A DNA stretch of 64,000 bases from Acetobacteraceae bacterium (GTDB lineage Bacteria; Pseudomonadota; Alphaproteobacteria; Acetobacterales; Acetobacteraceae). The DNA is taken from positions 5,068,690-5,132,689 of the forward strand of contig OZ240681.1 of the NCBI GenBank assembly GCA_965199165.1, in the 5' to 3' direction. Shown one piece after another: positions 1-64,000 of this stretch. The stretch's first letter is position 1; every line of letters begins with the position of its first letter. The position numbers were made by a program, and so were the translations under genes. The notes below the pieces were generated by a model. It worked only from the letters and a program-made list of their open reading frames with translations, was not told where the DNA came from and searched no databases.

Positions 1-379
1 CATAGCCGATGTCACGGTTGGCCGGATGCAGCTGGATGTAGCGGTCCAGCACGGCGATCGCATCCGTGTAGTGGTTCTGCAGATACTCGGAGTATCCGTG
101 CATCAGCTGGGCATTCACGGCCCAGGACGAATAAGGATAGTACTGCTCGACATTGTCGAACTGGGTGGATGCGACGGCGTAGCGCTTTGCGTTCAGCGCA
201 TCGACGCCGTTGTTGTAGAGGAGTTCGACCGGGGTATTCGCCGGGTCGCTCTTCGCCTTCTCGGCCGCGTCGATCGTCTTGGACTGCCCGTTCCACGGCT
301 CGAGGCTTTTCAGCGTCTCGCAACCGCCAAGCAACGCGAGGACGGCAATGGACGGCAGCAGGCGAGTGGAGATCGACAT
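1..379 (-). CDS. bamD: BamD/YfiO outer-membrane assembly lipoprotein, N-terminal ~126 codons (gene continues past the left edge)
   Basis: Own translation of minus strand from ATG at 379: MSISTRLLPSIAVLALLGGCETLKS (signal peptide + lipobox LLGGC), then YNNGVDALNAKRYAVASTQFDNVEQYYPYSSWAVNAQLMHGYSEY, a TPR-like BamD N-terminus. Lies downstream of lpxC. Absent from the ORF track because no stop falls inside the window. Confidence 0.7.
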   Translation of the reverse strand, partial: MSISTRLLPSIAVLALLGGCETLKSLEPWNGQSKTIDAAEKAKSDPANTPVELLYNNGVDALNAKRYAVASTQFDNVEQYYPYSSWAVNAQLMHGYSEYLQNHYTDAIAVLDRYIQLHPANRDIGY

Positions 380-490
380 GGCAACGGAGTCCCCGGACTG
401 CTGCGCCTTATAACGGCGGCTCCCGCCGAAGCGAAGCACCGTGTTTGCGCGGGATCGTTCCAGCCCGACCAACCCACCGCCCCAAGGCGG

Positions 491-1450
491 CTAGACCGCC
501 GCGGCCGCGGCCGCCAATGGAACCGCGCCCCAACCAGCCAAGTCAGGCGCGTCCGCCCAGGTCCAGGCGGAGCGGTCGGCGAACAGCGCGCGCAGCAGCC
601 GGTTGTTCAACGCGTGCCCGGGACGATGGGCCACGAACCGGGCCTTCATCGGCGCGCCCGCCAAGGCAAGGTCGCCGAGTGCATCCAGCATCTTGTGGCG
701 CACGAACTCCTCTCCCATGCGCAGGCCGCCCGGGTTCAGCACGCGGTCGCCCTGCACGACGAGGGCATTGTGCAGGCTTCCACCCTGCGCCAAGCCCGCA
801 GCCTGCAAGCCGGCGATCTCCTCCGCCATGGTGAAGGTGCGGGCCGCCGCCAAGTCCCGGCGGAAACTGCCCTCCGTCAGGTGCAGGCTCAGCGCCTGCC
901 GGCCGATCACCGCGGCGGCGAACTCGATCGACACGGCCATCTCAAGGCCGCCGGTCGTGGCCGGGCGCAACTCGACGAACGCCTCCCCTGCGGTCACCCG
1001 CACCGGACGCAAGACCTCGATAGTGCGGGCGGGAGCGTCCTGCTCCAGCCTGCCGGCGCAGTCCAGCAGGAAGACGAACGGCGCGGAAGACCCATCCAGC
1101 ACCGGCATCTCCGGTCCGTCCACGGCCACCACCGCGTTATCGATGCCGCATGCGGCGAGCGCCGCCATGACGTGTTCGACGGTGCCGACACGGACTTCGG
1201 GCGCCGCCGGGTTGCACAGCACGGTGCAAAGGCGCGTGTCGGCGACGTGATCGAACCGCGCGGGCACCTCGGCGCTCAGGTCGGTGCGGTGGAACACGAT
1301 GCCGCTTCCAGCCGGCGCCGGACGCAATTCCATCTGGATGCGTAACCCGCTGTGCAGACCGACCCCGACGCAGCCGATAGCCGCAGCCAGCGTACGCTGA
1401 CGCGTCCGAGCAGTCGTCGTTAGATCCGGCGGCAGTCCGTCCATACCCAT
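491..1450 (-). CDS. lpxC: UDP-3-O-acyl-N-acetylglucosamine deacetylase
   Basis: ORF 491..1552; QRTLAAAIGCVGVGLHSGLRIQMELRPAPAGSGIVFHRTDL, HVMAALAACGIDN and FVRHKMLDALGDLALAG are LpxC hallmarks. Start placed at internal Met (MGMDGL) to give ~320 aa; the longer start at 1552 is possible. Confidence 0.9.
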   Translation of the reverse strand: MGMDGLPPDLTTTARTRQRTLAAAIGCVGVGLHSGLRIQMELRPAPAGSGIVFHRTDLSAEVPARFDHVADTRLCTVLCNPAAPEVRVGTVEHVMAALAACGIDNAVVAVDGPEMPVLDGSSAPFVFLLDCAGRLEQDAPARTIEVLRPVRVTAGEAFVELRPATTGGLEMAVSIEFAAAVIGRQALSLHLTEGSFRRDLAAARTFTMAEEIAGLQAAGLAQGGSLHNALVVQGDRVLNPGGLRMGEEFVRHKMLDALGDLALAGAPMKARFVAHRPGHALNNRLLRALFADRSAWTWADAPDLAGWGAVPLAAAAAAV

Positions 1451-1606
1451 CGCCCCGCATCGGCCTGGGCCGAGAACAACTTCTATGGGCGTGCCCCTCG
1501 GGCAACCCAGGCGCAAACTACGGTCTGCCCCGGGTGCCGCCAAGTCAATCATTGTTGCCGACTATTTCGACTTAAGTCCTTGTGAATGTTGTATTTTATG
1601 CCGCTC

Positions 1607-3160
1607 CTATGAGGATTGCCGACGCAAGAAGGCGGGGATGTCCAGGCCCATCTCCTCCGTTTGCGCCGGGCGGACCGAGGCGCCTTCCGCATGGCCGTTG
1701 AAGGACGGCTCCGCCCGCTGCGGCTCCACCGGTGCCGGGGCAGACCGGCCCCGGATCGCCCCCGTGACGATCCCGAACAGGCTGTTGCGCGGCGCCGCCG
1801 GGGTCTGCACGGCCGGTGCCTGTTGCGGTGCGGCGGGCGGGGCTTCGGTGAACAGCCCGGCCCGCGGTGGGATGAACGGACGCGACGCTTGCGCAGCCGC
1901 CGGCGCCGCGGCCGGGCGCGGACGGGGCGCCGGCTGCGCTTCCACCGGCAGGTGGTTGACTGCATCCAGTTCAGGCATGGACATGGCCTGCGGCAGGACC
2001 GGCGCACCCATCAGGCTGACAGGCGCTTGCTGCGGCATCGGGGCCGCGGCAGGCTGCTGCTGCATCGACGGGATCGGCATGGCCGGTGCCACCTGCAGGC
2101 TCACCGGCTGCATCACCGGCATGGCCTGGGCGACGACGGCACCGCCGCCCACCGCCACCAGCCGCGGCCGCTGCGCCTCCACGGCCTGCACCGTGTCGAT
2201 GCCCGTTGCCACGACCGACACGCGGACGCGGCCGGACAGGCTGTCATCCACCGCGGAGCCGAAGATGATGTTGGCGTCGTCGGCCACTTCCTCGCGGATG
2301 CGGTTGGCGGCCTGGTCGACCTCGAACAAGGTCATGTCCTCGCCGCCGGTGATGTTGATCAGCAGGCCGCGCGCGCCGGACATGGAGGTGTCCTCCAGCA
2401 GCGGGTTGCTGATCGCGGCCTCGGCGGCGCGGATGGCGCGGTTCTCGCCCTCGGCCTCGCCGGTGCCCATCATGGCCTTGCCCATCTCCGCCATCACCGT
2501 GCGGATGTCGGCGAAGTCCAGGTTCACCAGGCCGGGCGCCATCATCAGGTCGGTCACGCCGCGCACGCCCATGTAGAGCACGTGGTCGGCCATCTTGAAC
2601 GCCTCCTTCCAGCCGGTACGCTCGTTGGCCAGGCGGAAGAGGTTCTGGTTCGGGATCACGATCAGCGTGTCGACATAGCTCTGCAGCTCGGAGATGCCCG
2701 CCTCGGCGGACTTCGCCCGGCGCCCGCCCTCGAAGGTGAACGGCTTGGTCACCACGCCCACCGTCAGCACGCCGCGCTCGCGCGCCATGCGGGCGATCAC
2801 CGGGGCCGCGCCGGTGCCGGTGCCGCCGCCCATGCCGGCGGTGATGAACACCATGTGGGTGCCTTCCAGGTGGCGGGCCAATTCCTCGCTCGCCTCCTCC
2901 GCCGCGGCACGGCCGATCTCCGGCTTGGCGCCGGCGCCCAGGCCCTGGGTCAGGTGTGGGCCAAGCTGGATGCGGCGGTCGGCCCGGCTGTGCATCAGCT
3001 GCTGCGCATCCGTGTTGGCGACCACGAAGTCCACGCCCTGCAGGTTCAGCGCGATCATGTTGTCGACCGCGTTGGTGCCGCCGCCGCCGACGCCGATCAC
3101 CGTGATGCGCGGCGTGAAGTCCGTGTGCAGCTGCTGCGGGATGGTCAGGTTGAGGGTCAT
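1607..3160 (-). CDS. ftsZ: Cell division GTPase FtsZ
   Basis: [27 protein letters not shown], tubulin signature [12 protein letters not shown]-terminal DIPAFLRRQ peptide. GGAGGA lies upstream of ATG at 3160; the 587-aa ORF in the track has a spurious N-terminal extension. Confidence 0.95.
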
Positions 3161-3203
3161 GGTCGTCCTCCGTTGATGGGGGTGTGAGGGTTCGGGCCGG
3201 GCA

Positions 3204-4505
3204 TCACACCCGGTCCCGCAGGAAACTGACGATCCGGCGCATGAAGCCCGCCGGACGCTCCTCGACGCCGAGGTCGAGGTCGCTGAGGCTGCGGCCCTCC
3301 CCGGCCGCCCACAGCAGCAGCCCGGCAGACACGGCGAAGCCCGGGCCGGTGGCGGAGTCGGGCAGGCCACGCAGGATGCGGATGTCGGGTCGGCCCAGCC
3401 GAATTTGGCGGCCCAGGATGCGGCCCGCCATCTCCCGCGCGCCCACTAGCTGGCTGGCCCCGCCAGTCAGCACCACGCGGGTGCCGGCGGCGCGGCCGAG
3501 CCCGGCGCCCTCCAGCCGGTCGCGCACCAGCTCGAACGTTTCCTCCAGCCGCGGCTTGATGATGGAGACGACCATGGAGCGCGGGTAGCGCGCATGGGCA
3601 TGGTCGTCCTCGCCCACCATGGGCACGGTCAGCATCTCGCGCTCGTCGTCCGGGCTGCCCTGGGCGGAGCCGTTCAGCGTCTTGATCCGCTCCGCCGCGG
3701 TGACGGTGGTCGACAGCAGCCGGGCGATGTCGTTGGTGACGTGCTGGCCGCCCACTGGGAGCTGCGCCGTGTGCAGCAACTGCCCTTCGGAGAACACCGC
3801 CATCCCCGTGGTGCCGGCGCCCATGTCGATCACGGTGGCGCCCAGCTCGCGCTCATCCTCCACCAGCGTGGAAAGCCCGGCCGCCATCGGGGCGGAGACC
3901 AGTTCGGCGATGTCCAGTTCCGCCCGCGCCGCCGTGGCGCCCAGGTTGCGCAGCGCCATGGACAGGGCGTCGATCACGTGCAGCCGGGCGGTCAGCGTCT
4001 CGCAGTGGTGGCGGCGCGGGTCCGCCACGCCGGGCGTCTCGTCGACGCTGAACGCCAGGGGCAGCGCGTGGATGGTCTCCCGCCCCTCGCTCACCGCGCG
4101 GGCGCGGCCCTCCTGCACCACGCGGCGGATGTCGGCCTCCGTCACCTCGCGCCCGCCCACCGGCCACTGCACGTTGAACAACCGGCTTTCCGGCTGGCCG
4201 CAGGTCAGGTTCACGGTGACGGAGCGCAGGCGGTGGTCGCTCATGTCCTCCGCCTGCGCCACGGCGCCGCGGATGGCGCGCTCCGCCTCCTCCAGGTCGG
4301 TGATGCCGCCGCCGCGCACGCCGCGGCCGCGCTGCCAGCCCATGCCGAGCACGCGGAGCGCCCCGTCGCCTTCGGTGCGGCCGATCAGGCAGACGACCTT
4401 GTTGGTGCCGATGTCCAGCACGCCGAACGGTCCGGCGCGCAGCGGCCGGGCGCGGGGCGGCGGGTCGGCCTGCATGGGCGGCGGCAGGGCCGGGCGGCGG
4501 GACAT
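3204..4505 (-). CDS. ftsA: Cell division protein FtsA
   Basis: From [10 protein letters not shown]..: [29 protein letters not shown], actin/HSP70-fold motifs, position between ftsQ and ftsZ. The upstream part of the 686-aa ORF is an out-of-frame read of ftsQ. Confidence 0.9.
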
Positions 4506-4510
4506 GTCGT

Positions 4511-5377
4511 TCACGCCTTTTTCCCGGTTGTCGGCGCCGTGGCCGCGGCCGGCTGCGGCGCGGGTTGCGGCCGCACCACCAGCCGGTCGGGCAGGCGCAT
4601 GTCCACCACCGACAGCGGCCGGTCGAGCAGGGACTCGCTGGCCTGCAACTCCGCCAGCTTGGCCAGTGCCGGGACCACCGCGCCCTCGGGCAACAGCACG
4701 TCGGCGCCGTTCTTCATCCGCAGGTTCCAGCGGCGCTCGCCCACCCGGACGGCCGCGGCGACGTGGGACCTCAGCGCCGGCTGCGCGGCCAGCGCCTCCA
4801 GCAGCTTGGTGGCCGCCTGCGGGGCGCCGGCGCCCACCACCAGCGGCAGGTCGCCGAACGCGGCCACGTCCTCGTTGGCGACCACCTCGCCGTCGCGGTC
4901 GATCAGCACGAACTTGCCCTGGTTCTGCCAGATGGCGAAGGGCCGCCGCTCCACCAGGTTGACCACCAGCGTGCCCGGCAGCCGCCGCTCCACCGCCGCA
5001 CTCTCCACCCAGGACAGCGTCTCGATCCGCTGGCGCGCGCCGCCCAGGGAGAAGCCGAGCATGGAGTCGCCCACATGGACGCCGAGGGCCGCGTTCAGCA
5101 GCGGCTCCGGCGTGTTGCTGCGGCCCTCGACCACGATCTTCTGCACCCGCATGTTGGCGGCCGAGGCCATCCCGTCGCGCAGGCGCGCCACCGTGCCGCC
5201 GGGCTGGGCGGAATGGACCAGCAGGATGGCCAGCATGACCAGGCCGAACCCGCCGAGCCCCCATAGCGCCGGGCGCAGGAAGCGCTTCTGCCGCCGCAGC
5301 AGCAGCTTCAACCCGGACGGACGGCGCGAGACGTCGCGCGGCTGCGGCAGCTCCGGACGGGGCGTCACGCGCGGCAT
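4511..5377 (-). CDS. ftsQ: Cell division protein FtsQ
   Basis: MPRVTPRP.. basic N-terminus, one TM helix (ALWGLGGFGLVMLAILLV), POTRA-like VQKIVVEGRSNT, then the FtsQ/DivIB domain. Overlaps the ddl stop by 13 nt. Confidence 0.85.
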   Translation of the reverse strand: MPRVTPRPELPQPRDVSRRPSGLKLLLRRQKRFLRPALWGLGGFGLVMLAILLVHSAQPGGTVARLRDGMASAANMRVQKIVVEGRSNTPEPLLNAALGVHVGDSMLGFSLGGARQRIETLSWVESAAVERRLPGTLVVNLVERRPFAIWQNQGKFVLIDRDGEVVANEDVAAFGDLPLVVGAGAPQAATKLLEALAAQPALRSHVAAAVRVGERRWNLRMKNGADVLLPEGAVVPALAKLAELQASESLLDRPLSVVDMRLPDRLVVRPQPAPQPAAATAPTTGKKA

Positions 5378-6282
5378 TGGGCGTGCTCCACCATCCAGGC
5401 GCACAGGGCGGGGAACGACATGCCCAGGTGCGCCGCCTGTTCCGGCAGCAAGGAGGTCGACGTCAGGCCCGGCTGGGTGTTGACCTCCAGCAGCACCAGC
5501 CGCCCCGGCTCCCCAGCGGTGTCGTCGTAGCGCAGGTCGGACCGGGTGGCGCCGCGGCAGCCAAGGGCGCGGTGCGCGCGCAGGGCGATGTCCATCGCGC
5601 GGCTCCACGTGTCCGGATGGACCTGGGCGGGCAAGGCGTGGGCGCTGCCACCGGGCGCGTATTTCGCCTCGTAGTCGTAGAACCCGTGCGACGGGGTGAT
5701 GTCGGTCACGGTCAGCGCGTGGTCGCCCAGCACCGCGACGGTCAGCTCGCGGCCCGGGATGTATTCCTCGACCAGCGCCTCGGAACCGAAGCGCCAAGCC
5801 GCGGCCACCTCCGCCCGGCGGTTGCCGCCCTGCCGCATGATCTCGACCCCGACGGAGGACCCTTCGTCGACCGGCTTGACCACGTAGGGCAGCGGCATCG
5901 GGTCGGCCTCGGCCAGCTCGCTGACGGGCAGCACGCGCCCGTTCGCCACCGGCAGGCCGGCGGCCACGAACACCGCCTTGGCCGCCTGCTTGTTCATCGC
6001 CAGGGCAGAGGCGCGCACGCCCGAGTGCGTGTAGGGGATGCCCAGCCAGTCCAGCACGCCCTGGATGCTGCCATCCTCGCCGAAGCGGCCGTGCAGGGCG
6101 TTGAACACCACGTCCGGTGCCGGGGTCAGCGCGGCGACGAGGGCGCGCAGGTCGCCATCGACCTCCACCGGACGCACGTCGAAGCCGGCCTCGCGCAATG
6201 CCGCGATCACCTCGGCGCCGCTGGCGAGGCTGACCTCGCGTTCGGCGGAGATGCCGCCGTAGAGCACCGCGACCGTCTTCAT
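5365..6282 (-). CDS. ddl: D-alanine--D-alanine ligase
   Basis: [22 protein letters not shown].., [44 protein letters not shown]. The start ATG overlaps the murB-remnant stop (ATGA). Confidence 0.92.
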
Positions 6283-6830
6283 GCCACCACCTCCGGCCGG
6301 CCGGCCGGGATGCCGAGGCGCTTGATCTCCCACTCCAGCGTCACGCCGCTGGTGGCATGCACGCGGCGACGGACCTCCTCGCCCAACCCCTCGAGGTCCG
6401 CCGCGGAGGCACCACCCGTGTTGAGCAGGAAGTTGCAGTGCTTCTCGCTGACCTGGGCGCCGCCGCGGCGCAGGCCGCGGCAGCCGGCGGCGTCGATCAG
6501 CTCCCACGCCTTCATGTCCGCCGGGTTGCGGAAGGTGGAGCCGCCGGTGCGGGCGCGGACCGGCTGCGTCGCTTCCCGGCTGGCGCGGATGGCGGCCATG
6601 CTGGCGGCGATCATGGCCGGGTCACCGGGCGTGGCGCGGAAGCGGGCACGCACCACCACCGTGCCCGGCGGCAGCGCGGCATGGCGGTAGTCGAACTGCA
6701 AGGCCTGGGCAGGCAGCTGGGTGAGCCCGGCGGAGCCGACGATCTCCACCCAGTCCAGGCACCCGGCCACATCCCCGCCATAGGCGCCCGCGTTCATGGC
6801 GACGGCGCCGCCGACGGAGCCGCAGCACGT
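6279..6830 (-). pseudogene. murB: UDP-N-acetylenolpyruvoylglucosamine reductase, 3' part only (about the last 180 codons); N-terminal FAD-binding part absent
   Basis: [18 protein letters not shown] .. TGGSTFRNP .. [18 protein letters not shown] .. LEWEIKRLG match the MurB C-terminal region. Upstream of ~6828 the same frame reads SBP-gene sequence as nonsense, and no MurB N-terminus appears in any frame. Confidence 0.75.
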
Positions 6831-7872
6831 CGAAGCACAAGGCCGTGCCTGCGAAGTGCGACAGGCTGAGGCCGGACCGCGGCTTGGCCCCGAAACGCTG
6901 CTCATAGAGAAGAGCGATCATCGCGGCCTCCGGCGCCAGCCGCGCCTCGGCACTGTAGGGCACAACGCCGACCGTCAGCGTCCCGTCGAAGGAGGGCCCG
7001 ATCATGGCCGCCGTTTCCAAGGAACCGTAGGCGGCCGTCGCACCGATCAGCGCGTGGGGTCGCCAGCGCTGCGTCGCCAGAGCCTCGAAGAACAGAACTA
7101 CCTCGTCGACACTGCCGTGATGGATCACGACATCCGGCTTCATCGCGGCCAGCCTGCCCGCAAGTGCCGAAAACTCCGCCCCGTCGGGCTGGTAGGCGAT
7201 GGTCACCGGTGGCGCCATGCCGCTGCGGTGAGCAGCCGCAATCGCCAGCGGCACCAGCGCGCTTCCCGGCCCGTCATCCGCATAGAGCAGCACGATGGAC
7301 AGTTCGGCCGGGGGCCGCGACAATCCAGGGGCTACGACGGTGGCCGCAGCCTCCATGCAGCGCGCGGCAATTCCGGTCTCGATGTCGCACACCCGCAGCA
7401 GGTAGTGAAACCCGCGCGCCGTGATCGAGGGCATGGTTGCGGTCAGCTCCCAATACGGAATGCCCGACCCCTCGCTCACCTCGCTTGCCCCGAGGCTGAG
7501 CGCGCTGTCACCGGTGCCCAGCATCAGCACCGGCTGCGCGTCGGTGATCAGCCGCCGTGCCTCCGCGACGGCACGGTCGGGGTCGGAGGCATTGCCCAGG
7601 GCCAGTACGATCTGCCTGCCGAACAGCCCCCCGCCCGCGTTGCAGAGGTCGGTCGCAAGTTGAACGCCGCGCAGGCACTCGTTGCCCAGGGCGGCGAGCC
7701 GGCCCGTGGTCGGGAACAAGGCGCCGATCGAGAGGGTCTTGGCATCCGCCGACGGGCGGGAGGCGTTCGCCGCCAGGGCTGCCGCAGACCCGCCGGGCGC
7801 CAGGGCCGCCACAAGGTCGAGACCCAATCCCGCGCCGAGAACGGCGAGAAGATCGCGCCGGCGAGCCGCCAT
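6622..7872 (-). CDS. ABC-transporter periplasmic solute-binding protein (LivJ/Peripla_BP_6-like, Tat signal), 3'-truncated; its last ~66 codons read out of frame through the murB remnant
   Basis: [18 protein letters not shown] (twin-arginine signal), [19 protein letters not shown].., LLRVCDIE.., ~350 aa of family-like sequence ending [12 protein letters not shown], then Arg-rich nonsense to the stop at 6622. Confidence 0.7.
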
Positions 7873-7916
7873 TCGTTTCACGCTCCGCACCCTCTGGAGC
7901 TCAAAGACCAGAAAGC

Positions 7917-7937
7917 GCTTCTTTTTGCAAAAGAAGC
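7917..7937. promoter_or_regulatory. Perfect 9-bp inverted repeat GCTTCTTTT-TGC-AAAAGAAGC in the divergent SBP/qor intergenic region
   Basis: Read directly; AT-rich palindrome in an otherwise GC-rich 120-bp divergent promoter region. Confidence 0.35.
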
Positions 7938-7993
7938 AAAACCCGCTCCATATAAGGGGCGCAGCCAGCACAGTGAATGACGTCGAGGATACG

Positions 7994-8998
7994 ATGACCC
8001 TACCCCAAGACATGCGCGCGATCGTGACCGACGGGTCCGGAGCGCCCGAGGTCATGCGCCTCGGCACCGCCCCTCTGCCCGAACTCCGCCCCGGCGAGGT
8101 TCTGATCCGCGTCCAGGCGGCGGGCATCAACCGGCCGGACATCATGCAGCGTGAAGGCAAGTATCCGCCGCCGCCCGATGCCAGCCCCATCCTCGGCCTC
8201 GAAGTCTCCGGAACGGTCGCGGCGCTCGGCGACGGCACCACCGGTTGGTCGGTTGGCGACCGCGTTTGCGCGCTCGCCAATGGCGGCGGCTACGCGGAAT
8301 ACTGCGCGGTCCCGGCGACGCAGTGCCTGCCCTGGCCCCAAGGCTACGATGCCATCCAGGCCGCCGCTTTGCCCGAGACCTATTTCACCGTCTGGGCCAA
8401 CCTCTTCCAGATCGGCCGCCTGTTCGCCGGGGAGAGCGTCCTGATCCACGGCGGGACGGGCGGCATCGGCGTCACCGCCATCCAGCTCGCCGCCGAGTTC
8501 GGCGCCGTCGTCTTCACTACCGTCGGCAGCCTGGACAAGGCCCGCGCCTGCGAGCGGCTCGGCGCCCACGCCGCCATCAACTATCACGACGCGGATTTTG
8601 CCGACGAGATCACCCGGCTGACCGCGCATCGCGGCGTCGATGTGATCCTCGATATGGTCGGCGCGCCTTACTTCGCCCGCAACATCGCCTCTCTCAAGCG
8701 CGGCGGGCGGCTGGTCATGATCGCCTTCATGCAGGGCAGCACCGTCGCCAACCTCGATCTGCTGCCGGTCATGGTCAAGCGGCTGACCGTCACCGGCTCG
8801 ACCATGCGGCCTCGCACAGCCGCCGAGAAAGGCGCCGTCGCCCGCGGCTTGCTGGAGCGCGTCTGGCCCGTGCTCGACGAAGGCCGCTGCGCGCCGGTGA
8901 TCGAGATGAGCTTCCCCCTCGATCAGGTGGTCGCAGCGCATCGCCTGATGGAGACACGCGGCCATATCGGCAAGATCATGCTGAAGGTCGCGGACTGA
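7994..8998 (+). CDS. NADPH:quinone oxidoreductase (zeta-crystallin / MDR family)
   Basis: MTLPQDMRAIV..PGEVLIRVQAAGINRPDIMQREGKYPPPPDASPILGLEVSGTV.., GGTGGIGVTAIQLA. GAGGA lies upstream of ATG 7994; the 438-aa ORF in the track is over-extended. Confidence 0.85.
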   Translation: MTLPQDMRAIVTDGSGAPEVMRLGTAPLPELRPGEVLIRVQAAGINRPDIMQREGKYPPPPDASPILGLEVSGTVAALGDGTTGWSVGDRVCALANGGGYAEYCAVPATQCLPWPQGYDAIQAAALPETYFTVWANLFQIGRLFAGESVLIHGGTGGIGVTAIQLAAEFGAVVFTTVGSLDKARACERLGAHAAINYHDADFADEITRLTAHRGVDVILDMVGAPYFARNIASLKRGGRLVMIAFMQGSTVANLDLLPVMVKRLTVTGSTMRPRTAAEKGAVARGLLERVWPVLDEGRCAPVIEMSFPLDQVVAAHRLMETRGHIGKIMLKVAD

Positions 8999-9017
8999 CG
9001 CCGGAGCTTCCGGACAC

Positions 9018-9803
9018 ATGCGGCTAAATGCCATCGCGCTTGGAGACGCCGCCGACCGTCGGCCGCCCGTCGTGCTGCTGCACGGCCTGTTCGGCTCGGC
9101 CCGCAACTTCGGCGGCCTGCAGAAGAGCCTCGCCGCCACCGGCAAGCGCATCATCGCGCTCGACCTGCGAAACCACGGCAGCAGCCCGCATGGCGAGGAC
9201 ACCAGCTACGCCGCAATGGCGGCGGACGTGGTGGAGACGCTGGCGGCGATGGACGCCCTGCCCTGCCGCATGCTGGGCCATTCCATGGGGGGCAAGGTCG
9301 CGATGCGTCTGGCGCTCGACCAGCCGGCCCATGTCGAGCGCCTGATCGTCGCGGATATCGCGCCGATCGCCTACGCCCATGCCAATCAGGCCATTGCCGA
9401 TGCCATGCTGGCCCTGCCGCTGACGCCAGGCATGACGCGGGCCGAGGCAAGCGCCGGCCTGGCGGAGGCCGTGACGGACCCCGGCATCCGCTCCTTCCTC
9501 CTGTTGAACCTGCGCCTCGGCAGCGGTGAACGGCCCGGCTGGCAGATCGGCCTCGCCGAGCTTGCCGCCGGAATGGACGCGATCCAGGGGTGGGACGATC
9601 GCGGCACGCTGTACGACCGGCCGTCGCTCTTCGTCACCGGCGGCAAGTCGGCCTATGTGCCGCCCTGGGCGCATGACGACATCCGCGCGCTTTTCCCGCA
9701 CGCGGCATTCGCCGTTCTGCCGCGCGCCGGCCACTGGCTCCATGCCGAGGACCCGGCAGGCTTCCTCGCTACCATCCTGCCTTTCCTCGATACGGAGCAC
9801 TGA
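9018..9803 (+). CDS. Alpha/beta hydrolase (YbfF-like esterase)
   Basis: PPVVLLHGLFGSARNFGGL, nucleophile elbow GHSMGG, C-terminal AGHWLHAEDP. Confidence 0.8.
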   Translation: MRLNAIALGDAADRRPPVVLLHGLFGSARNFGGLQKSLAATGKRIIALDLRNHGSSPHGEDTSYAAMAADVVETLAAMDALPCRMLGHSMGGKVAMRLALDQPAHVERLIVADIAPIAYAHANQAIADAMLALPLTPGMTRAEASAGLAEAVTDPGIRSFLLLNLRLGSGERPGWQIGLAELAAGMDAIQGWDDRGTLYDRPSLFVTGGKSAYVPPWAHDDIRALFPHAAFAVLPRAGHWLHAEDPAGFLATILPFLDTEH

Positions 9804-9806
9804 ACT

Positions 9807-10553
9807 TTGACCAAGACCATTCTCGTGACCGGCGCCAGCCGTGGCATCGGTCGGGCGACCGCCGAACTTGCGGGCGAGCGCGGCTGGTCGGTGGGCGTCA
9901 ATTTCGTTGGGCAGGAGAAGGCGGCCGAGGAGGTGGTGGCGGCGGTCGCGGCCACCCTAGGCCGCGCGATCCCGCTGCGCGGCGACGTGGCGGAGGAAGC
10001 CGATGTCATCGCCATGTTCGCCGCGACCGAGGACGCCTTCGGCCCGCTCGACGGCGTCGTCATCAATGCCGGGATCGCCGCCCAGGCGATGCCGCTCGCG
10101 GAGATGAGCGCCGCGCGGATGCGCCGCCTGTTCGAGGTCAACATCCTCGGCTCCTACCTCTGCGCGCGGGAGGCCGCCCGGCGGATGTCCCGCGGCCGGG
10201 GCGGCCGGGGCGGGTCGATCGTGCTCGTCTCCTCGGTCTCGGCGCGACTTGGCTCGCCGTTCGAGTTCGTTGACTACGCAGGCTCGAAGGCAGCGATGGA
10301 CACGCTGGCTTTAGGCCTCGCGAAGGAACTCGGGCGCGAGGGCGTGCGGGTGAACGCCGTGCGGCCGGGCCTCATCGACACCGAGATCCACGCGACGAGC
10401 GGCCAGCCGGACCGCGCGGCGCGGCTGGCGGAGACAACGCCGATCGGGCGCCCAGGCCACCCGCGCGAGATCGCCGAGGCAATCGTCTGGCTGCTCAGCG
10501 ACGCGGCGTCCTACACCAGCGGCGCGATCCTGGACGTATCGGGCGGCCGCTAG
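9807..10553 (+). CDS. SDR-family oxidoreductase
   Basis: ILVTGASRGIGRATA (TGxxxGxG), NAGI, YAGSKAA catalytic motif; TTG start as in the ORF track. Confidence 0.8.
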   Translation: MTKTILVTGASRGIGRATAELAGERGWSVGVNFVGQEKAAEEVVAAVAATLGRAIPLRGDVAEEADVIAMFAATEDAFGPLDGVVINAGIAAQAMPLAEMSAARMRRLFEVNILGSYLCAREAARRMSRGRGGRGGSIVLVSSVSARLGSPFEFVDYAGSKAAMDTLALGLAKELGREGVRVNAVRPGLIDTEIHATSGQPDRAARLAETTPIGRPGHPREIAEAIVWLLSDAASYTSGAILDVSGGR

Positions 10554-10650
10554 GCACATCTCCCTCGTCGCCCGGGCAGTCCTGGCCGGAGTACACCCGT
10601 TGCCTCGCAGATTAGAAGCGTGCGTCACGCAGGCGAAACGGTTAGCCGCT

Positions 10651-10731
10651 TGGTATAGGCGGGAGGGCCAGAGCAACCTGTCCTCATTGGTTACCGTAAC
10701 CTTCCGAACCTAAAACCTATTCTGGTATAGG
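10651..10731. promoter_or_regulatory. Two direct copies of TGGTATAGG (10651-10659, 10723-10731) flanking the palindrome GGTTACCGTAACC (10689-10701), upstream of the radical-SAM-like gene
   Basis: Read directly in a visibly lower-GC 240-bp intergenic region; function unknown. Confidence 0.3.
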
Positions 10732-10791
10732 AGCGCACCCCGACAATCGTCCAAAACAAACACAGAAGACTTGTCATCCTGGGGGTCGTCG

Positions 10792-11892
10792 ATGAGCGTG
10801 TTTGACTACGCGAATCACTTTGTCACGCAGTTGACGAAGCTGCATGATCCGGCAAGGCCGATGCAGATAGAGTTGCACCCTGGCTTGCATTGTGACCGAT
10901 ATCAGTGCCCGCATTGCTTCGGCCACGGTCAGCGCCCGCTCGCCGGGCGAACCCTGACCGCGGACGAGATCGACAGCGCCCTGGCCGAGGTCGCGCATTG
11001 CGATCCCCTGATCGTCATGTCGGGCGTCACCACCGAACCGCTGACGCACCCGGAGGCGGCGCGCATCGTCTACGCAATCCGCTCTCGCAACCTCCGGCTT
11101 GGCCTCTACACCAAGGGACTACGCTTCGACACCAAATGCATCGATGCGCTGCTGCAGGGGGAAGCCGAATGTTTTATCACCTTCTCGCTCGACGCCTTCA
11201 ATGCCGCCGACTACCAAACCCTGCACGCGATCAAATCCGGAGGCGCCGGCCGCGGCGAGGGCACGGCCGGTGAAGATTACTTCGAGCGCGTCTGCAGCAA
11301 CATTCGCGCCCTCTACGCAGAGAAACGGCGTCGCGGCCACCACACGCAGGTGCGGATCGCACTTCTCCTGTTCCGCGAAACCATCGACGACAACCTGGAG
11401 CGCAACATCGAGCCTCTGACGGAGATGGCGGACCTCGTGCGCGTCGCCGTCGCTCAGGACCGCAACGACGGCAGCAGGGTCGCCAATCTGCCGGAGGATC
11501 GCGAAGCGCTGCTGGCCAAGCTCGCTGCCCGGCTGCGCGATAATCCGAAGGTCCATGTTCTGGCCGATACCGCCGCCCCGACGCGGGATGCAACCTTCAG
11601 GCGATGCCACACCCAGAAGTTCCAGGTCACCATCGATAAAACCGGCAATCTCTACCCCTGTCCGCAGGTTGCCGTATCACCCTACGCTCACCTGGTCTAC
11701 GGCAATCTGCGCTCTGGGTCGCTCACCAGCCTCCTGCGCTCCAGCAAACGGCGGGAGTTGTCCGAGCAAGATGTGACCAAGGACATGCGTTGCCGGATTT
11801 GCGATCGGAAGGATGAGGCGATCAACCGTCTTCTCGACAGAATGGATCTGACGCCGAAGCGGGTGCCGGTCCTCGCCGGGACCGGCACGTAA
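10792..11892 (+). CDS. Radical SAM-like enzyme with non-canonical CX4CX2C cluster motif and a SPASM/twitch-like C-terminal region
   Basis: HPGLHCDRYQCPHCFGHG (C-DRYQ-C-PH-C). Core-like motifs VMSGVTTEPL (GGEPL-like), LGLYTKGL (TNG-like), FSLDAFN (SLDG-like). C-terminus CHTQKF..DKTGNLYPCPQ..YGNL..CRIC. ATG at 10792 preferred over TTG at 10771. Confidence 0.55.
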   Translation: MSVFDYANHFVTQLTKLHDPARPMQIELHPGLHCDRYQCPHCFGHGQRPLAGRTLTADEIDSALAEVAHCDPLIVMSGVTTEPLTHPEAARIVYAIRSRNLRLGLYTKGLRFDTKCIDALLQGEAECFITFSLDAFNAADYQTLHAIKSGGAGRGEGTAGEDYFERVCSNIRALYAEKRRRGHHTQVRIALLLFRETIDDNLERNIEPLTEMADLVRVAVAQDRNDGSRVANLPEDREALLAKLAARLRDNPKVHVLADTAAPTRDATFRRCHTQKFQVTIDKTGNLYPCPQVAVSPYAHLVYGNLRSGSLTSLLRSSKRRELSEQDVTKDMRCRICDRKDEAINRLLDRMDLTPKRVPVLAGTGT

Positions 11893-11901
11893 GGGCTCCG
11901 C

Positions 11902-12978
11902 ATGTCCAACGATCTGCTGCGCTGGGGCATCATGGGCAGCGGCCGCATGGCAAGGCAATTCGCGGCCGCTCTCGACCAGGCGAGGCTCGGGCGGCTTGCG
12001 GCGGTGGCTACGCGCGCGGCAAGCCTCCCCCCAATTGCGGAGTTTGCCGGCGCCCGCGTTCATCATGGCTACGACGCGCTCCTCGAAGACCCCGATGTCG
12101 AAGCCGTCTACATCGCAACGCCGCATCCGACCCATGCCGCGCTCGCCATCAGGGCGGCCGCCTGCGGCAAGCATATTCTGTGCGAGAAGCCGCTCGCGAT
12201 GAACGCCGCCGAGGCCGCCGCGATGACGCAGGCGGCCCAGCGCCACCACGTCTTCCTGATGGAAGCCTTCATGTACCGGGTCCATCCGCAGACGCTGCGC
12301 ATCATCGAGCTGCTGCGGGATGGCGCGATCGGCAAGCCGCGCCTCATCCAGGTGAGTTTCGGCTACGAAAAACCGTTCGATCCGCAATCACGTTATTTCG
12401 CGCCTGCACTCGGCGGCGGCGGCATTCTCGACGTCGGCGGCTATTGCACGTCGATGGTCCGGCTGATCGCGGGCGTGGCCGCAAATCTGCCGTTCTGCGA
12501 ACCCGAGACGGTGCAGGGCACGGCCATCATCGGCCGCAGCGGGATCGATGAGGTTGCGCTCGCGACCCTGCGTTTCCCGGGGGACGTTTTGGCGCAAATT
12601 TCGGTCAGCGTGTCGCTTGCGCAGGAGAACACCCTCCGCATCACCGGCACCGAGCGGCAGCTGGAGGTGCCGTCGCCCTGGTTCTGCAGCGGCAAACGGG
12701 GCGGCCGATCCAGTCTCATGCTCCGGGACCTGCGGACGCTGGATGGTCCGGTCGAGGAAATCGTGGTGGAGACGCCCGACTGGCTCTTCGCCATCGAGGC
12801 CGATGCGGCCGCGGCTGCGATCCGGCAACGGCAACCGGGTTCCATGCGAGACGCGCACGAGGCCATCTGGCCGGGCATGACGTGGGAGGACAGCCTGGGC
12901 AACATGCGGACGCTGGATCTCTGGCGCGAGCAGGTCGGCCTAGCCTATGAGGCGGCTCCGGCTGAGGAAGGTCACTGA
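11902..12978 (+). CDS. Gfo/Idh/MocA-family NAD(P)-dependent oxidoreductase
   Basis: LRWGIMGSGRMARQFAAAL, VEAVYIATPHPTHAALAIRAAACGKHILCEKPLAMN; starts 9 nt after the preceding stop. Confidence 0.85.
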   Translation: MSNDLLRWGIMGSGRMARQFAAALDQARLGRLAAVATRAASLPPIAEFAGARVHHGYDALLEDPDVEAVYIATPHPTHAALAIRAAACGKHILCEKPLAMNAAEAAAMTQAAQRHHVFLMEAFMYRVHPQTLRIIELLRDGAIGKPRLIQVSFGYEKPFDPQSRYFAPALGGGGILDVGGYCTSMVRLIAGVAANLPFCEPETVQGTAIIGRSGIDEVALATLRFPGDVLAQISVSVSLAQENTLRITGTERQLEVPSPWFCSGKRGGRSSLMLRDLRTLDGPVEEIVVETPDWLFAIEADAAAAAIRQRQPGSMRDAHEAIWPGMTWEDSLGNMRTLDLWREQVGLAYEAAPAEEGH

Positions 12979-12979
12979 G

Positions 12980-13432
12980 ATGCCGCTAGTCAAGATGCTC
13001 GGCCATGGGCAGGGGATCGCCGCGATCGAGGCCGTACGCGCGGAGCTGGATCGACGTCGCGACACGGCGATCGTCGCCGTCTGTGACGCCTATGGCGAGT
13101 TGATCGTATTACTGCGCATGGATGGGGCGCCGGTCACGTCGGTACAGGTCGCCATCAACAAGGCCTATACGGCGGCGCGCATGCGGCGCGCGTCCCGCGC
13201 CATCGGCGATATGATCCGCGACCCGGCTCGCGGCGTCGCCGCCAGCTTCTTCGGCGACGCGCGGATCGTCGGATGGGCAGGCGGAATGCCCGTCTTCGAC
13301 GGTAGCGAGGTCATCGGCGCCGTCGGCGTCAGCGGCATGTCGCAGGACCTCGACGAGGAGATGGCCAAGATCGGTGTCCAGGCGGCACAGGCGGCCTGGG
13401 CCGCTGGTGTGCAGGAGTCTCCCGAAGCCTGA
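12980..13432 (+). CDS. GlcG/HbpS-like (DUF336) protein
   Basis: AIVAVCDAYGELIVLLRMDGAPVTSVQVAINKAYTAARMRR.., GGMPVF..EVIGAVGVSGMSQDLDEEMA. ATG lies 1 nt after the upstream stop, with GAGGAAGG upstream. Confidence 0.75.
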   Translation: MPLVKMLGHGQGIAAIEAVRAELDRRRDTAIVAVCDAYGELIVLLRMDGAPVTSVQVAINKAYTAARMRRASRAIGDMIRDPARGVAASFFGDARIVGWAGGMPVFDGSEVIGAVGVSGMSQDLDEEMAKIGVQAAQAAWAAGVQESPEA

Positions 13433-13524
13433 ACCGGGACGCCCACCGCGTGATCGGCCTCCCGTCGATCCGGCAACAGGGATCGCCAGGGCGACACGAT
13501 GGAGACGATGCCTGAGCTGCATCG

Positions 13525-13555
13525 CCGGCTCTATGCCTGGGAGGCATAGAGCCGG
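13525..13555 (+). terminator. Strong hairpin: 13-bp perfect stem CCGGCTCTATGCC / GGCATAGAGCCGG with loop TGGGA, 90 nt after the GlcG-like stop
   Basis: Read directly; no clear U-tract, so intrinsic termination is plausible but unproven. Confidence 0.45.
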
Positions 13556-13654
13556 ACCTACAAAGTCTTATCCGCGCCTGACGGCGACGGCTATGTCTTC
13601 CGCCAGCCAGCAGGCGGAAACAGGCATTCGTTGCCGGATAAGGACATCCAATCC

Positions 13655-14395
13655 ATGGCAAAACTGTCAGGCAAGACGGCGCTCGTGACAGGCGGCTCGC
13701 GCGGCATCGGCGCTGGTATCGCCAAACGTCTCGCGGCCGATGGCGCGAGCGTGGCCATCACCTACACCACAGGCGCGGACGCCGCCGCCTCGGTTGTCCG
13801 CGCCATCGAACAGGCCGGTGGAAAGGCCGTGGCCTTCCAGGCCGACGCTGCCGATGCGAAGGCGGTCTCCGACGCGGTCGAACGGACAGTCGCAAGCTTT
13901 GGCCGGCTCGACGTGCTGGTCAACAACGCCGGCACCGCCATCCCGAAGCCGTTCCAGGACACGACGATCGAGGAGCTGGACCGCGTCATCGACATCAACG
14001 TCCGCGGGACCATGATCGCCACGCTTGCGGCGCTGAGACACATGCAGGACGGCGGCCGCATCATCATGATCGGCTCCTGCGTGGGCGAGCGGATGATGAC
14101 GCCCGGCCTCGTTCCCTATGCAGCCACAAAGGGCGCCGTGAAGATGTTCACGCAAGGTCTGGCACGCGAGGTGGGCGCGCGGGGCATCACGGTCAACAAC
14201 GTCCAGCCCGGTCCGATCGACACCGACCTGAACCCGGCGGCGGGAGATTGGGCCACGCCGCAGATCGCCAACACGGCGCTGAAGCGCTACGGCCAGGTCG
14301 CAGACATTGCCGCAATGGTCGCATTCGTTGCAGGCCCGGAGGCGTCCTATATCACGGGCGCCAACCTGACCGTCGATGGCGGCACCAACGCCTGA
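13655..14395 (+). CDS. SDR-family oxidoreductase (FabG-like)
   Basis: MAKLSGKTALVTGGSRGIGAGIA, NNAG, YAATKGAV, PGPIDTD. Confidence 0.85.
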   Translation: MAKLSGKTALVTGGSRGIGAGIAKRLAADGASVAITYTTGADAAASVVRAIEQAGGKAVAFQADAADAKAVSDAVERTVASFGRLDVLVNNAGTAIPKPFQDTTIEELDRVIDINVRGTMIATLAALRHMQDGGRIIMIGSCVGERMMTPGLVPYAATKGAVKMFTQGLAREVGARGITVNNVQPGPIDTDLNPAAGDWATPQIANTALKRYGQVADIAAMVAFVAGPEASYITGANLTVDGGTNA

Positions 14396-14507
14396 AGAAC
14401 CGTTGTCATGGTGCACCTTATGGGATCTAGGCGTTATCTCGTCCGTGGCGGCCGCGTAATGCTTCCGCCGCCGCCGATGCTGGCGGTGAACAGCGCAGGC
14501 AGCCGAC

Positions 14508-14612
14508 ATGGCAAACGCTTCAACCATCCTCGTGCATGGCGCGTGGGCTGACGGCTCAAGCTAGGCCAAGGTCATTCCGCTGTTGGCCGCCCATGGCCAC
14601 ACGGTTGTTGCC
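14508..14612 (+). pseudogene. Remnant of an alpha/beta-hydrolase N-terminus with an in-frame TAG
   Basis: MANASTILVHGAWADGSS*AKVIPLLAAHGHTVVAV: TAG at 14562-14564 where this family has Trp (TGG). Similarity is lost after ~35 codons. Confidence 0.55.
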
Positions 14613-14676
14613 GTGCTGCTGAGTTCGGCGCCATTCTTCGGAGTGTTCATCGGGGGCTGCTCCAGGTGATTGGGTT

Positions 14677-15513
14677 TTAGTTGCCCGATTCCGCCTTGTT
14701 CAGATCGATTGATGTGTCCCGGTTGAGATCCGCTTTCAGAAACTCCTCGTTCTCAGGCAAGGCGACATGGAAATCCTCCAGTTCCTGAACACGCAGCCGC
14801 ACCTGCCCCGTCTTGATCTGGAGCAGATGTCCGCCCTCGGTCCGGTCATCCGACAGGTAATGCATATGATACCCGGGCACGCTGACGGCCCCGGAAAAAG
14901 ACGGCGAATAGATGCCGACCAGGGTGCCACGGCTGCCGGTGAACTCGAACTCGTTCTGGGCCTTCGCGGCGTCGAGCAGGGTGGCGCCCGGCTTCGGCGG
15001 ACACACGGCCCTCGTCCTGACATGCCTGAACGGGCCATCGATCCGGAAAGCATAGAACAGGTTGTCCGATCGCCTGAAAGTGTCGAGATGAGCCTTCAGG
15101 TCGTCAATCGAATCCGTCGCTTCCATTGTCTGGTCGACCGTCGGGTCGAAGCGGGTGACGGTCGCAAAGGGCGCCTCGTCCTGCGGGCTGGCCTCCGAAA
15201 TGCGGCCGCTGCCCTCGATGCGAAAGATATGCCCGTCAACGACGATCATCTCGCCGTTCAGGCCCGCGAAGGTTCCGAGCCCGAAGTCGCCATGCTCCAG
15301 CAGCTTCTCGCAGGTGATCACGCCGCCATATTTGCCGGCGACGAGGGAGCGCGACGTGGAAACCTGGAACAGCGTGTGCAGCGGCTTGTCGAGATAGTCT
15401 GCGACGGCCTGCGTCACGAGGCTGCCGATCGAGCCGCCGCCTTGGCTTGATCGCTCATTCAGTTCCCGCAGAAGCGACGCCGGCAGGTCGAGGTTGAGAA
15501 TTGTCAACTCCAC
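14677..15513 (-). CDS. alsD: Alpha-acetolactate decarboxylase with an extended N-terminus
   Basis: LFQVSTSRSLVAGKYGG..LLEHGDFGLGTFAGLNGEMIVVDG.., NLFYAFRIDGPFRHVRTR, SVPGYHMHYLSDDRTEGGHLL. GGAGG lies near the start. Confidence 0.85.
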   Translation of the reverse strand: MELTILNLDLPASLLRELNERSSQGGGSIGSLVTQAVADYLDKPLHTLFQVSTSRSLVAGKYGGVITCEKLLEHGDFGLGTFAGLNGEMIVVDGHIFRIEGSGRISEASPQDEAPFATVTRFDPTVDQTMEATDSIDDLKAHLDTFRRSDNLFYAFRIDGPFRHVRTRAVCPPKPGATLLDAAKAQNEFEFTGSRGTLVGIYSPSFSGAVSVPGYHMHYLSDDRTEGGHLLQIKTGQVRLRVQELEDFHVALPENEEFLKADLNRDTSIDLNKAESGN

Positions 15514-15545
15514 CTCCTGTTGTCAGAGTTACTGGCGGCCCGATC

Positions 15546-15590
15546 CCGACATTTGCATCCACTTGCGGCAATCGCATAAGCAAATGTCGG
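15546..15590. promoter_or_regulatory. 11-bp perfect inverted repeat CCGACATTTGC ... GCAAATGTCGG (23-nt spacer), between the perhydrolase stop and the alsD start
   Basis: Read directly in a lower-GC 180-bp intergenic region; could be an operator or a transcript hairpin. Confidence 0.35.
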
Positions 15591-15692
15591 AACCAAAGGA
15601 CCTTGTCACGTTATAACTCTATTGGAGCTTCTGAATTTGCCGTTTAAGCATGAGCGTGCGGACGGCGATACTTAAACGTCGAATTCGTTCGA

Positions 15693-16517
15693 CTAGCTGC
15701 GGACGAAGGCCAGAAGATCCGGGTTGATCACCTCGGCATGCGTCGTCAGCATCCCGTGCGGGTAGCCGGGATAGATCTTCAGCGTGCCGTGCTTGAGGAG
15801 CTTGACCGAGAGCAGCGCCGCGTCCTTGTACGGAACGATCTGGTCGTCATCGCCGTGCAGCACGAGCGTCGGCACGTCGATGGCCTTCAGATCCTCGGTG
15901 AAGTCGGTCTCGGAAAATGCCTTGATGCCTTCGTAATGAGCCTTGGCAGACCCGATCATGCCCTGCCGCCACCAGTTCCCGACGACCCCCTCCACGGTTG
16001 TCACGCCGGGCCGGTTGAAACCGTAGAACGGCCCTGCCGGAAGATCGCGAAAGAACTGGGCGCGGTTGGCGGCGAGGGCGGCGCGCAGCCCGTCGAACAC
16101 CTCAATCGGCAGGCCGTCCGGATTATCCGGCGTCTTCAGCATGAGCGGCGGTACGGCAGAGACGAGCACGGCCTTCGCAACACGGCCGCGGCCGTGGTGC
16201 GCCACGTAGCGGGCCACTTCGCCACCGCCCGTCGAATGGCCGATATGGACGGCGTCGCGAAGCTGCAGGTGTTCCACGACCGCCGCCGCGTCGGCGGCGT
16301 AATGGTCCATGTCGTGGCCCTCTGAGACCTGGCTTGACCGGCCATGCCCGCGGCGATCAAAGGCGACGACGCGGTAGCCATGGTGGACGAAGAACAGCAT
16401 CTGCGCATCCCAATCGTCCGCGCTGAGCGGCCAACCGTGATGGAAGACGATGGGCTGGCCATGCCCCCAGTCCTTGTAGAAAATGTCGACGCCGTCTTTG
16501 GTCGTGACCACACCCAT
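15693..16517 (-). CDS. Non-haem chloroperoxidase / perhydrolase-type alpha/beta hydrolase
   Basis: [59 protein letters not shown]. Confidence 0.85.
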
Positions 16518-16714
16518 GACTACACATCCTTCCTTTGCTGTGTTGTTGCCAAACGCGGCAGAAGATCAGCTTTCTCACGATGACGCTCGTCGCGCGAGCG
16601 GCGTTCTCCGAGCGCGTTCGGGGCCAAGCCTACACCGGTTCGGACCCGTGTCGATGGATGGACAAAGAATGTTTTGGTTAAATTAGCCGCGGCGGTCGAG
16701 GCAGTAAGGTCTGA

Positions 16715-17569
16715 CTACGGACGTGGATAGCCCGCCAGCGCCGCCAGCGTCACCGCCATGCGGTCGCCGAGGCCGCGCGGGCGGATCTCGCCGGCAAGCC
16801 GCCGGTTGAGGTCGCGCCGGGCCAACACCCCGGGCAGCGCCGCCGCAACCGCCGGTCGCGGCACCGGCGGCCGCGTTGCAGCGTCGCGCAGCCAGGACCG
16901 GCCTTCCGCCGCCAGCATGCCGAAGACGCTCAGCATCGCAGGGTCGCCAGGATTGGCGCTCGCCGCCTCCGGCGTCAGCTGGTGCTCGGCCAGCAGATCG
17001 CCTGGCCAGGGCGCCCGCCCCTGTTGCGCCAGCACCAGCCGGCTGCGCAGCAGACCAGCCACGCCATAAGCGGCACCGCGGAGGCGCAGGCCTTCGAGTA
17101 CGGCGGGATCGCCGACGCCCAGCGCCTGGCCGGCGGCCACCGCCAATCCGCCGGCACCGGTGAGGAGCCAGCTCCGCCAGGCATCCATCGTCGGCAGATC
17201 ACCGTCGACCTCGGTCTCCCGCGCCTCGATCAGCGCCAGCAGCGTCGGGCGGTCCAGCCTGCCATCCGCGATCATGGCCAGCAGCGGCGTCGCCACCTCA
17301 TGCCCCTTCGCTTCGCCCTCCACCACCTCCCGCCACCACTGCAGGCGGATGAGGGCGAGCAGCGACTGGCTCGCCACGTCGCGGGCGCGGGCCAGTTCGT
17401 GGTTGAAGGCGTAGAGGGTAATGAGCGTTTCCCGCCGGTCAGGCGGGGCGAAGAGCACGGTCAGGAAGCGGTCCGGATCATGCCGCCGCAGAGCGTCGCC
17501 GAGGGGAGAGAGCATGCCGCGCGTGATGAACCGGGCGGCCAGCGGACGCAAGAAGCGGTGAGGCGACAC
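16715..17569 (-). CDS. Squalene/phytoene-synthase-family protein
   Basis: DPDRFLTVLFAPPDRRETLITLYAFNHELARARD, LIRLQWWRE; the true start may be the internal Met (MLSPLG). Confidence 0.65.
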   Translation of the reverse strand: MSPHRFLRPLAARFITRGMLSPLGDALRRHDPDRFLTVLFAPPDRRETLITLYAFNHELARARDVASQSLLALIRLQWWREVVEGEAKGHEVATPLLAMIADGRLDRPTLLALIEARETEVDGDLPTMDAWRSWLLTGAGGLAVAAGQALGVGDPAVLEGLRLRGAAYGVAGLLRSRLVLAQQGRAPWPGDLLAEHQLTPEAASANPGDPAMLSVFGMLAAEGRSWLRDAATRPPVPRPAVAAALPGVLARRDLNRRLAGEIRPRGLGDRMAVTLAALAGYPRP

Positions 17570-17703
17570 CGCGCGCGGGCGCGCGAGGGCCGGACGGGTT
17601 GACGCCCGATGCTCTCGGAATAAGGTGGCGCCGTTCCGGGCAGCCGCCCTTTCCTTTCCTCGCGGCCTGCCCTCACCCTCGAAAAAACAACGGAGCGCGC
17701 ATC

Positions 17704-18306
17704 ATGGCTTTCGAGCTTCCACCGCTGCCTTACGAGACCTCGGCACTGGCCGGGGCCGGCATGTGCCAGGAAACGCTGGAACTGCATCACGGCAAGCATC
17801 ACCAGGCTTACGTGACGGCGCTGAATGGCCTCGTCGAGAAGAACCCTGCGCTGCAGGGCAAGAGCCTGGAAGAGATCGTCGGGCTCTCGCACGGCCAGAG
17901 CGAGCTGGCGCCCGTGTTCAACAATGCGGGCCAGCATTGGAACCACATCCTGTTCTGGAAGAACCTGTCGCCCACGGGCGGCGGCATCCCCGGCAAGCTG
18001 GAAGCCAAGCTGACCGAGGATTTCGGCTCGGTCCAGGCCTTCAAGGACGCCTTCAAGACGGCCGCGACGACGCAGTTCGGATCAGGCTGGGCCTGGCTGG
18101 TCCTCGGCTCGGACGGCAAGCTGAAGGTCACGAAGACGCCGAACGGCTCCAATCCAGTCGCCACCGGCGAGGGCAAGGCGCTCCTCGGCCTCGATGTCTG
18201 GGAGCACAGCTACTACCTGGATTTCCGCAACCGCCGCCCGGACTACACGCAGAACTATCTCGACAAGCTCGCCAATTACGAGTTTGCCGCAGCCGAACTC
18301 GGCTAA
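17704..18306 (+). CDS. sodB: Fe/Mn superoxide dismutase
   Basis: MAFELPPLPY..LELHHGKHHQAYV, FNNAGQHWNHILFW, GSGWAWLV, LGLDVWEHSYYLDFRNRRPDY. Confidence 0.95.
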   Translation: MAFELPPLPYETSALAGAGMCQETLELHHGKHHQAYVTALNGLVEKNPALQGKSLEEIVGLSHGQSELAPVFNNAGQHWNHILFWKNLSPTGGGIPGKLEAKLTEDFGSVQAFKDAFKTAATTQFGSGWAWLVLGSDGKLKVTKTPNGSNPVATGEGKALLGLDVWEHSYYLDFRNRRPDYTQNYLDKLANYEFAAAELG

Positions 18307-18319
18307 CTCGCCCAGTCCG

Positions 18320-18346
18320 TTGCCCGCGCATCCGATGCGCGGGCAA
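18320..18346. terminator. GC-rich palindrome TTGCCCGCGCATC-C-GATGCGCGGGCAA between convergent sodB and yajC
   Basis: Read directly; 13-nt complementary arms, no U-tract on either strand. Confidence 0.5.
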
Positions 18347-18350
18347 TGCC

Positions 18351-18716
18351 TCAGGACACCTTGGCGGGCGTCACCGGCGGCTTCACGTCATTGGCGGCGA
18401 CCGGCTTGACGATCGCCGAGATCGTCTCACGCAGTACCGTCACCCGCACGTTCGGGGCAATCTCGACCTCGATTTCGTTCGAGCCTTCGCGTGTCTTCTG
18501 CACCGTGCCGAGGATACCGCCGGCAGTCACCACGCGATCCCCGCGCTTCACCGCGGACAGGCTGGCCTTCAGGGCCTTCTGCTTCTGCTGCTGCGGCCTG
18601 ATGAGGATGAAGTAGAACACCCCGAAGATGAGGATGAGCGGCGCGAATTGCGCCAGGCTGGCCATCGAGGACCCGCCGCCGAAGGACTGGGCATAGGCCG
18701 GTGAGATGAGGTTCAT
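18351..18716 (-). CDS. yajC: Preprotein translocase subunit YajC
   Basis: FAPLILIFGVFYFILIRPQQQKQKA..LKRGDRVVTAGGILGTV. Confidence 0.9.
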   Translation of the reverse strand: MNLISPAYAQSFGGGSSMASLAQFAPLILIFGVFYFILIRPQQQKQKALKASLSAVKRGDRVVTAGGILGTVQKTREGSNEIEVEIAPNVRVTVLRETISAIVKPVAANDVKPPVTPAKVS

Positions 18717-18814
18717 GCGGGGCGTCCGGGTTGCGGTGAATGGGGCCGGACCATAGTTTCCGGCCTCTGGCCGTCAAGCCTTGTTAAGACGAATCATGAA
18801 CGGACCCCCTGGCT

Positions 18815-19693
18815 ATGGATGCGACTGTCTCCGACCTGCTGACCCGTATCGCAACCGCGCTAGAGCGGCTGGCGCCGCCGCCTGCGCCGCCTCTGGACCT
18901 CTCGGGCGCCGAGGGCTTCGTCTGGCAGCCTGCCCAGACCCGGCTGATGCCGGTGCCGCATATCGCGCGCGTGGCGCTCGACCTCATCCAAGGGGTCGAC
19001 CAGCAGAAGCTGATGGTGCTGGAGAACACGGCCCGTTTCGCGCGCGGCTTTCCTGCCAACAACGCCATGCTCTGGGGTGCGCGAGGCATGGGCAAATCCT
19101 CGCTCGTCAAGGCGACGCACGCCGCCGTCGCCGCCGAAAGCCGGCAGGATGGCGTCAGCCCGCTCAAGCTCATCGAAATCCACAGGGACGACCTGCGGAC
19201 GCTGCCCGACCTTCTGAACCTGCTGCGCGGCCGGCCCGAGCGCTGTGTCATTCTCTGCGACGATCTCTCCTTCGAGCGTGAGGACGCCGACTACAAGGCC
19301 CTGAAGTCGGTATTGGACGGCGGAATCGAGGGCCGGCCGGCCAACGTGCTGTTCTACGCCACCAGCAACCGCCGCCACCTGATGCCGCGGGACATGATCG
19401 ACAACGAGCGCTCGACCGCCATCAACCCGGGTGAGGCGGTGGAGGAGAAGGTCTCCCTCTCGGACCGATTCGGCCTTTGGATCGGCTTTCACAACTGCGA
19501 CCAGCCGACCTTCTTCGCGATGGTGGAAGGCTATGCCGAGGCCTTCCGCCTGCCGATCGAGCGCGAGGCACTGCGGGCGGGGGCGGTCGAGTGGTCGGTG
19601 ACGCGCGGCGGCCGGTCGGGCCGCGTTGCCTGGCAGTATATCCAGGATCTGGCCGGACGATTGGGCGTGAAAACCAGCCTGTCGTTGGAGTAG
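18815..19693 (+). CDS. DUF815-family P-loop ATPase
   Basis: NAMLWGARGMGKSSLVKA (Walker A), ILCDDLSFE (Walker B-like), FYATSNRRHL; typical neighbour of yajC in alphaproteobacteria. Confidence 0.8.
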   Translation: MDATVSDLLTRIATALERLAPPPAPPLDLSGAEGFVWQPAQTRLMPVPHIARVALDLIQGVDQQKLMVLENTARFARGFPANNAMLWGARGMGKSSLVKATHAAVAAESRQDGVSPLKLIEIHRDDLRTLPDLLNLLRGRPERCVILCDDLSFEREDADYKALKSVLDGGIEGRPANVLFYATSNRRHLMPRDMIDNERSTAINPGEAVEEKVSLSDRFGLWIGFHNCDQPTFFAMVEGYAEAFRLPIEREALRAGAVEWSVTRGGRSGRVAWQYIQDLAGRLGVKTSLSLE

Positions 19694-19702
19694 GCTTCTC
19701 TC

Positions 19703-20181
19703 ATGGACACCACGCCCTTCCCGAACCAGGCCGACGATGCGGTGACGGAGCCCAGCTATGAGCGGGACGTGGTCGCCTGGGCGAACGAGCAGGCGCGCCG
19801 CCTGCGGGCGGGTGAGTTCCACCGGCTCGATATCGAGCACATCGCGGACGAGATCGAGGACGTGGGAAGAAGCGAGAAGCGCGAACTGGCGAGCCGGATC
19901 AGCGTGCTGATGGCCCATCTCCTCAAGTGGCAGTATCAGCCCGGGCGCCGAGGCGCGAGTTGGACTGGCACCATCCGTGTGCAGAGACGGCAGATGCCAG
20001 GCGGAAGCTGGATGAGGTCCCAAGCCTCAAAACCCTTCTTCGAGATCCGGAGTGGCAACAATCCGTATGGGACGATGCGTTGGCGTCAGCCTATCGTGAA
20101 ACTGGCTTGGAAGACTTTCCCGACAGCTGCCCCTGGGACTGGCAGAGCGAGGTTCTGCAGGACGACTGGCTGCCGGCCTAG
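19703..20181 (+). pseudogene. DUF29-family protein, frame-disrupted near 19990-20000
   Basis: N-terminal part in the frame of ORF 19703 (YERDVVAWANEQARRLRAGEFHRLDIEHIADEIEDVGRSEKRELASRISVLMAHLLKWQYQP..TIRVQRRQ). C-terminal part in the frame of ORF 19927 (ARRKLDEVPSLKTLL..ETGLEDFPDSCPWDWQSEVLQDDWLP). The span is 479 nt, not a multiple of 3. Confidence 0.7.
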
Positions 20182-21566
20182 CGTTCGTCCACCGTCACGC
20201 CCAGCTGCTTGAGCTTGCGATGCAGCGCGCTCCGCTCCATCCCCACGAAAGCCGCCGTCCGGCTGATGTTGCCGCCCAGCCGCATGAGCTGCGCCTGCAG
20301 ATACTGGATCTCGAACAGGTCGCGTGCCTCGCGTAGCGTCAGCCCCATCATGTCCGCGCCTGAATCGAGCGACAGCAGCCGCGGCGCATGCGCACCGATC
20401 TCCGGCGGCATCACCTCGGCGCGGATCGCATCCGCCGGGCTGCCCGGCGCCATGATGAGCAGCCAGTCCATGAGGTTCCGCAGCTGGCGGACGTTGCCCG
20501 GCCAGTCGTAGGCCTGCAGCGCCGCCACCGCGTCCGGCGCCAGTTCCCGCGGCGCCATGCCGGCATTCTCCGCCGCGCGCCGCAGGAAATACTCGGCCAG
20601 CATCGGCACGTCGTCGCGGCGCTGCCGCAGGGCCGGCACCATCAGCGGCACCACCGACAGCCGGTAGAACAGGTCCTCGCGGAAACGCCCGGCCGCGATC
20701 TCCGCCTGCAAATCCCGGTTCGTCGTCGCGATCACCCGGACATCGACGCTCACCCGCGAGGAGCCGTTGACCCGCTGAAACGCCTGGTCCTGCAAGGCCC
20801 GCACGATCTTGCCCTGCGTCTCCAGCGGCATATCCGCCACCTCGTCCAGCAGCAGCGTGCCACCATGCGCCCGCTCCAGCACGCCGGCCCTACGCGGCTC
20901 CCGGTTGGGGCCGTTGCTCGCCTCGACGCCGAACAGCTCCTCCTCGAACCGGCTCGGGTTGAGCGTGGCGCAGTTCAACGCCACGAAGGCCTGGTCGGAC
21001 CGCCGCGACAGGGCATGGATCATGCGCGCCGCGACTTCCTTGCCGACGCCCGCAGGCCCGCTGATCAGCACGCGCGAGCCGGTCGGCGCCACACGCTCGA
21101 TCGCGCTGCGCAGCGCCTGCATGGCGCTGCTCTCGCCGAGCAGGCTGTTCTCGGCCCCGATGCGCAGTCGCAGCTCGGCATTCTCGGCCGCCAGGCGTGC
21201 GGCTTCCAGCGCCCGCCGCACCATCAGCAGCAGGCGGTCCGCCTTGAAGGGCTTCTCGATGAAGTCGTAGGCGCCCTTCTGAATGGCGTTGACCGCCGTC
21301 TCGATCGTGCCGTGGCCGGAGATCATCATCACCGGCACCCGTGGCTCTTCCCGGCAGAACACGTCGAGGATGCCGAGGCCGTCGAGCCGCGAGTTGCGCA
21401 GCCAGATGTCGAGGATGACGAGGCCCGGCCGCCGGCTCTGGAACGACGCGATCGCCTCATCGGCATTGGCGGCCTGGCGGGTTTGGTAGCCTTCGTCGCG
21501 CAGCACGCCATCGATGAGCATCCGGATATCGGGCTCGTCGTCGACTATCAGAATGTCAGCCGCCAT
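20178..21566 (-). CDS. ntrX: Sigma-54-interacting response regulator NtrX
   Basis: REC domain (ILIVDDEPDIR..VILDIWL), AAA+ region (ISGPAGVGKEVAARMIH, GGTLLLDEV, ESELFG-like EEELFGVE), C-terminal HTH; follows ntrY. Confidence 0.9.
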   Translation of the reverse strand: MAADILIVDDEPDIRMLIDGVLRDEGYQTRQAANADEAIASFQSRRPGLVILDIWLRNSRLDGLGILDVFCREEPRVPVMMISGHGTIETAVNAIQKGAYDFIEKPFKADRLLLMVRRALEAARLAAENAELRLRIGAENSLLGESSAMQALRSAIERVAPTGSRVLISGPAGVGKEVAARMIHALSRRSDQAFVALNCATLNPSRFEEELFGVEASNGPNREPRRAGVLERAHGGTLLLDEVADMPLETQGKIVRALQDQAFQRVNGSSRVSVDVRVIATTNRDLQAEIAAGRFREDLFYRLSVVPLMVPALRQRRDDVPMLAEYFLRRAAENAGMAPRELAPDAVAALQAYDWPGNVRQLRNLMDWLLIMAPGSPADAIRAEVMPPEIGAHAPRLLSLDSGADMMGLTLREARDLFEIQYLQAQLMRLGGNISRTAAFVGMERSALHRKLKQLGVTVDER

Positions 21567-23818
21567 CAGTCCCTCGCCACGATCAGCTCCGCGGCTTCCG
21601 CCCTTGCCTGCGCGGGCAGAACCAAAGTTGCGACCGCACCCGGCCCAGGCTCGCGATCCTCAAGCATGAGCTTGCCATCATGATCCTCCATCACCTTCTT
21701 GACGATGGCCAGGCCGAGGCCCGTGCCTTTCTCCTTCGTGGTGACGTAAGGTTCCGTCAGCTGGTTTCTTTCTGCCTGCGGCAATCCCACCCCGTCATCG
21801 GCGACGCTGATGTGGATCGACTCGCCAATGCGGGCAACCCTCAAGGTAATATCGCCCGCTTCGGGCCGGCTTGCTATGGCATCAGCGGCGTTCTGGAGAA
21901 GATTAGTCAAAGCCTGGCCGATCAGCCGCCGGTCGCAAGGGGCGACGATGCCGCCCGCCGGAATATCAGCGGTAAAGTGGATGTCCGGGCGCGCATGCTG
22001 CTGCAGCATCAGCGCGTCCCGCGCCACCTGGCCGATATCCTCCATCTTGATCGCCGGCTGTGGCATGCGCGCGAAGGCGGAGAACTCGTCCACCATGCGC
22101 CCGATGTCGCCCACCTGCCGCACGATCGTGTCGGCGCATTGCACGAAGGTTTCCGGATCCGAGTGGATCTCCGCCAGGAAGCGGCGCTTCAGCCGCTCGG
22201 CGGAAAGCTGGATCGGCGTCAGGGGATTCTTGATCTCGTGGGCGATCCGCCGGGCCACATCCGACCAGGCCGCCTTGCGCTGAGCGGCTGCCAGCTCGGT
22301 GATATCGTCGAAGGTGATGACGAAACCATCGACGCGCGCCTCGGTCATCTCTGCCCCAAGCCGCACGTTCAGCAGGCGGCGATTGCCCGGCGGCCCGATG
22401 GCGATCTCCGCGCGCCGCGGCCGGTCCGGCATCTCCCGCACTGTTGCTATGAGCGTGCCGAACTCCGGCACGACCTCCTCCAACGGGCGCCCCATCGCCG
22501 CCATCAGGTCGACGCTCAGCAGCGTCGACGCCGCGCGGTTGGGCAGTTCGACCCGGCAGGCGCCGTCGAGGCCGATGACGCCCGCCGACACGCCGCCCAG
22601 CACCGCCTCGGTGAAGCGCCGGCGCTCGTCGAGCTGGCTGTAGGCCTTCATGAGTTCGGAACGCTGGGCATCGAGTTGCCCCGTCATCCGATTGAAGGCG
22701 CGGGTGAGGCCGGCGACCTCGTCATCCCGCCGGCTCTCGGGCAGGCGAACGGCGAGATCGCCCGAGCGGATGCGCTCCGCGGCACGGATGAGGCGGCCGA
22801 CCGGGCGTGCGATCTGGTTGGCGAACACAAGGCCGAACAGGATGGACGCCGACAGCACCAGCAGCGCCACCATGGCGAAGATGACGACGAAGGTGATCTG
22901 CAGGCTGTGCCGGTGGGATTCGAGGCGGTGATAGGCCTGCACCGCCGCTTCTGTCCGCGCCATATGCGCAAGGATGGCGGGATCGACCGGCTTCTGGATC
23001 AGCAGCATGAGCGGCGGCGTGGAGGCCAGCTGCACGAGGCCGCTGACCGTCGTCCCGTCCTTCGACCCCATCACGACCACATCGCCGCCACGGGCCACGT
23101 CCACGGCCCAGGGCGGCGGCAGGGTGGTGCTCATGCCGCCCATGAAACCGGCCGAGGCGATCACCTGCCCGGTCGTCGGCTCGAAGACGACCGCCTCGGT
23201 CAGGCCGCGCAGCGAGATCTGGGTCTCCAGGAACTGGCCGAAGTTCGAAAGATCGTTGGTGATGAAGGGGCCGGCACGTTCCATGTCATCTGCCATGGCG
23301 AATGCGTCGGTGCGGATCTCGTTCTTGTGCTCCGTAAGGTAGCCCTGGGCGACCTGCATGCTTTCGTCGAGCGCGGTGCGCACGCGCTCGTTGAACCAAG
23401 CCTGAATGCCGAGCTGGAAGAAGACGGTCGCGAAGATGGCGACGACGATCGTGGGCGTCACGGCGACGACGCCGAACAGCAGGACAAGCTGCGCCTGTAG
23501 CCGGGACCCGGCGAGGCCGCGCCGCCGCTCGATCATCACGCGGATGACGCGGACGGAGACGGCGGCCACCAGCAGCATGAGCACGCAGAAATTCGCGGGC
23601 ACGAGAGAGATGATCGCCCGGTGGCTGAGCCCGAGCGAGGTGCCGCCCGACAGTACGACGAAGCTGACGACGGCCAGCACCAGCGCGAGCGTCGCGAGCA
23701 TGAGCGTGACCGTCTTGCCGAGCACGATGCGCAGGATCATGCGCAGACGCGGCCAGCTTTTGAGGGTCGCCTCCTCGTCACCCACGAGAGGCCGGGAGGG
23801 AGTGTTGCTTATCAGCAT
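21566..23818 (-). CDS. ntrY: Sensor histidine kinase NtrY
   Basis: N-terminal TM helices, HAMP, PAS, H-box HEIKNPLTPIQLSAERL, G-boxes DDGVGL / GTGLGLAIV; the stop overlaps the ntrX start. Confidence 0.9.
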   Translation of the reverse strand: MLISNTPSRPLVGDEEATLKSWPRLRMILRIVLGKTVTLMLATLALVLAVVSFVVLSGGTSLGLSHRAIISLVPANFCVLMLLVAAVSVRVIRVMIERRRGLAGSRLQAQLVLLFGVVAVTPTIVVAIFATVFFQLGIQAWFNERVRTALDESMQVAQGYLTEHKNEIRTDAFAMADDMERAGPFITNDLSNFGQFLETQISLRGLTEAVVFEPTTGQVIASAGFMGGMSTTLPPPWAVDVARGGDVVVMGSKDGTTVSGLVQLASTPPLMLLIQKPVDPAILAHMARTEAAVQAYHRLESHRHSLQITFVVIFAMVALLVLSASILFGLVFANQIARPVGRLIRAAERIRSGDLAVRLPESRRDDEVAGLTRAFNRMTGQLDAQRSELMKAYSQLDERRRFTEAVLGGVSAGVIGLDGACRVELPNRAASTLLSVDLMAAMGRPLEEVVPEFGTLIATVREMPDRPRRAEIAIGPPGNRRLLNVRLGAEMTEARVDGFVITFDDITELAAAQRKAAWSDVARRIAHEIKNPLTPIQLSAERLKRRFLAEIHSDPETFVQCADTIVRQVGDIGRMVDEFSAFARMPQPAIKMEDIGQVARDALMLQQHARPDIHFTADIPAGGIVAPCDRRLIGQALTNLLQNAADAIASRPEAGDITLRVARIGESIHISVADDGVGLPQAERNQLTEPYVTTKEKGTGLGLAIVKKVMEDHDGKLMLEDREPGPGAVATLVLPAQARAEAAELIVARD

Positions 23819-23872
23819 CGGCAGACCTCGGCCCTAACTCAATGCGCCCGGTTCAGAGCGCAAGATGGTCCC

Positions 23873-25314
<1,442 letters not shown>

Positions 25315-25318
<4 letters not shown>

Positions 25319-26475
25319 TGGGGATCCTCCTCGGACACCATGGGCAGGTGCAACCGGAACTCAGTTCGTCCAGGACGGCTTTCGACCTCGATCGAGCCGC
25401 CATGATCGGCCACGATCTTGGCCACCAAGGCGAGGCCAAGCCCCTGCCCCGACGGCCGCGAACTCACGAACGGCTCGAACAGATGCGGCCGGATGTCGGC
25501 TGAAATTCCGGGGCCATTGTCGCGCACGACCACCAGCAGCGGCAGCTCCACGCGGCTATCGGGGTCCGAGGACGGCGTCGCCAGCCGCAGCCCATGCTGA
25601 TACCGCGTCATCAGCGTGATCTCGGCCTCGTTCGTGCCCGCGGCGTGAAGGGAATCGGATGCGTTCTTGACGAGATTCAGCAGCACCTGCACCAGCTGGT
25701 CCCGGTTGCCCCAGACCGGGGGAAGGGAGGGATCGTAGCTCTCGCTGAAGCGCAGGCCTTCGGCGAAGCCGCTGCGCGCAAGGCGGCGGACATGCTCCAG
25801 CACGCGGTGAATGTTCACCGCTTCCATCGTGACCGGCTTCTCGCCGAACACCTCCATGCGGTCGACGAGGGCGCGGATGCGGTCGGCCTCGTCCCGGATC
25901 AGCACGGTCAGCTCGCGATCGGGCTCGGTGACGCTGCTTTCCAGCAGCTGCGCCGCGCCTCGGATGCCGGAGAGCGGATTCTTGATCTCATGCGCCAGGA
26001 TGGCCGCCATGCCGGTAATGCTCCGGGCGGCGTTGCGGGCGGCGATCTGCCGGTCCAGCGCCCGCACCGTCGTGCTGTCCTGCAGCACCAACAGGACGCT
26101 GCCACCGTCTTCCGTCACCGTCGTGCCCTGCACGCTGATGCCGGTCTTGCGGATCCGCGGCCCCTCAAAGGACAGGTCGTGATCGGCGATCGAGCTGGCG
26201 CCGGTGCGCAGCTGGCCCACCATCAGGAACAGCGGGCTGTCCTCGGGCAGAACATCGGAGAGCGACAGCTGGGCGAGTTGCGAGACGGACAGCCCGAGGA
26301 ACTGCTCCGCCGCCGGATTGGCATAGGTGAAGCGGTTCTCCTCCGACAGCACCACGACGGCGACGGGCATGGCGGACAGGATGGTCGCATGATCGGGCAG
26401 CTGCACGGCGGGCACCGGAGCCCGGCGCACCACGGACAGAACGGTGCGGCGAACCGCTTTCGTAACGCCGCTCAT
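25315..26475 (-). CDS. ntrB: Nitrogen regulation sensor kinase NtrB (NR-II)
   Basis: PAS, H-box [34 protein letters not shown]; 4-nt overlaps with dusB and ntrC. Confidence 0.9.
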
Positions 26476-27557
26476 GCGGCCTCGGCGAGCATCACGGCCT
26501 TATCGGGCGCCGGCGCCTGGACGCCGCGGTCGATGAGCGGGTCGTAGAAGGCGTCGATCATGGCGAGCACCGCCGGCCGCTCGGGCGCGCGGGTGACCTG
26601 GGCGCGGAACTCAGCCGAGCCCGGCAGGCCGCGCGAATACCAGGCGAGATGCTTGCGGGCGAGCCGAAGGCCCGGCTGCTCTCCGAAATGGGTCAGCATC
26701 GCCTCGTAATGCCGGAGCATGATCGCCTTGCGCTCAGCGAGCCCGGGTTCGGGGCGTTTGGACCCGGTTGCGAGATACTCGGCCACATGAGCGAGGAACC
26801 AGGGGCGGCCGTAGCAGCCGCGCCCGATCATCACGCCATCGGCGCCGGACTGCGCCAGCGCCTCGGCGGCATCTTCCTCGACGATGATGTCGCCGTTGGC
26901 GATCACAGGAATGGCGACCGCCTCCTTCACGTGGCGGATGAAGGCCCAGTCGGCCTGCCCGGTGTAGAATTGCTGGCGCGTGCGGCCATGAATGGTCAGC
27001 ATGCGGATGCCGGCATCCTCGGCGATGCGCGCGAGGCGGGGGGCGTTGAGGTTCGCGTGGTCCCAGCCCATGCGCATCTTGAGCGTGACCGGCACCGGTA
27101 CCGCTCGCACCACCGCTTCCAGGATCGCGCCGGCGGCCACCTCGTCCCGCATCAGGGCGGAGCCCGCCATCTGGCCGACCGCCACCTTCTTCACCGGGCA
27201 GCCGAAATTGATGTCGACGATGTCGGCGCCGAGGCCCACTGCGATGCGCGCGGCCTCCGCCATCGCCGCCGGGTCGCAGCCTGCGAGCTGGACCGAGTTC
27301 GGCCCACCGCCCGACGCGACCTTTGCCATGCGCAGCGTCGCCTGGTTCTCCCGCACCATCGCCCAGGAGGCGATCATCTCGGACACCACGAGCCCGGCGC
27401 CGAGGTCGCGGGCCAAAGCGCGGAACGGCAGGTCCGTGACCCCGGACATGGGAGCGAGGATCACCGGTGTGTCGATCGTGGGGTTACCCTGGCCGCCGAG
27501 AGCGATTGGCTTCAGACCCGTCCGCGCGGTTTGATCTCGAATCGTTCGATTGCCCAT
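26472..27557 (-). CDS. dusB: tRNA-dihydrouridine synthase (NifR3/DusB)
   Basis: [50 protein letters not shown]. Start set at MGNRTI (27557); the 448-aa ORF would overlap ispF. Confidence 0.88.
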
Positions 27558-27612
27558 GAATTGTGCAGATACAGCACCAACGGGTTGACGCGCAATCGGG
27601 CACGGACGAGTC

Positions 27613-28164
27613 TTGGCGCCCCTAAACCCGAAGGTGACCGATTTGGACCAGCCTGCCTCGCTTCCCTTTCTCCTGCCGCGCGTGGGGACCGGCTTCGACG
27701 TCCACGTGCTGGAAGCAGGCCGGCCGTTGATCCTGTGCGGCGTAACGGTTCCGCATGAGAAAGGATTGGCCGGGCACTCCGATGCCGATGTCGGCATCCA
27801 TGCGCTGTGCGATGCCATCTACGGGGCGCTCGCCGAGGGCGATATCGGCCGCCATTTCCCGCCGAGCGAGGCGCAGTGGAAGGACGCTGACAGCGCCCGC
27901 TTCCTGCGCCACGCGGCCGAGCGTGTGGCGGCGCGCGGCGGCATTCTCACGAATGCGGATGTGACGCTGATCTGCGAGCAGCCGAAGATCACGCCGCACG
28001 CGCCGGCCATGCGGGCGCGGCTGGCGGAGTTGCTGGGCGTTCCGGTATCGCGGATCTCGGTAAAGGCGACGACGACGGAGAAGCTCGGCTTTACCGGGCG
28101 GCGGGAGGGCATCGCCGCCCAGGCCGCCGTCGCGCTCCTGGTCCCGGAGCCTGATCAGGGCTGA
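27613..28164 (+). CDS. ispF: 2-C-methyl-D-erythritol 2,4-cyclodiphosphate synthase (stand-alone)
   Basis: [75 protein letters not shown]. Start uncertain (TTG 27613 or a downstream TTG/GTG). Confidence 0.88.
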
Positions 28165-28168
28165 TCCG

Positions 28169-29197
28169 ATGGGTGCCGCCATGATCCGAGATATAGACGG
28201 GCTCATCCGCACCGGATGGGCCACGGAGGCCAGCCGTGCGGCGCTGGAGGCCGTCGGCGAGCGCTACGCCATCGCCATTCCACCGGCGCTCGCCTCGCTC
28301 ATCGGCGACGACCCGGGCGGCCCGATCGGGCGGCAGTTCGTCCCCCATCCCGACGAACGCCTGCGGGCAGCCCACGAAAGCCCGGACCCGATCGGCGACG
28401 ACGCCCTCTCGCCGCTGCCCGGCATCGTGCATCGCTACGCTGACCGGGTGCTGCTCAAGCCGTTGCTCGTCTGCCCGGTCTATTGCCGCTTCTGCTTCCG
28501 CCGCGAACATGTCGGCCCCGATGGTGGCCTGCTGACCGAAGCGCAGCTTGATGCCGCCTATGCCTGGATCGCCGAGCGGCCCGCGGTGCGGGAGGTCATC
28601 CTCACTGGCGGCGACCCGCTCATGCTCTCGCCCCGGCGGCTCGGCGTCATCATGACGGCACTCTCGGCCATCCCGCATGTCGAGACGATCCGCCTGCATT
28701 CGCGCCTGCCGGTGGCGCAGCCCGAGCGGCTGACGGAGGCCATGGCCGACGCCATGGAAAGCGACCGTGCCGTCTGGCTCGTCGTCCACGCCAACCATGC
28801 GACGGAGTTCACGGAGGCTGCCCGCGCGGCGCTTCGTCGGGTGCAGCGGCGCGGTATCCCGGTGCTCGGCCAGTCGGTGCTGCTGCGCGGCGTCAACGAC
28901 AGCGAGGGTGCGCTGGAGAGCCTGCTCCGCGCGATGGTCGCGGCACGGGTAAAGCCTTACTACCTGCACCAGCTCGATCCCGCTCCCGGCACGGCGCGGT
29001 TTCATGTGCCGATCGCCGAGGGCCAGGCGCTGCTCCGGCGCTTGCGCGGCCGGGTCACAGGTCTCGCCTGGCCGACCTATGTGCTGGACATCCCGGGGGG
29101 CGCCGGCAAGGTGCCGATCGGCCCGGACTACCTCGAGGGCGAAGACGCGGTGCGCGATCCCGCAGGGATCACGCATGCCGTGAGGCTGGGCGCGTAA
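28169..29197 (+). CDS. epmB: Lysine 2,3-aminomutase-like radical SAM enzyme (EF-P beta-lysylation type, KamA/EpmB family)
   Basis: VHRYADRVLLKPLLVCPVYCRFCFRRE (CX3CX2C), ILTGGDPLML, YYLHQLD; immediately upstream of efp. Confidence 0.85.
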   Translation: MGAAMIRDIDGLIRTGWATEASRAALEAVGERYAIAIPPALASLIGDDPGGPIGRQFVPHPDERLRAAHESPDPIGDDALSPLPGIVHRYADRVLLKPLLVCPVYCRFCFRREHVGPDGGLLTEAQLDAAYAWIAERPAVREVILTGGDPLMLSPRRLGVIMTALSAIPHVETIRLHSRLPVAQPERLTEAMADAMESDRAVWLVVHANHATEFTEAARAALRRVQRRGIPVLGQSVLLRGVNDSEGALESLLRAMVAARVKPYYLHQLDPAPGTARFHVPIAEGQALLRRLRGRVTGLAWPTYVLDIPGGAGKVPIGPDYLEGEDAVRDPAGITHAVRLGA

Positions 29198-29263
29198 GCT
29201 TGCCGCGACCCTGCTGAAGGGTTACAAGCCGCGCCTCCCATCCCGACGGTATCGAGACATTCC

Positions 29264-29830
29264 ATGAAGCAGCAGGCGAACCTTATTCGCGCCGGCCAGG
29301 TGATCGAGCATGAGGGCCGCCGCTGGACGGTCCTGAAGCAGCAGATCATCACCCCAGGCAAAGGCGGCGCTTTCATCCAGGTCGAAATGCGCGACCTCAA
29401 GACCGGCAACAAGACGAACGAGCGCTGGCGCACCGCCGACACGGTCGAGCGGCTGCTGACCGACAACAAGGACTACATCTACTCCTATACCGACGGCGAC
29501 AACCTCGTGCTGATGGACAAGGAGACCTACGAGCAGGCCATGGTCCCGTCCGAATTGCTCGGTGACGGCGTTGCCTTCCTGCAGGACAACATGCCGGTGA
29601 CGGTCGACCTCGTCGAAGGCGATCCGGTCGGCATCCATCTGCCGGTCTCCGTGGTGCTCGAAATCGTCGAAGCCGATCCGGTCACCAAGGGCCAGACCGC
29701 GACCAGTTCCTACAAGCCCGCGAAGCTCTCCAACGGGGTGAAGACGATGGTGCCGCCGTTCATCGAGACCGGGGAGCGCATCGTGGTCCGCACCGAGGAC
29801 GGTTCCTACATGGAGCGGGCGAAGGGCTGA
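29264..29830 (+). CDS. efp: Elongation factor P
   Basis: LIRAGQVIEHEGRRWTVLK..ITPGKGGAFIQVEMRDLKTG (modifiable Lys in the PGKG loop), OB-fold C-terminal domains. Confidence 0.95.
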   Translation: MKQQANLIRAGQVIEHEGRRWTVLKQQIITPGKGGAFIQVEMRDLKTGNKTNERWRTADTVERLLTDNKDYIYSYTDGDNLVLMDKETYEQAMVPSELLGDGVAFLQDNMPVTVDLVEGDPVGIHLPVSVVLEIVEADPVTKGQTATSSYKPAKLSNGVKTMVPPFIETGERIVVRTEDGSYMERAKG

Positions 29831-29846
29831 CAGGGACCCGTCGACC

Positions 29847-30677
29847 ATGGCCCCGCGCCTCTCCGCCCATCTGACCATCATGGCAAATGCCGCCCAGCGA
29901 GCGGCAAAGCAGCTGCTGCGCGACTTCAATGAGGTCGAGCAGCTTCAGGTTTCCATCAAGGGTCCATCAGATTTCGTCTCCCAGGCCGATCTCAAGGCCG
30001 AGGCGATGATCAAGCAGGACCTCAACAAGGCGCGGCCCGGCTACGCCTTCCTCATGGAGGAGTCCGGTGCCTCGGGTTCCGACAACTGGACCTGGCGCTG
30101 GGTGGTGGACCCGCTCGACGGCACCACCAACTTCCTGCACGGCATGCCGCACTGGGCGATCAGCATCGGGCTGGAGCGGCGGTTGCCCGATGGCGGGGTG
30201 GAGAACGCAGCCGGGGTTATCTATTCCCCGGCCGCTGACGAGATGTTCTGGGCCGAAAAGGGCTCGGGCGCTTTCATGAATGACCGCCGGCTGCGGGTCT
30301 CTGCGCGGCGGGATTTGGATCAGGCGGTGTTCGCGACTGGCATCCCCTTCGCGGGTGCGTCACCCCGTCAGCGTCTTTCGTTCGCGCGCACGCTCGGCAC
30401 TTTGGCGCCGCAGACGGCGGGCATCCGGCGCTTCGGGGCCGCAGCGCTGGACATGGCCTGGGTCGCTGCCGGCCGTTTCGACGGCTACTGGGAGATCGGC
30501 ATCAAGCCGTGGGATGTCTCGGCAGGCATCCTGCTGGTGCGCGAAGCCGGGGGCTATGTGACGGACCCGGACGGGCGTGACCAGATCGGTGCCGACGTCG
30601 TGGCGGCCAATCCCCACCTGCATCCGAAGCTGCTGGAGGCGGTGGCGGACGGTCTCGCGGCGGCGGGAACGGCCTGA
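29847..30677 (+). CDS. suhB: Inositol monophosphatase family protein
   Basis: FLMEESG, WVVDPLDGTTNFLHG, WDVSAGILLVREAGG. Confidence 0.88.
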   Translation: MAPRLSAHLTIMANAAQRAAKQLLRDFNEVEQLQVSIKGPSDFVSQADLKAEAMIKQDLNKARPGYAFLMEESGASGSDNWTWRWVVDPLDGTTNFLHGMPHWAISIGLERRLPDGGVENAAGVIYSPAADEMFWAEKGSGAFMNDRRLRVSARRDLDQAVFATGIPFAGASPRQRLSFARTLGTLAPQTAGIRRFGAAALDMAWVAAGRFDGYWEIGIKPWDVSAGILLVREAGGYVTDPDGRDQIGADVVAANPHLHPKLLEAVADGLAAAGTA

Positions 30678-30876
30678 CAAGAGGCACTTCCAGACTTCGC
30701 TGACACCCTCCAGTGAGGCATCGTCTCTATTGGAGCGGAGACGTAGCCCGGAGCGCCGACAGTGGAAGAGAAAGACCGATGAACGATCTTTAAACCCCTC
30801 CGCCACCGCATTATGACACCGAAGCGTTGGTCGCCGGGATCAACGAAGGCAATCGCCATGATCCGGTCGATGTGGG

Positions 30877-31119
30877 TCAGTTGGTCGGACAGGAATCCCT
30901 GTAGTGGCGCGGGTTGCAGGTGATTACGCCAAGCACCTGCGGTGCATGCGTTATGTCAAAAGGACGTCCGCCCCTGCCGCCACCACCGAAGCCTGCTCCT
31001 ACCGGGACAGCAGGTGTGCCGCCGCTGACGGCGAACGCAGCAGGCGCAAAGAGCACACTCGCAGCGCAAGCCGCAGCCAAGGGAACTTCATCGGCCGAGC
31101 GTCCTGTATCGCTGGTCAT
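30877..31119 (-). CDS. Candidate small secreted Gly-rich protein (80 aa); very tentative
   Basis: MTSDTGRSADEVPLAAACAASVLFAPAAFA-VSGG.. looks like a signal peptide with an AxA site, then GAGFGGGGRGG and two Cys. No convincing RBS, and an alternative plus-strand ORF covers the same DNA. Confidence 0.2.
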   Translation of the reverse strand: MTSDTGRSADEVPLAAACAASVLFAPAAFAVSGGTPAVPVGAGFGGGGRGGRPFDITHAPQVLGVITCNPRHYRDSCPTN

Positions 31120-31146
31120 CGATAGCAGGTGAGGCAGGCGAACGCT

Positions 31147-32472
31147 TCAGCCCGTCGCCTCGCGCCGCGCGATGGCCATGGCCCGCGTGTGGAAGCCCGT
31201 CGCCAACAAAGTCGCGATCAACCCGAGCAAGGCCGCCACCGACAGCCATAGCCCCGGCATCGCGCGGTCGCCCGTCGAATGGATCAGCTGCGTGCAGATC
31301 GCCGGGGTGAAGCCTCCAAAAACCGCCGTCGCCAGGCTGTAGGCCAGGGAGAAGCCCGAGGTCCGCACCGCCTCCGGCATCAGCTCCGCCAGGAACGGCA
31401 CCGCGGCGCCGTTATACATGCCGAAGATGAAGGACAGCCACAGCTCCGCCACCAGAAGATGACCGAAGCTCGTGTTGTGGGTCAGCCACAGCATGACCGG
31501 ATAGGCGGTCACCAAAGTCAGCACCGTCGTGCTCAGCAGGATCGGGCGGCGGCCGAAGCGGTCCGCCAACGTGCCGCCGATCGGCAGCCAGATGAAGTTG
31601 GACACGGCGACGCAGAGCGTCACGATCATGACCTGCAGCGCACCGAGGTGCAGCTCATGCCGCCCGAAGGTCGGCGTGTAGGCCGTGATGAGGTAGAAGC
31701 TCACCGTGGTCATGGTGATCAGCATCATGCCGAGCAGCACCACCGCCCAGTTGCGGGCGATCGAGCCGAGGATCGTCCGGATCGCCGGGTGCTTGCGACG
31801 GGCGAAGGCCTCCGTCTCCTGCAGGCTGCGCCGCAGTAGGAACAGCAGCGGCACGATGAGGCAGCCGACCAGGAGAGGCACGCGCCAGCCCCAGTTCGCC
31901 ATCTGTGCCGGGGTCAGGGACAGGCTCAGGATGACGCCGATGATGGCCGCCACCGCCACCGCCACCTGCTGGCTCGCCGACTGCCAGGAGCAGAAGAAGC
32001 CCGCACGGCCTGGCGGCGCGATCTCCGCCAGATAGACGGAGACGCCGCCCAGTTCCACGCCTGCCGACAGGCCCTGGATGATGCGCCCGACAACCACCAG
32101 GATGGGCGCCGCAATGCCGATGGTCGCATAGCTCGGCGTCACGGCGATCAGCAGCAGCCCGATCGCCATCATGCCGAGCGTCACGATCAGGCCGCGCCGG
32201 CGGCCGAAGTGGTCGATGTAGGCGCCGAGCACGATGGCGCCCAGGGGCCGCATGAGAAAGCCGCCGCCGAAGATGCCGAGCGACAGCATCAGCGAGGCGA
32301 AGGGGTTCTTCTCGGGGAAGAAGGCGCGGCCGATGTAGGTCGCGTAATAGGCGTAGATCATGAAGTCGTACATTTCGAGGAAGTTGCCGCTCGTCACGCG
32401 GACGACGGCCGCCGCCAGCGAACGGCCATCCTGACCGACGACGCGCGGCGCCGTGCCGGCTGATCCATCCAT
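31147..32472 (-). CDS. MFS transporter, metabolite:H+ symporter (MHS) family
   Basis: [48 protein letters not shown], about 12 predicted TM segments. Confidence 0.8.
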
Positions 32473-32615
32473 GGTCTTCCTCCCTCGCAGGCTCTTCTCG
32501 CAGGTTCCGGTCTTGCGCCAGCCCCGATATTCATCCTGAACCTAATCGGAAAGAGGGGAAAGCGACACAATCCCCCCTCCCCGCCGTGGTCAAACTACCG
32601 TAGATCGGCGATCAC

Positions 32616-33602
32616 ATGCGCCGCACCACTCATTTTCTGCTTGCCACCGCGATCTTGGCCGCACCGATGCCGGTGGCGGCCCAGGTTTCGGTCGATCTCA
32701 ATGCGCTGAGCGGTCTCGGTGCCGCTCCCCTGCCTGGGCCGCCACCCAGCGCGCCGATGACGCCGCATCACTATCACCACCGGATGCGCCACCTCGCCCG
32801 TGGCGAAAAGGCGCGCGGGACCGCAGCGCCGACCGCCGTCGCCTCCGCGACAGAAGCCCCCGCCACCGGGCCGGAAGCCATCGAACATCCGGCCAATCTC
32901 GGGCCGTCCTTCAACAGCCTGCCCGCACTCCCGGGCGCCGCGCCACCGGTGCCCGCGCCACCGCCCGCCGTGCCTCCCGCTCCACCCATGCCCGCCGCGG
33001 CCACCAAGCCGGCAGCGCCGAAACCGGCCGAAACAGCCTCGGCCACGCCTAAGTCCGCCACGCCGAAGTCTGGCACGCCAAAGTCTGGCATGCCGGAGCC
33101 CGCAGCGCCTGCCACGCCGGCGCTCGCGCTACCCAAGGCGGTGCCGCCACCCCCTGCTTTGGCGCCGAGTGCCCCGACACGCCTGGCAGAGGTGACACCG
33201 CCACCGCCGGCGGCCCAGCCCGCGCCCCCAAAACCTGCGCCGAACGCACTGCCGACGGGCGCGGATCGTCTCACGCTGCCCTTCTTCGTGAATGAAAGCG
33301 ACCTGCCCCCGGCCGAAAACGCCATGCTGCGGGACTTCGCCCAGCGCTATGGGGGCACGGCCGAATACGTCATCCGCGCCTTCGCGACGCCGCCCGCGGG
33401 GGACGACGACCCGTCAACTCCGCGGCGCCTGGCACTTGCACGCGCGCAGGCCGTGGCCGCCGCGCTGGAGACGTCCGGCGTGCAACCCGAGCGGGTGCGG
33501 CTCCTCGCGCTCGGCAATGCCGGAGGCAGCCCGGCCGACCGGGTAGAAGTCATCGCCATGCCGCCGTCCAGCAGTCATACTACTTCCGAATCCACACCTT
33601 AG
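32616..33602 (+). CDS. Secreted proline/alanine-rich protein with a degenerate OmpA-like C-terminal domain
   Basis: Signal peptide MRRTTHFLLATAILAAPMPVAAQ, ~200 aa low-complexity P/A-rich region. C-terminus LTLPFFVNESDL..YVIRAFATPP..RRLALARAQAVAAALETSGVQPERVRLLALGN..DRVEVI. Confidence 0.6.
   Translation: MRRTTHFLLATAILAAPMPVAAQVSVDLNALSGLGAAPLPGPPPSAPMTPHHYHHRMRHLARGEKARGTAAPTAVASATEAPATGPEAIEHPANLGPSFNSLPALPGAAPPVPAPPPAVPPAPPMPAAATKPAAPKPAETASATPKSATPKSGTPKSGMPEPAAPATPALALPKAVPPPPALAPSAPTRLAEVTPPPPAAQPAPPKPAPNALPTGADRLTLPFFVNESDLPPAENAMLRDFAQRYGGTAEYVIRAFATPPAGDDDPSTPRRLALARAQAVAAALETSGVQPERVRLLALGNAGGSPADRVEVIAMPPSSSHTTSESTP
33045..33089 (+). repeat. 3 x 15-bp in-frame tandem repeat (ACGCCnAAGTCyGsC; TPKSA/TPKSG/TPKSG)
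   Basis: Read directly inside the Pro-rich region. Confidence 0.6.
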
Positions 33603-33617
33603 CGGTCCAGATCCCCT

Positions 33618-34772
33618 ATGACACGGCCGACTACTTACCTGATCCGGATGCTCATCTTCCTCGCGGCCGTCCTCGCCGTCGTGATCTTCCTGATCCCCAA
33701 GCTGCGCATCTTCTTCTCGAGCAACCCTGCGCTCAACGCCTTCATCTGCTTCGTGCTCCTTCTCGGCATCCTCTGGAACCTGCGGCAGGTCCTGCGGCTG
33801 GAACCCGAGGTCGCCTGGGTCGGCGACTACCAGCGCACCCGCCAGCGCCTGTCGGGCCTCGTGCCGCCGAAGCTGCTGGCGCCCATGGCGCGCATGCTGG
33901 CCTCCCGCGCCGAAGCCGCCGGGCGCGAAGGCCGCGTCACCCTCTCCGCCCAGGCCATGCGCAGCCTGCTCGACGGCATCGGCAGCCGGCTCGACGAAAG
34001 CCGCGAGCTGTCCCGCTACGCCACGGCACTGATGATCTTCCTCGGCCTGCTTGGAACGTTCTGGGGCCTGCTGAAGACCGTCAGCGCGGTCGCCGACGTG
34101 ATCCAGGGCATGAGCGTCGGCGGCGGCGACATCAACGCGGTCTTCGACCAGCTCAAGGCCGGGCTTGCCGGGCCGCTCGCCGGCATGTCCACCGCCTTCT
34201 CCTCCTCCATGTTCGGCCTCGCCGGGGCGCTGGTTCTGGGCTTCCTCGATCTTCAGGCCGGGCAGGCCCAGAACCGCTTCTACAACGAGCTGGAGGATTG
34301 GCTGGCGGGCTTTACCCGCCTCTCCTCCGGCGTGCTGGGCGGCGACGGCGAGGGCGGGAACGTGCCACACTATGTGCAGGCGCTGCTGGAACAGACGGCC
34401 GAGAACATGGAAGGCCTGCAGGCCGTGCTCCTCCGCGGCGAAGAAGGGCGACTGCAGTCGACCCAGATCCTCACGACGCTCGTCGACCGCCTCAACACCT
34501 TCACCGACACCATGCGCGCCAACCAGCAGCTCATGCTGCGTATCGCCGAGACTCAGGCGAGCCTTGCCCCGGCCCTGCAACGCATGACCGACCACCGCGA
34601 CCACCGGGCCTCGGACGAGGTCTCGCATGCGCATCTGCGCAACATCGAGCACGCTTTGCAGCGCCTCATCGCGGAATCGGAGCAGGGCCGCGCGCAAACG
34701 ACCTCCGAGCTGCGCAACGACATCCGCGTGCTGACCCGCACGATCGCCGCGATCAATGATGGGGCCCGTTAA
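33618..34772 (+). CDS. MotA/TolQ/ExbB-family proton-channel protein with ~170-aa C-terminal coiled-coil tail
   Basis: Two N-terminal TM helices. Channel-family helices YATALMIFLGLLGTFWGLLKTV and LAGMSTAFSSSMFGLAGALVLGFL. Heptad-like tail follows (ENMEGLQAVLL..LVDRLNTFTDTMRANQQLMLRIAE..). Confidence 0.75.
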   Translation: MTRPTTYLIRMLIFLAAVLAVVIFLIPKLRIFFSSNPALNAFICFVLLLGILWNLRQVLRLEPEVAWVGDYQRTRQRLSGLVPPKLLAPMARMLASRAEAAGREGRVTLSAQAMRSLLDGIGSRLDESRELSRYATALMIFLGLLGTFWGLLKTVSAVADVIQGMSVGGGDINAVFDQLKAGLAGPLAGMSTAFSSSMFGLAGALVLGFLDLQAGQAQNRFYNELEDWLAGFTRLSSGVLGGDGEGGNVPHYVQALLEQTAENMEGLQAVLLRGEEGRLQSTQILTTLVDRLNTFTDTMRANQQLMLRIAETQASLAPALQRMTDHRDHRASDEVSHAHLRNIEHALQRLIAESEQGRAQTTSELRNDIRVLTRTIAAINDGAR

Positions 34773-34789
34773 CATGGGGGCGCGCTGAC

Positions 34790-36217
34790 ATGCCGGGCTT
34801 CCACCGCCGACGCCCGCATAACGGGCTCGACGCCTGGCCGGGCTACGTGGACGCGCTTTCCACGCTGCTCATGGTCACGATCTTCGTGCTGCTGGTCTTC
34901 GTGCTGGCGCAGGGTCTGCTCTCCGTCACGCTGACGGGCAAGGACAAGGCGCTCGAACGGCTCAACCAGGAGATCTCGCAACTCACCGACATGCTGTCGC
35001 TGGAGCGCGGCCGGGCGGCGGACCTCCAGGGCAACGTTGCGAGCCTTGCGCATGACCTGGGCGAGGTCACTACGGCGCGGGATGCGCTCGCGCATCAGCT
35101 GTCGACGGCGCAGGCGGCGGTCGCCCAGGATACCAGCCAGGTCTCGACGCTCACTGCCCAGCGGGACCGTCTGAGCGCAGAGCTCGCGGACAGTGTGGTG
35201 CAAGCGCAGTCTGCCAGCGCACGGCTGAACGATATCCAGGGGCAGCTCAGCCAGCAGACGCAAGCCGCCGCCGCCGCCAATAGCCAGCTTGTCAGCGTCC
35301 AGGCAGCGTTGACGGCGACGCAGCAGAAGCTTTCGGCGACCGACACCAGCCTGTCCCAAGCCAACGCCGCCACGGCCGCCGCAACGGCCGCCACCCAGGC
35401 CGCCACTGCCCACGCGGCCGGTCTGCAAGCCCAGCTGACGGCCGCCGATACCCAGGCCACCACCGCCGCAGCAAGCCTTGCGGCGGCCCGCACCGCGCTG
35501 GCGCAGGACCAGACCCAGATTGCTCAGGCGCAACAGCAGGCGGTCGCCGGTAGCACGGCGCTCAGCCAGCAGAAGCAGGCGACGGATGAAGCGAATACCG
35601 AGATCGCGCTCCTCAACGAGCAGATGGCGCAGCTCCGGGCGCAGCTGACCGCGATCGCCTCGGCGCTCCAGCTTCAGGAGAACCAGGGCAGGGACAAGGA
35701 TGCCGAAATCGCCGATCTCGGCCGCAAGCTCAACCTCGCCCTCGCCGCCAAGGTGCAGGAACTGCAACGCTACCGCAGCGACTTCTTCGGCAAGCTGCGC
35801 GAGATCCTGAAGAACCAGCCGAACATCAAGGTCGTCGGCGACCGCTTCGTCTTCCAGAGCGACGTGCTCTTCCCGGTCGACGGCGCGACCATGACGCCAG
35901 CCGGGCAGGGGCAGATCGGCGACATCGCGACCGCCGTCAAAGGCATCATGAAGGAGATCCCGCCCGACCTCTCCTGGATGCTGCGGGTGGACGGCCATGC
36001 CGACAGCCAGCCTGTTACCAGCGGCCAGTACAAGAACAACTGGGACTTGTCGGCCGCGCGGGCCATCGCGGTAGTGCAGCTGCTGATCCAGGATGGCGTG
36101 CCCGCGAACCACCTCGCGGCGACGGCCTTCGCCGATACGCAGCCGATCGATCCCGCCCCCAATGCAGCCGCGTATGCGAAGAACCGCCGAATTGAATTCC
36201 GCCTGACGGACCGCTGA
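34790..36217 (+). CDS. MotB-like protein: plug/TM with conserved Asp, ~280-aa Ala/Gln-rich coiled coil, C-terminal OmpA-type peptidoglycan-binding domain
   Basis: AWPGYVDALSTLLMVTIFVLLVF (MotB-type TM, Asp21), long coiled coil (LERLNQEISQLTDML ... KVQELQRY). OmpA domain: VFQSDVLFPVDGATMT..VDGHADSQP..NNWDLSAARAIAVVQLL..NRRIEFRL. Confidence 0.75.
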   Translation: MPGFHRRRPHNGLDAWPGYVDALSTLLMVTIFVLLVFVLAQGLLSVTLTGKDKALERLNQEISQLTDMLSLERGRAADLQGNVASLAHDLGEVTTARDALAHQLSTAQAAVAQDTSQVSTLTAQRDRLSAELADSVVQAQSASARLNDIQGQLSQQTQAAAAANSQLVSVQAALTATQQKLSATDTSLSQANAATAAATAATQAATAHAAGLQAQLTAADTQATTAAASLAAARTALAQDQTQIAQAQQQAVAGSTALSQQKQATDEANTEIALLNEQMAQLRAQLTAIASALQLQENQGRDKDAEIADLGRKLNLALAAKVQELQRYRSDFFGKLREILKNQPNIKVVGDRFVFQSDVLFPVDGATMTPAGQGQIGDIATAVKGIMKEIPPDLSWMLRVDGHADSQPVTSGQYKNNWDLSAARAIAVVQLLIQDGVPANHLAATAFADTQPIDPAPNAAAYAKNRRIEFRLTDR

Positions 36218-36245
36218 GCCGCTACTCTTGATCAGGAACGGGGCG

Positions 36246-37061
36246 ATGCTCGACAACCCAGAGGTGGCGCGTCGCGAATGGACCGTCGGGGCCCAGCGGA
36301 TCGTGCTGGCCGACTGCCTCCTGGGTCTGGCGGACCTGCCGCCCGAGAGCATCGACGTCTGCGTGACCTCCCCGCCCTACAACATCGGCGTCGCCTACCG
36401 CACCTACCGGGACCGGATGCCGCGCGCCGCCTATCTGGATTGGCTTGGCGAGGTCGGCCGGGCGATCCACCGCACGCTCAAGCCTGAGGGCTCGTTCTTC
36501 CTCAATGTGGGCGGCACCGGCGGCGACCCGTGGATTACGAGCGACGCCGGCCGCGCCATGGGCGAGGCCTTCGTGCTGCAGAACCACATCGTCTGGGTCA
36601 AGTCGCTGAGCATCGGCGGCGATACGGTCGGGCATTTCAAGCCGATCACCAGCCCGCGCTACCTCAACCAGAACCACGAGACCATTTTCCATTTCACCAA
36701 GACCGGCGCGGTCGCCGTCGACCGGCTGGCGGTGGGCGTGCCGTTCAAGGACAAGTCGAACATCGCCCGCTGGGGCCACGCGCGGGACCGGCGTTGCGCC
36801 GGCAACGTCTGGTTCATCCCCTACCAGACCGTGAAGTCCCGCACCGAGAAGTTCGATCATCCGGCGGGCTTCCCGGTCGAGCTGCCGTTGCGCTGCATCC
36901 AGCTGCACGGGGTCGAGGCGCCGTGCGTGCTCGACCCGTTCCTGGGCGCGGGGACGACGCTGGTCGCGGCGCAGAGGCTCGGCGCCCATGGCATCGGTTT
37001 CGAGATGGATGCCGACTACGCCGAACGGGCGGTACAGAGGCTCGCGAGCGACTCGCCGTAG
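36246..37061 (+). CDS. Beta-class DNA methyltransferase (N4-cytosine or N6-adenine), no adjacent restriction gene
   Basis: Motif IV DVCVTSPPYN precedes motif I VLDPFLGAGTT (the beta-class order), FDHPAGFPVELP. An alternative TTG start lies at 36228. Confidence 0.8.
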   Translation: MLDNPEVARREWTVGAQRIVLADCLLGLADLPPESIDVCVTSPPYNIGVAYRTYRDRMPRAAYLDWLGEVGRAIHRTLKPEGSFFLNVGGTGGDPWITSDAGRAMGEAFVLQNHIVWVKSLSIGGDTVGHFKPITSPRYLNQNHETIFHFTKTGAVAVDRLAVGVPFKDKSNIARWGHARDRRCAGNVWFIPYQTVKSRTEKFDHPAGFPVELPLRCIQLHGVEAPCVLDPFLGAGTTLVAAQRLGAHGIGFEMDADYAERAVQRLASDSP

Positions 37062-37208
37062 GCGCTGTTCGCAGGTCGTGTGGCGGCCTTAACAGAGCCA
37101 AGACCTAGCGGGATCTTGGCTACTGCGGACACATGGCCGATGATCGCCCTCATGTCCACCAGGTTGGACGGGCACAGCGCCCCATCGAGTTAGGGCCGAA
37201 GTGCGACG

Positions 37209-37226
37209 AGTTGACGGCCGTCAACT
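37209..37226. terminator. 18-bp perfect palindrome AGTTGACGGCCGTCAACT between convergent methyltransferase and thioesterase genes
   Basis: Read directly; 45 nt beyond the thioesterase stop. Confidence 0.35.
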
Positions 37227-37270
37227 GGGTCAGGCAGACTGTCGTTACGGTACAGAACCCATTGCTTGCG

Positions 37271-38164
37271 TTATAGTGGAGCGACGGCCTGTTCCAAAAG
37301 ACATCTGCTTTCGACACGATCCGTCACCGGTTGGCCACTCCCGTCTCCCAGCATTGCATCGGTAAAGGCTTTGCAGAGGGTCGCCACGTTCTCCGGCTGG
37401 ATGACGCTATGATGGTCGCCCGGCAGATCGATGATCTGAAGCGAGAAAAAATGTCTGTTCCAACCGAGATCGGGTGCCTCGTCAGGCGCATCCTGATGGC
37501 TCGAGCGGAACAAGACGCCGGGCACGTCAAGCCGTGGCCGATCGTTTTTCATCCGCTCGATGAGGTCCAGCAGGAGGTGTTGACGGAGGCGGCAGGTGAC
37601 GTGCCCGTAGAGGTCCTCCTGTAAATCGAACGGCAGATGGAAGCGGCGGAGGCGCCCGAGCGCAATTAGCAGCCCGGGTCTGCGCAACCGCGTGACGGCG
37701 CCGACGATGGTGCGTGCGATCTCCTGGGAAAGCTGACGGTCACGCATGGCGAGAGCCCAGCGGCGCCAGCGGGCTTGCGGCGAAGCCGCGCTTGCCGGCA
37801 CATGCGAGCTTGACGGCGCATCGACCAGGCCCACCCGGTCGACGCGGCGTCCGGCGGCGGTCAGAGCTTCGGCCACCGCGTAGGCCAACGTGCCGCCGAA
37901 GGAATAGCCCGCCAGAACCAGGTTGCCCGTAGGCGCCACGGATTCCACTTGCTCGCAACAGTGATCGATGAGTTGATCGAGCGTCAAGGCACGGGTGTGA
38001 TCGGTCCAAAAGGGGAATTTGACGGGAGTACACCGCAACGCGGGGGCACAGCCTACCCGAAGGGCGGCGAGTTCCCGATCGTCTCCGCCGAGGCCGGGAA
38101 AAAGAAGCACGTGCGGACGATCCAGAGAATTAGCCAAGGAATCCAGCATAACCGGAGGATCCAC
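37271..38164 (-). CDS. Thioesterase-domain protein (alpha/beta hydrolase, type II thioesterase-like)
   Basis: HVLLFPGLGGDDRELAAL, nucleophile elbow LAGYSFGGTLAYAVA, C-terminal LPGDHHSV; lower GC than its surroundings by eye. Confidence 0.65.
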   Translation of the reverse strand: MDPPVMLDSLANSLDRPHVLLFPGLGGDDRELAALRVGCAPALRCTPVKFPFWTDHTRALTLDQLIDHCCEQVESVAPTGNLVLAGYSFGGTLAYAVAEALTAAGRRVDRVGLVDAPSSSHVPASAASPQARWRRWALAMRDRQLSQEIARTIVGAVTRLRRPGLLIALGRLRRFHLPFDLQEDLYGHVTCRLRQHLLLDLIERMKNDRPRLDVPGVLFRSSHQDAPDEAPDLGWNRHFFSLQIIDLPGDHHSVIQPENVATLCKAFTDAMLGDGSGQPVTDRVESRCLLEQAVAPL

Positions 38165-38752
38165 AGGTTTGACGGGCCGAAATTGGCTCCGCTCGACACT
38201 CTTTGCTAAGCCGTAACCTCATCAAACTTGGTTTTCGGATCGCCTAAGGTTGGCGTCCAAGCGGGTTTTTTGTGCCGCTGCAGTGGGGCTGCTGTCTAGG
38301 TTGCATAACAGACGAGCACGCCGACCGCGGGCTTACCCGATCGTTCAGCCTTATGCCCGAGCTAACAGGTCCGAGACTTAGTCTCGATGGATCAAAATGC
38401 CCTTCCGGATCCCTCCCCTGTCGTTACCAGGTCAACCGGTCTCCACAAACGAATCAGGCTGGCAACGAAGAAGCTAGTCTGGCCGTAATCGCGGCCGGCA
38501 TATCGCGCATTGTCGAATACCTCCGTCGTTCCGATCCGCAACAGACTGACCCGATTGTATAGCCCTGTGCCAGGGAGGCTTGAGAAGGCAAAGCACCAGG
38601 CCTGCCGCCGCAGAAAGCCAAGCGATCCGAATGGACTATTGCCCAACAATAGCTTTACCGTCGGCAGGCGCGCGCCCGTTGCCCGGAAGGCCCTGCACCA
38701 TCGGCATGTGCAGCGGCACTAACCGGCGTTGCGGCGACAAACTGGACGATCG

Positions 38753-40192
38753 TTACGGATCCACGATCCTCCACCCACCGCCAAGAGCCTTGTAGAGTCC
38801 GACAAGATCCGTCTCGATCTCGGTCTCGCTCTGGGCAAGGTCATCCTCGCCCTGCAGCACGGCGGATTCCGCCGAGATGACGTTGAGGAAATCCGTCGCA
38901 CCCTGCTGGTAACTTTGCTGCGCCGCGGCAAGCGCGTTGCGGTCCTTCTCGACAGCTTCGGCCACCAGGTCATGCCGCTGCTGCGCCGCCGCATAGGCCG
39001 TCAGCGCATCGTCCACGTCCTGCCAGGCGGCGAGAACCGTGTCCCGATAATCGAGCGCCGCCTCCCGCTGCTGCGAGCGGCGAAGGCGCAACGTGCCGCG
39101 AAGCTGTCCGCCTTGGAACAGGGGCAGGTTGATCGTCGGCCCGACCGTCGCCTCCAGATCCGGCATCGAGAAGGCATTGAGAACGTGCAGGCCCTGCAGC
39201 CCGGCATGTCCTGTCAACGTGATGTCCGGATAGAAGTCGGCGACCGCGACCCCCGTCTCCGCCGTCGCCATATGCAGCCGTGCCTCCGCCTCGCGAATAT
39301 CGGGCCGGCGGCGGAGGAGAGTAGACGGCAGACCGACCGGCACCGCTGGCGGCACGAGCGGCGGCGCGGCGACCGGCGTCAGCTCGCCCGCAAGCGCCCG
39401 CGGCGGTTCCGCCAGAAGATAGCCGATCGCGTTGATGAGTCGCGCAGCCTCTTCCCGCAGCGGCGGCAGCTCGGACGCGATGGTGGCTTGCTGCGCCTCG
39501 GCGTTCGCGATGTCCAAGGTCGTCGCGACGCCATTCGCGAACTGGTCGCGCACCAGCGCGAGGTCATGATCGGCGAGGGCGAGGTTGCGCCGGTTGATCG
39601 CCTCCCGCGCCTGCGTGCCGCGCAGCTGCATGTAGTCCTGCGCGAGATCCGCGATGGCGCGCAGAGCGATTGCGTGCCGCGCCTCGATCGCCGCTTCGGT
39701 ATCGGCCCGCTCGGCCTCCACCGCCCGTCTCACCCGGCCGAACAGATCGAGCTCCCAGGAGGATTGCAGGCTGTTCTCCCACAGGCTGAAGCCCAGCGGC
39801 GCGCCCGGCGCCGGCTCGACCAGCGAGACGGGGCCATTCGGGCTCTCCCGCGTGAAGGTGTATTGGGACTGGGCGCTGATGTGGGGCAGCCCCTGGGACG
39901 CTGCCACCTGGGTCTCGGCCTGGCCCTGCTGCACCCGCTCCAGCGCGCCGGCGAGGCTGATATTCTGCCGCGACAACCGGTCCACCAGCGAGGTCAGCTC
40001 CGGATCGCCGAAGCTCTCCCACCACTGCTCCTCCACCGGCCCGCCATAGGTGCGGCTGCCGACGTCGCTCGGCTCACCGCCCCAGGCGGCCGGGTTGTCC
40101 GTCTGCGGCTCCTGGAAGTCCGGCCCGACCGTGCAGCCCGCCAGGGCCGCCAAGACAAGGGCGAAGAACACGCACGCCCGTCTCTGCTTCAA
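38753..40192 (-). CDS. Efflux outer-membrane factor lipoprotein (NodT family)
   Basis: Lipobox VLAALAGCTVGPDF, duplicated OEP-type helical repeats; 4-nt overlap with the upstream HlyD gene. Confidence 0.88.
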   Translation of the reverse strand: MKQRRACVFFALVLAALAGCTVGPDFQEPQTDNPAAWGGEPSDVGSRTYGGPVEEQWWESFGDPELTSLVDRLSRQNISLAGALERVQQGQAETQVAASQGLPHISAQSQYTFTRESPNGPVSLVEPAPGAPLGFSLWENSLQSSWELDLFGRVRRAVEAERADTEAAIEARHAIALRAIADLAQDYMQLRGTQAREAINRRNLALADHDLALVRDQFANGVATTLDIANAEAQQATIASELPPLREEAARLINAIGYLLAEPPRALAGELTPVAAPPLVPPAVPVGLPSTLLRRRPDIREAEARLHMATAETGVAVADFYPDITLTGHAGLQGLHVLNAFSMPDLEATVGPTINLPLFQGGQLRGTLRLRRSQQREAALDYRDTVLAAWQDVDDALTAYAAAQQRHDLVAEAVEKDRNALAAAQQSYQQGATDFLNVISAESAVLQGEDDLAQSETEIETDLVGLYKALGGGWRIVDP

Positions 40193-41343
40193 TTGGCCGT
40201 CACCCGCGTATCGTGGCCGGCCTGGCGGGCGACGACATCGGCGAGACCGGTGTGGACCGTCGTCTCCACCGAAAGGCCGAGGCGGAGAAGCCTCGCCAGC
40301 GGCTGGTTCGGCACGAGCACGACCTTTACCGCCAGGCGCTGCACGATCTTGGTGAAGTTGCCCGTCGCGTTGTCGGGCGCGATGGGCGAGAAGACCGCGC
40401 CGGAGGCAGGAGCGACGCTGTCGACGACGCCGTTCAGCACGATGTCGTAGGCGTCGACATGGATGCGGACGGATTGGCCGGGCAGCATGTGGCGCAGCGC
40501 CAGTTCCCGGTAATCCGCCTCGATATAAACGTCATTCAGCGGCACCAGAACCATCATGGCCGCTCCGGGCGTGACGTAGTTCCCGACCTGGACGGACTTC
40601 TCGCCGATCATCCCGCTCAGGGGGGCGACGACGCGCGTGTAGGACAGGTTCAGCCGCGCCTGAGCGAGCGCCGCCTGGTCCGCCTGCACCGTCGCCTGCG
40701 CGGAGGCGCGCTGGGCCCGGAGGACGTCGAGCTGATGCTGGGACGCCTGGAGGGAGGCCTCGGCCGCCGCAAGCTGCGCCTGCTGGACCCGCAATGTGCT
40801 CTGCGCTTCCTGGGCCTTCTCCTGCGGCCCGGCGCCACTCGCCGCCAGGTTGCTGTAGCGGCGGGCATTGGCCTCGGCCAGGGTCAGCTGGGCGCGGATC
40901 TCGTCGGTCTGCGCGCTGTTCTCGTTGATTTCCGACGGCTGCCGGCCGATGAGGGCCGAACTGTCCTGGACCTCCGCCTGATCGCGAGCGAGTTGCGCCT
41001 CGGCCTGATCGACCGCGGCCTGGAAGTCTCGCGGATCCAGCATCGCCAGAACCTGGCCGGCCTGAACCTGCTGGTTGTCATGCACGTCGACGGAGACGAC
41101 CTGCCCCGCCACACGCGGCGCGACGGATGTGTAGTGCGCCGTGACATAGGCGTCGTCCGTCCAGATATCCGGGTCGGGCACGTAGATGATGGCGAGAACG
41201 ACGCCGATGAACCCGACGACGATGGCGCCGGCGAGGAACCAGGGCCACAGCGGCGTCCGCTTCTCCTCCTGCGGGTTCTGGCCGCCGCCGCTCTGGCTCT
41301 GATTGTCCTGGTGGTCGGACTGGTTCGACTGATGGGTGTCCAT
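40189..41343 (-). CDS. HlyD/EmrA-family membrane fusion protein
   Basis: N-terminal TM, YVTAHYTSVAPRVAGQVVSVDVHDNQQVQAGQVL (lipoyl-like), long coiled coil, YTRVVAPLSGMIGE. Confidence 0.88.
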   Translation of the reverse strand: MDTHQSNQSDHQDNQSQSGGGQNPQEEKRTPLWPWFLAGAIVVGFIGVVLAIIYVPDPDIWTDDAYVTAHYTSVAPRVAGQVVSVDVHDNQQVQAGQVLAMLDPRDFQAAVDQAEAQLARDQAEVQDSSALIGRQPSEINENSAQTDEIRAQLTLAEANARRYSNLAASGAGPQEKAQEAQSTLRVQQAQLAAAEASLQASQHQLDVLRAQRASAQATVQADQAALAQARLNLSYTRVVAPLSGMIGEKSVQVGNYVTPGAAMMVLVPLNDVYIEADYRELALRHMLPGQSVRIHVDAYDIVLNGVVDSVAPASGAVFSPIAPDNATGNFTKIVQRLAVKVVLVPNQPLARLLRLGLSVETTVHTGLADVVARQAGHDTRVTAN

Positions 41344-41352
41344 GGCGGCGCT

Positions 41353-42900
41353 CTACTTGTTCGCCAGCATGATGCGCGGCGGATAGGTCCGGACGGGCAG
41401 GATGCAGACCATGACCATCAGGAAAACGACGATGCCCGCAATGACGATGAAGGCATCGCTGAGCACGAGCACATCGGTCTGCGCCCGCATGGCGCCCGCG
41501 AGCAGCGACAGCGCATCGGGCGAGCGGGGCGCGCCGGTCGGTAGCAGCGCCGGCACCTGCTGCGGATCGACGATCGGCGCCTGGATGAGCCTGTAGCGGT
41601 CGAGCCCCATCTGGTCCGTGATCCGGTCCGAATGCAGCGCGCCGCGCCAGCGCGTGATGAGTTGCAGCAGCCAGGGCCCGATCGCCTCCGCGATGCCGCG
41701 CGGCGTGTTGAACAGTGCCGAGCCGAACGGCCCTTCCTGCGGCTGGATGCTGTTGGTCGACATCATGAGCAGCGGCACCACCACCAGCGCCTCGCCGGCC
41801 GCCTGGAACGTCTGCCAGATCAGGAACTGCCCGCTATCCCAGGCGCTGGTGAGCCGGCTGTCCCCGATGAGGGCGGCCAGGATGCAGCCATAGCCGATGA
41901 AGTTCAGGACGCGGGCATCCACCGAAGGGATGTCGAGCAACTTGGCGACGATAGGCAGAAAGATCAGCTGAAGCAGGGCGATGACCAGCGAGAGAATATA
42001 GAGCTGGCTGGGACGGAACTGCTGGACCTGCTGGAGGTATGTAAAGGGCATCGTGGAGGACGATGTGCTGATAATGATGAAGCAGAACAGCGTGAGCGCG
42101 CCATAGGCGAGATTGCGCCGCCCGAGTAGCTGCAGCTTGAATAGCGGCACCTCGTGATACCATTCGTTGACGAGAAGCAACGGGATTGCGATGACGCTGA
42201 TCAATGCGAGGACGCAGATGGCGGGGGAGTTCCACCAGTCGAGCCGGTCGCCCTGCTGCAACATCGTCGTCAGGGAGCCCACGCCGACGGCGACCAGCAC
42301 CATGCCGCGCCAGTCGATCTTGCGCAGCCGATCGAGCTGCGGCTTCTCCTTCGGCATGCCATACCAGACGAGCACGGCCGCGATGGCGCAGAGCGGGATC
42401 GCCTGGAAGAAGACGAACTGCCAGCCGACCTCATCCGTCCAAAGTGCCGCCGCCGGCGCGCTGAGGTTGGGAAAAAAGCTCGTGGTGAGCGCGTAGGCGA
42501 CGAGGCCATAGAGGCGGATAGCTGGCGGGAGCACGCGCAGCGCCGTCGTCATCAGCAGCGGGATGGTCAGTCCGCCGCCGATCCCTTGCAGGATGCGGAG
42601 GCCATACAGGACCGTCAGGTTCGGCGAAAAAGGCACAAGCACCGTGGAGATGCAGACGAGCGCCGTCACAAACAGCACAAAGCGCCGCAGCGTAAAGGTG
42701 ACAGCCCACCATGGCGATATTGCTAGTCCGAAACACTCGCCCGAGACGTAGAGGCTGGTGATCCAGGTGCCCGGATCGTGACTGATGCCAAGGCCGCCCA
42801 TGATGTCCGGCAGGGCGATCGCGCTGACCTGATCGTTGAGCTCACCCGCGAAGGCGACGACGATCACCCCCGCGAGCCCGATCAGCGGGCGTTTGTCCAA
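41353..42900 (-). CDS. MFS multidrug efflux permease, DHA2/EmrB family (14-TM type)
   Basis: ALPDIMGGLGISHDPGTWITSLYV, LRILQGIGGGLTIPL, many TM segments. Start set at TTG (LDKRPLIG); the ORF track extends to 42987. Confidence 0.82.
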   Translation of the reverse strand: MDKRPLIGLAGVIVVAFAGELNDQVSAIALPDIMGGLGISHDPGTWITSLYVSGECFGLAISPWWAVTFTLRRFVLFVTALVCISTVLVPFSPNLTVLYGLRILQGIGGGLTIPLLMTTALRVLPPAIRLYGLVAYALTTSFFPNLSAPAAALWTDEVGWQFVFFQAIPLCAIAAVLVWYGMPKEKPQLDRLRKIDWRGMVLVAVGVGSLTTMLQQGDRLDWWNSPAICVLALISVIAIPLLLVNEWYHEVPLFKLQLLGRRNLAYGALTLFCFIIISTSSSTMPFTYLQQVQQFRPSQLYILSLVIALLQLIFLPIVAKLLDIPSVDARVLNFIGYGCILAALIGDSRLTSAWDSGQFLIWQTFQAAGEALVVVPLLMMSTNSIQPQEGPFGSALFNTPRGIAEAIGPWLLQLITRWRGALHSDRITDQMGLDRYRLIQAPIVDPQQVPALLPTGAPRSPDALSLLAGAMRAQTDVLVLSDAFIVIAGIVVFLMVMVCILPVRTYPPRIMLANK

Positions 42901-43068
42901 GAGGCATCTTCCATGAGTGTCGCAGTTCCACGTGTCCGCGCGTGATGTGGTTCCACGCGCCCCTGTGGCAAGCGTCCGTCCGCGCACGTCAACGTTGTGA
43001 CATGGATGCGGCCGTCGAACCTGCGTTCGGTGACGCCGCGCCCGCCCGGCTGGAGCGGGCGAAGCGCG

Positions 43069-44421
43069 TCAGGCGACCGGGTCGGGAATGGGCGTCAGCT
43101 TCCCCAGCAGAAAGACGTAGGAGAGGATGCCGACGATCAGCACGATGCCGGCGGTCATGAACGCCCCGGTGAAGGAATGCGTCGCGCCAACGATGTAGCC
43201 GGTCGCGATCGGCGCGACCGCGCCCATCAGGTTGTTCAAGAAATTCATGATGCCGCCGATGGAGCCGGTGGCGCCGCGCGGCGCGATCAGCGACGGGATG
43301 GACCAGCCGACGGGGGCCGCCGCCGCAAGCCCGCTCAGCGCGATCGAGATCCAGACCACCGCCCAGACCGGGCTCGTCGTGAGCGTGGCGCCGAAGACCG
43401 CAAGACCGAGCAGCATGCCCACCACGAGCACGGTCTTGCGGACGAGCGTCTCGTCGAGACCGCGCGTGATGAGGCGGTCGATCAGCCAGCCGCCGACGAC
43501 GAGATCCGCGACAGTCGCGCAGCCCCAGGGGATCGTCGCGAAGCCGGCCGACTTCAGGATGCTCATGTGCATCGTCTGGACGAGGTAATTCGGCAGCCAG
43601 GTCAGGAACAGGTAGAAGGAATAGCCGTAGGCGGCGAACCCGATCGTGAGCCCCCAGACCTTCCGGCTCCTCAGCAAATACCCGAGCATGGCGATTTCGC
43701 CTTTCTCCGCGCCCCCCTCGGGTGCGGCGCCGCCCTCGCGGAGATAGTCGCGCTCCTCGGCGCTGAGGCGGGGATGCTTGCTCGGATCACGGTAGAAGAC
43801 GAAGAAGGCGAGGAAATACAGGAAGCTCAGGGCGCCGGTGATCGCAAATCCCCACCGCCAGCCGAACCGCACGACGGCGAAGGCCACGAGCGGCACGCCG
43901 ATGACGTTGGAGAACTTGGCGGCTGCGTCGAAGATCGAGGTCGCCAGCGCCCGCTCCTTGCGGGGAAACCAATAGCCGGTGGCCTTGGAACTCGCCGGGA
44001 AACCGGGCGCCTCGGCCACCCCCAGCAGGATGCGCGCGCCGAAGATGCTGCCGAAGCCCTGGGCCAAGGCGGTCACCGCGCACATGAGCGACCAGAAGAA
44101 CGTGCTGATGCGGTTGACCCGGGTCACGCCGAACCGATCGAGGATCATGCCCGTCGGCACTTGCATCAAGGCGTAAGACCAGAAGAAGCCACTGAAGAGC
44201 CAGCCGAGCTCGCCGTTGGTCAGACCGAACTCGTGCTTGAGCTGCGGCGCGGCGACCGACAGGTTGATGCGGTCGAAGTAATTGATGAGGACCCCGACAC
44301 CGAGGAGGACGCCGATCCCCCAGCGAAGCCTGGGGATGCGCCGGCCGCCGGCGGCCTTCGCTACCGGCTCTCCTCGGGGCCGCGTCGTCGCGAGCGCGCG
44401 ATCCGGGTTGTCTATTGCCAT
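43069..44421 (-). CDS. MFS transporter, ACS (anion:cation symporter; hexuronate/galactonate-like) family
   Basis: VLINYFDRINLSVAAPQLKHEFGLT..LGWLFSGFFWSYALMQVPTGMILDRFG. GAGGAA lies 7 nt upstream of ATG 44421. Confidence 0.82.
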   Translation of the reverse strand: MAIDNPDRALATTRPRGEPVAKAAGGRRIPRLRWGIGVLLGVGVLINYFDRINLSVAAPQLKHEFGLTNGELGWLFSGFFWSYALMQVPTGMILDRFGVTRVNRISTFFWSLMCAVTALAQGFGSIFGARILLGVAEAPGFPASSKATGYWFPRKERALATSIFDAAAKFSNVIGVPLVAFAVVRFGWRWGFAITGALSFLYFLAFFVFYRDPSKHPRLSAEERDYLREGGAAPEGGAEKGEIAMLGYLLRSRKVWGLTIGFAAYGYSFYLFLTWLPNYLVQTMHMSILKSAGFATIPWGCATVADLVVGGWLIDRLITRGLDETLVRKTVLVVGMLLGLAVFGATLTTSPVWAVVWISIALSGLAAAAPVGWSIPSLIAPRGATGSIGGIMNFLNNLMGAVAPIATGYIVGATHSFTGAFMTAGIVLIVGILSYVFLLGKLTPIPDPVA

Positions 44422-44529
44422 GACGGTGTTCCTCGCGATGCCGCGCTCTCTGAGAGCAGAGGCGACTGAAAGCCCAGGAACGTCATCTAGCGTAGCCTCG
44501 GAAAACACTGAGACTACGGAGGCCGACCG

Positions 44530-44970
44530 CTACCGCACGTAGACGCGAACCTCATTGGCGGGCAGGTCCGGCACCACCACCGCGCCGAGCGTGATCCGCT
44601 CGGACGGCACGCCGTCGCTCATGATCGAGGTCGCGACCTCAACCGTGTCCGGCGTCAGCCCGCGCGCCTCGGTGATCTGATGCAGCGGCGTACCCTGCTT
44701 TGGCACCGCCGACAGAACATCGAAGACCACGTCCGGCTTGAGCGCGCGAGCCGCCTGCACGGCGCCGGCCAGCGCCGAGACATAATCGGCAGGCCCGGCC
44801 GCCGCCGCGATCGTCACCAGAGGCACCCGGCCGCTCTGCGCCTCCGTCATCTGCACGGTTGCCACATCCGGGCGTTGGGGGGCGGACGCCACCAGCCCGG
44901 CGCCCGGCACGGTACAGCCCGCCAACAGCCATGAACCGGCGACAGCCGACGCAACGGACAAAGCTCGCAT
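44530..44970 (-). CDS. Hypothetical lipoprotein
   Basis: MRALSVASAVAGSWLLAGC lipobox; no recognisable domain. Confidence 0.5.
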   Translation of the reverse strand: MRALSVASAVAGSWLLAGCTVPGAGLVASAPQRPDVATVQMTEAQSGRVPLVTIAAAAGPADYVSALAGAVQAARALKPDVVFDVLSAVPKQGTPLHQITEARGLTPDTVEVATSIMSDGVPSERITLGAVVVPDLPANEVRVYVR

Positions 44971-45608
44971 CAGGCCACGGCCATGCGAGCGAACTGCCGC
45001 AGCCCGGTCTGACGGAAGGTCGCCAGCCGCGCCGCCCGCAGAACGGACCGCAGATCCTTCAAAGCATCCTCGAAGCGCTCATTCACCACGGCATAATCGA
45101 ATTCGACGTAATGCTCCAACTCGCTTTCGGTGGAGGCCATCCGCCTCGCGATCTCGGCCTCGCTATCCTGGCCGCGCAGCCGCAGCCTCTCCTCCAAAGC
45201 CGCGAGCGACGGCGGCAGCAGGAACACGCCCACTACATCCTCGGGCATCGCCGCCCGCATCTGCCGGAAGCCCTGCCAGTCGATGGTGAAGATCATGTCC
45301 TGCCCGCGCTCCAAAGCGGCCTCGACCGGCGCACGCGGCGTGCCGTAGAGCGTCTCGCGCCCGAAGACATGCGCCCATTCCAGCAATCCGCCGGACACCC
45401 GCAGGGCCTCGAACTCCGCCGGCGTCCGGAAATAATAGTGCTTGCCTTCCACCTCGCCCGGGCGCGGCTTCCGCGTCGTTACGCTGATCGAAAGGCCGAG
45501 CTCCGGCTCCTCGACCCGCAGCGCCCGTGTCAGGCTGCTTTTTCCTGTGCCGGACGGCGCCGCGATGACGAGGCAAAGCCCGCGCCGTTCGACCGAGGCT
45601 CCCGTCAT
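44970..45608 (-). CDS. gmk: Guanylate kinase
   Basis: LVIAAPSGTGKSSL (P-loop), SVTTRKPRPGEVEGKHYYF; the start ATG overlaps the yicC stop (ATGA). Confidence 0.92.
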   Translation of the reverse strand: MTGASVERRGLCLVIAAPSGTGKSSLTRALRVEEPELGLSISVTTRKPRPGEVEGKHYYFRTPAEFEALRVSGGLLEWAHVFGRETLYGTPRAPVEAALERGQDMIFTIDWQGFRQMRAAMPEDVVGVFLLPPSLAALEERLRLRGQDSEAEIARRMASTESELEHYVEFDYAVVNERFEDALKDLRSVLRAARLATFRQTGLRQFARMAVA

Positions 45609-46507
45609 TCGATATTCTGGACCTGTTCGCGCAGCTGTTCGATCGCCGCTTTCAGGCTCAGGCCGATCGCGGTCAACGAGACCGAGGCCGACTTGCTGCA
45701 TAACGTGTTCGCCTCTCGGTTGAATTCCTGCATCAGAAAATCAAGCTTCCGCCCCACCAGAACCGCCTCGGTCAGGAGAGCCCGCGCCGCGTTGACGTGG
45801 CTTGCCAGCCGATCCAGTTCTTCACGCACATCGGATCGGCTTGCCAGCAGCGCAACCTCCTGGGCAATCCGTTCCTCGGGCAGGGACAGGCCCTCGCCCA
45901 CCAGAGCCCGCAGGTTCTCCATCATCCGCTCCCGCTGGAGCCGGGGCTGATCCTCTGCGGCAGACGCCGCCTCTACGCGCAATTGGGCGATTTCGGCCAG
46001 CAGACCAGCCATGACCACTGCGAGACGCTCGCCTTCCTCAGCCCGGGCGCGTTCCGTGGCGGCCAAAGCCTCCGCGAAACCTTGCACCACCGCCTCCCTG
46101 AGCGCTGGCGAGAGCGCGGGTGGCCCCCCGTTCCCGCTCGGGGCCCGCAACACGCCGGGCAGTGCCAGCAGCAGCTCCGCCCGCGGCGGCGGCGCGCCGG
46201 GAATCTGGGCCGCAACCTCGACCGCCAGGCGCAGCACCCGGGTCAACGCCTCAAGGTCCGGCGCCGCAGGCCCTTGATCCTCGGCACGCAGGGTCAGCGT
46301 GGCGTTCACGCTGCCGCGCCGGATTCGTTGCGATAGCGTGACGCGCAGCTCCGGTTCCACGGCATCCCAACCGGAGGGGAGCCGGAACCGCGGCTCCAGG
46401 CCCTTGCTGTTGACGCTGCGGATCTCCCAAGCCCATGCCACGCCAGCGATATCCCCAGCCGCGCCGCCAAAGCCGGTCATCGACGCCGGAGAAAGGGGGT
46501 TTTTCAT
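45605..46507 (-). CDS. yicC: YicC-family stress-induced protein
   Basis: SMTGFGGA.., WEIRSVNSKGLE, C-terminal EFNREANTLCSKS..LKAAIEQLREQVQNIE. Confidence 0.88.
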   Translation of the reverse strand: MKNPLSPASMTGFGGAAGDIAGVAWAWEIRSVNSKGLEPRFRLPSGWDAVEPELRVTLSQRIRRGSVNATLTLRAEDQGPAAPDLEALTRVLRLAVEVAAQIPGAPPPRAELLLALPGVLRAPSGNGGPPALSPALREAVVQGFAEALAATERARAEEGERLAVVMAGLLAEIAQLRVEAASAAEDQPRLQRERMMENLRALVGEGLSLPEERIAQEVALLASRSDVREELDRLASHVNAARALLTEAVLVGRKLDFLMQEFNREANTLCSKSASVSLTAIGLSLKAAIEQLREQVQNIE

Positions 46508-46570
46508 GTCGGTCCTTTTAGGGTGAAATCTGGTTTTGTGAAATGATCGCGGCGTGCTTAGTCGGGTGCG

Positions 46571-47344
46571 ATGATATTTAGGCATGTCTTGATTACCGGC
46601 GCGTCTTCAGGAATCGGCCGCGCCCTGGCGCTCGGGCTGGCCGGACCCGGCGTCACGCTCCATCTCGGCGGCCGGGATGATGGCCGGCTGCAGGCCGTCG
46701 CTGCCCAATGCCGGGCGCAGGGCGCGAGCGCCCATCCGCATGTCGTGCCGGTCACCGATGCGGCGGCGATGAGTGCCTGGATCGAGGGCGCCGGGCCGCT
46801 CGACCTCGTCATCGCCAATGCCGGCATCTCCGGCGGCACCGCCGGCACAGTCGAAAACGAGGCGCAGACCCGCGCGATCTTCGCGACCAACCTCGACGGC
46901 ATGCTCAACACGGTGCTGCCCGCGATGGCGGTCATGGCGCTGCAGCCGTCGGACGCGGCAGGCGTGCGGGGGCGTATCGCCGTCGTCGCCTCCGTCGCCG
47001 CCTTCCTGCCGGGCCCGAGCGCGCCGGCCTACTGCGCCTCCAAGGCGGCCGCCGATTCCTGGGTTGTGGGAACGGCACCCTCGGCCAGAGCCCAGGGCAT
47101 CCGCATGACCAGCCTCTGCCCGGGCTTCATCGAAACGCCGATGACGGCCGCGAACACCTTCCCCATGCCCGGGATCATGAGCGCGGATCGTGCCGCCGCC
47201 CTCATACTGAGGGCGATACGCCTCGATATGACCCGCTGCGCCTTCCCGGGCTGGATCGCGACCGGGGCACGTATCGCGGCCCTGCTGCCGGCGGAATGGC
47301 GGGAAGCCATCGCCAGGCGATTCCCGGCAAAGAGCACCATGTAA
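46571..47344 (+). CDS. SDR-family oxidoreductase
   Basis: VLITGASSGIGRALA, NAGI, YCASKAA. Confidence 0.8.
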   Translation: MIFRHVLITGASSGIGRALALGLAGPGVTLHLGGRDDGRLQAVAAQCRAQGASAHPHVVPVTDAAAMSAWIEGAGPLDLVIANAGISGGTAGTVENEAQTRAIFATNLDGMLNTVLPAMAVMALQPSDAAGVRGRIAVVASVAAFLPGPSAPAYCASKAAADSWVVGTAPSARAQGIRMTSLCPGFIETPMTAANTFPMPGIMSADRAAALILRAIRLDMTRCAFPGWIATGARIAALLPAEWREAIARRFPAKSTM

Positions 47345-47399
47345 GGAAGCGGTTCTTTCAGAAAAAGAACCGAAGAACTTCCAACCCAGGACGTCCCGC

Positions 47400-48275
47400 A
47401 TGAACGCGCCGCCGATCGCCTACGCCTTCTCCGTCATCCTCCTCATCGCCGCCGGGCTGATCGTGCACGCCACCCACGAGGCCCCGTTCGGCATCGTCCT
47501 CGCCGTCATCCTCGTGCTCGGCGCCATCACCATCCCCTCCTGGCTCAAAATGACGGACCAGTGGAACCGCGCCATCATCCTGCGTCTCGGGCGCTTCCGT
47601 GGCCTCGGCGGACCGGGGCTGTTCACGCTCATCCCGTTCCTCGAATCGATCGCGACCGTCATCGACGTCCGCATCCGCACCACGGAAATCCGCGCCGAGG
47701 AGGCGCTGACGCGGGACACGGTGTCCATCGCCATGGACGCCATCGTCTTCTGGCGCGTGGTGGACGCCCGCCGCGCGGCGACCGAGATCGAGCAGTACCG
47801 GCTGGCCGTGGAGCGCGTGGCGCAAACCAGCCTGCGGGAGACGATCGGCAGCCATGACCTCACGCAGCTGCTGTCCGACCGGCAAACGGCGGACGAAGAA
47901 CTGCGCGAGACGATCAGCCGCAAGACCGTGATCTGGGGCGTGGAGATCACCTCGGTCGAGATCAAGGACATCGCCATCCCCACCTCGCTGCAGGATGCGA
48001 TGAGCCGTCAGGCGCAGGCCGAGCGGGAGAAGCAGGCGCGCGAGACACTCGCCTCGGCCGAGATCGGCATTGCGATCAAGGTGCGCGAGGCGGCGCGCAT
48101 CTATGCCGAGGACCCAGTCGCGCTTCAGCTCCGGCAGATGAACCTGGTCTACGAGATGAACAAGGATCGCGGCACCACGATCATCATCCCGAGCGAGATG
48201 GCGACGAGCCTGGGGTCGCTCGGGGTGGCGGCGTTTGCGAAGCAGGCCGGGAATGATAAACCCGCAGGCAAGTAG
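47400..48275 (+). CDS. SPFH/band-7 (stomatin-like) membrane protein
   Basis: N-terminal TM helices, ILRLGRF..PGLFTLIPF, TRDTVSIAMDAIVFWRV, IWGVEITSVEIKDI, AEREKQAR. Confidence 0.85.
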   Translation: MNAPPIAYAFSVILLIAAGLIVHATHEAPFGIVLAVILVLGAITIPSWLKMTDQWNRAIILRLGRFRGLGGPGLFTLIPFLESIATVIDVRIRTTEIRAEEALTRDTVSIAMDAIVFWRVVDARRAATEIEQYRLAVERVAQTSLRETIGSHDLTQLLSDRQTADEELRETISRKTVIWGVEITSVEIKDIAIPTSLQDAMSRQAQAEREKQARETLASAEIGIAIKVREAARIYAEDPVALQLRQMNLVYEMNKDRGTTIIIPSEMATSLGSLGVAAFAKQAGNDKPAGK

Positions 48276-48300
48276 AACACGCTGATCAGGGACGATACGC

Positions 48301-49623
48301 ATGGCAACGACACCCCGCTTCTTCACCCAGGAAGCGCCGATCCAGTTCGAGGGCCGGGAAAGCCGCAATCCACTCGCCTTCCGCTGGTACGACCGCGACC
48401 GCGTGGTTCTGGGCAAGACGATGGAGCAGCAGCTGCGCTTCGCCGTGGCCTACTGGCACTCGCTTGCATGGCCCGGCGGCGACCCCTTCGGCGGCGAGAC
48501 CTTCCTGCGCCCCTGGATGCATGGCTCGGACGAGATGGCGCTGGCCCGGCACAAGGCCGAGGTCGGCTTCGACCTGTTCCGCCTGCTCGACGTGCCCTTC
48601 TTCTGCTTCCATGACCGCGACGTGGCGCCCGAAGGCGCAACGCTCGCCGAGAGCAACCGCAACCTCGACGTGATCGCCGACCTCTTCGCCGAGAAGATGG
48701 CGCGCGAGAAGGTCAAGCTGCTCTGGGGCACGGCGAACCTGTTCTCCAACCGCCGCTTCATGGCGGGCGCGGCAACCAACCCCGACCCCGACGTGTTCAT
48801 CTACAGCGCGGGTCAGGTGAAGCATGCCCTGGAGACGACGCACCGGCTCGACGGCGCCAACTACGTGCTGTGGGGCGGCCGTGAAGGCTACGAGACGCTG
48901 CTCAATACCGATCTGGGCCAGGAGCTGGATCAGCTTGGCCGCTTCGTGAACCTCGTGGTGGAGCACAAGCACAAGATCGGCTTCAAGGGCGCGATCCTGC
49001 TGGAGCCGAAGCCGCAGGAGCCGACCAAGCATCAATATGATTTCGACGTGGCCACCGTCTACGGCTTCCTGAAGCGCTACGGGCTGGAGAAGGAAGTTCA
49101 GGTCAATATCGAGGACAATCACGCGACCCTCGCCGGCCATACCTACGAGCATGAGATCGCGCTCGCGGTGGCTCTGGGCATTTTCGGTTCGCTGGACGTG
49201 AACCGCGGTGACCGGCAGTCAGGCTGGGACACGGACCAGTTCCCGAACGACCCGACCTCGATGGCGCTCGGCTTCTACCACCTGCTCCAGGCGGGCGGGT
49301 TCACGACCGGCGGCTGCAACTTCGACGCCAAGGTGCGCCGGCAGTCGCTGGACCCGGACGATCTGCTCATCGCCCATGTCGGCGGCATGGATGTATGCGC
49401 GCGGGCGCTGCTGATGGCCGCCGAGATGATCGAGGACGGCGTGCTGCCGGGCCTCGTCGCCGACCGCTATGCGGGCTGGAAGACGCCGGAAAACCAGGCG
49501 ATCCTGAAGGGCGAGCGCAGTCTGGACGATCTGGCGGCGCTTGTAGCCCAGAAGGAGATCAACCCCTCGCCGCGTTCGGGCCGGCAGGAATACCTGGAAA
49601 ACCTCGTCAACCGGTATCTGTGA
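48301..49623 (+). CDS. xylA: Xylose isomerase
   Basis: [63 protein letters not shown]. Confidence 0.95.
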
Positions 49624-49642
49624 CCGCGCCGGTCGACGTGGC

Positions 49643-50341
49643 TCAGGCCGCGTCGACCATCACGATCTCGCTATCCTCGATCGCCGTGAGCCGCAGCGTC
49701 TCTTCCTCGGCCACGGCGACGCCGTCCCGAGCCTGTGCGCGGGCGCCGTTGACCTCAACCAGGCCGCTGGCAGGCACGAGGTAGGCGCGGCGATCGCGGC
49801 CTAGAGGATATTCTGCGCTTTGCCCCGCCTTGAGGGTAACGCCCAGGACGCGGGCGTCGCTGCGGATGCGCAACGCATCCGTGTCAGCCTCGAGCCCGCT
49901 CGCGAGCACCACGAACTTCCCGGCGCGATCCCCTTTCGGGAAGGCTTTCGCACCCCATTCGGGATTGCCGCCCTTGGCATTCGGCATGATCCAGATCTGG
50001 AAGATCGTGGTCGTGCCAGGCTCCATATTGTATTCCGCGTGGCGGATGCCGCTGCCGGCGCTCATCACCTGCACGTCCCCCGCCTCGGTGCGGCCCTTGT
50101 TGCCGAGGCTGTCGCCATGCGTGATAGCGCCCTGCCGGACGTAGGTGATGATCTCCATGTTCGCATGCGGATGAGCCGGAAAGCCGGAACCGGCTGCGAT
50201 CTCGTCATCGTTCCAGACTCGCAGCGCGCCCCAGTTCATGCGCTCCTCATCGTGGTAGTCGGCAAAGGAGAAGTGATGGCGGGTGTTCAGCCAGCCGTGA
50301 TTGCCGCCGCCTAACGATCTATATGGCCGGATGTCGATCAT
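49643..50341 (-). CDS. Pirin-family protein
   Basis: GWLNTRHHFSFADY, FPAHPHANMEIITYV, MSAGSGIRHAEYN. GGGGAGA lies upstream of ATG 50341. Confidence 0.88.
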   Translation of the reverse strand: MIDIRPYRSLGGGNHGWLNTRHHFSFADYHDEERMNWGALRVWNDDEIAAGSGFPAHPHANMEIITYVRQGAITHGDSLGNKGRTEAGDVQVMSAGSGIRHAEYNMEPGTTTIFQIWIMPNAKGGNPEWGAKAFPKGDRAGKFVVLASGLEADTDALRIRSDARVLGVTLKAGQSAEYPLGRDRRAYLVPASGLVEVNGARAQARDGVAVAEEETLRLTAIEDSEIVMVDAA

Positions 50342-50397
50342 TACGTGGTCTCCCCTGCGACCTAGCATCGCATTTCAGTTGCCGAACGACCAACAGA

Positions 50398-50425
50398 AAA
50401 AAGGCCGGTCTCGCGACCGGCCTTT
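50398..50425 (-). terminator. Rho-independent terminator for the repeat-protein gene
   Basis: Minus strand reads AAAGGCCGGTC-GCGA-GACCGGCCTTTTT: GC-rich stem followed by a T-run, 25 nt after the stop. Confidence 0.75.
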
Positions 50426-50448
50426 CCGTCATCCGCTAGTCTAGAAGG

Positions 50449-50925
50449 TTAGGAGAGGTAGGCCGGGCGCTGCTGCGGCGAGACCTGCTCGTTGCGGGCC
50501 AGATAGGCGGGGCGCTGCTGCGGCGAGACCTGCTCGTTGCGGGCCAGATAGGCCGGGCGCTGCTCGGGCGTGGACTGGCTGTCGCTACGGGCGAGGTAGG
50601 CCGGGCGCTGCTGCGGCGACACGCTCTCGCTGCGGGCCAGATAAGCGGGCCGCTGCTCGGGCGTGGACTGGCTGTCGCTACGAGCGAGGTAGGCCGGACG
50701 GTGCTGCGGCGAAACGCTCTCGCTACGGGCGAGGTAGGCCGGGCGCTGCTGGGGCGACACGCTCTCGCTGCGGGCGAGGTAAGCCGGGCGCTGCTGCGGG
50801 GACACCTGCTCGTTGCGAGCCATCTGGCCCTGAACGGCATGATGCACGATGGGCTCGGCCGCAACCGCTGCGCCCGTCAGGCCCAAAGAAACCGCTGCAA
50901 CCGCCGCCATCAAAATATTCTTCAT
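50449..50925 (-). CDS. Secreted tandem-repeat protein (seven full 15-16 aa repeats plus partial units, consensus RPAYLAR[SN][ED][SQ]VSPQQ)
   Basis: MKNILMAAVAAVSLGLTGAAVAA signal peptide, then near-identical repeats to the C-terminus. GGAGAG lies upstream of ATG 50925. Confidence 0.7.
   Translation of the reverse strand: MKNILMAAVAAVSLGLTGAAVAAEPIVHHAVQGQMARNEQVSPQQRPAYLARSESVSPQQRPAYLARSESVSPQHRPAYLARSDSQSTPEQRPAYLARSESVSPQQRPAYLARSDSQSTPEQRPAYLARNEQVSPQQRPAYLARNEQVSPQQRPAYLS
50452..50826. repeat. 45/48-bp in-frame tandem DNA repeats (about 8 units)
   Basis: Near-identical units such as GGTAGGCCGGGCGCTGCTGCGGCGAGACCTGCTCGTTGCGGGCCAGATA recur head-to-tail; coding, no spacers. Confidence 0.85.
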
Positions 50926-50996
50926 GACACTCTCCACACTGGTGGCTGGTCGCCCTCTGGCGGTCAGCGCGGAAGCGAGGGTCGTTTAACCGTCGC

Positions 50997-51040
50997 GTTC
51001 TGTTGGCATTCTGATACGACCTCTCGCACTGCAACAGAAC
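50997..51040. promoter_or_regulatory. 9-bp inverted repeat GTTCTGTTG ... CAACAGAAC (26-nt spacer), between the anmK stop and the repeat-protein start
   Basis: Read directly. Confidence 0.3.
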
Positions 51041-51100
51041 GTTGCCCCACGTCATTTGATCCATACGGAAATCGTTGTAATCCGATTGGAAGAAGCTCAC

Positions 51101-52183
51101 TTATGCGTGAGCGAGATGAACCCTTGGCCTGATGACGGCTCCGCCAAGCATCGGTCGCGATACTCCGGTCGTCATCGGCAGGCTGAGTGGCAGCCCGCGC
51201 TGCACCCGCGCCGCCAGAAAGCCGAAGCACTGCGCCTCCAGCGCGTCGCCGTCCCAGCCGACGGCCCCGACCGGATGTACCGGCCCACCGAGCCCCGCGG
51301 CGAGCGCTGCCATGATGACCTTGTTGTGCCGCCCGCCCCCGGTGACCAGCCAGCGCAGCGGCCGCTCGGGCAGAGGACAGGACGCGACGGCCCGCGCGGT
51401 GAAAGCCGCGAGCGTCGCTGCGCCGTCCGCGGCCGAGACGCCGGCCAGATCGGCCATGACGCCATGGAAGGCCTGCCGGTCGAGCGACTTCGGCAAAGGC
51501 CGGGCGAAATAGGGCTGCATGAGCCAGCGCGCGATCAGAGCCTCCTGGATCTGGCCGGAACCTGCGAGCGCGCCATCGACATCGAAGGCCTGACCCGTGT
51601 GCCGCGCCACCCAGTCGTCGAGCAGCGCGTTCCCCGGGCCAGTGTCACAGGCGGCGATGGTGCCGTCGCTCCCCAGGAACGTCACGTTGGCGACGCCGCC
51701 TATGTTCAGCACCGCCAGAGGCTTCGGCAGCGCGCGGGCCAGCGCGGCATGGAACAGCGGCACCAGCGGCGCGCCCTCGCCGCCGGCAGCGACATCGGCC
51801 TCGCGGAAAGCGTAGGCGACAGGCGTCAGTGTCGCTTCGGCCAGAGCTTGCGCATCGCCGATCTGCCAGGTCCGACGGCGCGCAGGGTCGTGCAGGATCG
51901 TCTGGCCGTGAAAGCCGATGAGGTCGGCAGGCCGCCCGATGCGGCGGACAGCCTCGATATGGACCTCCGTCAGCCGCCGCGTGGCGTCCAGCAGATCCGG
52001 GTCATCGGCGCGAAGCCCCGACGCCCGGTCCAGGATGCGGCGCAGATCGGCCCGCAGGCCTGTGTCATAGGGCAGCGTCAGGCTGGGGCCGAAGGCGCCG
52101 ATCGCCTCGCCATCCGTCTCCAGCCAGGCGGCGTCCACCCCATCCAGCGAGGTGCCACTCATCAGCCCAATCACACGCAGCAT
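51101..52183 (-). CDS. anmK: Anhydro-N-acetylmuramic acid kinase
   Basis: [40 protein letters not shown]. Confidence 0.9.
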
Positions 52184-52243
52184 TCCGCCATCCCCCCACC
52201 CGTGCTAGCCCAGCGCAGCGAACGATACTTACGGACAGGCTCG

Positions 52244-53491
52244 ATGACGAAAAGCGGTTTCCTGACGGAGGCGAAGGCACGCGGCTTCGTGTTCCAATGC
52301 ACGGACGAGACGGCGCTGGACGAGGCGCTGCTGGCCGGCACCGTCAGCGGCTATATCGGCTTCGACCCGACCGCCGCCAGCCTGCATGTCGGCAGCATGG
52401 TGCAGATCATGATGCTGCGGCTGCTGCAGAAGCACGGCCACAAGCCGGTGGCGCTCCTCGGCGGCGGCACCTCCAAGATCGGCGACCCGTCCTTCCGCGA
52501 GGAAGCCCGCCAGCTGCTGACGGACGCCCAAATTGCCGAGAACATCGCCGGCATCCGCCGCAATATCGAGCCGTTCCTGCGTTTCGGGGATGGCCCCTCG
52601 GACGCCATCATGGCCAACAACGCCGACTGGCTCGACCGCCTCGGCTATATCGAGCTGCTGCGCGAGATCGGGCCACATTTCAGCATCAACCGCATGCTCA
52701 GCTTCGACAGCGTGAAGTCCCGGCTGGACCGCGAGCAGGGGCTGACCTTTCTCGAGTTCAACTACTCCATTCTGCAGAGCTACGACTTCCGCGAGTTGAA
52801 CCGCCGCTATGGCGTCAACCTGCAGATGGGCGGGTCCGACCAGTGGGGCAACATCGTCTCGGGCGTCGATCTCGTCCGCCGCACCGACGCGAAGACCGTC
52901 TTCGGGCTGACGACACCGCTGCTGACCACGGCCTCGGGCGCCAAGATGGGCAAGACCGCGCGCGGCGCCGTCTGGCTGTCGGCCGAGCGCCTGTCGCCCT
53001 TCGACTACTGGCAGTTCTGGCGGAATACGGAGGACGCCGATGTCGGGCGCTTCCTGCGGCTGTTTACCGACCTGCCGCTGGAAGAGACTGCCCGGCTGGA
53101 AGCGCTCGGTGGCGCCGAGATCAACGAGGCCAAGAAGATCCTGGCGACCGAGGCGACGACGCTCAACCATGGCGCCGAGGCCGCACGCGCCGCTGCCGAA
53201 ACGGCGCGGCTCGCCTTCGAGGAGGGCGCCGCCGCCGACAGCCTGCCGAGCGTGACGCTGCCGGTGGAGGATTTGCAGGCCGGTATTCCGGCTTTCGCAA
53301 TCCTCGTAGCGGCGGGTTTGGCGGCGACCAACGGCGAGGCGCGGCGGCTGATCCGGGGTGGCGGCGCGCGCCTCAACGACGTGCCCTTCACCGAGGAGGC
53401 GCAGATCGTGTCGCTCTCGGATCTTCATGACGGGGCGCTGAAATTGTCCGCCGGGCGTAAGCAGCACCGGCTGGTGCGGGCAGGAAACTGA
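52244..53491 (+). CDS. tyrS: Tyrosine--tRNA ligase
   Basis: [16 protein letters not shown] (HIGH-type), KMGKT (KMSKS-type), C-terminal S4-like domain. The 811-aa ORF in the track is over-extended across antisense anmK. Confidence 0.93.
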
Positions 53492-53808
53492 TGATGACGC
53501 AAGAAGAAATTACAGCTTGGGCACTGCAGAACGGATGGCAGATGATCGGCGGCCATCTCAGCCTGACGAAGCCGCGCGCGCATAAGGAGGTGATCGTGCG
53601 CCTCGTATTGAAGGCGACGGTCGCCAACCTGGAGGTCAAGAAGCTGGCGGGCAACAAGTGGGAGAAGATGTCGGGCGCGCCCTATTCCGCCATTGAGCCC
53701 GACAGCGAGGACGGTCCGCCGCGCGGCCTGGGGTTCGAGAGCATTCCGAGCTTCACGATGCTCATGCAATCGAACAAGGATGCGCAGATGTTCTCGAAGC
53801 TGAAGTGA
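53491..53808 (+). CDS. Hypothetical 105-aa protein
   Basis: ATG overlaps the tyrS TGA by 1 nt; lower GC by eye; no family recognised ([25 protein letters not shown]..). Confidence 0.4.
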   Translation: MMTQEEITAWALQNGWQMIGGHLSLTKPRAHKEVIVRLVLKATVANLEVKKLAGNKWEKMSGAPYSAIEPDSEDGPPRGLGFESIPSFTMLMQSNKDAQMFSKLK

Positions 53809-53921
53809 GGCGGCGACCGCGCGCGTCGTCGCCCGCGGACTTGTTCCGCGGGCCTACCAGCGGCGGCGCCCGGACGGGAGCCGGGCGCCGGAACGGCTAG
53901 ATGCGCGTGTCGGGGACGCGC

Positions 53922-56900
53922 ATGACGAGTTCTTCCTACGTCGAGCTTCAGCTCACCACCAACTACTCCTTCCTCCGTGGTGCGAGCCATGTCGAGGAAC
54001 TGGTCGAGACCGCGGCGAACCTCGGCTACACCGCCATCGGCGTCACCGACCGCAACTCCGTCGCCGGCATGGTGCGCGCCTTCCAGCGCTGCCGCGAAGC
54101 CGGGCTTCGCCTCGTCCCCGGCTGCAGGCTCGACCTGACCGATGCGCCGTCACTCCTCGTCTACCCGACCGACCGCGCCGCATGGTCCCGCCTCTGCCGC
54201 CTGCTGACCGTCGGCAAGCGCCGCGGCCACGAGCAGGGACTGCGCGCGGGTTCCTGCATCCTCCAGTGGGCCGATGTCGCCGGTCATGCCGAGGGACTCG
54301 TCGGCGTGCTGCTCGCGGAAACCGTGGAGGGCGCGCATCTCCAGGCGCACGCGCAACTCTTTGGCCGACGCGCCTATCTTGCGCTGTCACCGCGGCGGCT
54401 ACCGGGCGACGCTCTCCGCCTGCATCGCCTCGCCGAGGCTGCCCGCGCCGCCGGTGTCGCGCTGCTGGCGACCGGCGACGTGCTCTATCATGCAGCCGAA
54501 CGCCGCATCATGCAGGATGTCGTCACCTGCATTCGCGAACACACCACCATCGACGCCGCCGGTTTCCACCGCGAACGCTTTGCCGACCGGCACCTGCGCA
54601 GCCCCGCCGAGATGGCGCGCCTCCTCGCAGACTATCCGGAGGCGCTGGCCAATACCAAGGCCATCCTGGCCGCCTGCCGCTTCGACCTCGGCGCCATCCA
54701 GTACCAATACCCGAACGAGACCGACCGACCGGGAGAGACGGCGCAACAGACGCTGGAACGGCTGGTCTGGGAGGAGGGCGTGCCCTTCCGCTATGCCGGT
54801 GGTCTCACAAGCGAGATCGAGACCCAGCTCCGCCACGAACTGACCCTGATCGGCAACCTCGGCTACGCGCCTTACTTCCTCACCGTCCATTCCATCGTCC
54901 GCTTCGCCCGCTCCCGCGACATCCTCTGCCAGGGACGCGGTTCCGCCGCCAACTCCGCCGTCTGCTACGTGCTCGGCATCACCGAGGTCGATCCTGTCCA
55001 GTCGGGCCTGCTCTTCGAGCGGTTCGTCTCCGCCGAGCGCCATGAACCGCCCGACATCGATGTCGACTTCGAACACGAGCAGCGCGAGATCGTCATCCAA
55101 TGGGTCTATGACCATTACGGCCGCGACCGCGCCGCCCTCTGCGCCACCGTCATGCGCTACCGCAGCCGGGGCGCGGTGCGCGATGTCGGTAAGGTGCTCG
55201 GCCTCACCGAAGACGTGACCAGTGCGCTTGCGGGCCAAGTCTGGGGCTGGTCGAGCGAGGGCGTCGAGGAGCAGCACGCGCGTGCTCTCAACCTCAATCT
55301 CGAAGACCGGCGCTTGCGGATGACGCTGGAACTCGCCCGCGACCTGATCGGCTTTCCGCGCCAGATGGGCACGCATCCCGGCGGTTTCGTCCTCACCCAG
55401 GACCGGCTCGACGATCTCGTGCCGATCGCGCCCGCGGCCATGCAGGATCGCCAGGTCATCGAATGGGACAAGGACGACATCGACGTTCTGCGCTTCATGA
55501 AGGTGGATGTGCTGGGGCTCGGCATGCTCGGCTGCATGCGCCGCGCCTTCGACCTCATCGAGGAGCATGACGGCGAGACGCTCACCCTGTCGACAATCCC
55601 GAAGGAGGACCCTGAGACCTTCGCGATGATCTCGAAAGCCGACACGCTCGGGACCTTCCAGATCGAGAGCCGCGCGCAGATGGCGATGCTGCCGCGCCTC
55701 AAGCCGCGCGAATTCTACGACCTCGTCGTGCAGGTTGCGATCGTGCGGCCGGGGCCGATCCAGGGCGACATGGTCCACCCCTATCTCCGCCGCCGCGAAG
55801 GGCGCGAGCCGGTCACCTACCCGACGCCGGCGCTGAAGAAAGTGCTGGGCAAAACGCTCGGCGTGCCGCTGTTCCAGGAACAGGCGATGCAGGTCGCCAT
55901 CCAGTGCGCGGGCTTTACGCCGGGCGAGGCCGACCAGCTCCGACGGTCCATGGCGACGTTCAAACTCACTGGCGGCGTCAGCAAGTTCCGCGACAAGCTC
56001 ATCGCCGGCATGGTCGCGCGCAACTACCCGCAGGAGTTCGCGGAAAACACCTTCCGCCAGATCGAGGGCTTCGGCTCCTACGGTTTTCCCGAAAGCCATG
56101 CGGCGAGCTTCGCGCTGATCGCCTATGCGAGCGCCTGGATGAAGCGTCACCATGCCGATGTGTTCTGCTGCGCACTGCTCAACAGCCAGCCGATGGGCTT
56201 CTACGCTCCCGCCCAGGTGGTGTCCGATGCGCGCGCGCATGGCGTGCCAATCCACCCCGTCTCGGTCAACCACTCCCGCTGGGACTGCACGCTTGAGGAG
56301 ACCACTGGCCCCTACCGCGCCGTCCGGCTGGGGCTGCGCATGGCGAAGGGGCTCGCCAACGCCGATGGCGCCGCCATCGTGCTGGCTCGCGGGGCGGAGC
56401 CCTTCACCTCGGTGGAGGAGTTGGCGCGCCGCGCCGGCGTGGCCGCGGCACCCCTGGAACGGCTCGCCGAAGCCGACGCCTTCGCGAGTATGGGGCTGGA
56501 CCGGCGGGCGGCACTCTGGGCCATCCGGGGCCTTGCCGACACGGCCCTGCCGCTCTGGGCGGCGGCGGATGCCGGCCTCATGCCGCGCGCTCGAAACCCG
56601 CGAACCCACAGTCGCCCTGACACCGATGACGGCCGGGCGCGCGGTGGTGGAGGATTACCGCAGCTTCGGCCTGTCGTTGCGCGCCCATCCGGTCTCGTTC
56701 CTGCGGGACACGCTCGCGGCGCGGGGCATGATCGCCTGCGGCGATCTGGCGACCATGCGGGACGGTCGGCGGGCGACGGTGCCCGGCCTGGTTCTGGTTC
56801 GGCAGAAGCCGGGATCGGCCAAGGGCATCATGTTCATCACCCTCGAGGACGAAACCGGCATCGCGAACATCGTTGTCTGGCCCTCGATCTTCGAGACGCA

Positions 56901-57147
56901 TCGCGCCCTCATCCTGTCCGCACGCATGATCGCGGTGCGTGGGCGCGTGCAGCGGGAGGGCGAGGTCATCCACGTCGTGTCCGACAGGCTGGAAGACCTG
57001 TCACCGCTTCTGGCAGGCCTCGGCCGGGCGGAGGAAGACTTCCCGCTCCGCACCGGCCGAGGCGACGAGGCAAAGCACGGAGGCGCCCCCGATCCGCGCG
57101 AGCATGGCGGCGGCAGCATCCGCGTGCCGACGCGGGACTTTCGCTGA
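53922..57147 (+). pseudogene. dnaE2: Error-prone DNA polymerase DnaE2 (ImuC), frame-disrupted near 56570-56600
   Basis: [23 protein letters not shown] (PHP), polymerase core through ..[10 protein letters not shown] in the frame of ORF 53901. The conserved C-terminus ([35 protein letters not shown] ... OB-fold) is in the frame of ORF 56152. The span is 3226 nt, i.e. 3n+1. Confidence 0.85.
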
Positions 57148-57171
57148 CCGCGCCGGCACCACTCAGGGCAG

Positions 57172-57771
57172 TCAGTCAGCTGTCTTGAAGGAGCCGGAGG
57201 CGAGCCAGCCCCAACGGCCCAGCAGCGGGGTCAGGCGACGATCGAGCCCGAACTGCAGGCCCGACTGCGCCAGGAACAGCGAGACGAAGACGAAGGCATA
57301 GATGATGGCGGTTCCGATATCGGTAGAGCCCGCCTTGTAGGGTCCACCGAACCCTTCAGCGGTGGACCAGATGACGAGCGTCAGCAGCACGCCGCCGAGG
57401 GCCGCCAGGTTGCTGAAGACGCCGAAGATCAGCGCGACGGCAAGGGCGGTTTCGCTGAGTGCGACGATGATGCCGAAGACATGCGGATTGACGTTGATGA
57501 TGTTGATCCAGAACCCGATCCATGCCTTCACGAGGGACGGTTGTCCATCAAGCGCGCCGGTCAGATAGCTCGCGAAGCCGGACTGGAAGGCGGGCTGCCA
57601 CTTGAACTGGGCGTCGATTGCCCACGCAATCCCGAACAGAATGCGCAGCACGCCGAAGGCTTGGTCGCGCCACGGTTCCACGAGGTGCTCCCCTGGCGAA
57701 AACACAGCGAAGGGTAGTCGTGCAGACGGCGATGCAATCCCATCTGCCGTGACTTTTGGAGAGATTTGCAT
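57172..57771 (-). CDS. DoxX-like integral membrane protein
   Basis: [17 protein letters not shown], four predicted TM helices; start set at MQISPK. Confidence 0.5.
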
Positions 57772-58064
57772 GTGGTTCTTCTCGTGGATCGGTGTGAAGC
57801 GAAATGCGTGCGTCAGTCCCATGATCTCCCGTGAGGAGAAGGAATGGCGGCCGGACGGGAGCAGACGGCCTCAGCTGTCTCTGCAATAGGAGCCTGGTGC
57901 TCGGCTCGACATGATCTGGATCAAGGCCGGTGCGGATTTTCCTGATGAGACGGACGGAGCCCCTGCCTTTGCGGCTGCCGGTTGCCGCGCCTTGCCCTAT
58001 GTTGCATCGACCGGCATGACCGGAGCGGACCGCAGGACCATCAAGACCAGAACGGAGCCCGACG

Positions 58065-58799
58065 ATGTACGATCTGCATTACTGGCCGACGCCGAACGGC
58101 AAGAAGGTGACCATCCTGCTGGAGGAACTCGGTGCCGCGTATCGGGTGGTTCCCGTCAACATCGGCCGGGGGGATCAGTTCACGCCGGAGTTTCTCGCCC
58201 TCAACCCGAACCACCGCATGCCGGTGCTGGTCGATCACGCACCCCGCGACGGCGGCGCGCCTCTGACCGTCTTCGAGTCCGGCGCCATCATGCTGTATCT
58301 GGCCGAGAAGGAGAGCGCGTTCCTGCCCCAGGATGTTCGTGGAAAGGCCGAAGTCACCGAATGGGTGATCTGGCAGATGGCGAACCAAGGCCCGAAGTCC
58401 GGCGAATGCGGACATTTTCGCCGCCTCGGCGACACGAAGGGCGACCAGTCCTATGCCGTGCGGCGCTTTACGGACGAGGCGAACCGGCTCTACGGCGTGC
58501 TCAACAACCGCCTGTTCGATCGCCGCTACATCGCCGGTGAGAGCTACACGATCGCCGACATGATCTGCTACCCCTGGACGGTGAACTGGCAAGGCCAGGG
58601 CCAGGACATCGAGGACTTCCCCTATTTCAAGCGCTGGTTCACCGAAATGGGCGCGCGCCCTGCCGTGCAGCGCGGCATGGCCGTCGGCGCAGAGCTGTCC
58701 GAGGACCCATCGACGCTGCCGGAAGAGGAGCGCGAGCGCCGGGCGAAAATCCTCTACAATCAGCGTGCCCGCCCGGCCCCTGCGGGCGGGCTGCTCTAG
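58065..58799 (+). CDS. Nu-class glutathione S-transferase (YfcG/YghU-like)
   Basis: MYDLHYWPTPNGKKVTILLEELG..GDQFTPEFLALNPNHRMPVLVDH, ESGAIMLYLAEK. Confidence 0.85.
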   Translation: MYDLHYWPTPNGKKVTILLEELGAAYRVVPVNIGRGDQFTPEFLALNPNHRMPVLVDHAPRDGGAPLTVFESGAIMLYLAEKESAFLPQDVRGKAEVTEWVIWQMANQGPKSGECGHFRRLGDTKGDQSYAVRRFTDEANRLYGVLNNRLFDRRYIAGESYTIADMICYPWTVNWQGQGQDIEDFPYFKRWFTEMGARPAVQRGMAVGAELSEDPSTLPEEERERRAKILYNQRARPAPAGGLL

Positions 58800-59935
58800 C
58801 CTATCTCGAAACTCACCGGTCTTTCGGGGGCGGTGAGATGCCGCGCCGCCCATGCGGCGCAGGCTGCGATGGCTGTAGCCGGGTCGACCCCGGGCACAGG
58901 CACGATGACGGCACGCAAGCGCGGCTCGGGCAAGGTGCTGTCGAGCGTGACCCGGCACGCCGACACCATCGCTTGGTTGAGCAGCCGCGACGCGACGCGG
59001 TCAGGGAAGACATTGACGCCGGCCACCTGAACCGCACCGTCGATCCGCTCCACGGGCCGGATCAACCGTTCACTTTCCCAGACCGCGCGATCGGGCAAAG
59101 CGATTTCGGCCTCTGTGGAGATGTCCTCGATCGACCCTTCGCCGCTGCCCCGCCGCCAGCGCGGAAGGAGCGCGAACGGCAAGTCCGGATCGCTGCGAAA
59201 TGCTATTCCCCCCGTTTCCGAGCTTCCATAGATGTCGACCACCTGCGCCGCGCCATACGATCGTACTGCCCTGTGCGTGTCAGCGGGAAGGCTGGAGGTG
59301 GCGCTGACCACGCGCAGACCGCGCGGCAGATCGGCGGCCTGGCGCAACAGGCCAGCGAGGCCGGTCGGGAAACCCACGAGCAGATCCGTCGGAAGCAAAG
59401 TCGCGCGCACTGCGCCCGGACTCATCATGCGAACGTCAAGCACGGGGCAACCGGTCACCTCCGGCAGCAGCACCGCGAATAAGAACCCGTAGATGTGGTG
59501 CGCCGCGACGGTCTGAACGACGCGCGCGCATCCCGGGAAGACGCCGCTCCAGAACTGCGCTTCTTCATGCAACGCCACCATCGCCTGTCTGCACAGCTTC
59601 GGCCGGCCCGTCGTTCCTGAGGTCGCGAATGTAAAGCCGTCGATGGCGCCGCCTGCGAGGGCCTCGGCCACGATCCGGGACCAGCCGCCGAGAGTGGGCT
59701 CGCTCAACAGCCGGTTTTCGTCGCCCGCTTCATGCAGGCGAAAGAAGCGGCCGACCACCTCGGAGCTCGCCAGCAGTTCCAGGCTGTCGAGGGCCACGCC
59801 ATCCGGCCCCAGCGACGTGGCGGCATCCCAGGCAGCCGAGTCCCAGGCGCGGCCGGTGCCGATCGTGGCACGCTCCGCGGCGACCAGAGATGCGACGACG
59901 CGCAAGATCGCGCGCTCAGACAAAACGGCACGCAT
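58796..59935 (-). CDS. pcl: Short adenylate-forming ligase of the PYP-activating 4-coumarate--CoA ligase type
   Basis: AMP-binding signature FATSGTTGRPK, YGSSETGG, ~379 aa; directly downstream of pyp with a GGGAGA RBS. Confidence 0.7.
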   Translation of the reverse strand: MRAVLSERAILRVVASLVAAERATIGTGRAWDSAAWDAATSLGPDGVALDSLELLASSEVVGRFFRLHEAGDENRLLSEPTLGGWSRIVAEALAGGAIDGFTFATSGTTGRPKLCRQAMVALHEEAQFWSGVFPGCARVVQTVAAHHIYGFLFAVLLPEVTGCPVLDVRMMSPGAVRATLLPTDLLVGFPTGLAGLLRQAADLPRGLRVVSATSSLPADTHRAVRSYGAAQVVDIYGSSETGGIAFRSDPDLPFALLPRWRRGSGEGSIEDISTEAEIALPDRAVWESERLIRPVERIDGAVQVAGVNVFPDRVASRLLNQAMVSACRVTLDSTLPEPRLRAVIVPVPGVDPATAIAACAAWAARHLTAPERPVSFEIG

Positions 59936-59953
59936 GGCGGGGCTAGTCTCCCG

Positions 59954-60343
59954 TCACTCGACGATCTTCGTGAAGATCCAGCACCCGCCGCCGGTCGCTG
60001 CCAAGACGCGAACATGCAAATCGACATCGCGCGTGCCGCTCGGCAGATCCGCCATATGGTCGAACGAGAGGTCCAGCGTACCGCGAGCCAAAGCCTCATC
60101 GATCCGGCCTCGGCATCTGGCCGTGTTCAGGCAAGGTGCAATCTCAAGAAAAAACGGGCGACCCTGCGTTTCCTTTCTGTAGCCGGACAATTGCCGCTCG
60201 ACCTCGCTGTAGAAAGCGACTTCGTAGTTCGGATCGAGCTTGAGCACGCCGAACGGCAGTGCATTGATCTGGTCGGCCGTCAGCGTTTCAATGGCGGCTG
60301 CCAAATCCGGCGAATCGACGTCCAGGCCAGGCGGGGCGTTCAT
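59954..60343 (-). CDS. pyp: Photoactive yellow protein (PAS-fold blue-light photoreceptor)
   Basis: Aligns by eye with Halorhodospira PYP: LPFGVLKLDPNYEVAFYSEVERQLSG (Tyr42/Glu46 equivalents kept; Thr50->Ser, Arg52->Tyr), RPFFLEIAPC (chromophore Cys69 in the FF..APC motif), C-terminal WIFTKIV. 129 aa from ATG 60343. Confidence 0.85.
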   Translation of the reverse strand: MNAPPGLDVDSPDLAAAIETLTADQINALPFGVLKLDPNYEVAFYSEVERQLSGYRKETQGRPFFLEIAPCLNTARCRGRIDEALARGTLDLSFDHMADLPSGTRDVDLHVRVLAATGGGCWIFTKIVE

Positions 60344-60368
60344 GACTGAAACTCCCGTGCCGAGGTCG

Positions 60369-63300
60369 TCATGCCAGTTCTCCTGTTGCATCGGTAAATA
60401 CGGCGATGCCGATGAGGTGGGTTACGGTCTCGCCATCCTCCGATACCGGCAGGACGAGGCGCTCGAAAATCAAAGGCGAGCCGTCACCGAAGTCAAAGCG
60501 GGCACCCTGATAGACCCCAGAGCGGTCCCGCATGCAACGACGATATGTGGCATGCAACTCTCCCACGATATCGTCGGTGTCGAGACTGTTGTCGATGACC
60601 ACCCCATCCAGTTGGCGACCGAGCCGCCCGGTCAGCGCAAATCCGACCGAGACAAACCGGAACGTGGGCGGCGAATGGCTTTCCACACTGACAAGAAAAC
60701 TATTCGGGCCGAGGCCGAAACGCGCGGGATCAATCTGCGAAAGGCTTGGCAGAGCCTCCCCGGGAAGACCCTGTGTCTGCCAGTTCAGGTAGAAGCGGCG
60801 CAGCGCCGGGGTCTTCAGCCGTTGCATCAACCGGCTGCGCGCATCGTTCGCGGGACTCGATCGTCCTAACAGCTGCGCTATGGAAGCAGCCATCGCCCCC
60901 ATGGAAAACGGCTTGACGAGCACCGTCTCGCCGGCAAGGTCGCCGCCCGTGTCACCCTTGGTCATGAACAGAACAGGCAGTTCCGGCCAGTCCGTGCGCA
61001 GGGACAGTGCCAGCGTGGGGCCGCTTGCGAAGGGCAGCAGCACGTCGGTCACCAGAAGATCGAGCCGCCTCAATGTGCGGACGAGGGCGAGTGCCGCCTC
61101 CGCACTCCTTGCCTCGAGCACGACGTAGCCAAGGTCGCGCAGATACACGGCGAGCACCTGGCGCAGCGAATCGTCATGATCGACGATCAACACCCTGGCG
61201 TTGCCATGCAGACAGGGTTCGGCCGCCAGCGCCGCATCCGCTCCGTTGCCGGCGACGCCGAGCGGCGCGCGCGGCAGAATGATCTCGATGCTCGTGCCGA
61301 CGCTGAGCTCACTCTCGATGCGGACACAGCCATCCTGGCGGCCTGCGAACCCGCTGACCATGGCGAGCCCGAGGCCGGTCCCCTGGCCCTCGGGCTTTGT
61401 CGTGAAAAAAGCCTCCGTCGCACGCGCCACGATCTCCGGCGGCATGCCGACGCCCGTATCGGAGACCGCGATCGAGACATAGTCACCGGCGGGAAGCTGG
61501 GGAGGCAGTTCCGTGGACTGAAGATTTCGCGCAAATGATCGTGATCCTGCCGTCCGCCTCCATGGCATCTCGCGCATTCACGGCGAGGTTGAGCAATGCC
61601 ACTTCCAGTTCATAGGGATCGGCAAGGACATGGCTGATATCATCGGCAACTTCGAACTCGCATCGCATCTTGACGCCGACTGCGTGACGCAGCAGATCGG
61701 CGGCCTCGGGAAGCATCCTGGCAAGGTCGATGACCTTGGGCGCCGACTTCTCCCGACGGACGAAGGACATCAACTGACTGACGAGCCTCGTCGCGCGATC
61801 GACCGCCTTCTCGCCCTGGTCGATGATAGCAAGTCCGACCGAATCATCGGTGCGCGCACGCAGCAACGTATAGCTGCCGCTGATCGCCATCAGAACGTTG
61901 TTGAAATCATGCGCAACGCCACTGGTGAGCTGGCCCAGCGCCTCGAGTTTCTGAACCTGCAGGAGGTTGGTCTGGATTTCCTCGCGCCGACGCATTTCGG
62001 CCGCAAGTTCATGGGCTGCGTCCTCAAGCGCGCGGGTGCGCGCCTGGACGAGACGTTCAAGCTCATCACGCGATTGCTTGAGCACCTGCCGCGCCTCGAC
62101 GAGCTCGGTGATGTCCGTGCTCGTTCCGAACCATGTTTCTATCTTGCCCGCGGCATTGCGCACCGGCAGCGCGCGCGCCAGCACCCAGCGGTAGACGCCG
62201 TCATAGCGGCGCAGGCGATGCTCCCTCTCGAACGGCTGGCCGGTGATGAGCGATTGGAGTCTCATCTCTTGGGAAAGCTCGCGATCTTCGGGATGCACGA
62301 GTTCATGCCAGGGAATTAACTTGAAGCCGAAGGAGACTCCGAGGAAGTCGAGGAAGCGCGCATTGGAATAGAGGGTGTTGCCCTCGGCGTCGGACGCCCA
62401 GATCATCTGCGGCATCGTGTCCGCGAGCGTTCTGAACCTCGCCTCGCTTTCCGCGAGTTTCTCGAGCGACCGCTTCCTTTCGGTGATGTCGCGGCCTTCC
62501 GGCAGCAGGAAGACGATGGCCTGCGACGAGTCCCTGATCGGGCGGATGCTGAAGTCCAAGATCGCCGGACGATTTTCGGCGGCACTCACCTCGACTTCAT
62601 AGTGAACCGGCGTGCCCGCGGCTGCCTCGGCGATGGCACCCTTCAGCCGCTCGGGCGCGTGCGGATCGGGGGATCGCGTCCACCAAGGTGTTTCCCAGAG
62701 CGGCCGCCCGATGATTGCCTCCCGCGGGACACCGGCAAACCTGATCGCAGCCTGGTTGGCTTCCAGGACGATGCCATCGGGGGAGAGCACACCCATCAAC
62801 TGGAACGTCGTATCGAACACGGCGCGGAACCTTGCCTCGCTGTCTGCGAGCGCGGTTTCCGCCCGCGTGCGTTCGACCGCCGCCCAGGTCCGCTCGGCAA
62901 CCTCGTCGGCCAGGCGTTCGTCGGCCGTCGTCCATTCACGCGGGACACGCTGATGCACGAACAAGACAGCCTGCAACCGGCCATCCTTCACAAGCGGAAC
63001 CGCGATGGAGGCCCGATGATGGTCGGCGGCGAAGGTCGCCGCCACCTCCGCGGAGACCTGCGCAAGCGGTTCCGTATCCGTATTCGCGTAGCTGACGGTC
63101 GTGCCGCGGCGGAGCAGGGCCACGATCGGCGCACCATAGTCCTTCAACCGGCGGCGGCCCGTCCGGCTCGGCATGTCGCCCGCGACCCAGTCCTCGCGGA
63201 AGAGCACGTATTCCCCATCCGAGGAAATCTCCGCATAGCCGACCCTGTCCGCTTCGAGATGAGTTCCGAGAAGGAAGGCGGCTTCCCGCATGATCCTGTG

Positions 63301-63513
63301 CGCATCCTTGAGCGGGCTGATCCGGTCGGAGAGCCTCAGCAGAAAGACGTGGTTGGCGGCATCGACCGCATCCGGCGTGATCTCCTGGAATTGCCGAAGG
63401 GCGTGGCGGATCACCTCGCTCGCGCTCCGGTAGCGGCCGGAGGCAACACGCTCCCCAACATAGGCTGTCAGTTCCGGTGTCAGCGAAACATTCAGGGCGG
63501 CACGGGAGGGCAT
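60369..63513 (-). pseudogene. Hybrid sensor histidine kinase: ParD-like RHH, GAF, PAS, PAS, HisKA, HATPase, REC, C-terminal PAS-like domain; frame-disrupted near 61523-61533
   Basis: ORF 61483..63546 carries LNVSLTPELTAYVGERVASGRYRSASEVIRHAL, GAF, two PAS, H-box GVAHDFNNVL and N-box LLNLAVNARDAM, ending ..GRITIICAK. ORF 60369..61577 continues in another frame with NLQSTELPP..VSDTGVGMP..GTGLGLAMV, REC (VLIVDHDD..LLVTDVLLP) and a C-terminal PAS-like domain. The span is 3n+1 nt. Confidence 0.8.
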
Positions 63514-63538
63514 AGGTCGATCCCGCAGAAGGTGGGCA

Positions 63539-63557
63539 GGTAGCAATCTTTGCTACC
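63539..63557. promoter_or_regulatory. Perfect inverted repeat GGTAGCAA-TCT-TTGCTACC, 26 nt upstream of the kinase start codon
   Basis: Read directly. Confidence 0.3.
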
Positions 63558-63951
63558 CTTTGAAACGCATGGCCAGCGGAATTTGCGGCTTCATTGCCTC
63601 TCTGAACTGATGTTTTGTTAATGTAACCATAAGCATGAAGTCCGGCCGGTGGCTGGCGGACCCCATGCGGCGTTGCTTCGATCAACGGCTCCTCGATGAG
63701 CCGTGTGAACACGATACCCGGGGTATTCCGCTCATGCCGCAGAGACGCCAGGTCGATTTTGCTGCGCAACAACCCCTGGGCGAGATCTACGAAGCGATGC
63801 CTCCCAGGTATGGGGACCCAGAAACAAAGTCTTTTTGCCTTGATGCGGCGAGGTCTACTGCGCCCGCAGGCCGGCAGATCGTCCGCTCCTGTGAGCGGCG
63901 ACCGCGGCGCCACCCGGCGGCAGCCGCGCCGACTATAAAAGGAAAGACATC

Positions 63952-64000
63952 ATGGATACGCCCGTCGTTCTGATTACCGGTGCCCTCACCGGCATCGCCC
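63952..64000 (+). CDS. SDR-family oxidoreductase, first 16 codons only (runs off the right edge)
   Basis: AAAGGAAAG RBS then MDTPVVLITGALTGIA, the start of a TGxxxGxG Rossmann motif. Confidence 0.45.
   Translation, partial: MDTPVVLITGALTGIA

What the first reader, a model, noticed from the sequence alone, without database searches (positions are those of the whole stretch)
32616..36217. Stand-alone stator-like (MotAB/ExbBD/TolQR-type) module with long coiled coils and an extra secreted OmpA-like partner
Three co-directional genes lie 15-17 nt apart. (i) A secreted Pro/Ala-rich protein with a degenerate OmpA-like C-terminus. (ii) A 384-aa MotA/TolQ/ExbB-type channel subunit (GLLGTFWGL and STAFSSSMFGLAGA helices) with a ~170-aa coiled-coil tail after the last TM helix. 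(iii) A 475-aa MotB-like subunit with the plug/TM segment and the conserved proton-binding Asp (WPGYVDALSTLLMV), then ~280 residues of Ala/Gln-rich coiled coil, then a canonical OmpA peptidoglycan-binding domain. No flagellar, TonB, TolA/TolB/Pal or gliding genes are in the neighbourhood, so none of the known output partners of such motors is present. Known members of this superfamily (MotAB, ExbBD, TolQR, AglRQS, ZorAB) are 5:2 ion-driven rotary motors. A tail on the A subunit is the hallmark of the anti-phage ZorA. Here both subunits carry extensions. At about 0.15 nm rise per helical residue, the B-subunit coil would be roughly 40 nm if continuous. That is longer than a typical periplasm, implying a folded-back or membrane-parallel arrangement. 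An orphan DNA methyltransferase follows directly. The function is not deducible from sequence; envelope tethering or maintenance and phage sensing are both conceivable.
Basis: partly seen in the sequence, partly recalled or inferred. Interest (0 to 1): 0.7.

Follow-up and report, generated by a model that had tools for sequence, protein, structure and literature searches.

The report
Conserved non-flagellar ZorAB-like envelope motor
This is a real three-gene operon for a proton-channel "stator-like" motor that is conserved on the chromosomes of many alphaproteobacteria. It is unrelated to flagella or to mobile phage-defence islands. Its wall-anchoring subunit carries a long coiled-coil rod whose length varies between species in whole seven-residue steps, and its function is still unknown.

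Summary
Three co-directional genes lie 15 and 17 nt apart:
- P1 is a secreted Pro/Ala-rich protein with an OmpA-like domain.
- A is a 4-TM subunit of the MotA/ExbB/TolQ/ZorA superfamily with a roughly 170-aa cytoplasmic helical tail.
- B has a transmembrane helix with an invariant Asp21, then about 290 residues of coiled coil, then a canonical OmpA domain.

It is not an isolated oddity. The A-B pair occurs in 79 of 80 related genome loci (Acetobacterales, Rhodospirillales) and in Sinorhizobium. It almost always lies downstream of an inositol-monophosphatase gene, and P1 is present in about 62 of 75 loci. The methyltransferase is adjacent in 1 of 80 loci and is not part of the module.

A is closest to ZorA by profile and by fold. 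However, there are no Zorya effector genes, no copies on true plasmids or phages, and the synteny is housekeeping.

PCR primers published for the Komagataeibacter hansenii "motA/motB" genes encode the same protein termini, which suggests orthology. That non-flagellated species shows polar localisation and changes in cell length.

New finding: the B coil keeps a single heptad frame, and its length (146-594 aa) is quantised modulo 7.

Verdict: a new variant of the ion-driven motor superfamily. It is probably a peptidoglycan-anchored envelope motor, and its output is unknown.

The parts
32616..33602 (+). P1: secreted Pro/Ala-rich protein with a C-terminal OmpA-like domain (328 aa)
   Evidence: The ORF is. 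It has a signal peptide (MRRTTHFLLATAILAAPMPVAA|QVSVD) and a conserved mature N-terminal motif, (A)QVTVD.xAL. Homologous upstream ORFs occur in 62 of about 75 loci. In 23 of these the stop codon overlaps the A start by 4 nt.
33261..33560 (+). P1 OmpA-like domain (residues ~216-315), degenerate at the canonical GHTD motif
   Evidence: Pfam OmpA scores 28.6 bits on the isolated domain, and 23 of 24 homologues match (best 2.7e-16). A profile against PDB finds YiaD at 1.8e-12 and MotY at 1e-7. Alignment A3 shows AYAxG..DDPS in place of GHTD, with RRLSLSRA retained.
33618..34772 (+). A: 4-TM channel subunit of the MotA/ExbB/TolQ/ZorA superfamily, ZorA-like branch (384 aa)
   Evidence: PADLOC ZorA1 gives 3.8e-13. 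All 30 of 30 family members hit ZorA models, against 24 of 30 for Pfam MotA_ExbB, where the window protein (18.8 bits) is below the 22.9-bit cutoff. AF2 pLDDT is 83. Foldseek finds ZorA, TolQ, ExbB and MotA. The family is conserved over its full length.
34017..34256 (+). A subunit TM3-loop-TM4 core (residues 134-213), containing invariant LGLxGTFxGL...T154 and P186, G189, M190, F194, S197
   Evidence: Invariant columns of alignment A1; hydropathy. This is the only part matched by the MotA_ExbB and ZorA profiles.
34368..34769 (+). A subunit cytoplasmic helical tail (residues 251-384), ending in the conserved motif ELRxEIRLLxRTIA
   Evidence: AF2 predicts helices 251-329 and 334-383 after a disordered 236-248 segment. 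The terminal motif is conserved across 30 diverse members, and the tail length is nearly constant.
34790..36217 (+). B: MotB/ZorB-like anchor subunit (475 aa), a member of NCBIfam PRK09039 'peptidoglycan-binding protein'
   Evidence: NF006543 scores 449 bits against a cutoff of 305. It lies next to A in 79 of 80 loci.
34835..34909 (+). B transmembrane segment with motif WPGYVDALSTLLMV and Asp21 (codon 34850-34852)
   Evidence: The motif W-P-G-[YFW]-V-D is found in 70 of 71 orthologues. D21 is invariant in alignment A4. TM helix at 22-40.
34928..35809 (+). B periplasmic coiled coil (residues ~47-340) in a single uninterrupted heptad frame
   Evidence: The same best heptad frame holds in 36 consecutive 28-residue windows. 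Across orthologues the length is 146-594 aa and quantised modulo 7: 52 of 71 loci and 24 of 41 unique lengths share one class, chi-square p = 1.7e-13. The window's coil carries about 125 extra residues relative to the 350-position NCBIfam model.
35822..36214 (+). B C-terminal OmpA-type peptidoglycan-binding domain (residues ~345-475)
   Evidence: Pfam OmpA scores 46.5 bits over profile positions 2-98. PDB sequence hits include PomB, MotB, MotS and TssL. The GHxD and NxxLSxxRA motifs are invariant in A4.

Best explanation
P1-A-B is a chromosomal, vertically inherited envelope module of Alphaproteobacteria. It belongs to the ion-driven MotAB/ExbBD/TolQR/ZorAB motor superfamily, on the ZorAB-like branch, and serves neither a flagellum nor a Zorya-type defence system.

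**Shown here**
- A has the family fold and the conserved TM3/TM4 core.
- B has the conserved transmembrane Asp.
- B's TM helix runs without a frame break into a long coiled coil that ends in a canonical OmpA domain.
- A and B are almost always adjacent.
- P1 is a frequent third partner, often with its stop codon overlapping the A start.

**Inferred**
- A and B assemble like their relatives, presumably 5 A to 2 B.
- Protons pass via B Asp21 and the A TM3/TM4 Thr/Ser residues.
- The B dimer is fixed to peptidoglycan through its OmpA domains at the far end of a rigid rod. Ion flow would then turn the A ring, with its cytoplasmic helical tails, around B.
- P1 adds a second OmpA-like wall contact on a flexible Pro-rich spacer.

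**Most likely role.** It is probably a PMF-dependent link between the inner membrane and the cell wall, acting at poles or division sites and influencing cell length and separation. This rests mainly on the Komagataeibacter 'MotAB' phenotypes. The molecular output partner is unknown.
For: **Fold and motifs.** Evidence for the family fold and conserved motifs is.

**Pairing and synteny.**
- A-B are paired in 79 of 80 loci, and P1 is present in 62 of about 75.
- An inositol-monophosphatase gene lies upstream in 58 of 80 loci and efp in 49 of 80. No downstream gene is conserved.
- The order IMPase-A-B also holds in Sinorhizobium meliloti, in a different order of bacteria.
- No flagellar, Tol or Ton genes occur in the 64-kb window.

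**Not mobile.** Among 72,556 plasmid records there were 3 hits, and all are 3.5-4.6 Mb records. Among 50,697 phage records there were none.

**Link to K. hansenii motA/motB.** The primers encode MTRPTTY, identical to the N-terminus of window A, and ...EFRLTDR*, identical to the C-terminus of window B. That species lacks flagella. GFP fusions are polar or bipolar. Overexpression gives elongated or chained cells and more colony spreading. Knock-outs are viable and make denser cellulose (PMC6570709, PMC7347698).

**Rod.** B keeps a single heptad frame phased to the TM Asp motif in all 71 orthologues. Lengths are quantised modulo 7, and the off-classes are explained by one stutter or stammer.
Against: - No stoichiometry, ion flux, rotation or peptidoglycan binding was or could be tested here.
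- The phenotypic data come from overexpression and GFP fusions in one genus. They are indirect, and orthology is inferred from primer-encoded termini and protein sizes, not full sequences.
- The rod (22-88 nm if straight) is longer than a typical distance from inner membrane to peptidoglycan, so the geometry is unexplained.
- A low-confidence single-sequence AF2 model (pLDDT 66) folds the B coil back at residues 181-185. A hairpin is therefore not excluded.
- P1 lacks the canonical GHTD motif, so its wall binding is uncertain. P1 is also absent in Rhizobiaceae.
- PADLOC contains only defence models, so the 'closest to ZorA' ranking had no housekeeping competitors in that library.
Confidence: 0.55

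Rival explanations
1. It is a Zorya-like anti-phage system. In this view A/B senses envelope perturbation, as ZorAB does, and signals through the A tail. The adjacent methyltransferase, or some unlinked protein, would act as effector or self-marking partner.
For: The best profile and fold matches are to ZorA and ZorB. The A subunit has a cytoplasmic helical tail. A methyltransferase follows B with no terminator between them.
Against: - No ZorC/D/E/F/G-like or any other conserved downstream gene was found in 80 loci.
- The methyltransferase is adjacent in only 1 of 80 loci.
- Synteny with efp and the inositol monophosphatase is conserved across orders. Defence islands are typically mobile and variable in position.
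- There are no copies on true plasmids or in phages.
- NCBIfam antiphage_ZorA_2 scores 14.3 bits against a cutoff of 100.
- The tail is about 170 aa, against a 70-nm tail in E. coli ZorA whose length that paper suggests is functionally important and whose tip is needed for ZorD recruitment (PMC11946911).
Confidence: 0.07
2. It is a flagellar stator (MotAB), as the RefSeq product name 'flagellar motor protein MotA' implies.
For: Source annotations use this name. A has a 4-TM MotA-like topology, and B has an OmpA-type C-terminus like MotB and PomB.
Against: - The probable orthologous pair is present in non-flagellated Komagataeibacter (PMC6570709).
- There are no flagellar genes in the window.
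- Pfam MotA_ExbB is below threshold and MotB_plug is absent.
- NCBIfam MotB models score 43-71 bits against cutoffs of 250-342.
- The TM2-TM3 cytoplasmic loop is only about 78 residues.
- S. meliloti has this pair at a locus flanked by non-flagellar genes. That S. meliloti has separate flagellar motA/motB/motC genes rests on my own knowledge.
Confidence: 0.03
3. It is a Ton/Tol-like energiser. In this view A/B powers an outer-membrane process, and the Pro-rich P1 acts as the periplasm-spanning force transducer, as TonB or TolA do.
For: - P1 is Pro-rich like the TonB spacer and carries a conserved N-terminal short motif, (A)QVTVD.xAL.
- P1 is often translationally coupled to A.
- B combines TolR-like, TolA-like (long helix) and Pal-like (OmpA) elements in one chain.
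- P1 length and B coil length are anticorrelated (Spearman rho = -0.49, n = 36).
Against: - P1 has a cleavable signal peptide. It has no TM anchor that could dock onto the motor as TonB and TolA do.
- P1 is missing in Sinorhizobium and in some Rhodospirillales loci.
- No TonB-dependent receptor, TolB or Pal gene is linked.
- The length correlation is not corrected for phylogeny.
Confidence: 0.12
4. It is a passive structural tether. In this view B's rod and OmpA domain simply link the inner membrane to the wall, and A is a degenerate scaffold with no ion-driven activity.
For: The very long and variable rod, together with two OmpA-like domains, looks structural. Pfam recognises the A core only weakly.
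Against: The Asp-containing TM motif is found in 70 of 71 B orthologues, and the TM3/TM4 polar residues of A (T147, T154, S195, S197) are invariant or nearly so across the 30 aligned members, which are 33-67% identical to the window protein. That pattern is expected for a working ion path, not for a scaffold.
Confidence: 0.1

Closest known systems
ZorAB core of type I/III Zorya anti-phage systems
   Same: - It gives the best profile matches: ZorA1 3.8e-13 and ZorB3 1.8e-21 for the window proteins, and 30 of 30 family members hit ZorA models.
- It gives the best fold match (8vvn_D) and is the only motor hit by sequence profile against PDB.
- The B subunit has a TM Asp and a peptidoglycan-binding domain.
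- The A subunit has a cytoplasmic helical tail after the last TM helix.
   Different: - There are no ZorC/D or other effector genes.
- The context is chromosomal and housekeeping, with vertical inheritance.
- A has 4 TM segments, whereas ZorA has 3 (PMC11946911).
- The tail is about 170 aa, predicted as a hairpin of roughly 11 nm, against a pentameric tail of about 70 nm.
- B carries a 146-594-aa coiled coil between the TM helix and the peptidoglycan-binding domain. The ZorB peptidoglycan-binding domain begins at Thr47, soon after its TM helix.
- There is an extra secreted OmpA-like partner.
Komagataeibacter hansenii 'MotA/MotB' (Jacek et al., PMC6570709)
   Same: These are probably the same family. 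The published primers encode N- and C-termini identical to window A and B, the two genes are adjacent, and 4 TM segments are predicted in A. This is the only experimental information available: polar localisation, cell elongation or chaining on overexpression, and viable knock-outs.
   Different: The K. hansenii proteins are shorter (348 and 321 aa). The authors interpreted them as motility proteins, and no P1 partner or coil analysis was reported.
Flagellar stators MotAB/PomAB with MotY
   Same: A has the same 4-TM topology. B has a TM Asp and a C-terminal OmpA-type domain (PomB and MotB are the best PDB sequence hits for that domain). A secreted OmpA-like accessory protein recalls MotY (profile hit 1e-7).
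   Different: There is no flagellar context, and the probable orthologues occur in non-flagellates. The MotB_plug profile does not match. The cytoplasmic loop of A is short. A rigid heptad-continuous rod stands between the TM helix and the OmpA domain, where no MotB linker or plug profile is matched.
TolQR-TolA-Pal and ExbBD-TonB
   Same: The A core fold matches (TolQ and ExbB are Foldseek hits 2-33). The overall logic is the same: a PMF motor, a long periplasmic spacer and an OmpA-like wall-binding domain. The association with cell length and division recalls Tol-Pal.
   Different: The spacer and the OmpA domain are fused to the B subunit itself. There is no TolA/TonB-type TM-anchored transducer, no TolB, no lipoprotein Pal and no TonB-dependent receptor. 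B's periplasmic domain is OmpA-type, not of the TolR/ExbD type.
NCBIfam PRK09039 (NF006542-NF006546) 'peptidoglycan-binding protein'
   Same: Window B scores 449 bits against a cutoff of 305 for NF006543, so it is a member by NCBI's own rule.
   Different: The family name is only a domain description. No function is attached. The window protein carries about 125 extra coil residues relative to the 350-position model.

Membership tests
Ion-driven 5:2 motor superfamily (MotAB/ExbBD/TolQR/ZorAB) | A subunit has the MotA/ExbB/TolQ/ZorA channel fold | tested here: met
   The AF2 model has pLDDT 83. The top 47 Foldseek PDB hits are all A subunits (ZorA, TolQ, ExbB, MotA); the best has E = 5e-4 and probability 1.00, but TM-scores are only 0.3-0.6.
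Ion-driven 5:2 motor superfamily (MotAB/ExbBD/TolQR/ZorAB) | Curated Pfam MotA_ExbB model matched above its gathering score | tested here: not met
   The window protein scores 18.8 bits against a cutoff of 22.9. Of 30 family members, 24 match at E <= 0.01, best 2.2e-5. The family is a divergent branch.
Ion-driven 5:2 motor superfamily (MotAB/ExbBD/TolQR/ZorAB) | B subunit has a single TM helix with the universally conserved Asp | tested here: met
   Asp21 lies in the WPGYVDALSTLLMV motif. The motif is present in 70 of 71 orthologues, and D21 is invariant in A4.
Ion-driven 5:2 motor superfamily (MotAB/ExbBD/TolQR/ZorAB) | A and B genes are adjacent and co-directional | tested here: met
   The gap in the window is 17 nt. 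A-B are adjacent in 79 of 80 loci and in S. meliloti.
Ion-driven 5:2 motor superfamily (MotAB/ExbBD/TolQR/ZorAB) | A5B2 stoichiometry and ion-driven rotation | not testable with these tools
   Only monomer structure prediction was available. Cryo-EM or a multimer prediction and biophysics would be needed.
Zorya anti-phage system | ZorA/ZorB family models matched | tested here: inconclusive
   PADLOC gives ZorA1 3.8e-13 and ZorB3 1.8e-21, and 30 of 30 members hit ZorA models. But the curated NCBIfam antiphage_ZorA_2 model scores 14.3 bits against a cutoff of 100.
Zorya anti-phage system | Linked soluble effector genes (ZorC/ZorD, ZorE, or ZorF/ZorG) | tested here: not met
   No gene is conserved downstream or upstream other than efp and the inositol monophosphatase in 80 loci. 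The window neighbours are a methyltransferase, a thioesterase and efflux genes.
Zorya anti-phage system | Very long ZorA cytoplasmic tail (about 70 nm in E. coli ZorA; long tails in all subtypes) | tested here: not met
   The tail is about 170 aa and nearly constant in length across the family. The ZorA figure is from PMC11946911.
Zorya anti-phage system | Variable, mobile or defence-island genomic context | tested here: not met
   The position downstream of the inositol monophosphatase is conserved in Acetobacterales, Rhodospirillales and Sinorhizobium. No true plasmid or phage copies were found.
Flagellar stator MotAB/PomAB | MotB TM-plus-plug region matches the MotB_plug profile; curated NCBIfam MotB/MotA models passed | tested here: not met
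   There is no MotB_plug hit at E <= 0.1. NCBIfam MotB/MotS/MotD models score 43-71 bits against cutoffs of 250-342, and no MotA model hits A.
Flagellar stator MotAB/PomAB | Occurs with, and depends on, a flagellum | tested here: not met
   There are no flagellar genes in the 64-kb window. The probable orthologous pair is present in Komagataeibacter, which has no flagellum (PMC6570709).
Tol-Pal / Ton systems | TM-anchored TolA/TonB transducer and TolB/Pal or TonB-dependent receptor partners | tested here: not met
   P1 has a cleavable signal peptide and no other TM segment. No such genes occur in the window or in the related loci.
NCBIfam NF006543 (PRK09039.1-2) peptidoglycan-binding protein | Whole-protein score above the curated cutoff | tested here: met
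   449.4 bits against a cutoff of 305.
OmpA-like (PF00691) domain, for P1 | Profile match above the gathering score; canonical peptidoglycan-contact motifs | tested here: inconclusive
   The full-length protein scores 25.7 bits (< 27.2), the isolated domain scores 28.6 bits (> 27.2), and 23 of 24 homologues match. The fold assignment is sound (YiaD 1.8e-12). However, GHTD is replaced by AYAxG..DDPS, so peptidoglycan binding is uncertain.

The most novel reading that the evidence does not exclude
The family would be a housekeeping counterpart of Zorya: a PMF-driven rotary sensor and actuator of the cell envelope in Alphaproteobacteria. The B dimer would be a rigid, in-register coiled-coil shaft of 22-88 nm that couples the mechanical state of the cell wall (through two kinds of OmpA-like domain) to rotation of the A ring and its cytoplasmic tail bundle. 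That rotation would in turn control polar growth or cell separation. The heptad-quantised length variation would then tune the reach or torsional compliance of the shaft. Zorya would be a defence-specialised offshoot of such an envelope-monitoring motor, or the reverse.
Probability: 0.15. Interest if true: 0.85.

Novelty: new variant of a known kind. Interest (0 to 1): 0.6.

Why it matters
Ion-driven 5:2 motors are known to power flagella, gliding, type IX secretion, Ton import, Tol-Pal envelope maintenance and Zorya defence, and each new output has been informative. This family is widespread and conserved in synteny across at least three alphaproteobacterial orders, yet public databases label it a flagellar protein, and no mechanism has been described.

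Its architecture is unusual. The wall-anchoring subunit carries a continuous coiled coil that changes length between species by whole heptads over a fourfold range, while the cytoplasmic tail of the channel subunit stays constant. That gives a directly testable structural hypothesis: a rigid, in-register shaft.

The family is also a tractable entry point for two questions: what a non-defence ZorAB-like motor does, and how Zorya arose. Genetics exist for Komagataeibacter and Sinorhizobium.

On the practical side, the results show that the RefSeq name 'flagellar motor protein MotA' is misleading for thousands of genes.

Tried and rejected
1. **Rgs polar-growth proteins of S. meliloti as orthologues.** The paper mentions no MotA, ExbB or OmpA-like protein, and its held supplements contain no SMc03992-SMc03994. 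Only a gene adjacency to rgsF was found.
2. **CtrA box (TTAA-N7-TTAA) upstream of the operon.** None was found; the only two 1-mismatch matches in the window are far away.
3. **Literature search for 'PRK09039'.** It returned two irrelevant papers. Searches for non-flagellar MotAB in alphaproteobacteria gave nothing specific. The surveys of 5:2 motors, MotAB evolution and force transducers do not describe this family.
4. **Methyltransferase as part of the system.** Rejected because it is adjacent in only 1 of 80 loci.
5. **Promoter and terminator scan.** It found no promoter and no convincing terminator inside or after the operon, so it was uninformative.
6. **AF2 of B with an alignment built from genome loci.** The single-sequence model has low confidence and folds the coil at its midpoint, a behaviour I would expect (from experience) of monomer prediction on a long helix. 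It was not used as evidence.
7. **Sequence search of A against PDB.** A single-sequence search gave nothing. The profile search is dominated by generic coiled-coil hits to the tail.
8. **ChvI regulation.** One unvalidated intragenic gel-shift fragment lies in SMc03993. The assignment of that tag to the A gene rests only on consecutive numbering. It is kept as a weak lead, not as evidence.
9. **P1 length versus B coil length.** The anticorrelation is not corrected for phylogeny and was not used.

Full report
**Observation**

The three ORFs exist exactly as described: 32616-33602 (P1, 328 aa), 33618-34772 (A, 384 aa) and 34790-36217 (B, 475 aa). All are on the + strand, separated by 15 and 17 nt. 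They have strong third-position GC bias, and public assemblies carrying the identical A protein call the same genes.

**Protein A**

- It has four hydrophobic segments (8-26, 37-55, 134-152, 192-210), a K/R-rich 56-133 loop and 174 residues after TM4. This implies an N-in, C-in topology like MotA.
- Curated profiles barely see it. Pfam MotA_ExbB scores 18.8 bits against a cutoff of 22.9, and a single-sequence search of PDB finds nothing.
- PADLOC ZorA models match well (ZorA1 3.8e-13). All 30 diverse family members hit ZorA models, against 24 of 30 for Pfam MotA_ExbB.
- An AlphaFold2 model built on a 30-sequence alignment has mean pLDDT 83. It shows long TM helices, a disordered 236-248 segment and tail helices at 251-329 and 334-383.
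- Foldseek against PDB returns only A subunits of ion-driven motors in its top 47 hits. The best is Shewanella type I ZorA (8vvn_D, E = 5e-4), followed by TolQ, ExbB, E. coli ZorA and MotA.
- A family profile against PDB sequences also finds ZorA as its only motor hit.

The family fold is therefore supported, on a ZorA-like branch.

**Protein B**

- It meets NCBI's own criterion for NF006543 (PRK09039.1-2, 'peptidoglycan-binding protein'; 449 bits against 305).
- It has a full-length OmpA domain (46.5 bits), whose nearest solved relatives are PomB, MotB and MotS.
- The N-terminal motif W-P-G-[YFW]-V-D-A-L-S-T-L-L, containing Asp21, is present in 70 of 71 orthologues.
- Pfam MotB_plug does not match.

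**Protein P1**

- It has a signal peptide, a conserved mature N-terminal motif ((A)QVTVD.xAL) and a Pro/Ala-rich spacer.
- Its C-terminal domain is OmpA-like. Of 24 homologues, 23 match PF00691, and a profile hits YiaD at 1.8e-12 and MotY at 1e-7.
- The canonical GHTD motif is replaced.

**Distribution and context**

- The A family is large. There are 534 clusters (at 50% identity) with E < 1e-30, nearly all matching over the full length including the tail.
- The closest named relatives are in Acidisoma (86-88% identity) and carry the RefSeq name 'flagellar motor protein MotA'. Distant members are from Rhodospirillales, Hyphomicrobiales and unclassified Alphaproteobacteria.
- In 80 genome loci, A is followed by B in 79.
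- A co-directional upstream ORF homologous to P1 is present in 62 of about 75 loci. In 23 of these its stop overlaps the A start.
- An inositol-monophosphatase-family gene lies upstream in 58 loci and efp in 49.
- No downstream gene is conserved.
- The methyltransferase that follows B in the window is found in only 1 of 80 loci, the Acidisoma one.
- The MFS gene between the phosphatase and P1 is likewise a lineage-specific insertion.
- Around the window operon lie ntrYX/ntrBC, dus, ispF, epmB, efp, the phosphatase, an MFS transporter, then P1-A-B-MTase, a thioesterase and an efflux operon. The rest of the window holds ddl/ftsA/ftsZ/lpxC and metabolic genes. There are no flagellar, Tol, Ton or gliding genes.
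- A tblastn search of 72,556 plasmid records found three hits, all 3.5-4.6 Mb records, i.e. chromosome-sized. A search of 50,697 phage records found none.
- In Sinorhizobium meliloti the order is thiE, rgsF, inositol monophosphatase, A (368 aa), B (342 aa). There is no P1 in the 315-nt gap.

The conserved core is therefore phosphatase-A-B, with P1 a frequent third member.

**Link to published work**

Jacek et al. studied 'motA' (348 aa) and 'motB' (321 aa) of Komagataeibacter hansenii, which has no flagellum (PMC6570709).

- Their cloning primers encode MTRPTTY at the start of motA and ...EFRLTDR-stop at the end of motB. These are identical to the termini of window A and B.
- I take these to be orthologues. 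This is an inference from the termini, sizes and context, not from full sequences.
- GFP fusions were polar in short cells and bipolar in long cells.
- Overexpression gave longer cells in chains, threefold more colony spreading and looser cellulose.
- Disruption mutants were viable and made denser cellulose (PMC7347698).

No mechanistic description of the family was found.

**The B coil**

- In the window protein the best heptad frame is the same in all 36 overlapping 28-residue windows from residue 41 to about 320.
- Across 71 orthologues the coil always starts in the same frame relative to the TM Asp motif. In 36 of them it stays in that frame throughout.
- The distance from TM end to OmpA start ranges from 146 to 594 residues, with a median of 265.
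- That distance is quantised. Of 71 loci, 52 share one residue class modulo 7, as do 24 of 41 distinct lengths (chi-square p = 1.7e-13 on distinct lengths). No other period from 3 to 12 is significant on distinct lengths.
- The minority classes differ by +3 or +4 and show a single corresponding frame shift, i.e. a stammer or a stutter.
- The S. meliloti protein, from another order, obeys the rule: 160 residues, same class, one frame.
- The simplest reading is one continuous coiled coil from the membrane to the OmpA domain, probably a parallel dimer, which evolves by in-frame heptad gain and loss. If straight it would measure about 22-88 nm, and about 43 nm in this window.
- A low-confidence single-sequence AF2 model (pLDDT 66) folds the coil back at residues 181-185. 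I consider this a monomer artefact but cannot exclude a hairpin.
- By contrast, the A tail is nearly constant in length and ends in a conserved motif, ELRxEIRLLxRTIA.

**Mechanism**

Shown:
- the family fold of A;
- the conserved ion-path residues;
- the operon linkage;
- the wall-binding-type domain of B at the end of a register-continuous rod.

Inferred from the solved relatives (ZorAB, MotAB, TolQR, ExbBD):
- a 5:2 complex in which proton flow through B Asp21 drives relative rotation;
- with B fixed to peptidoglycan, the A ring and its cytoplasmic tails would turn.

The output is unknown. The Komagataeibacter data point to a polar, envelope-related role affecting cell length and separation. 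I rate this explanation at 0.55.

**Rivals**

- **Ton/Tol-like energiser with P1 as transducer (0.12).** P1 has no membrane anchor and is not universal.
- **Passive tether (0.10).** Contradicted by the invariant ion-path residues.
- **Zorya-like defence (0.07).** No effectors, no mobility, a short tail, and the methyltransferase adjacency is not conserved.
- **Flagellar stator (0.03).** The probable orthologues occur in non-flagellates, there is no flagellar context, and the curated models are failed.

**Comparison and novelty**

By sequence and fold it resembles ZorAB most closely, but it fails three of Zorya's defining features: effector genes, a long tail and a variable genomic context. By logic it resembles a Tol-Pal system with TolR-like, TolA-like and Pal-like elements fused into one chain. 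B is a member of NCBIfam PRK09039 by the curated cutoff, but that name carries no function.

I classify it as a new variant of a known kind: a distinct, widespread, uncharacterised family of the ion-driven motor superfamily. Its architecture (heptad-quantised periplasmic rod, constant cytoplasmic tail, secreted OmpA-like partner) has not been described in the papers I could search.

Interest is 0.6. It is neither unique to this window nor unannotated. A specialist would nonetheless find a housekeeping ZorAB-like motor, and the coil-length rule, surprising and testable.

**Weak leads not used as evidence**

- rgsF encodes an essential Sel1-repeat protein of the polar growth and septation zone. 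It lies two genes upstream of the pair in S. meliloti, verified with the published primers.
- A ChvI gel-shift fragment maps inside SMc03993 (PMC3687685). That tag is the A gene only if locus tags run consecutively.

Noticed in passing
L084:4430-5575 (S. meliloti), relative to A at L084:6932-8038: The essential polar-growth and septation factor gene rgsF (SMc03995, Sel1/TPR repeats) lies two genes upstream of the A-B pair in Sinorhizobium. Its identity was verified by matching two published primers. No Sel1 gene is near the operon in the window, so the adjacency may be coincidental.
   Followed up: partly
S. meliloti SMc03993 (presumed A gene; not in the window): A ChvI (envelope-stress response regulator) gel-shift screen recovered a 256-bp fragment inside SMc03993 (PMC3687685). 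The fragment was not validated by reporter fusion. The assignment of the tag to the A gene rests on consecutive numbering from rgsF.
   Followed up: partly
window 36228-37061 (+): An orphan N6/N4 DNA methyltransferase (PF01555, 4e-42; PADLOC type II MTase, 1e-77) follows B by about 10-28 nt with no terminator between. No restriction enzyme gene is adjacent. It is present at this position only in the Acidisoma lineage (1 of 80 loci).
   Followed up: yes
window 29847-30677 (+) and related loci: An inositol-monophosphatase-family gene lies upstream of the A-B pair in 58 of 80 loci and in Sinorhizobium. Synteny that holds across orders could mean co-regulation, or only a conserved gene order.
   Followed up: partly
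window 28169-29830 (+): epmB (lysine 2,3-aminomutase family) lies directly upstream of efp, a pairing associated with EF-P modification. A further ORF family, which I read by eye as epmA-like and did not check with any profile, appears in 12 related loci.
   Followed up: no
L082:6170-7410: In a sister strain a PIN_10/DUF433 toxin-antitoxin-like pair is inserted between the phosphatase gene and the MFS gene. Together with the MFS gene itself, this shows the stretch upstream of P1 is an insertion hotspot in this lineage.
   Followed up: no
window 491-6507 (-): This is the end of the division and cell-wall cluster: lpxC, ftsZ, ftsA and ddl. The long ORF 3204-5264 over-extends ftsA upstream (the FtsA domains start at residue ~358).
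   Followed up: no
window 47400-49623 (+): A Band_7/SPFH gene is followed 25 nt later by a 440-aa ORF with strong coding bias and no Pfam match.
   Followed up: no
window 51056-53491 (+): This 811-aa ORF has a class I tRNA-synthetase (W/Y) domain only in residues 431-721. Either the start is over-called or there is a long N-terminal extension.
   Followed up: no
related loci L001-L080 (P1 and B genes): B coil length and mature P1 length are anticorrelated (Spearman rho = -0.49, p = 0.002, n = 36). The test is not corrected for phylogeny. If real, it would suggest that the two proteins share a spatial constraint.
   Followed up: partly
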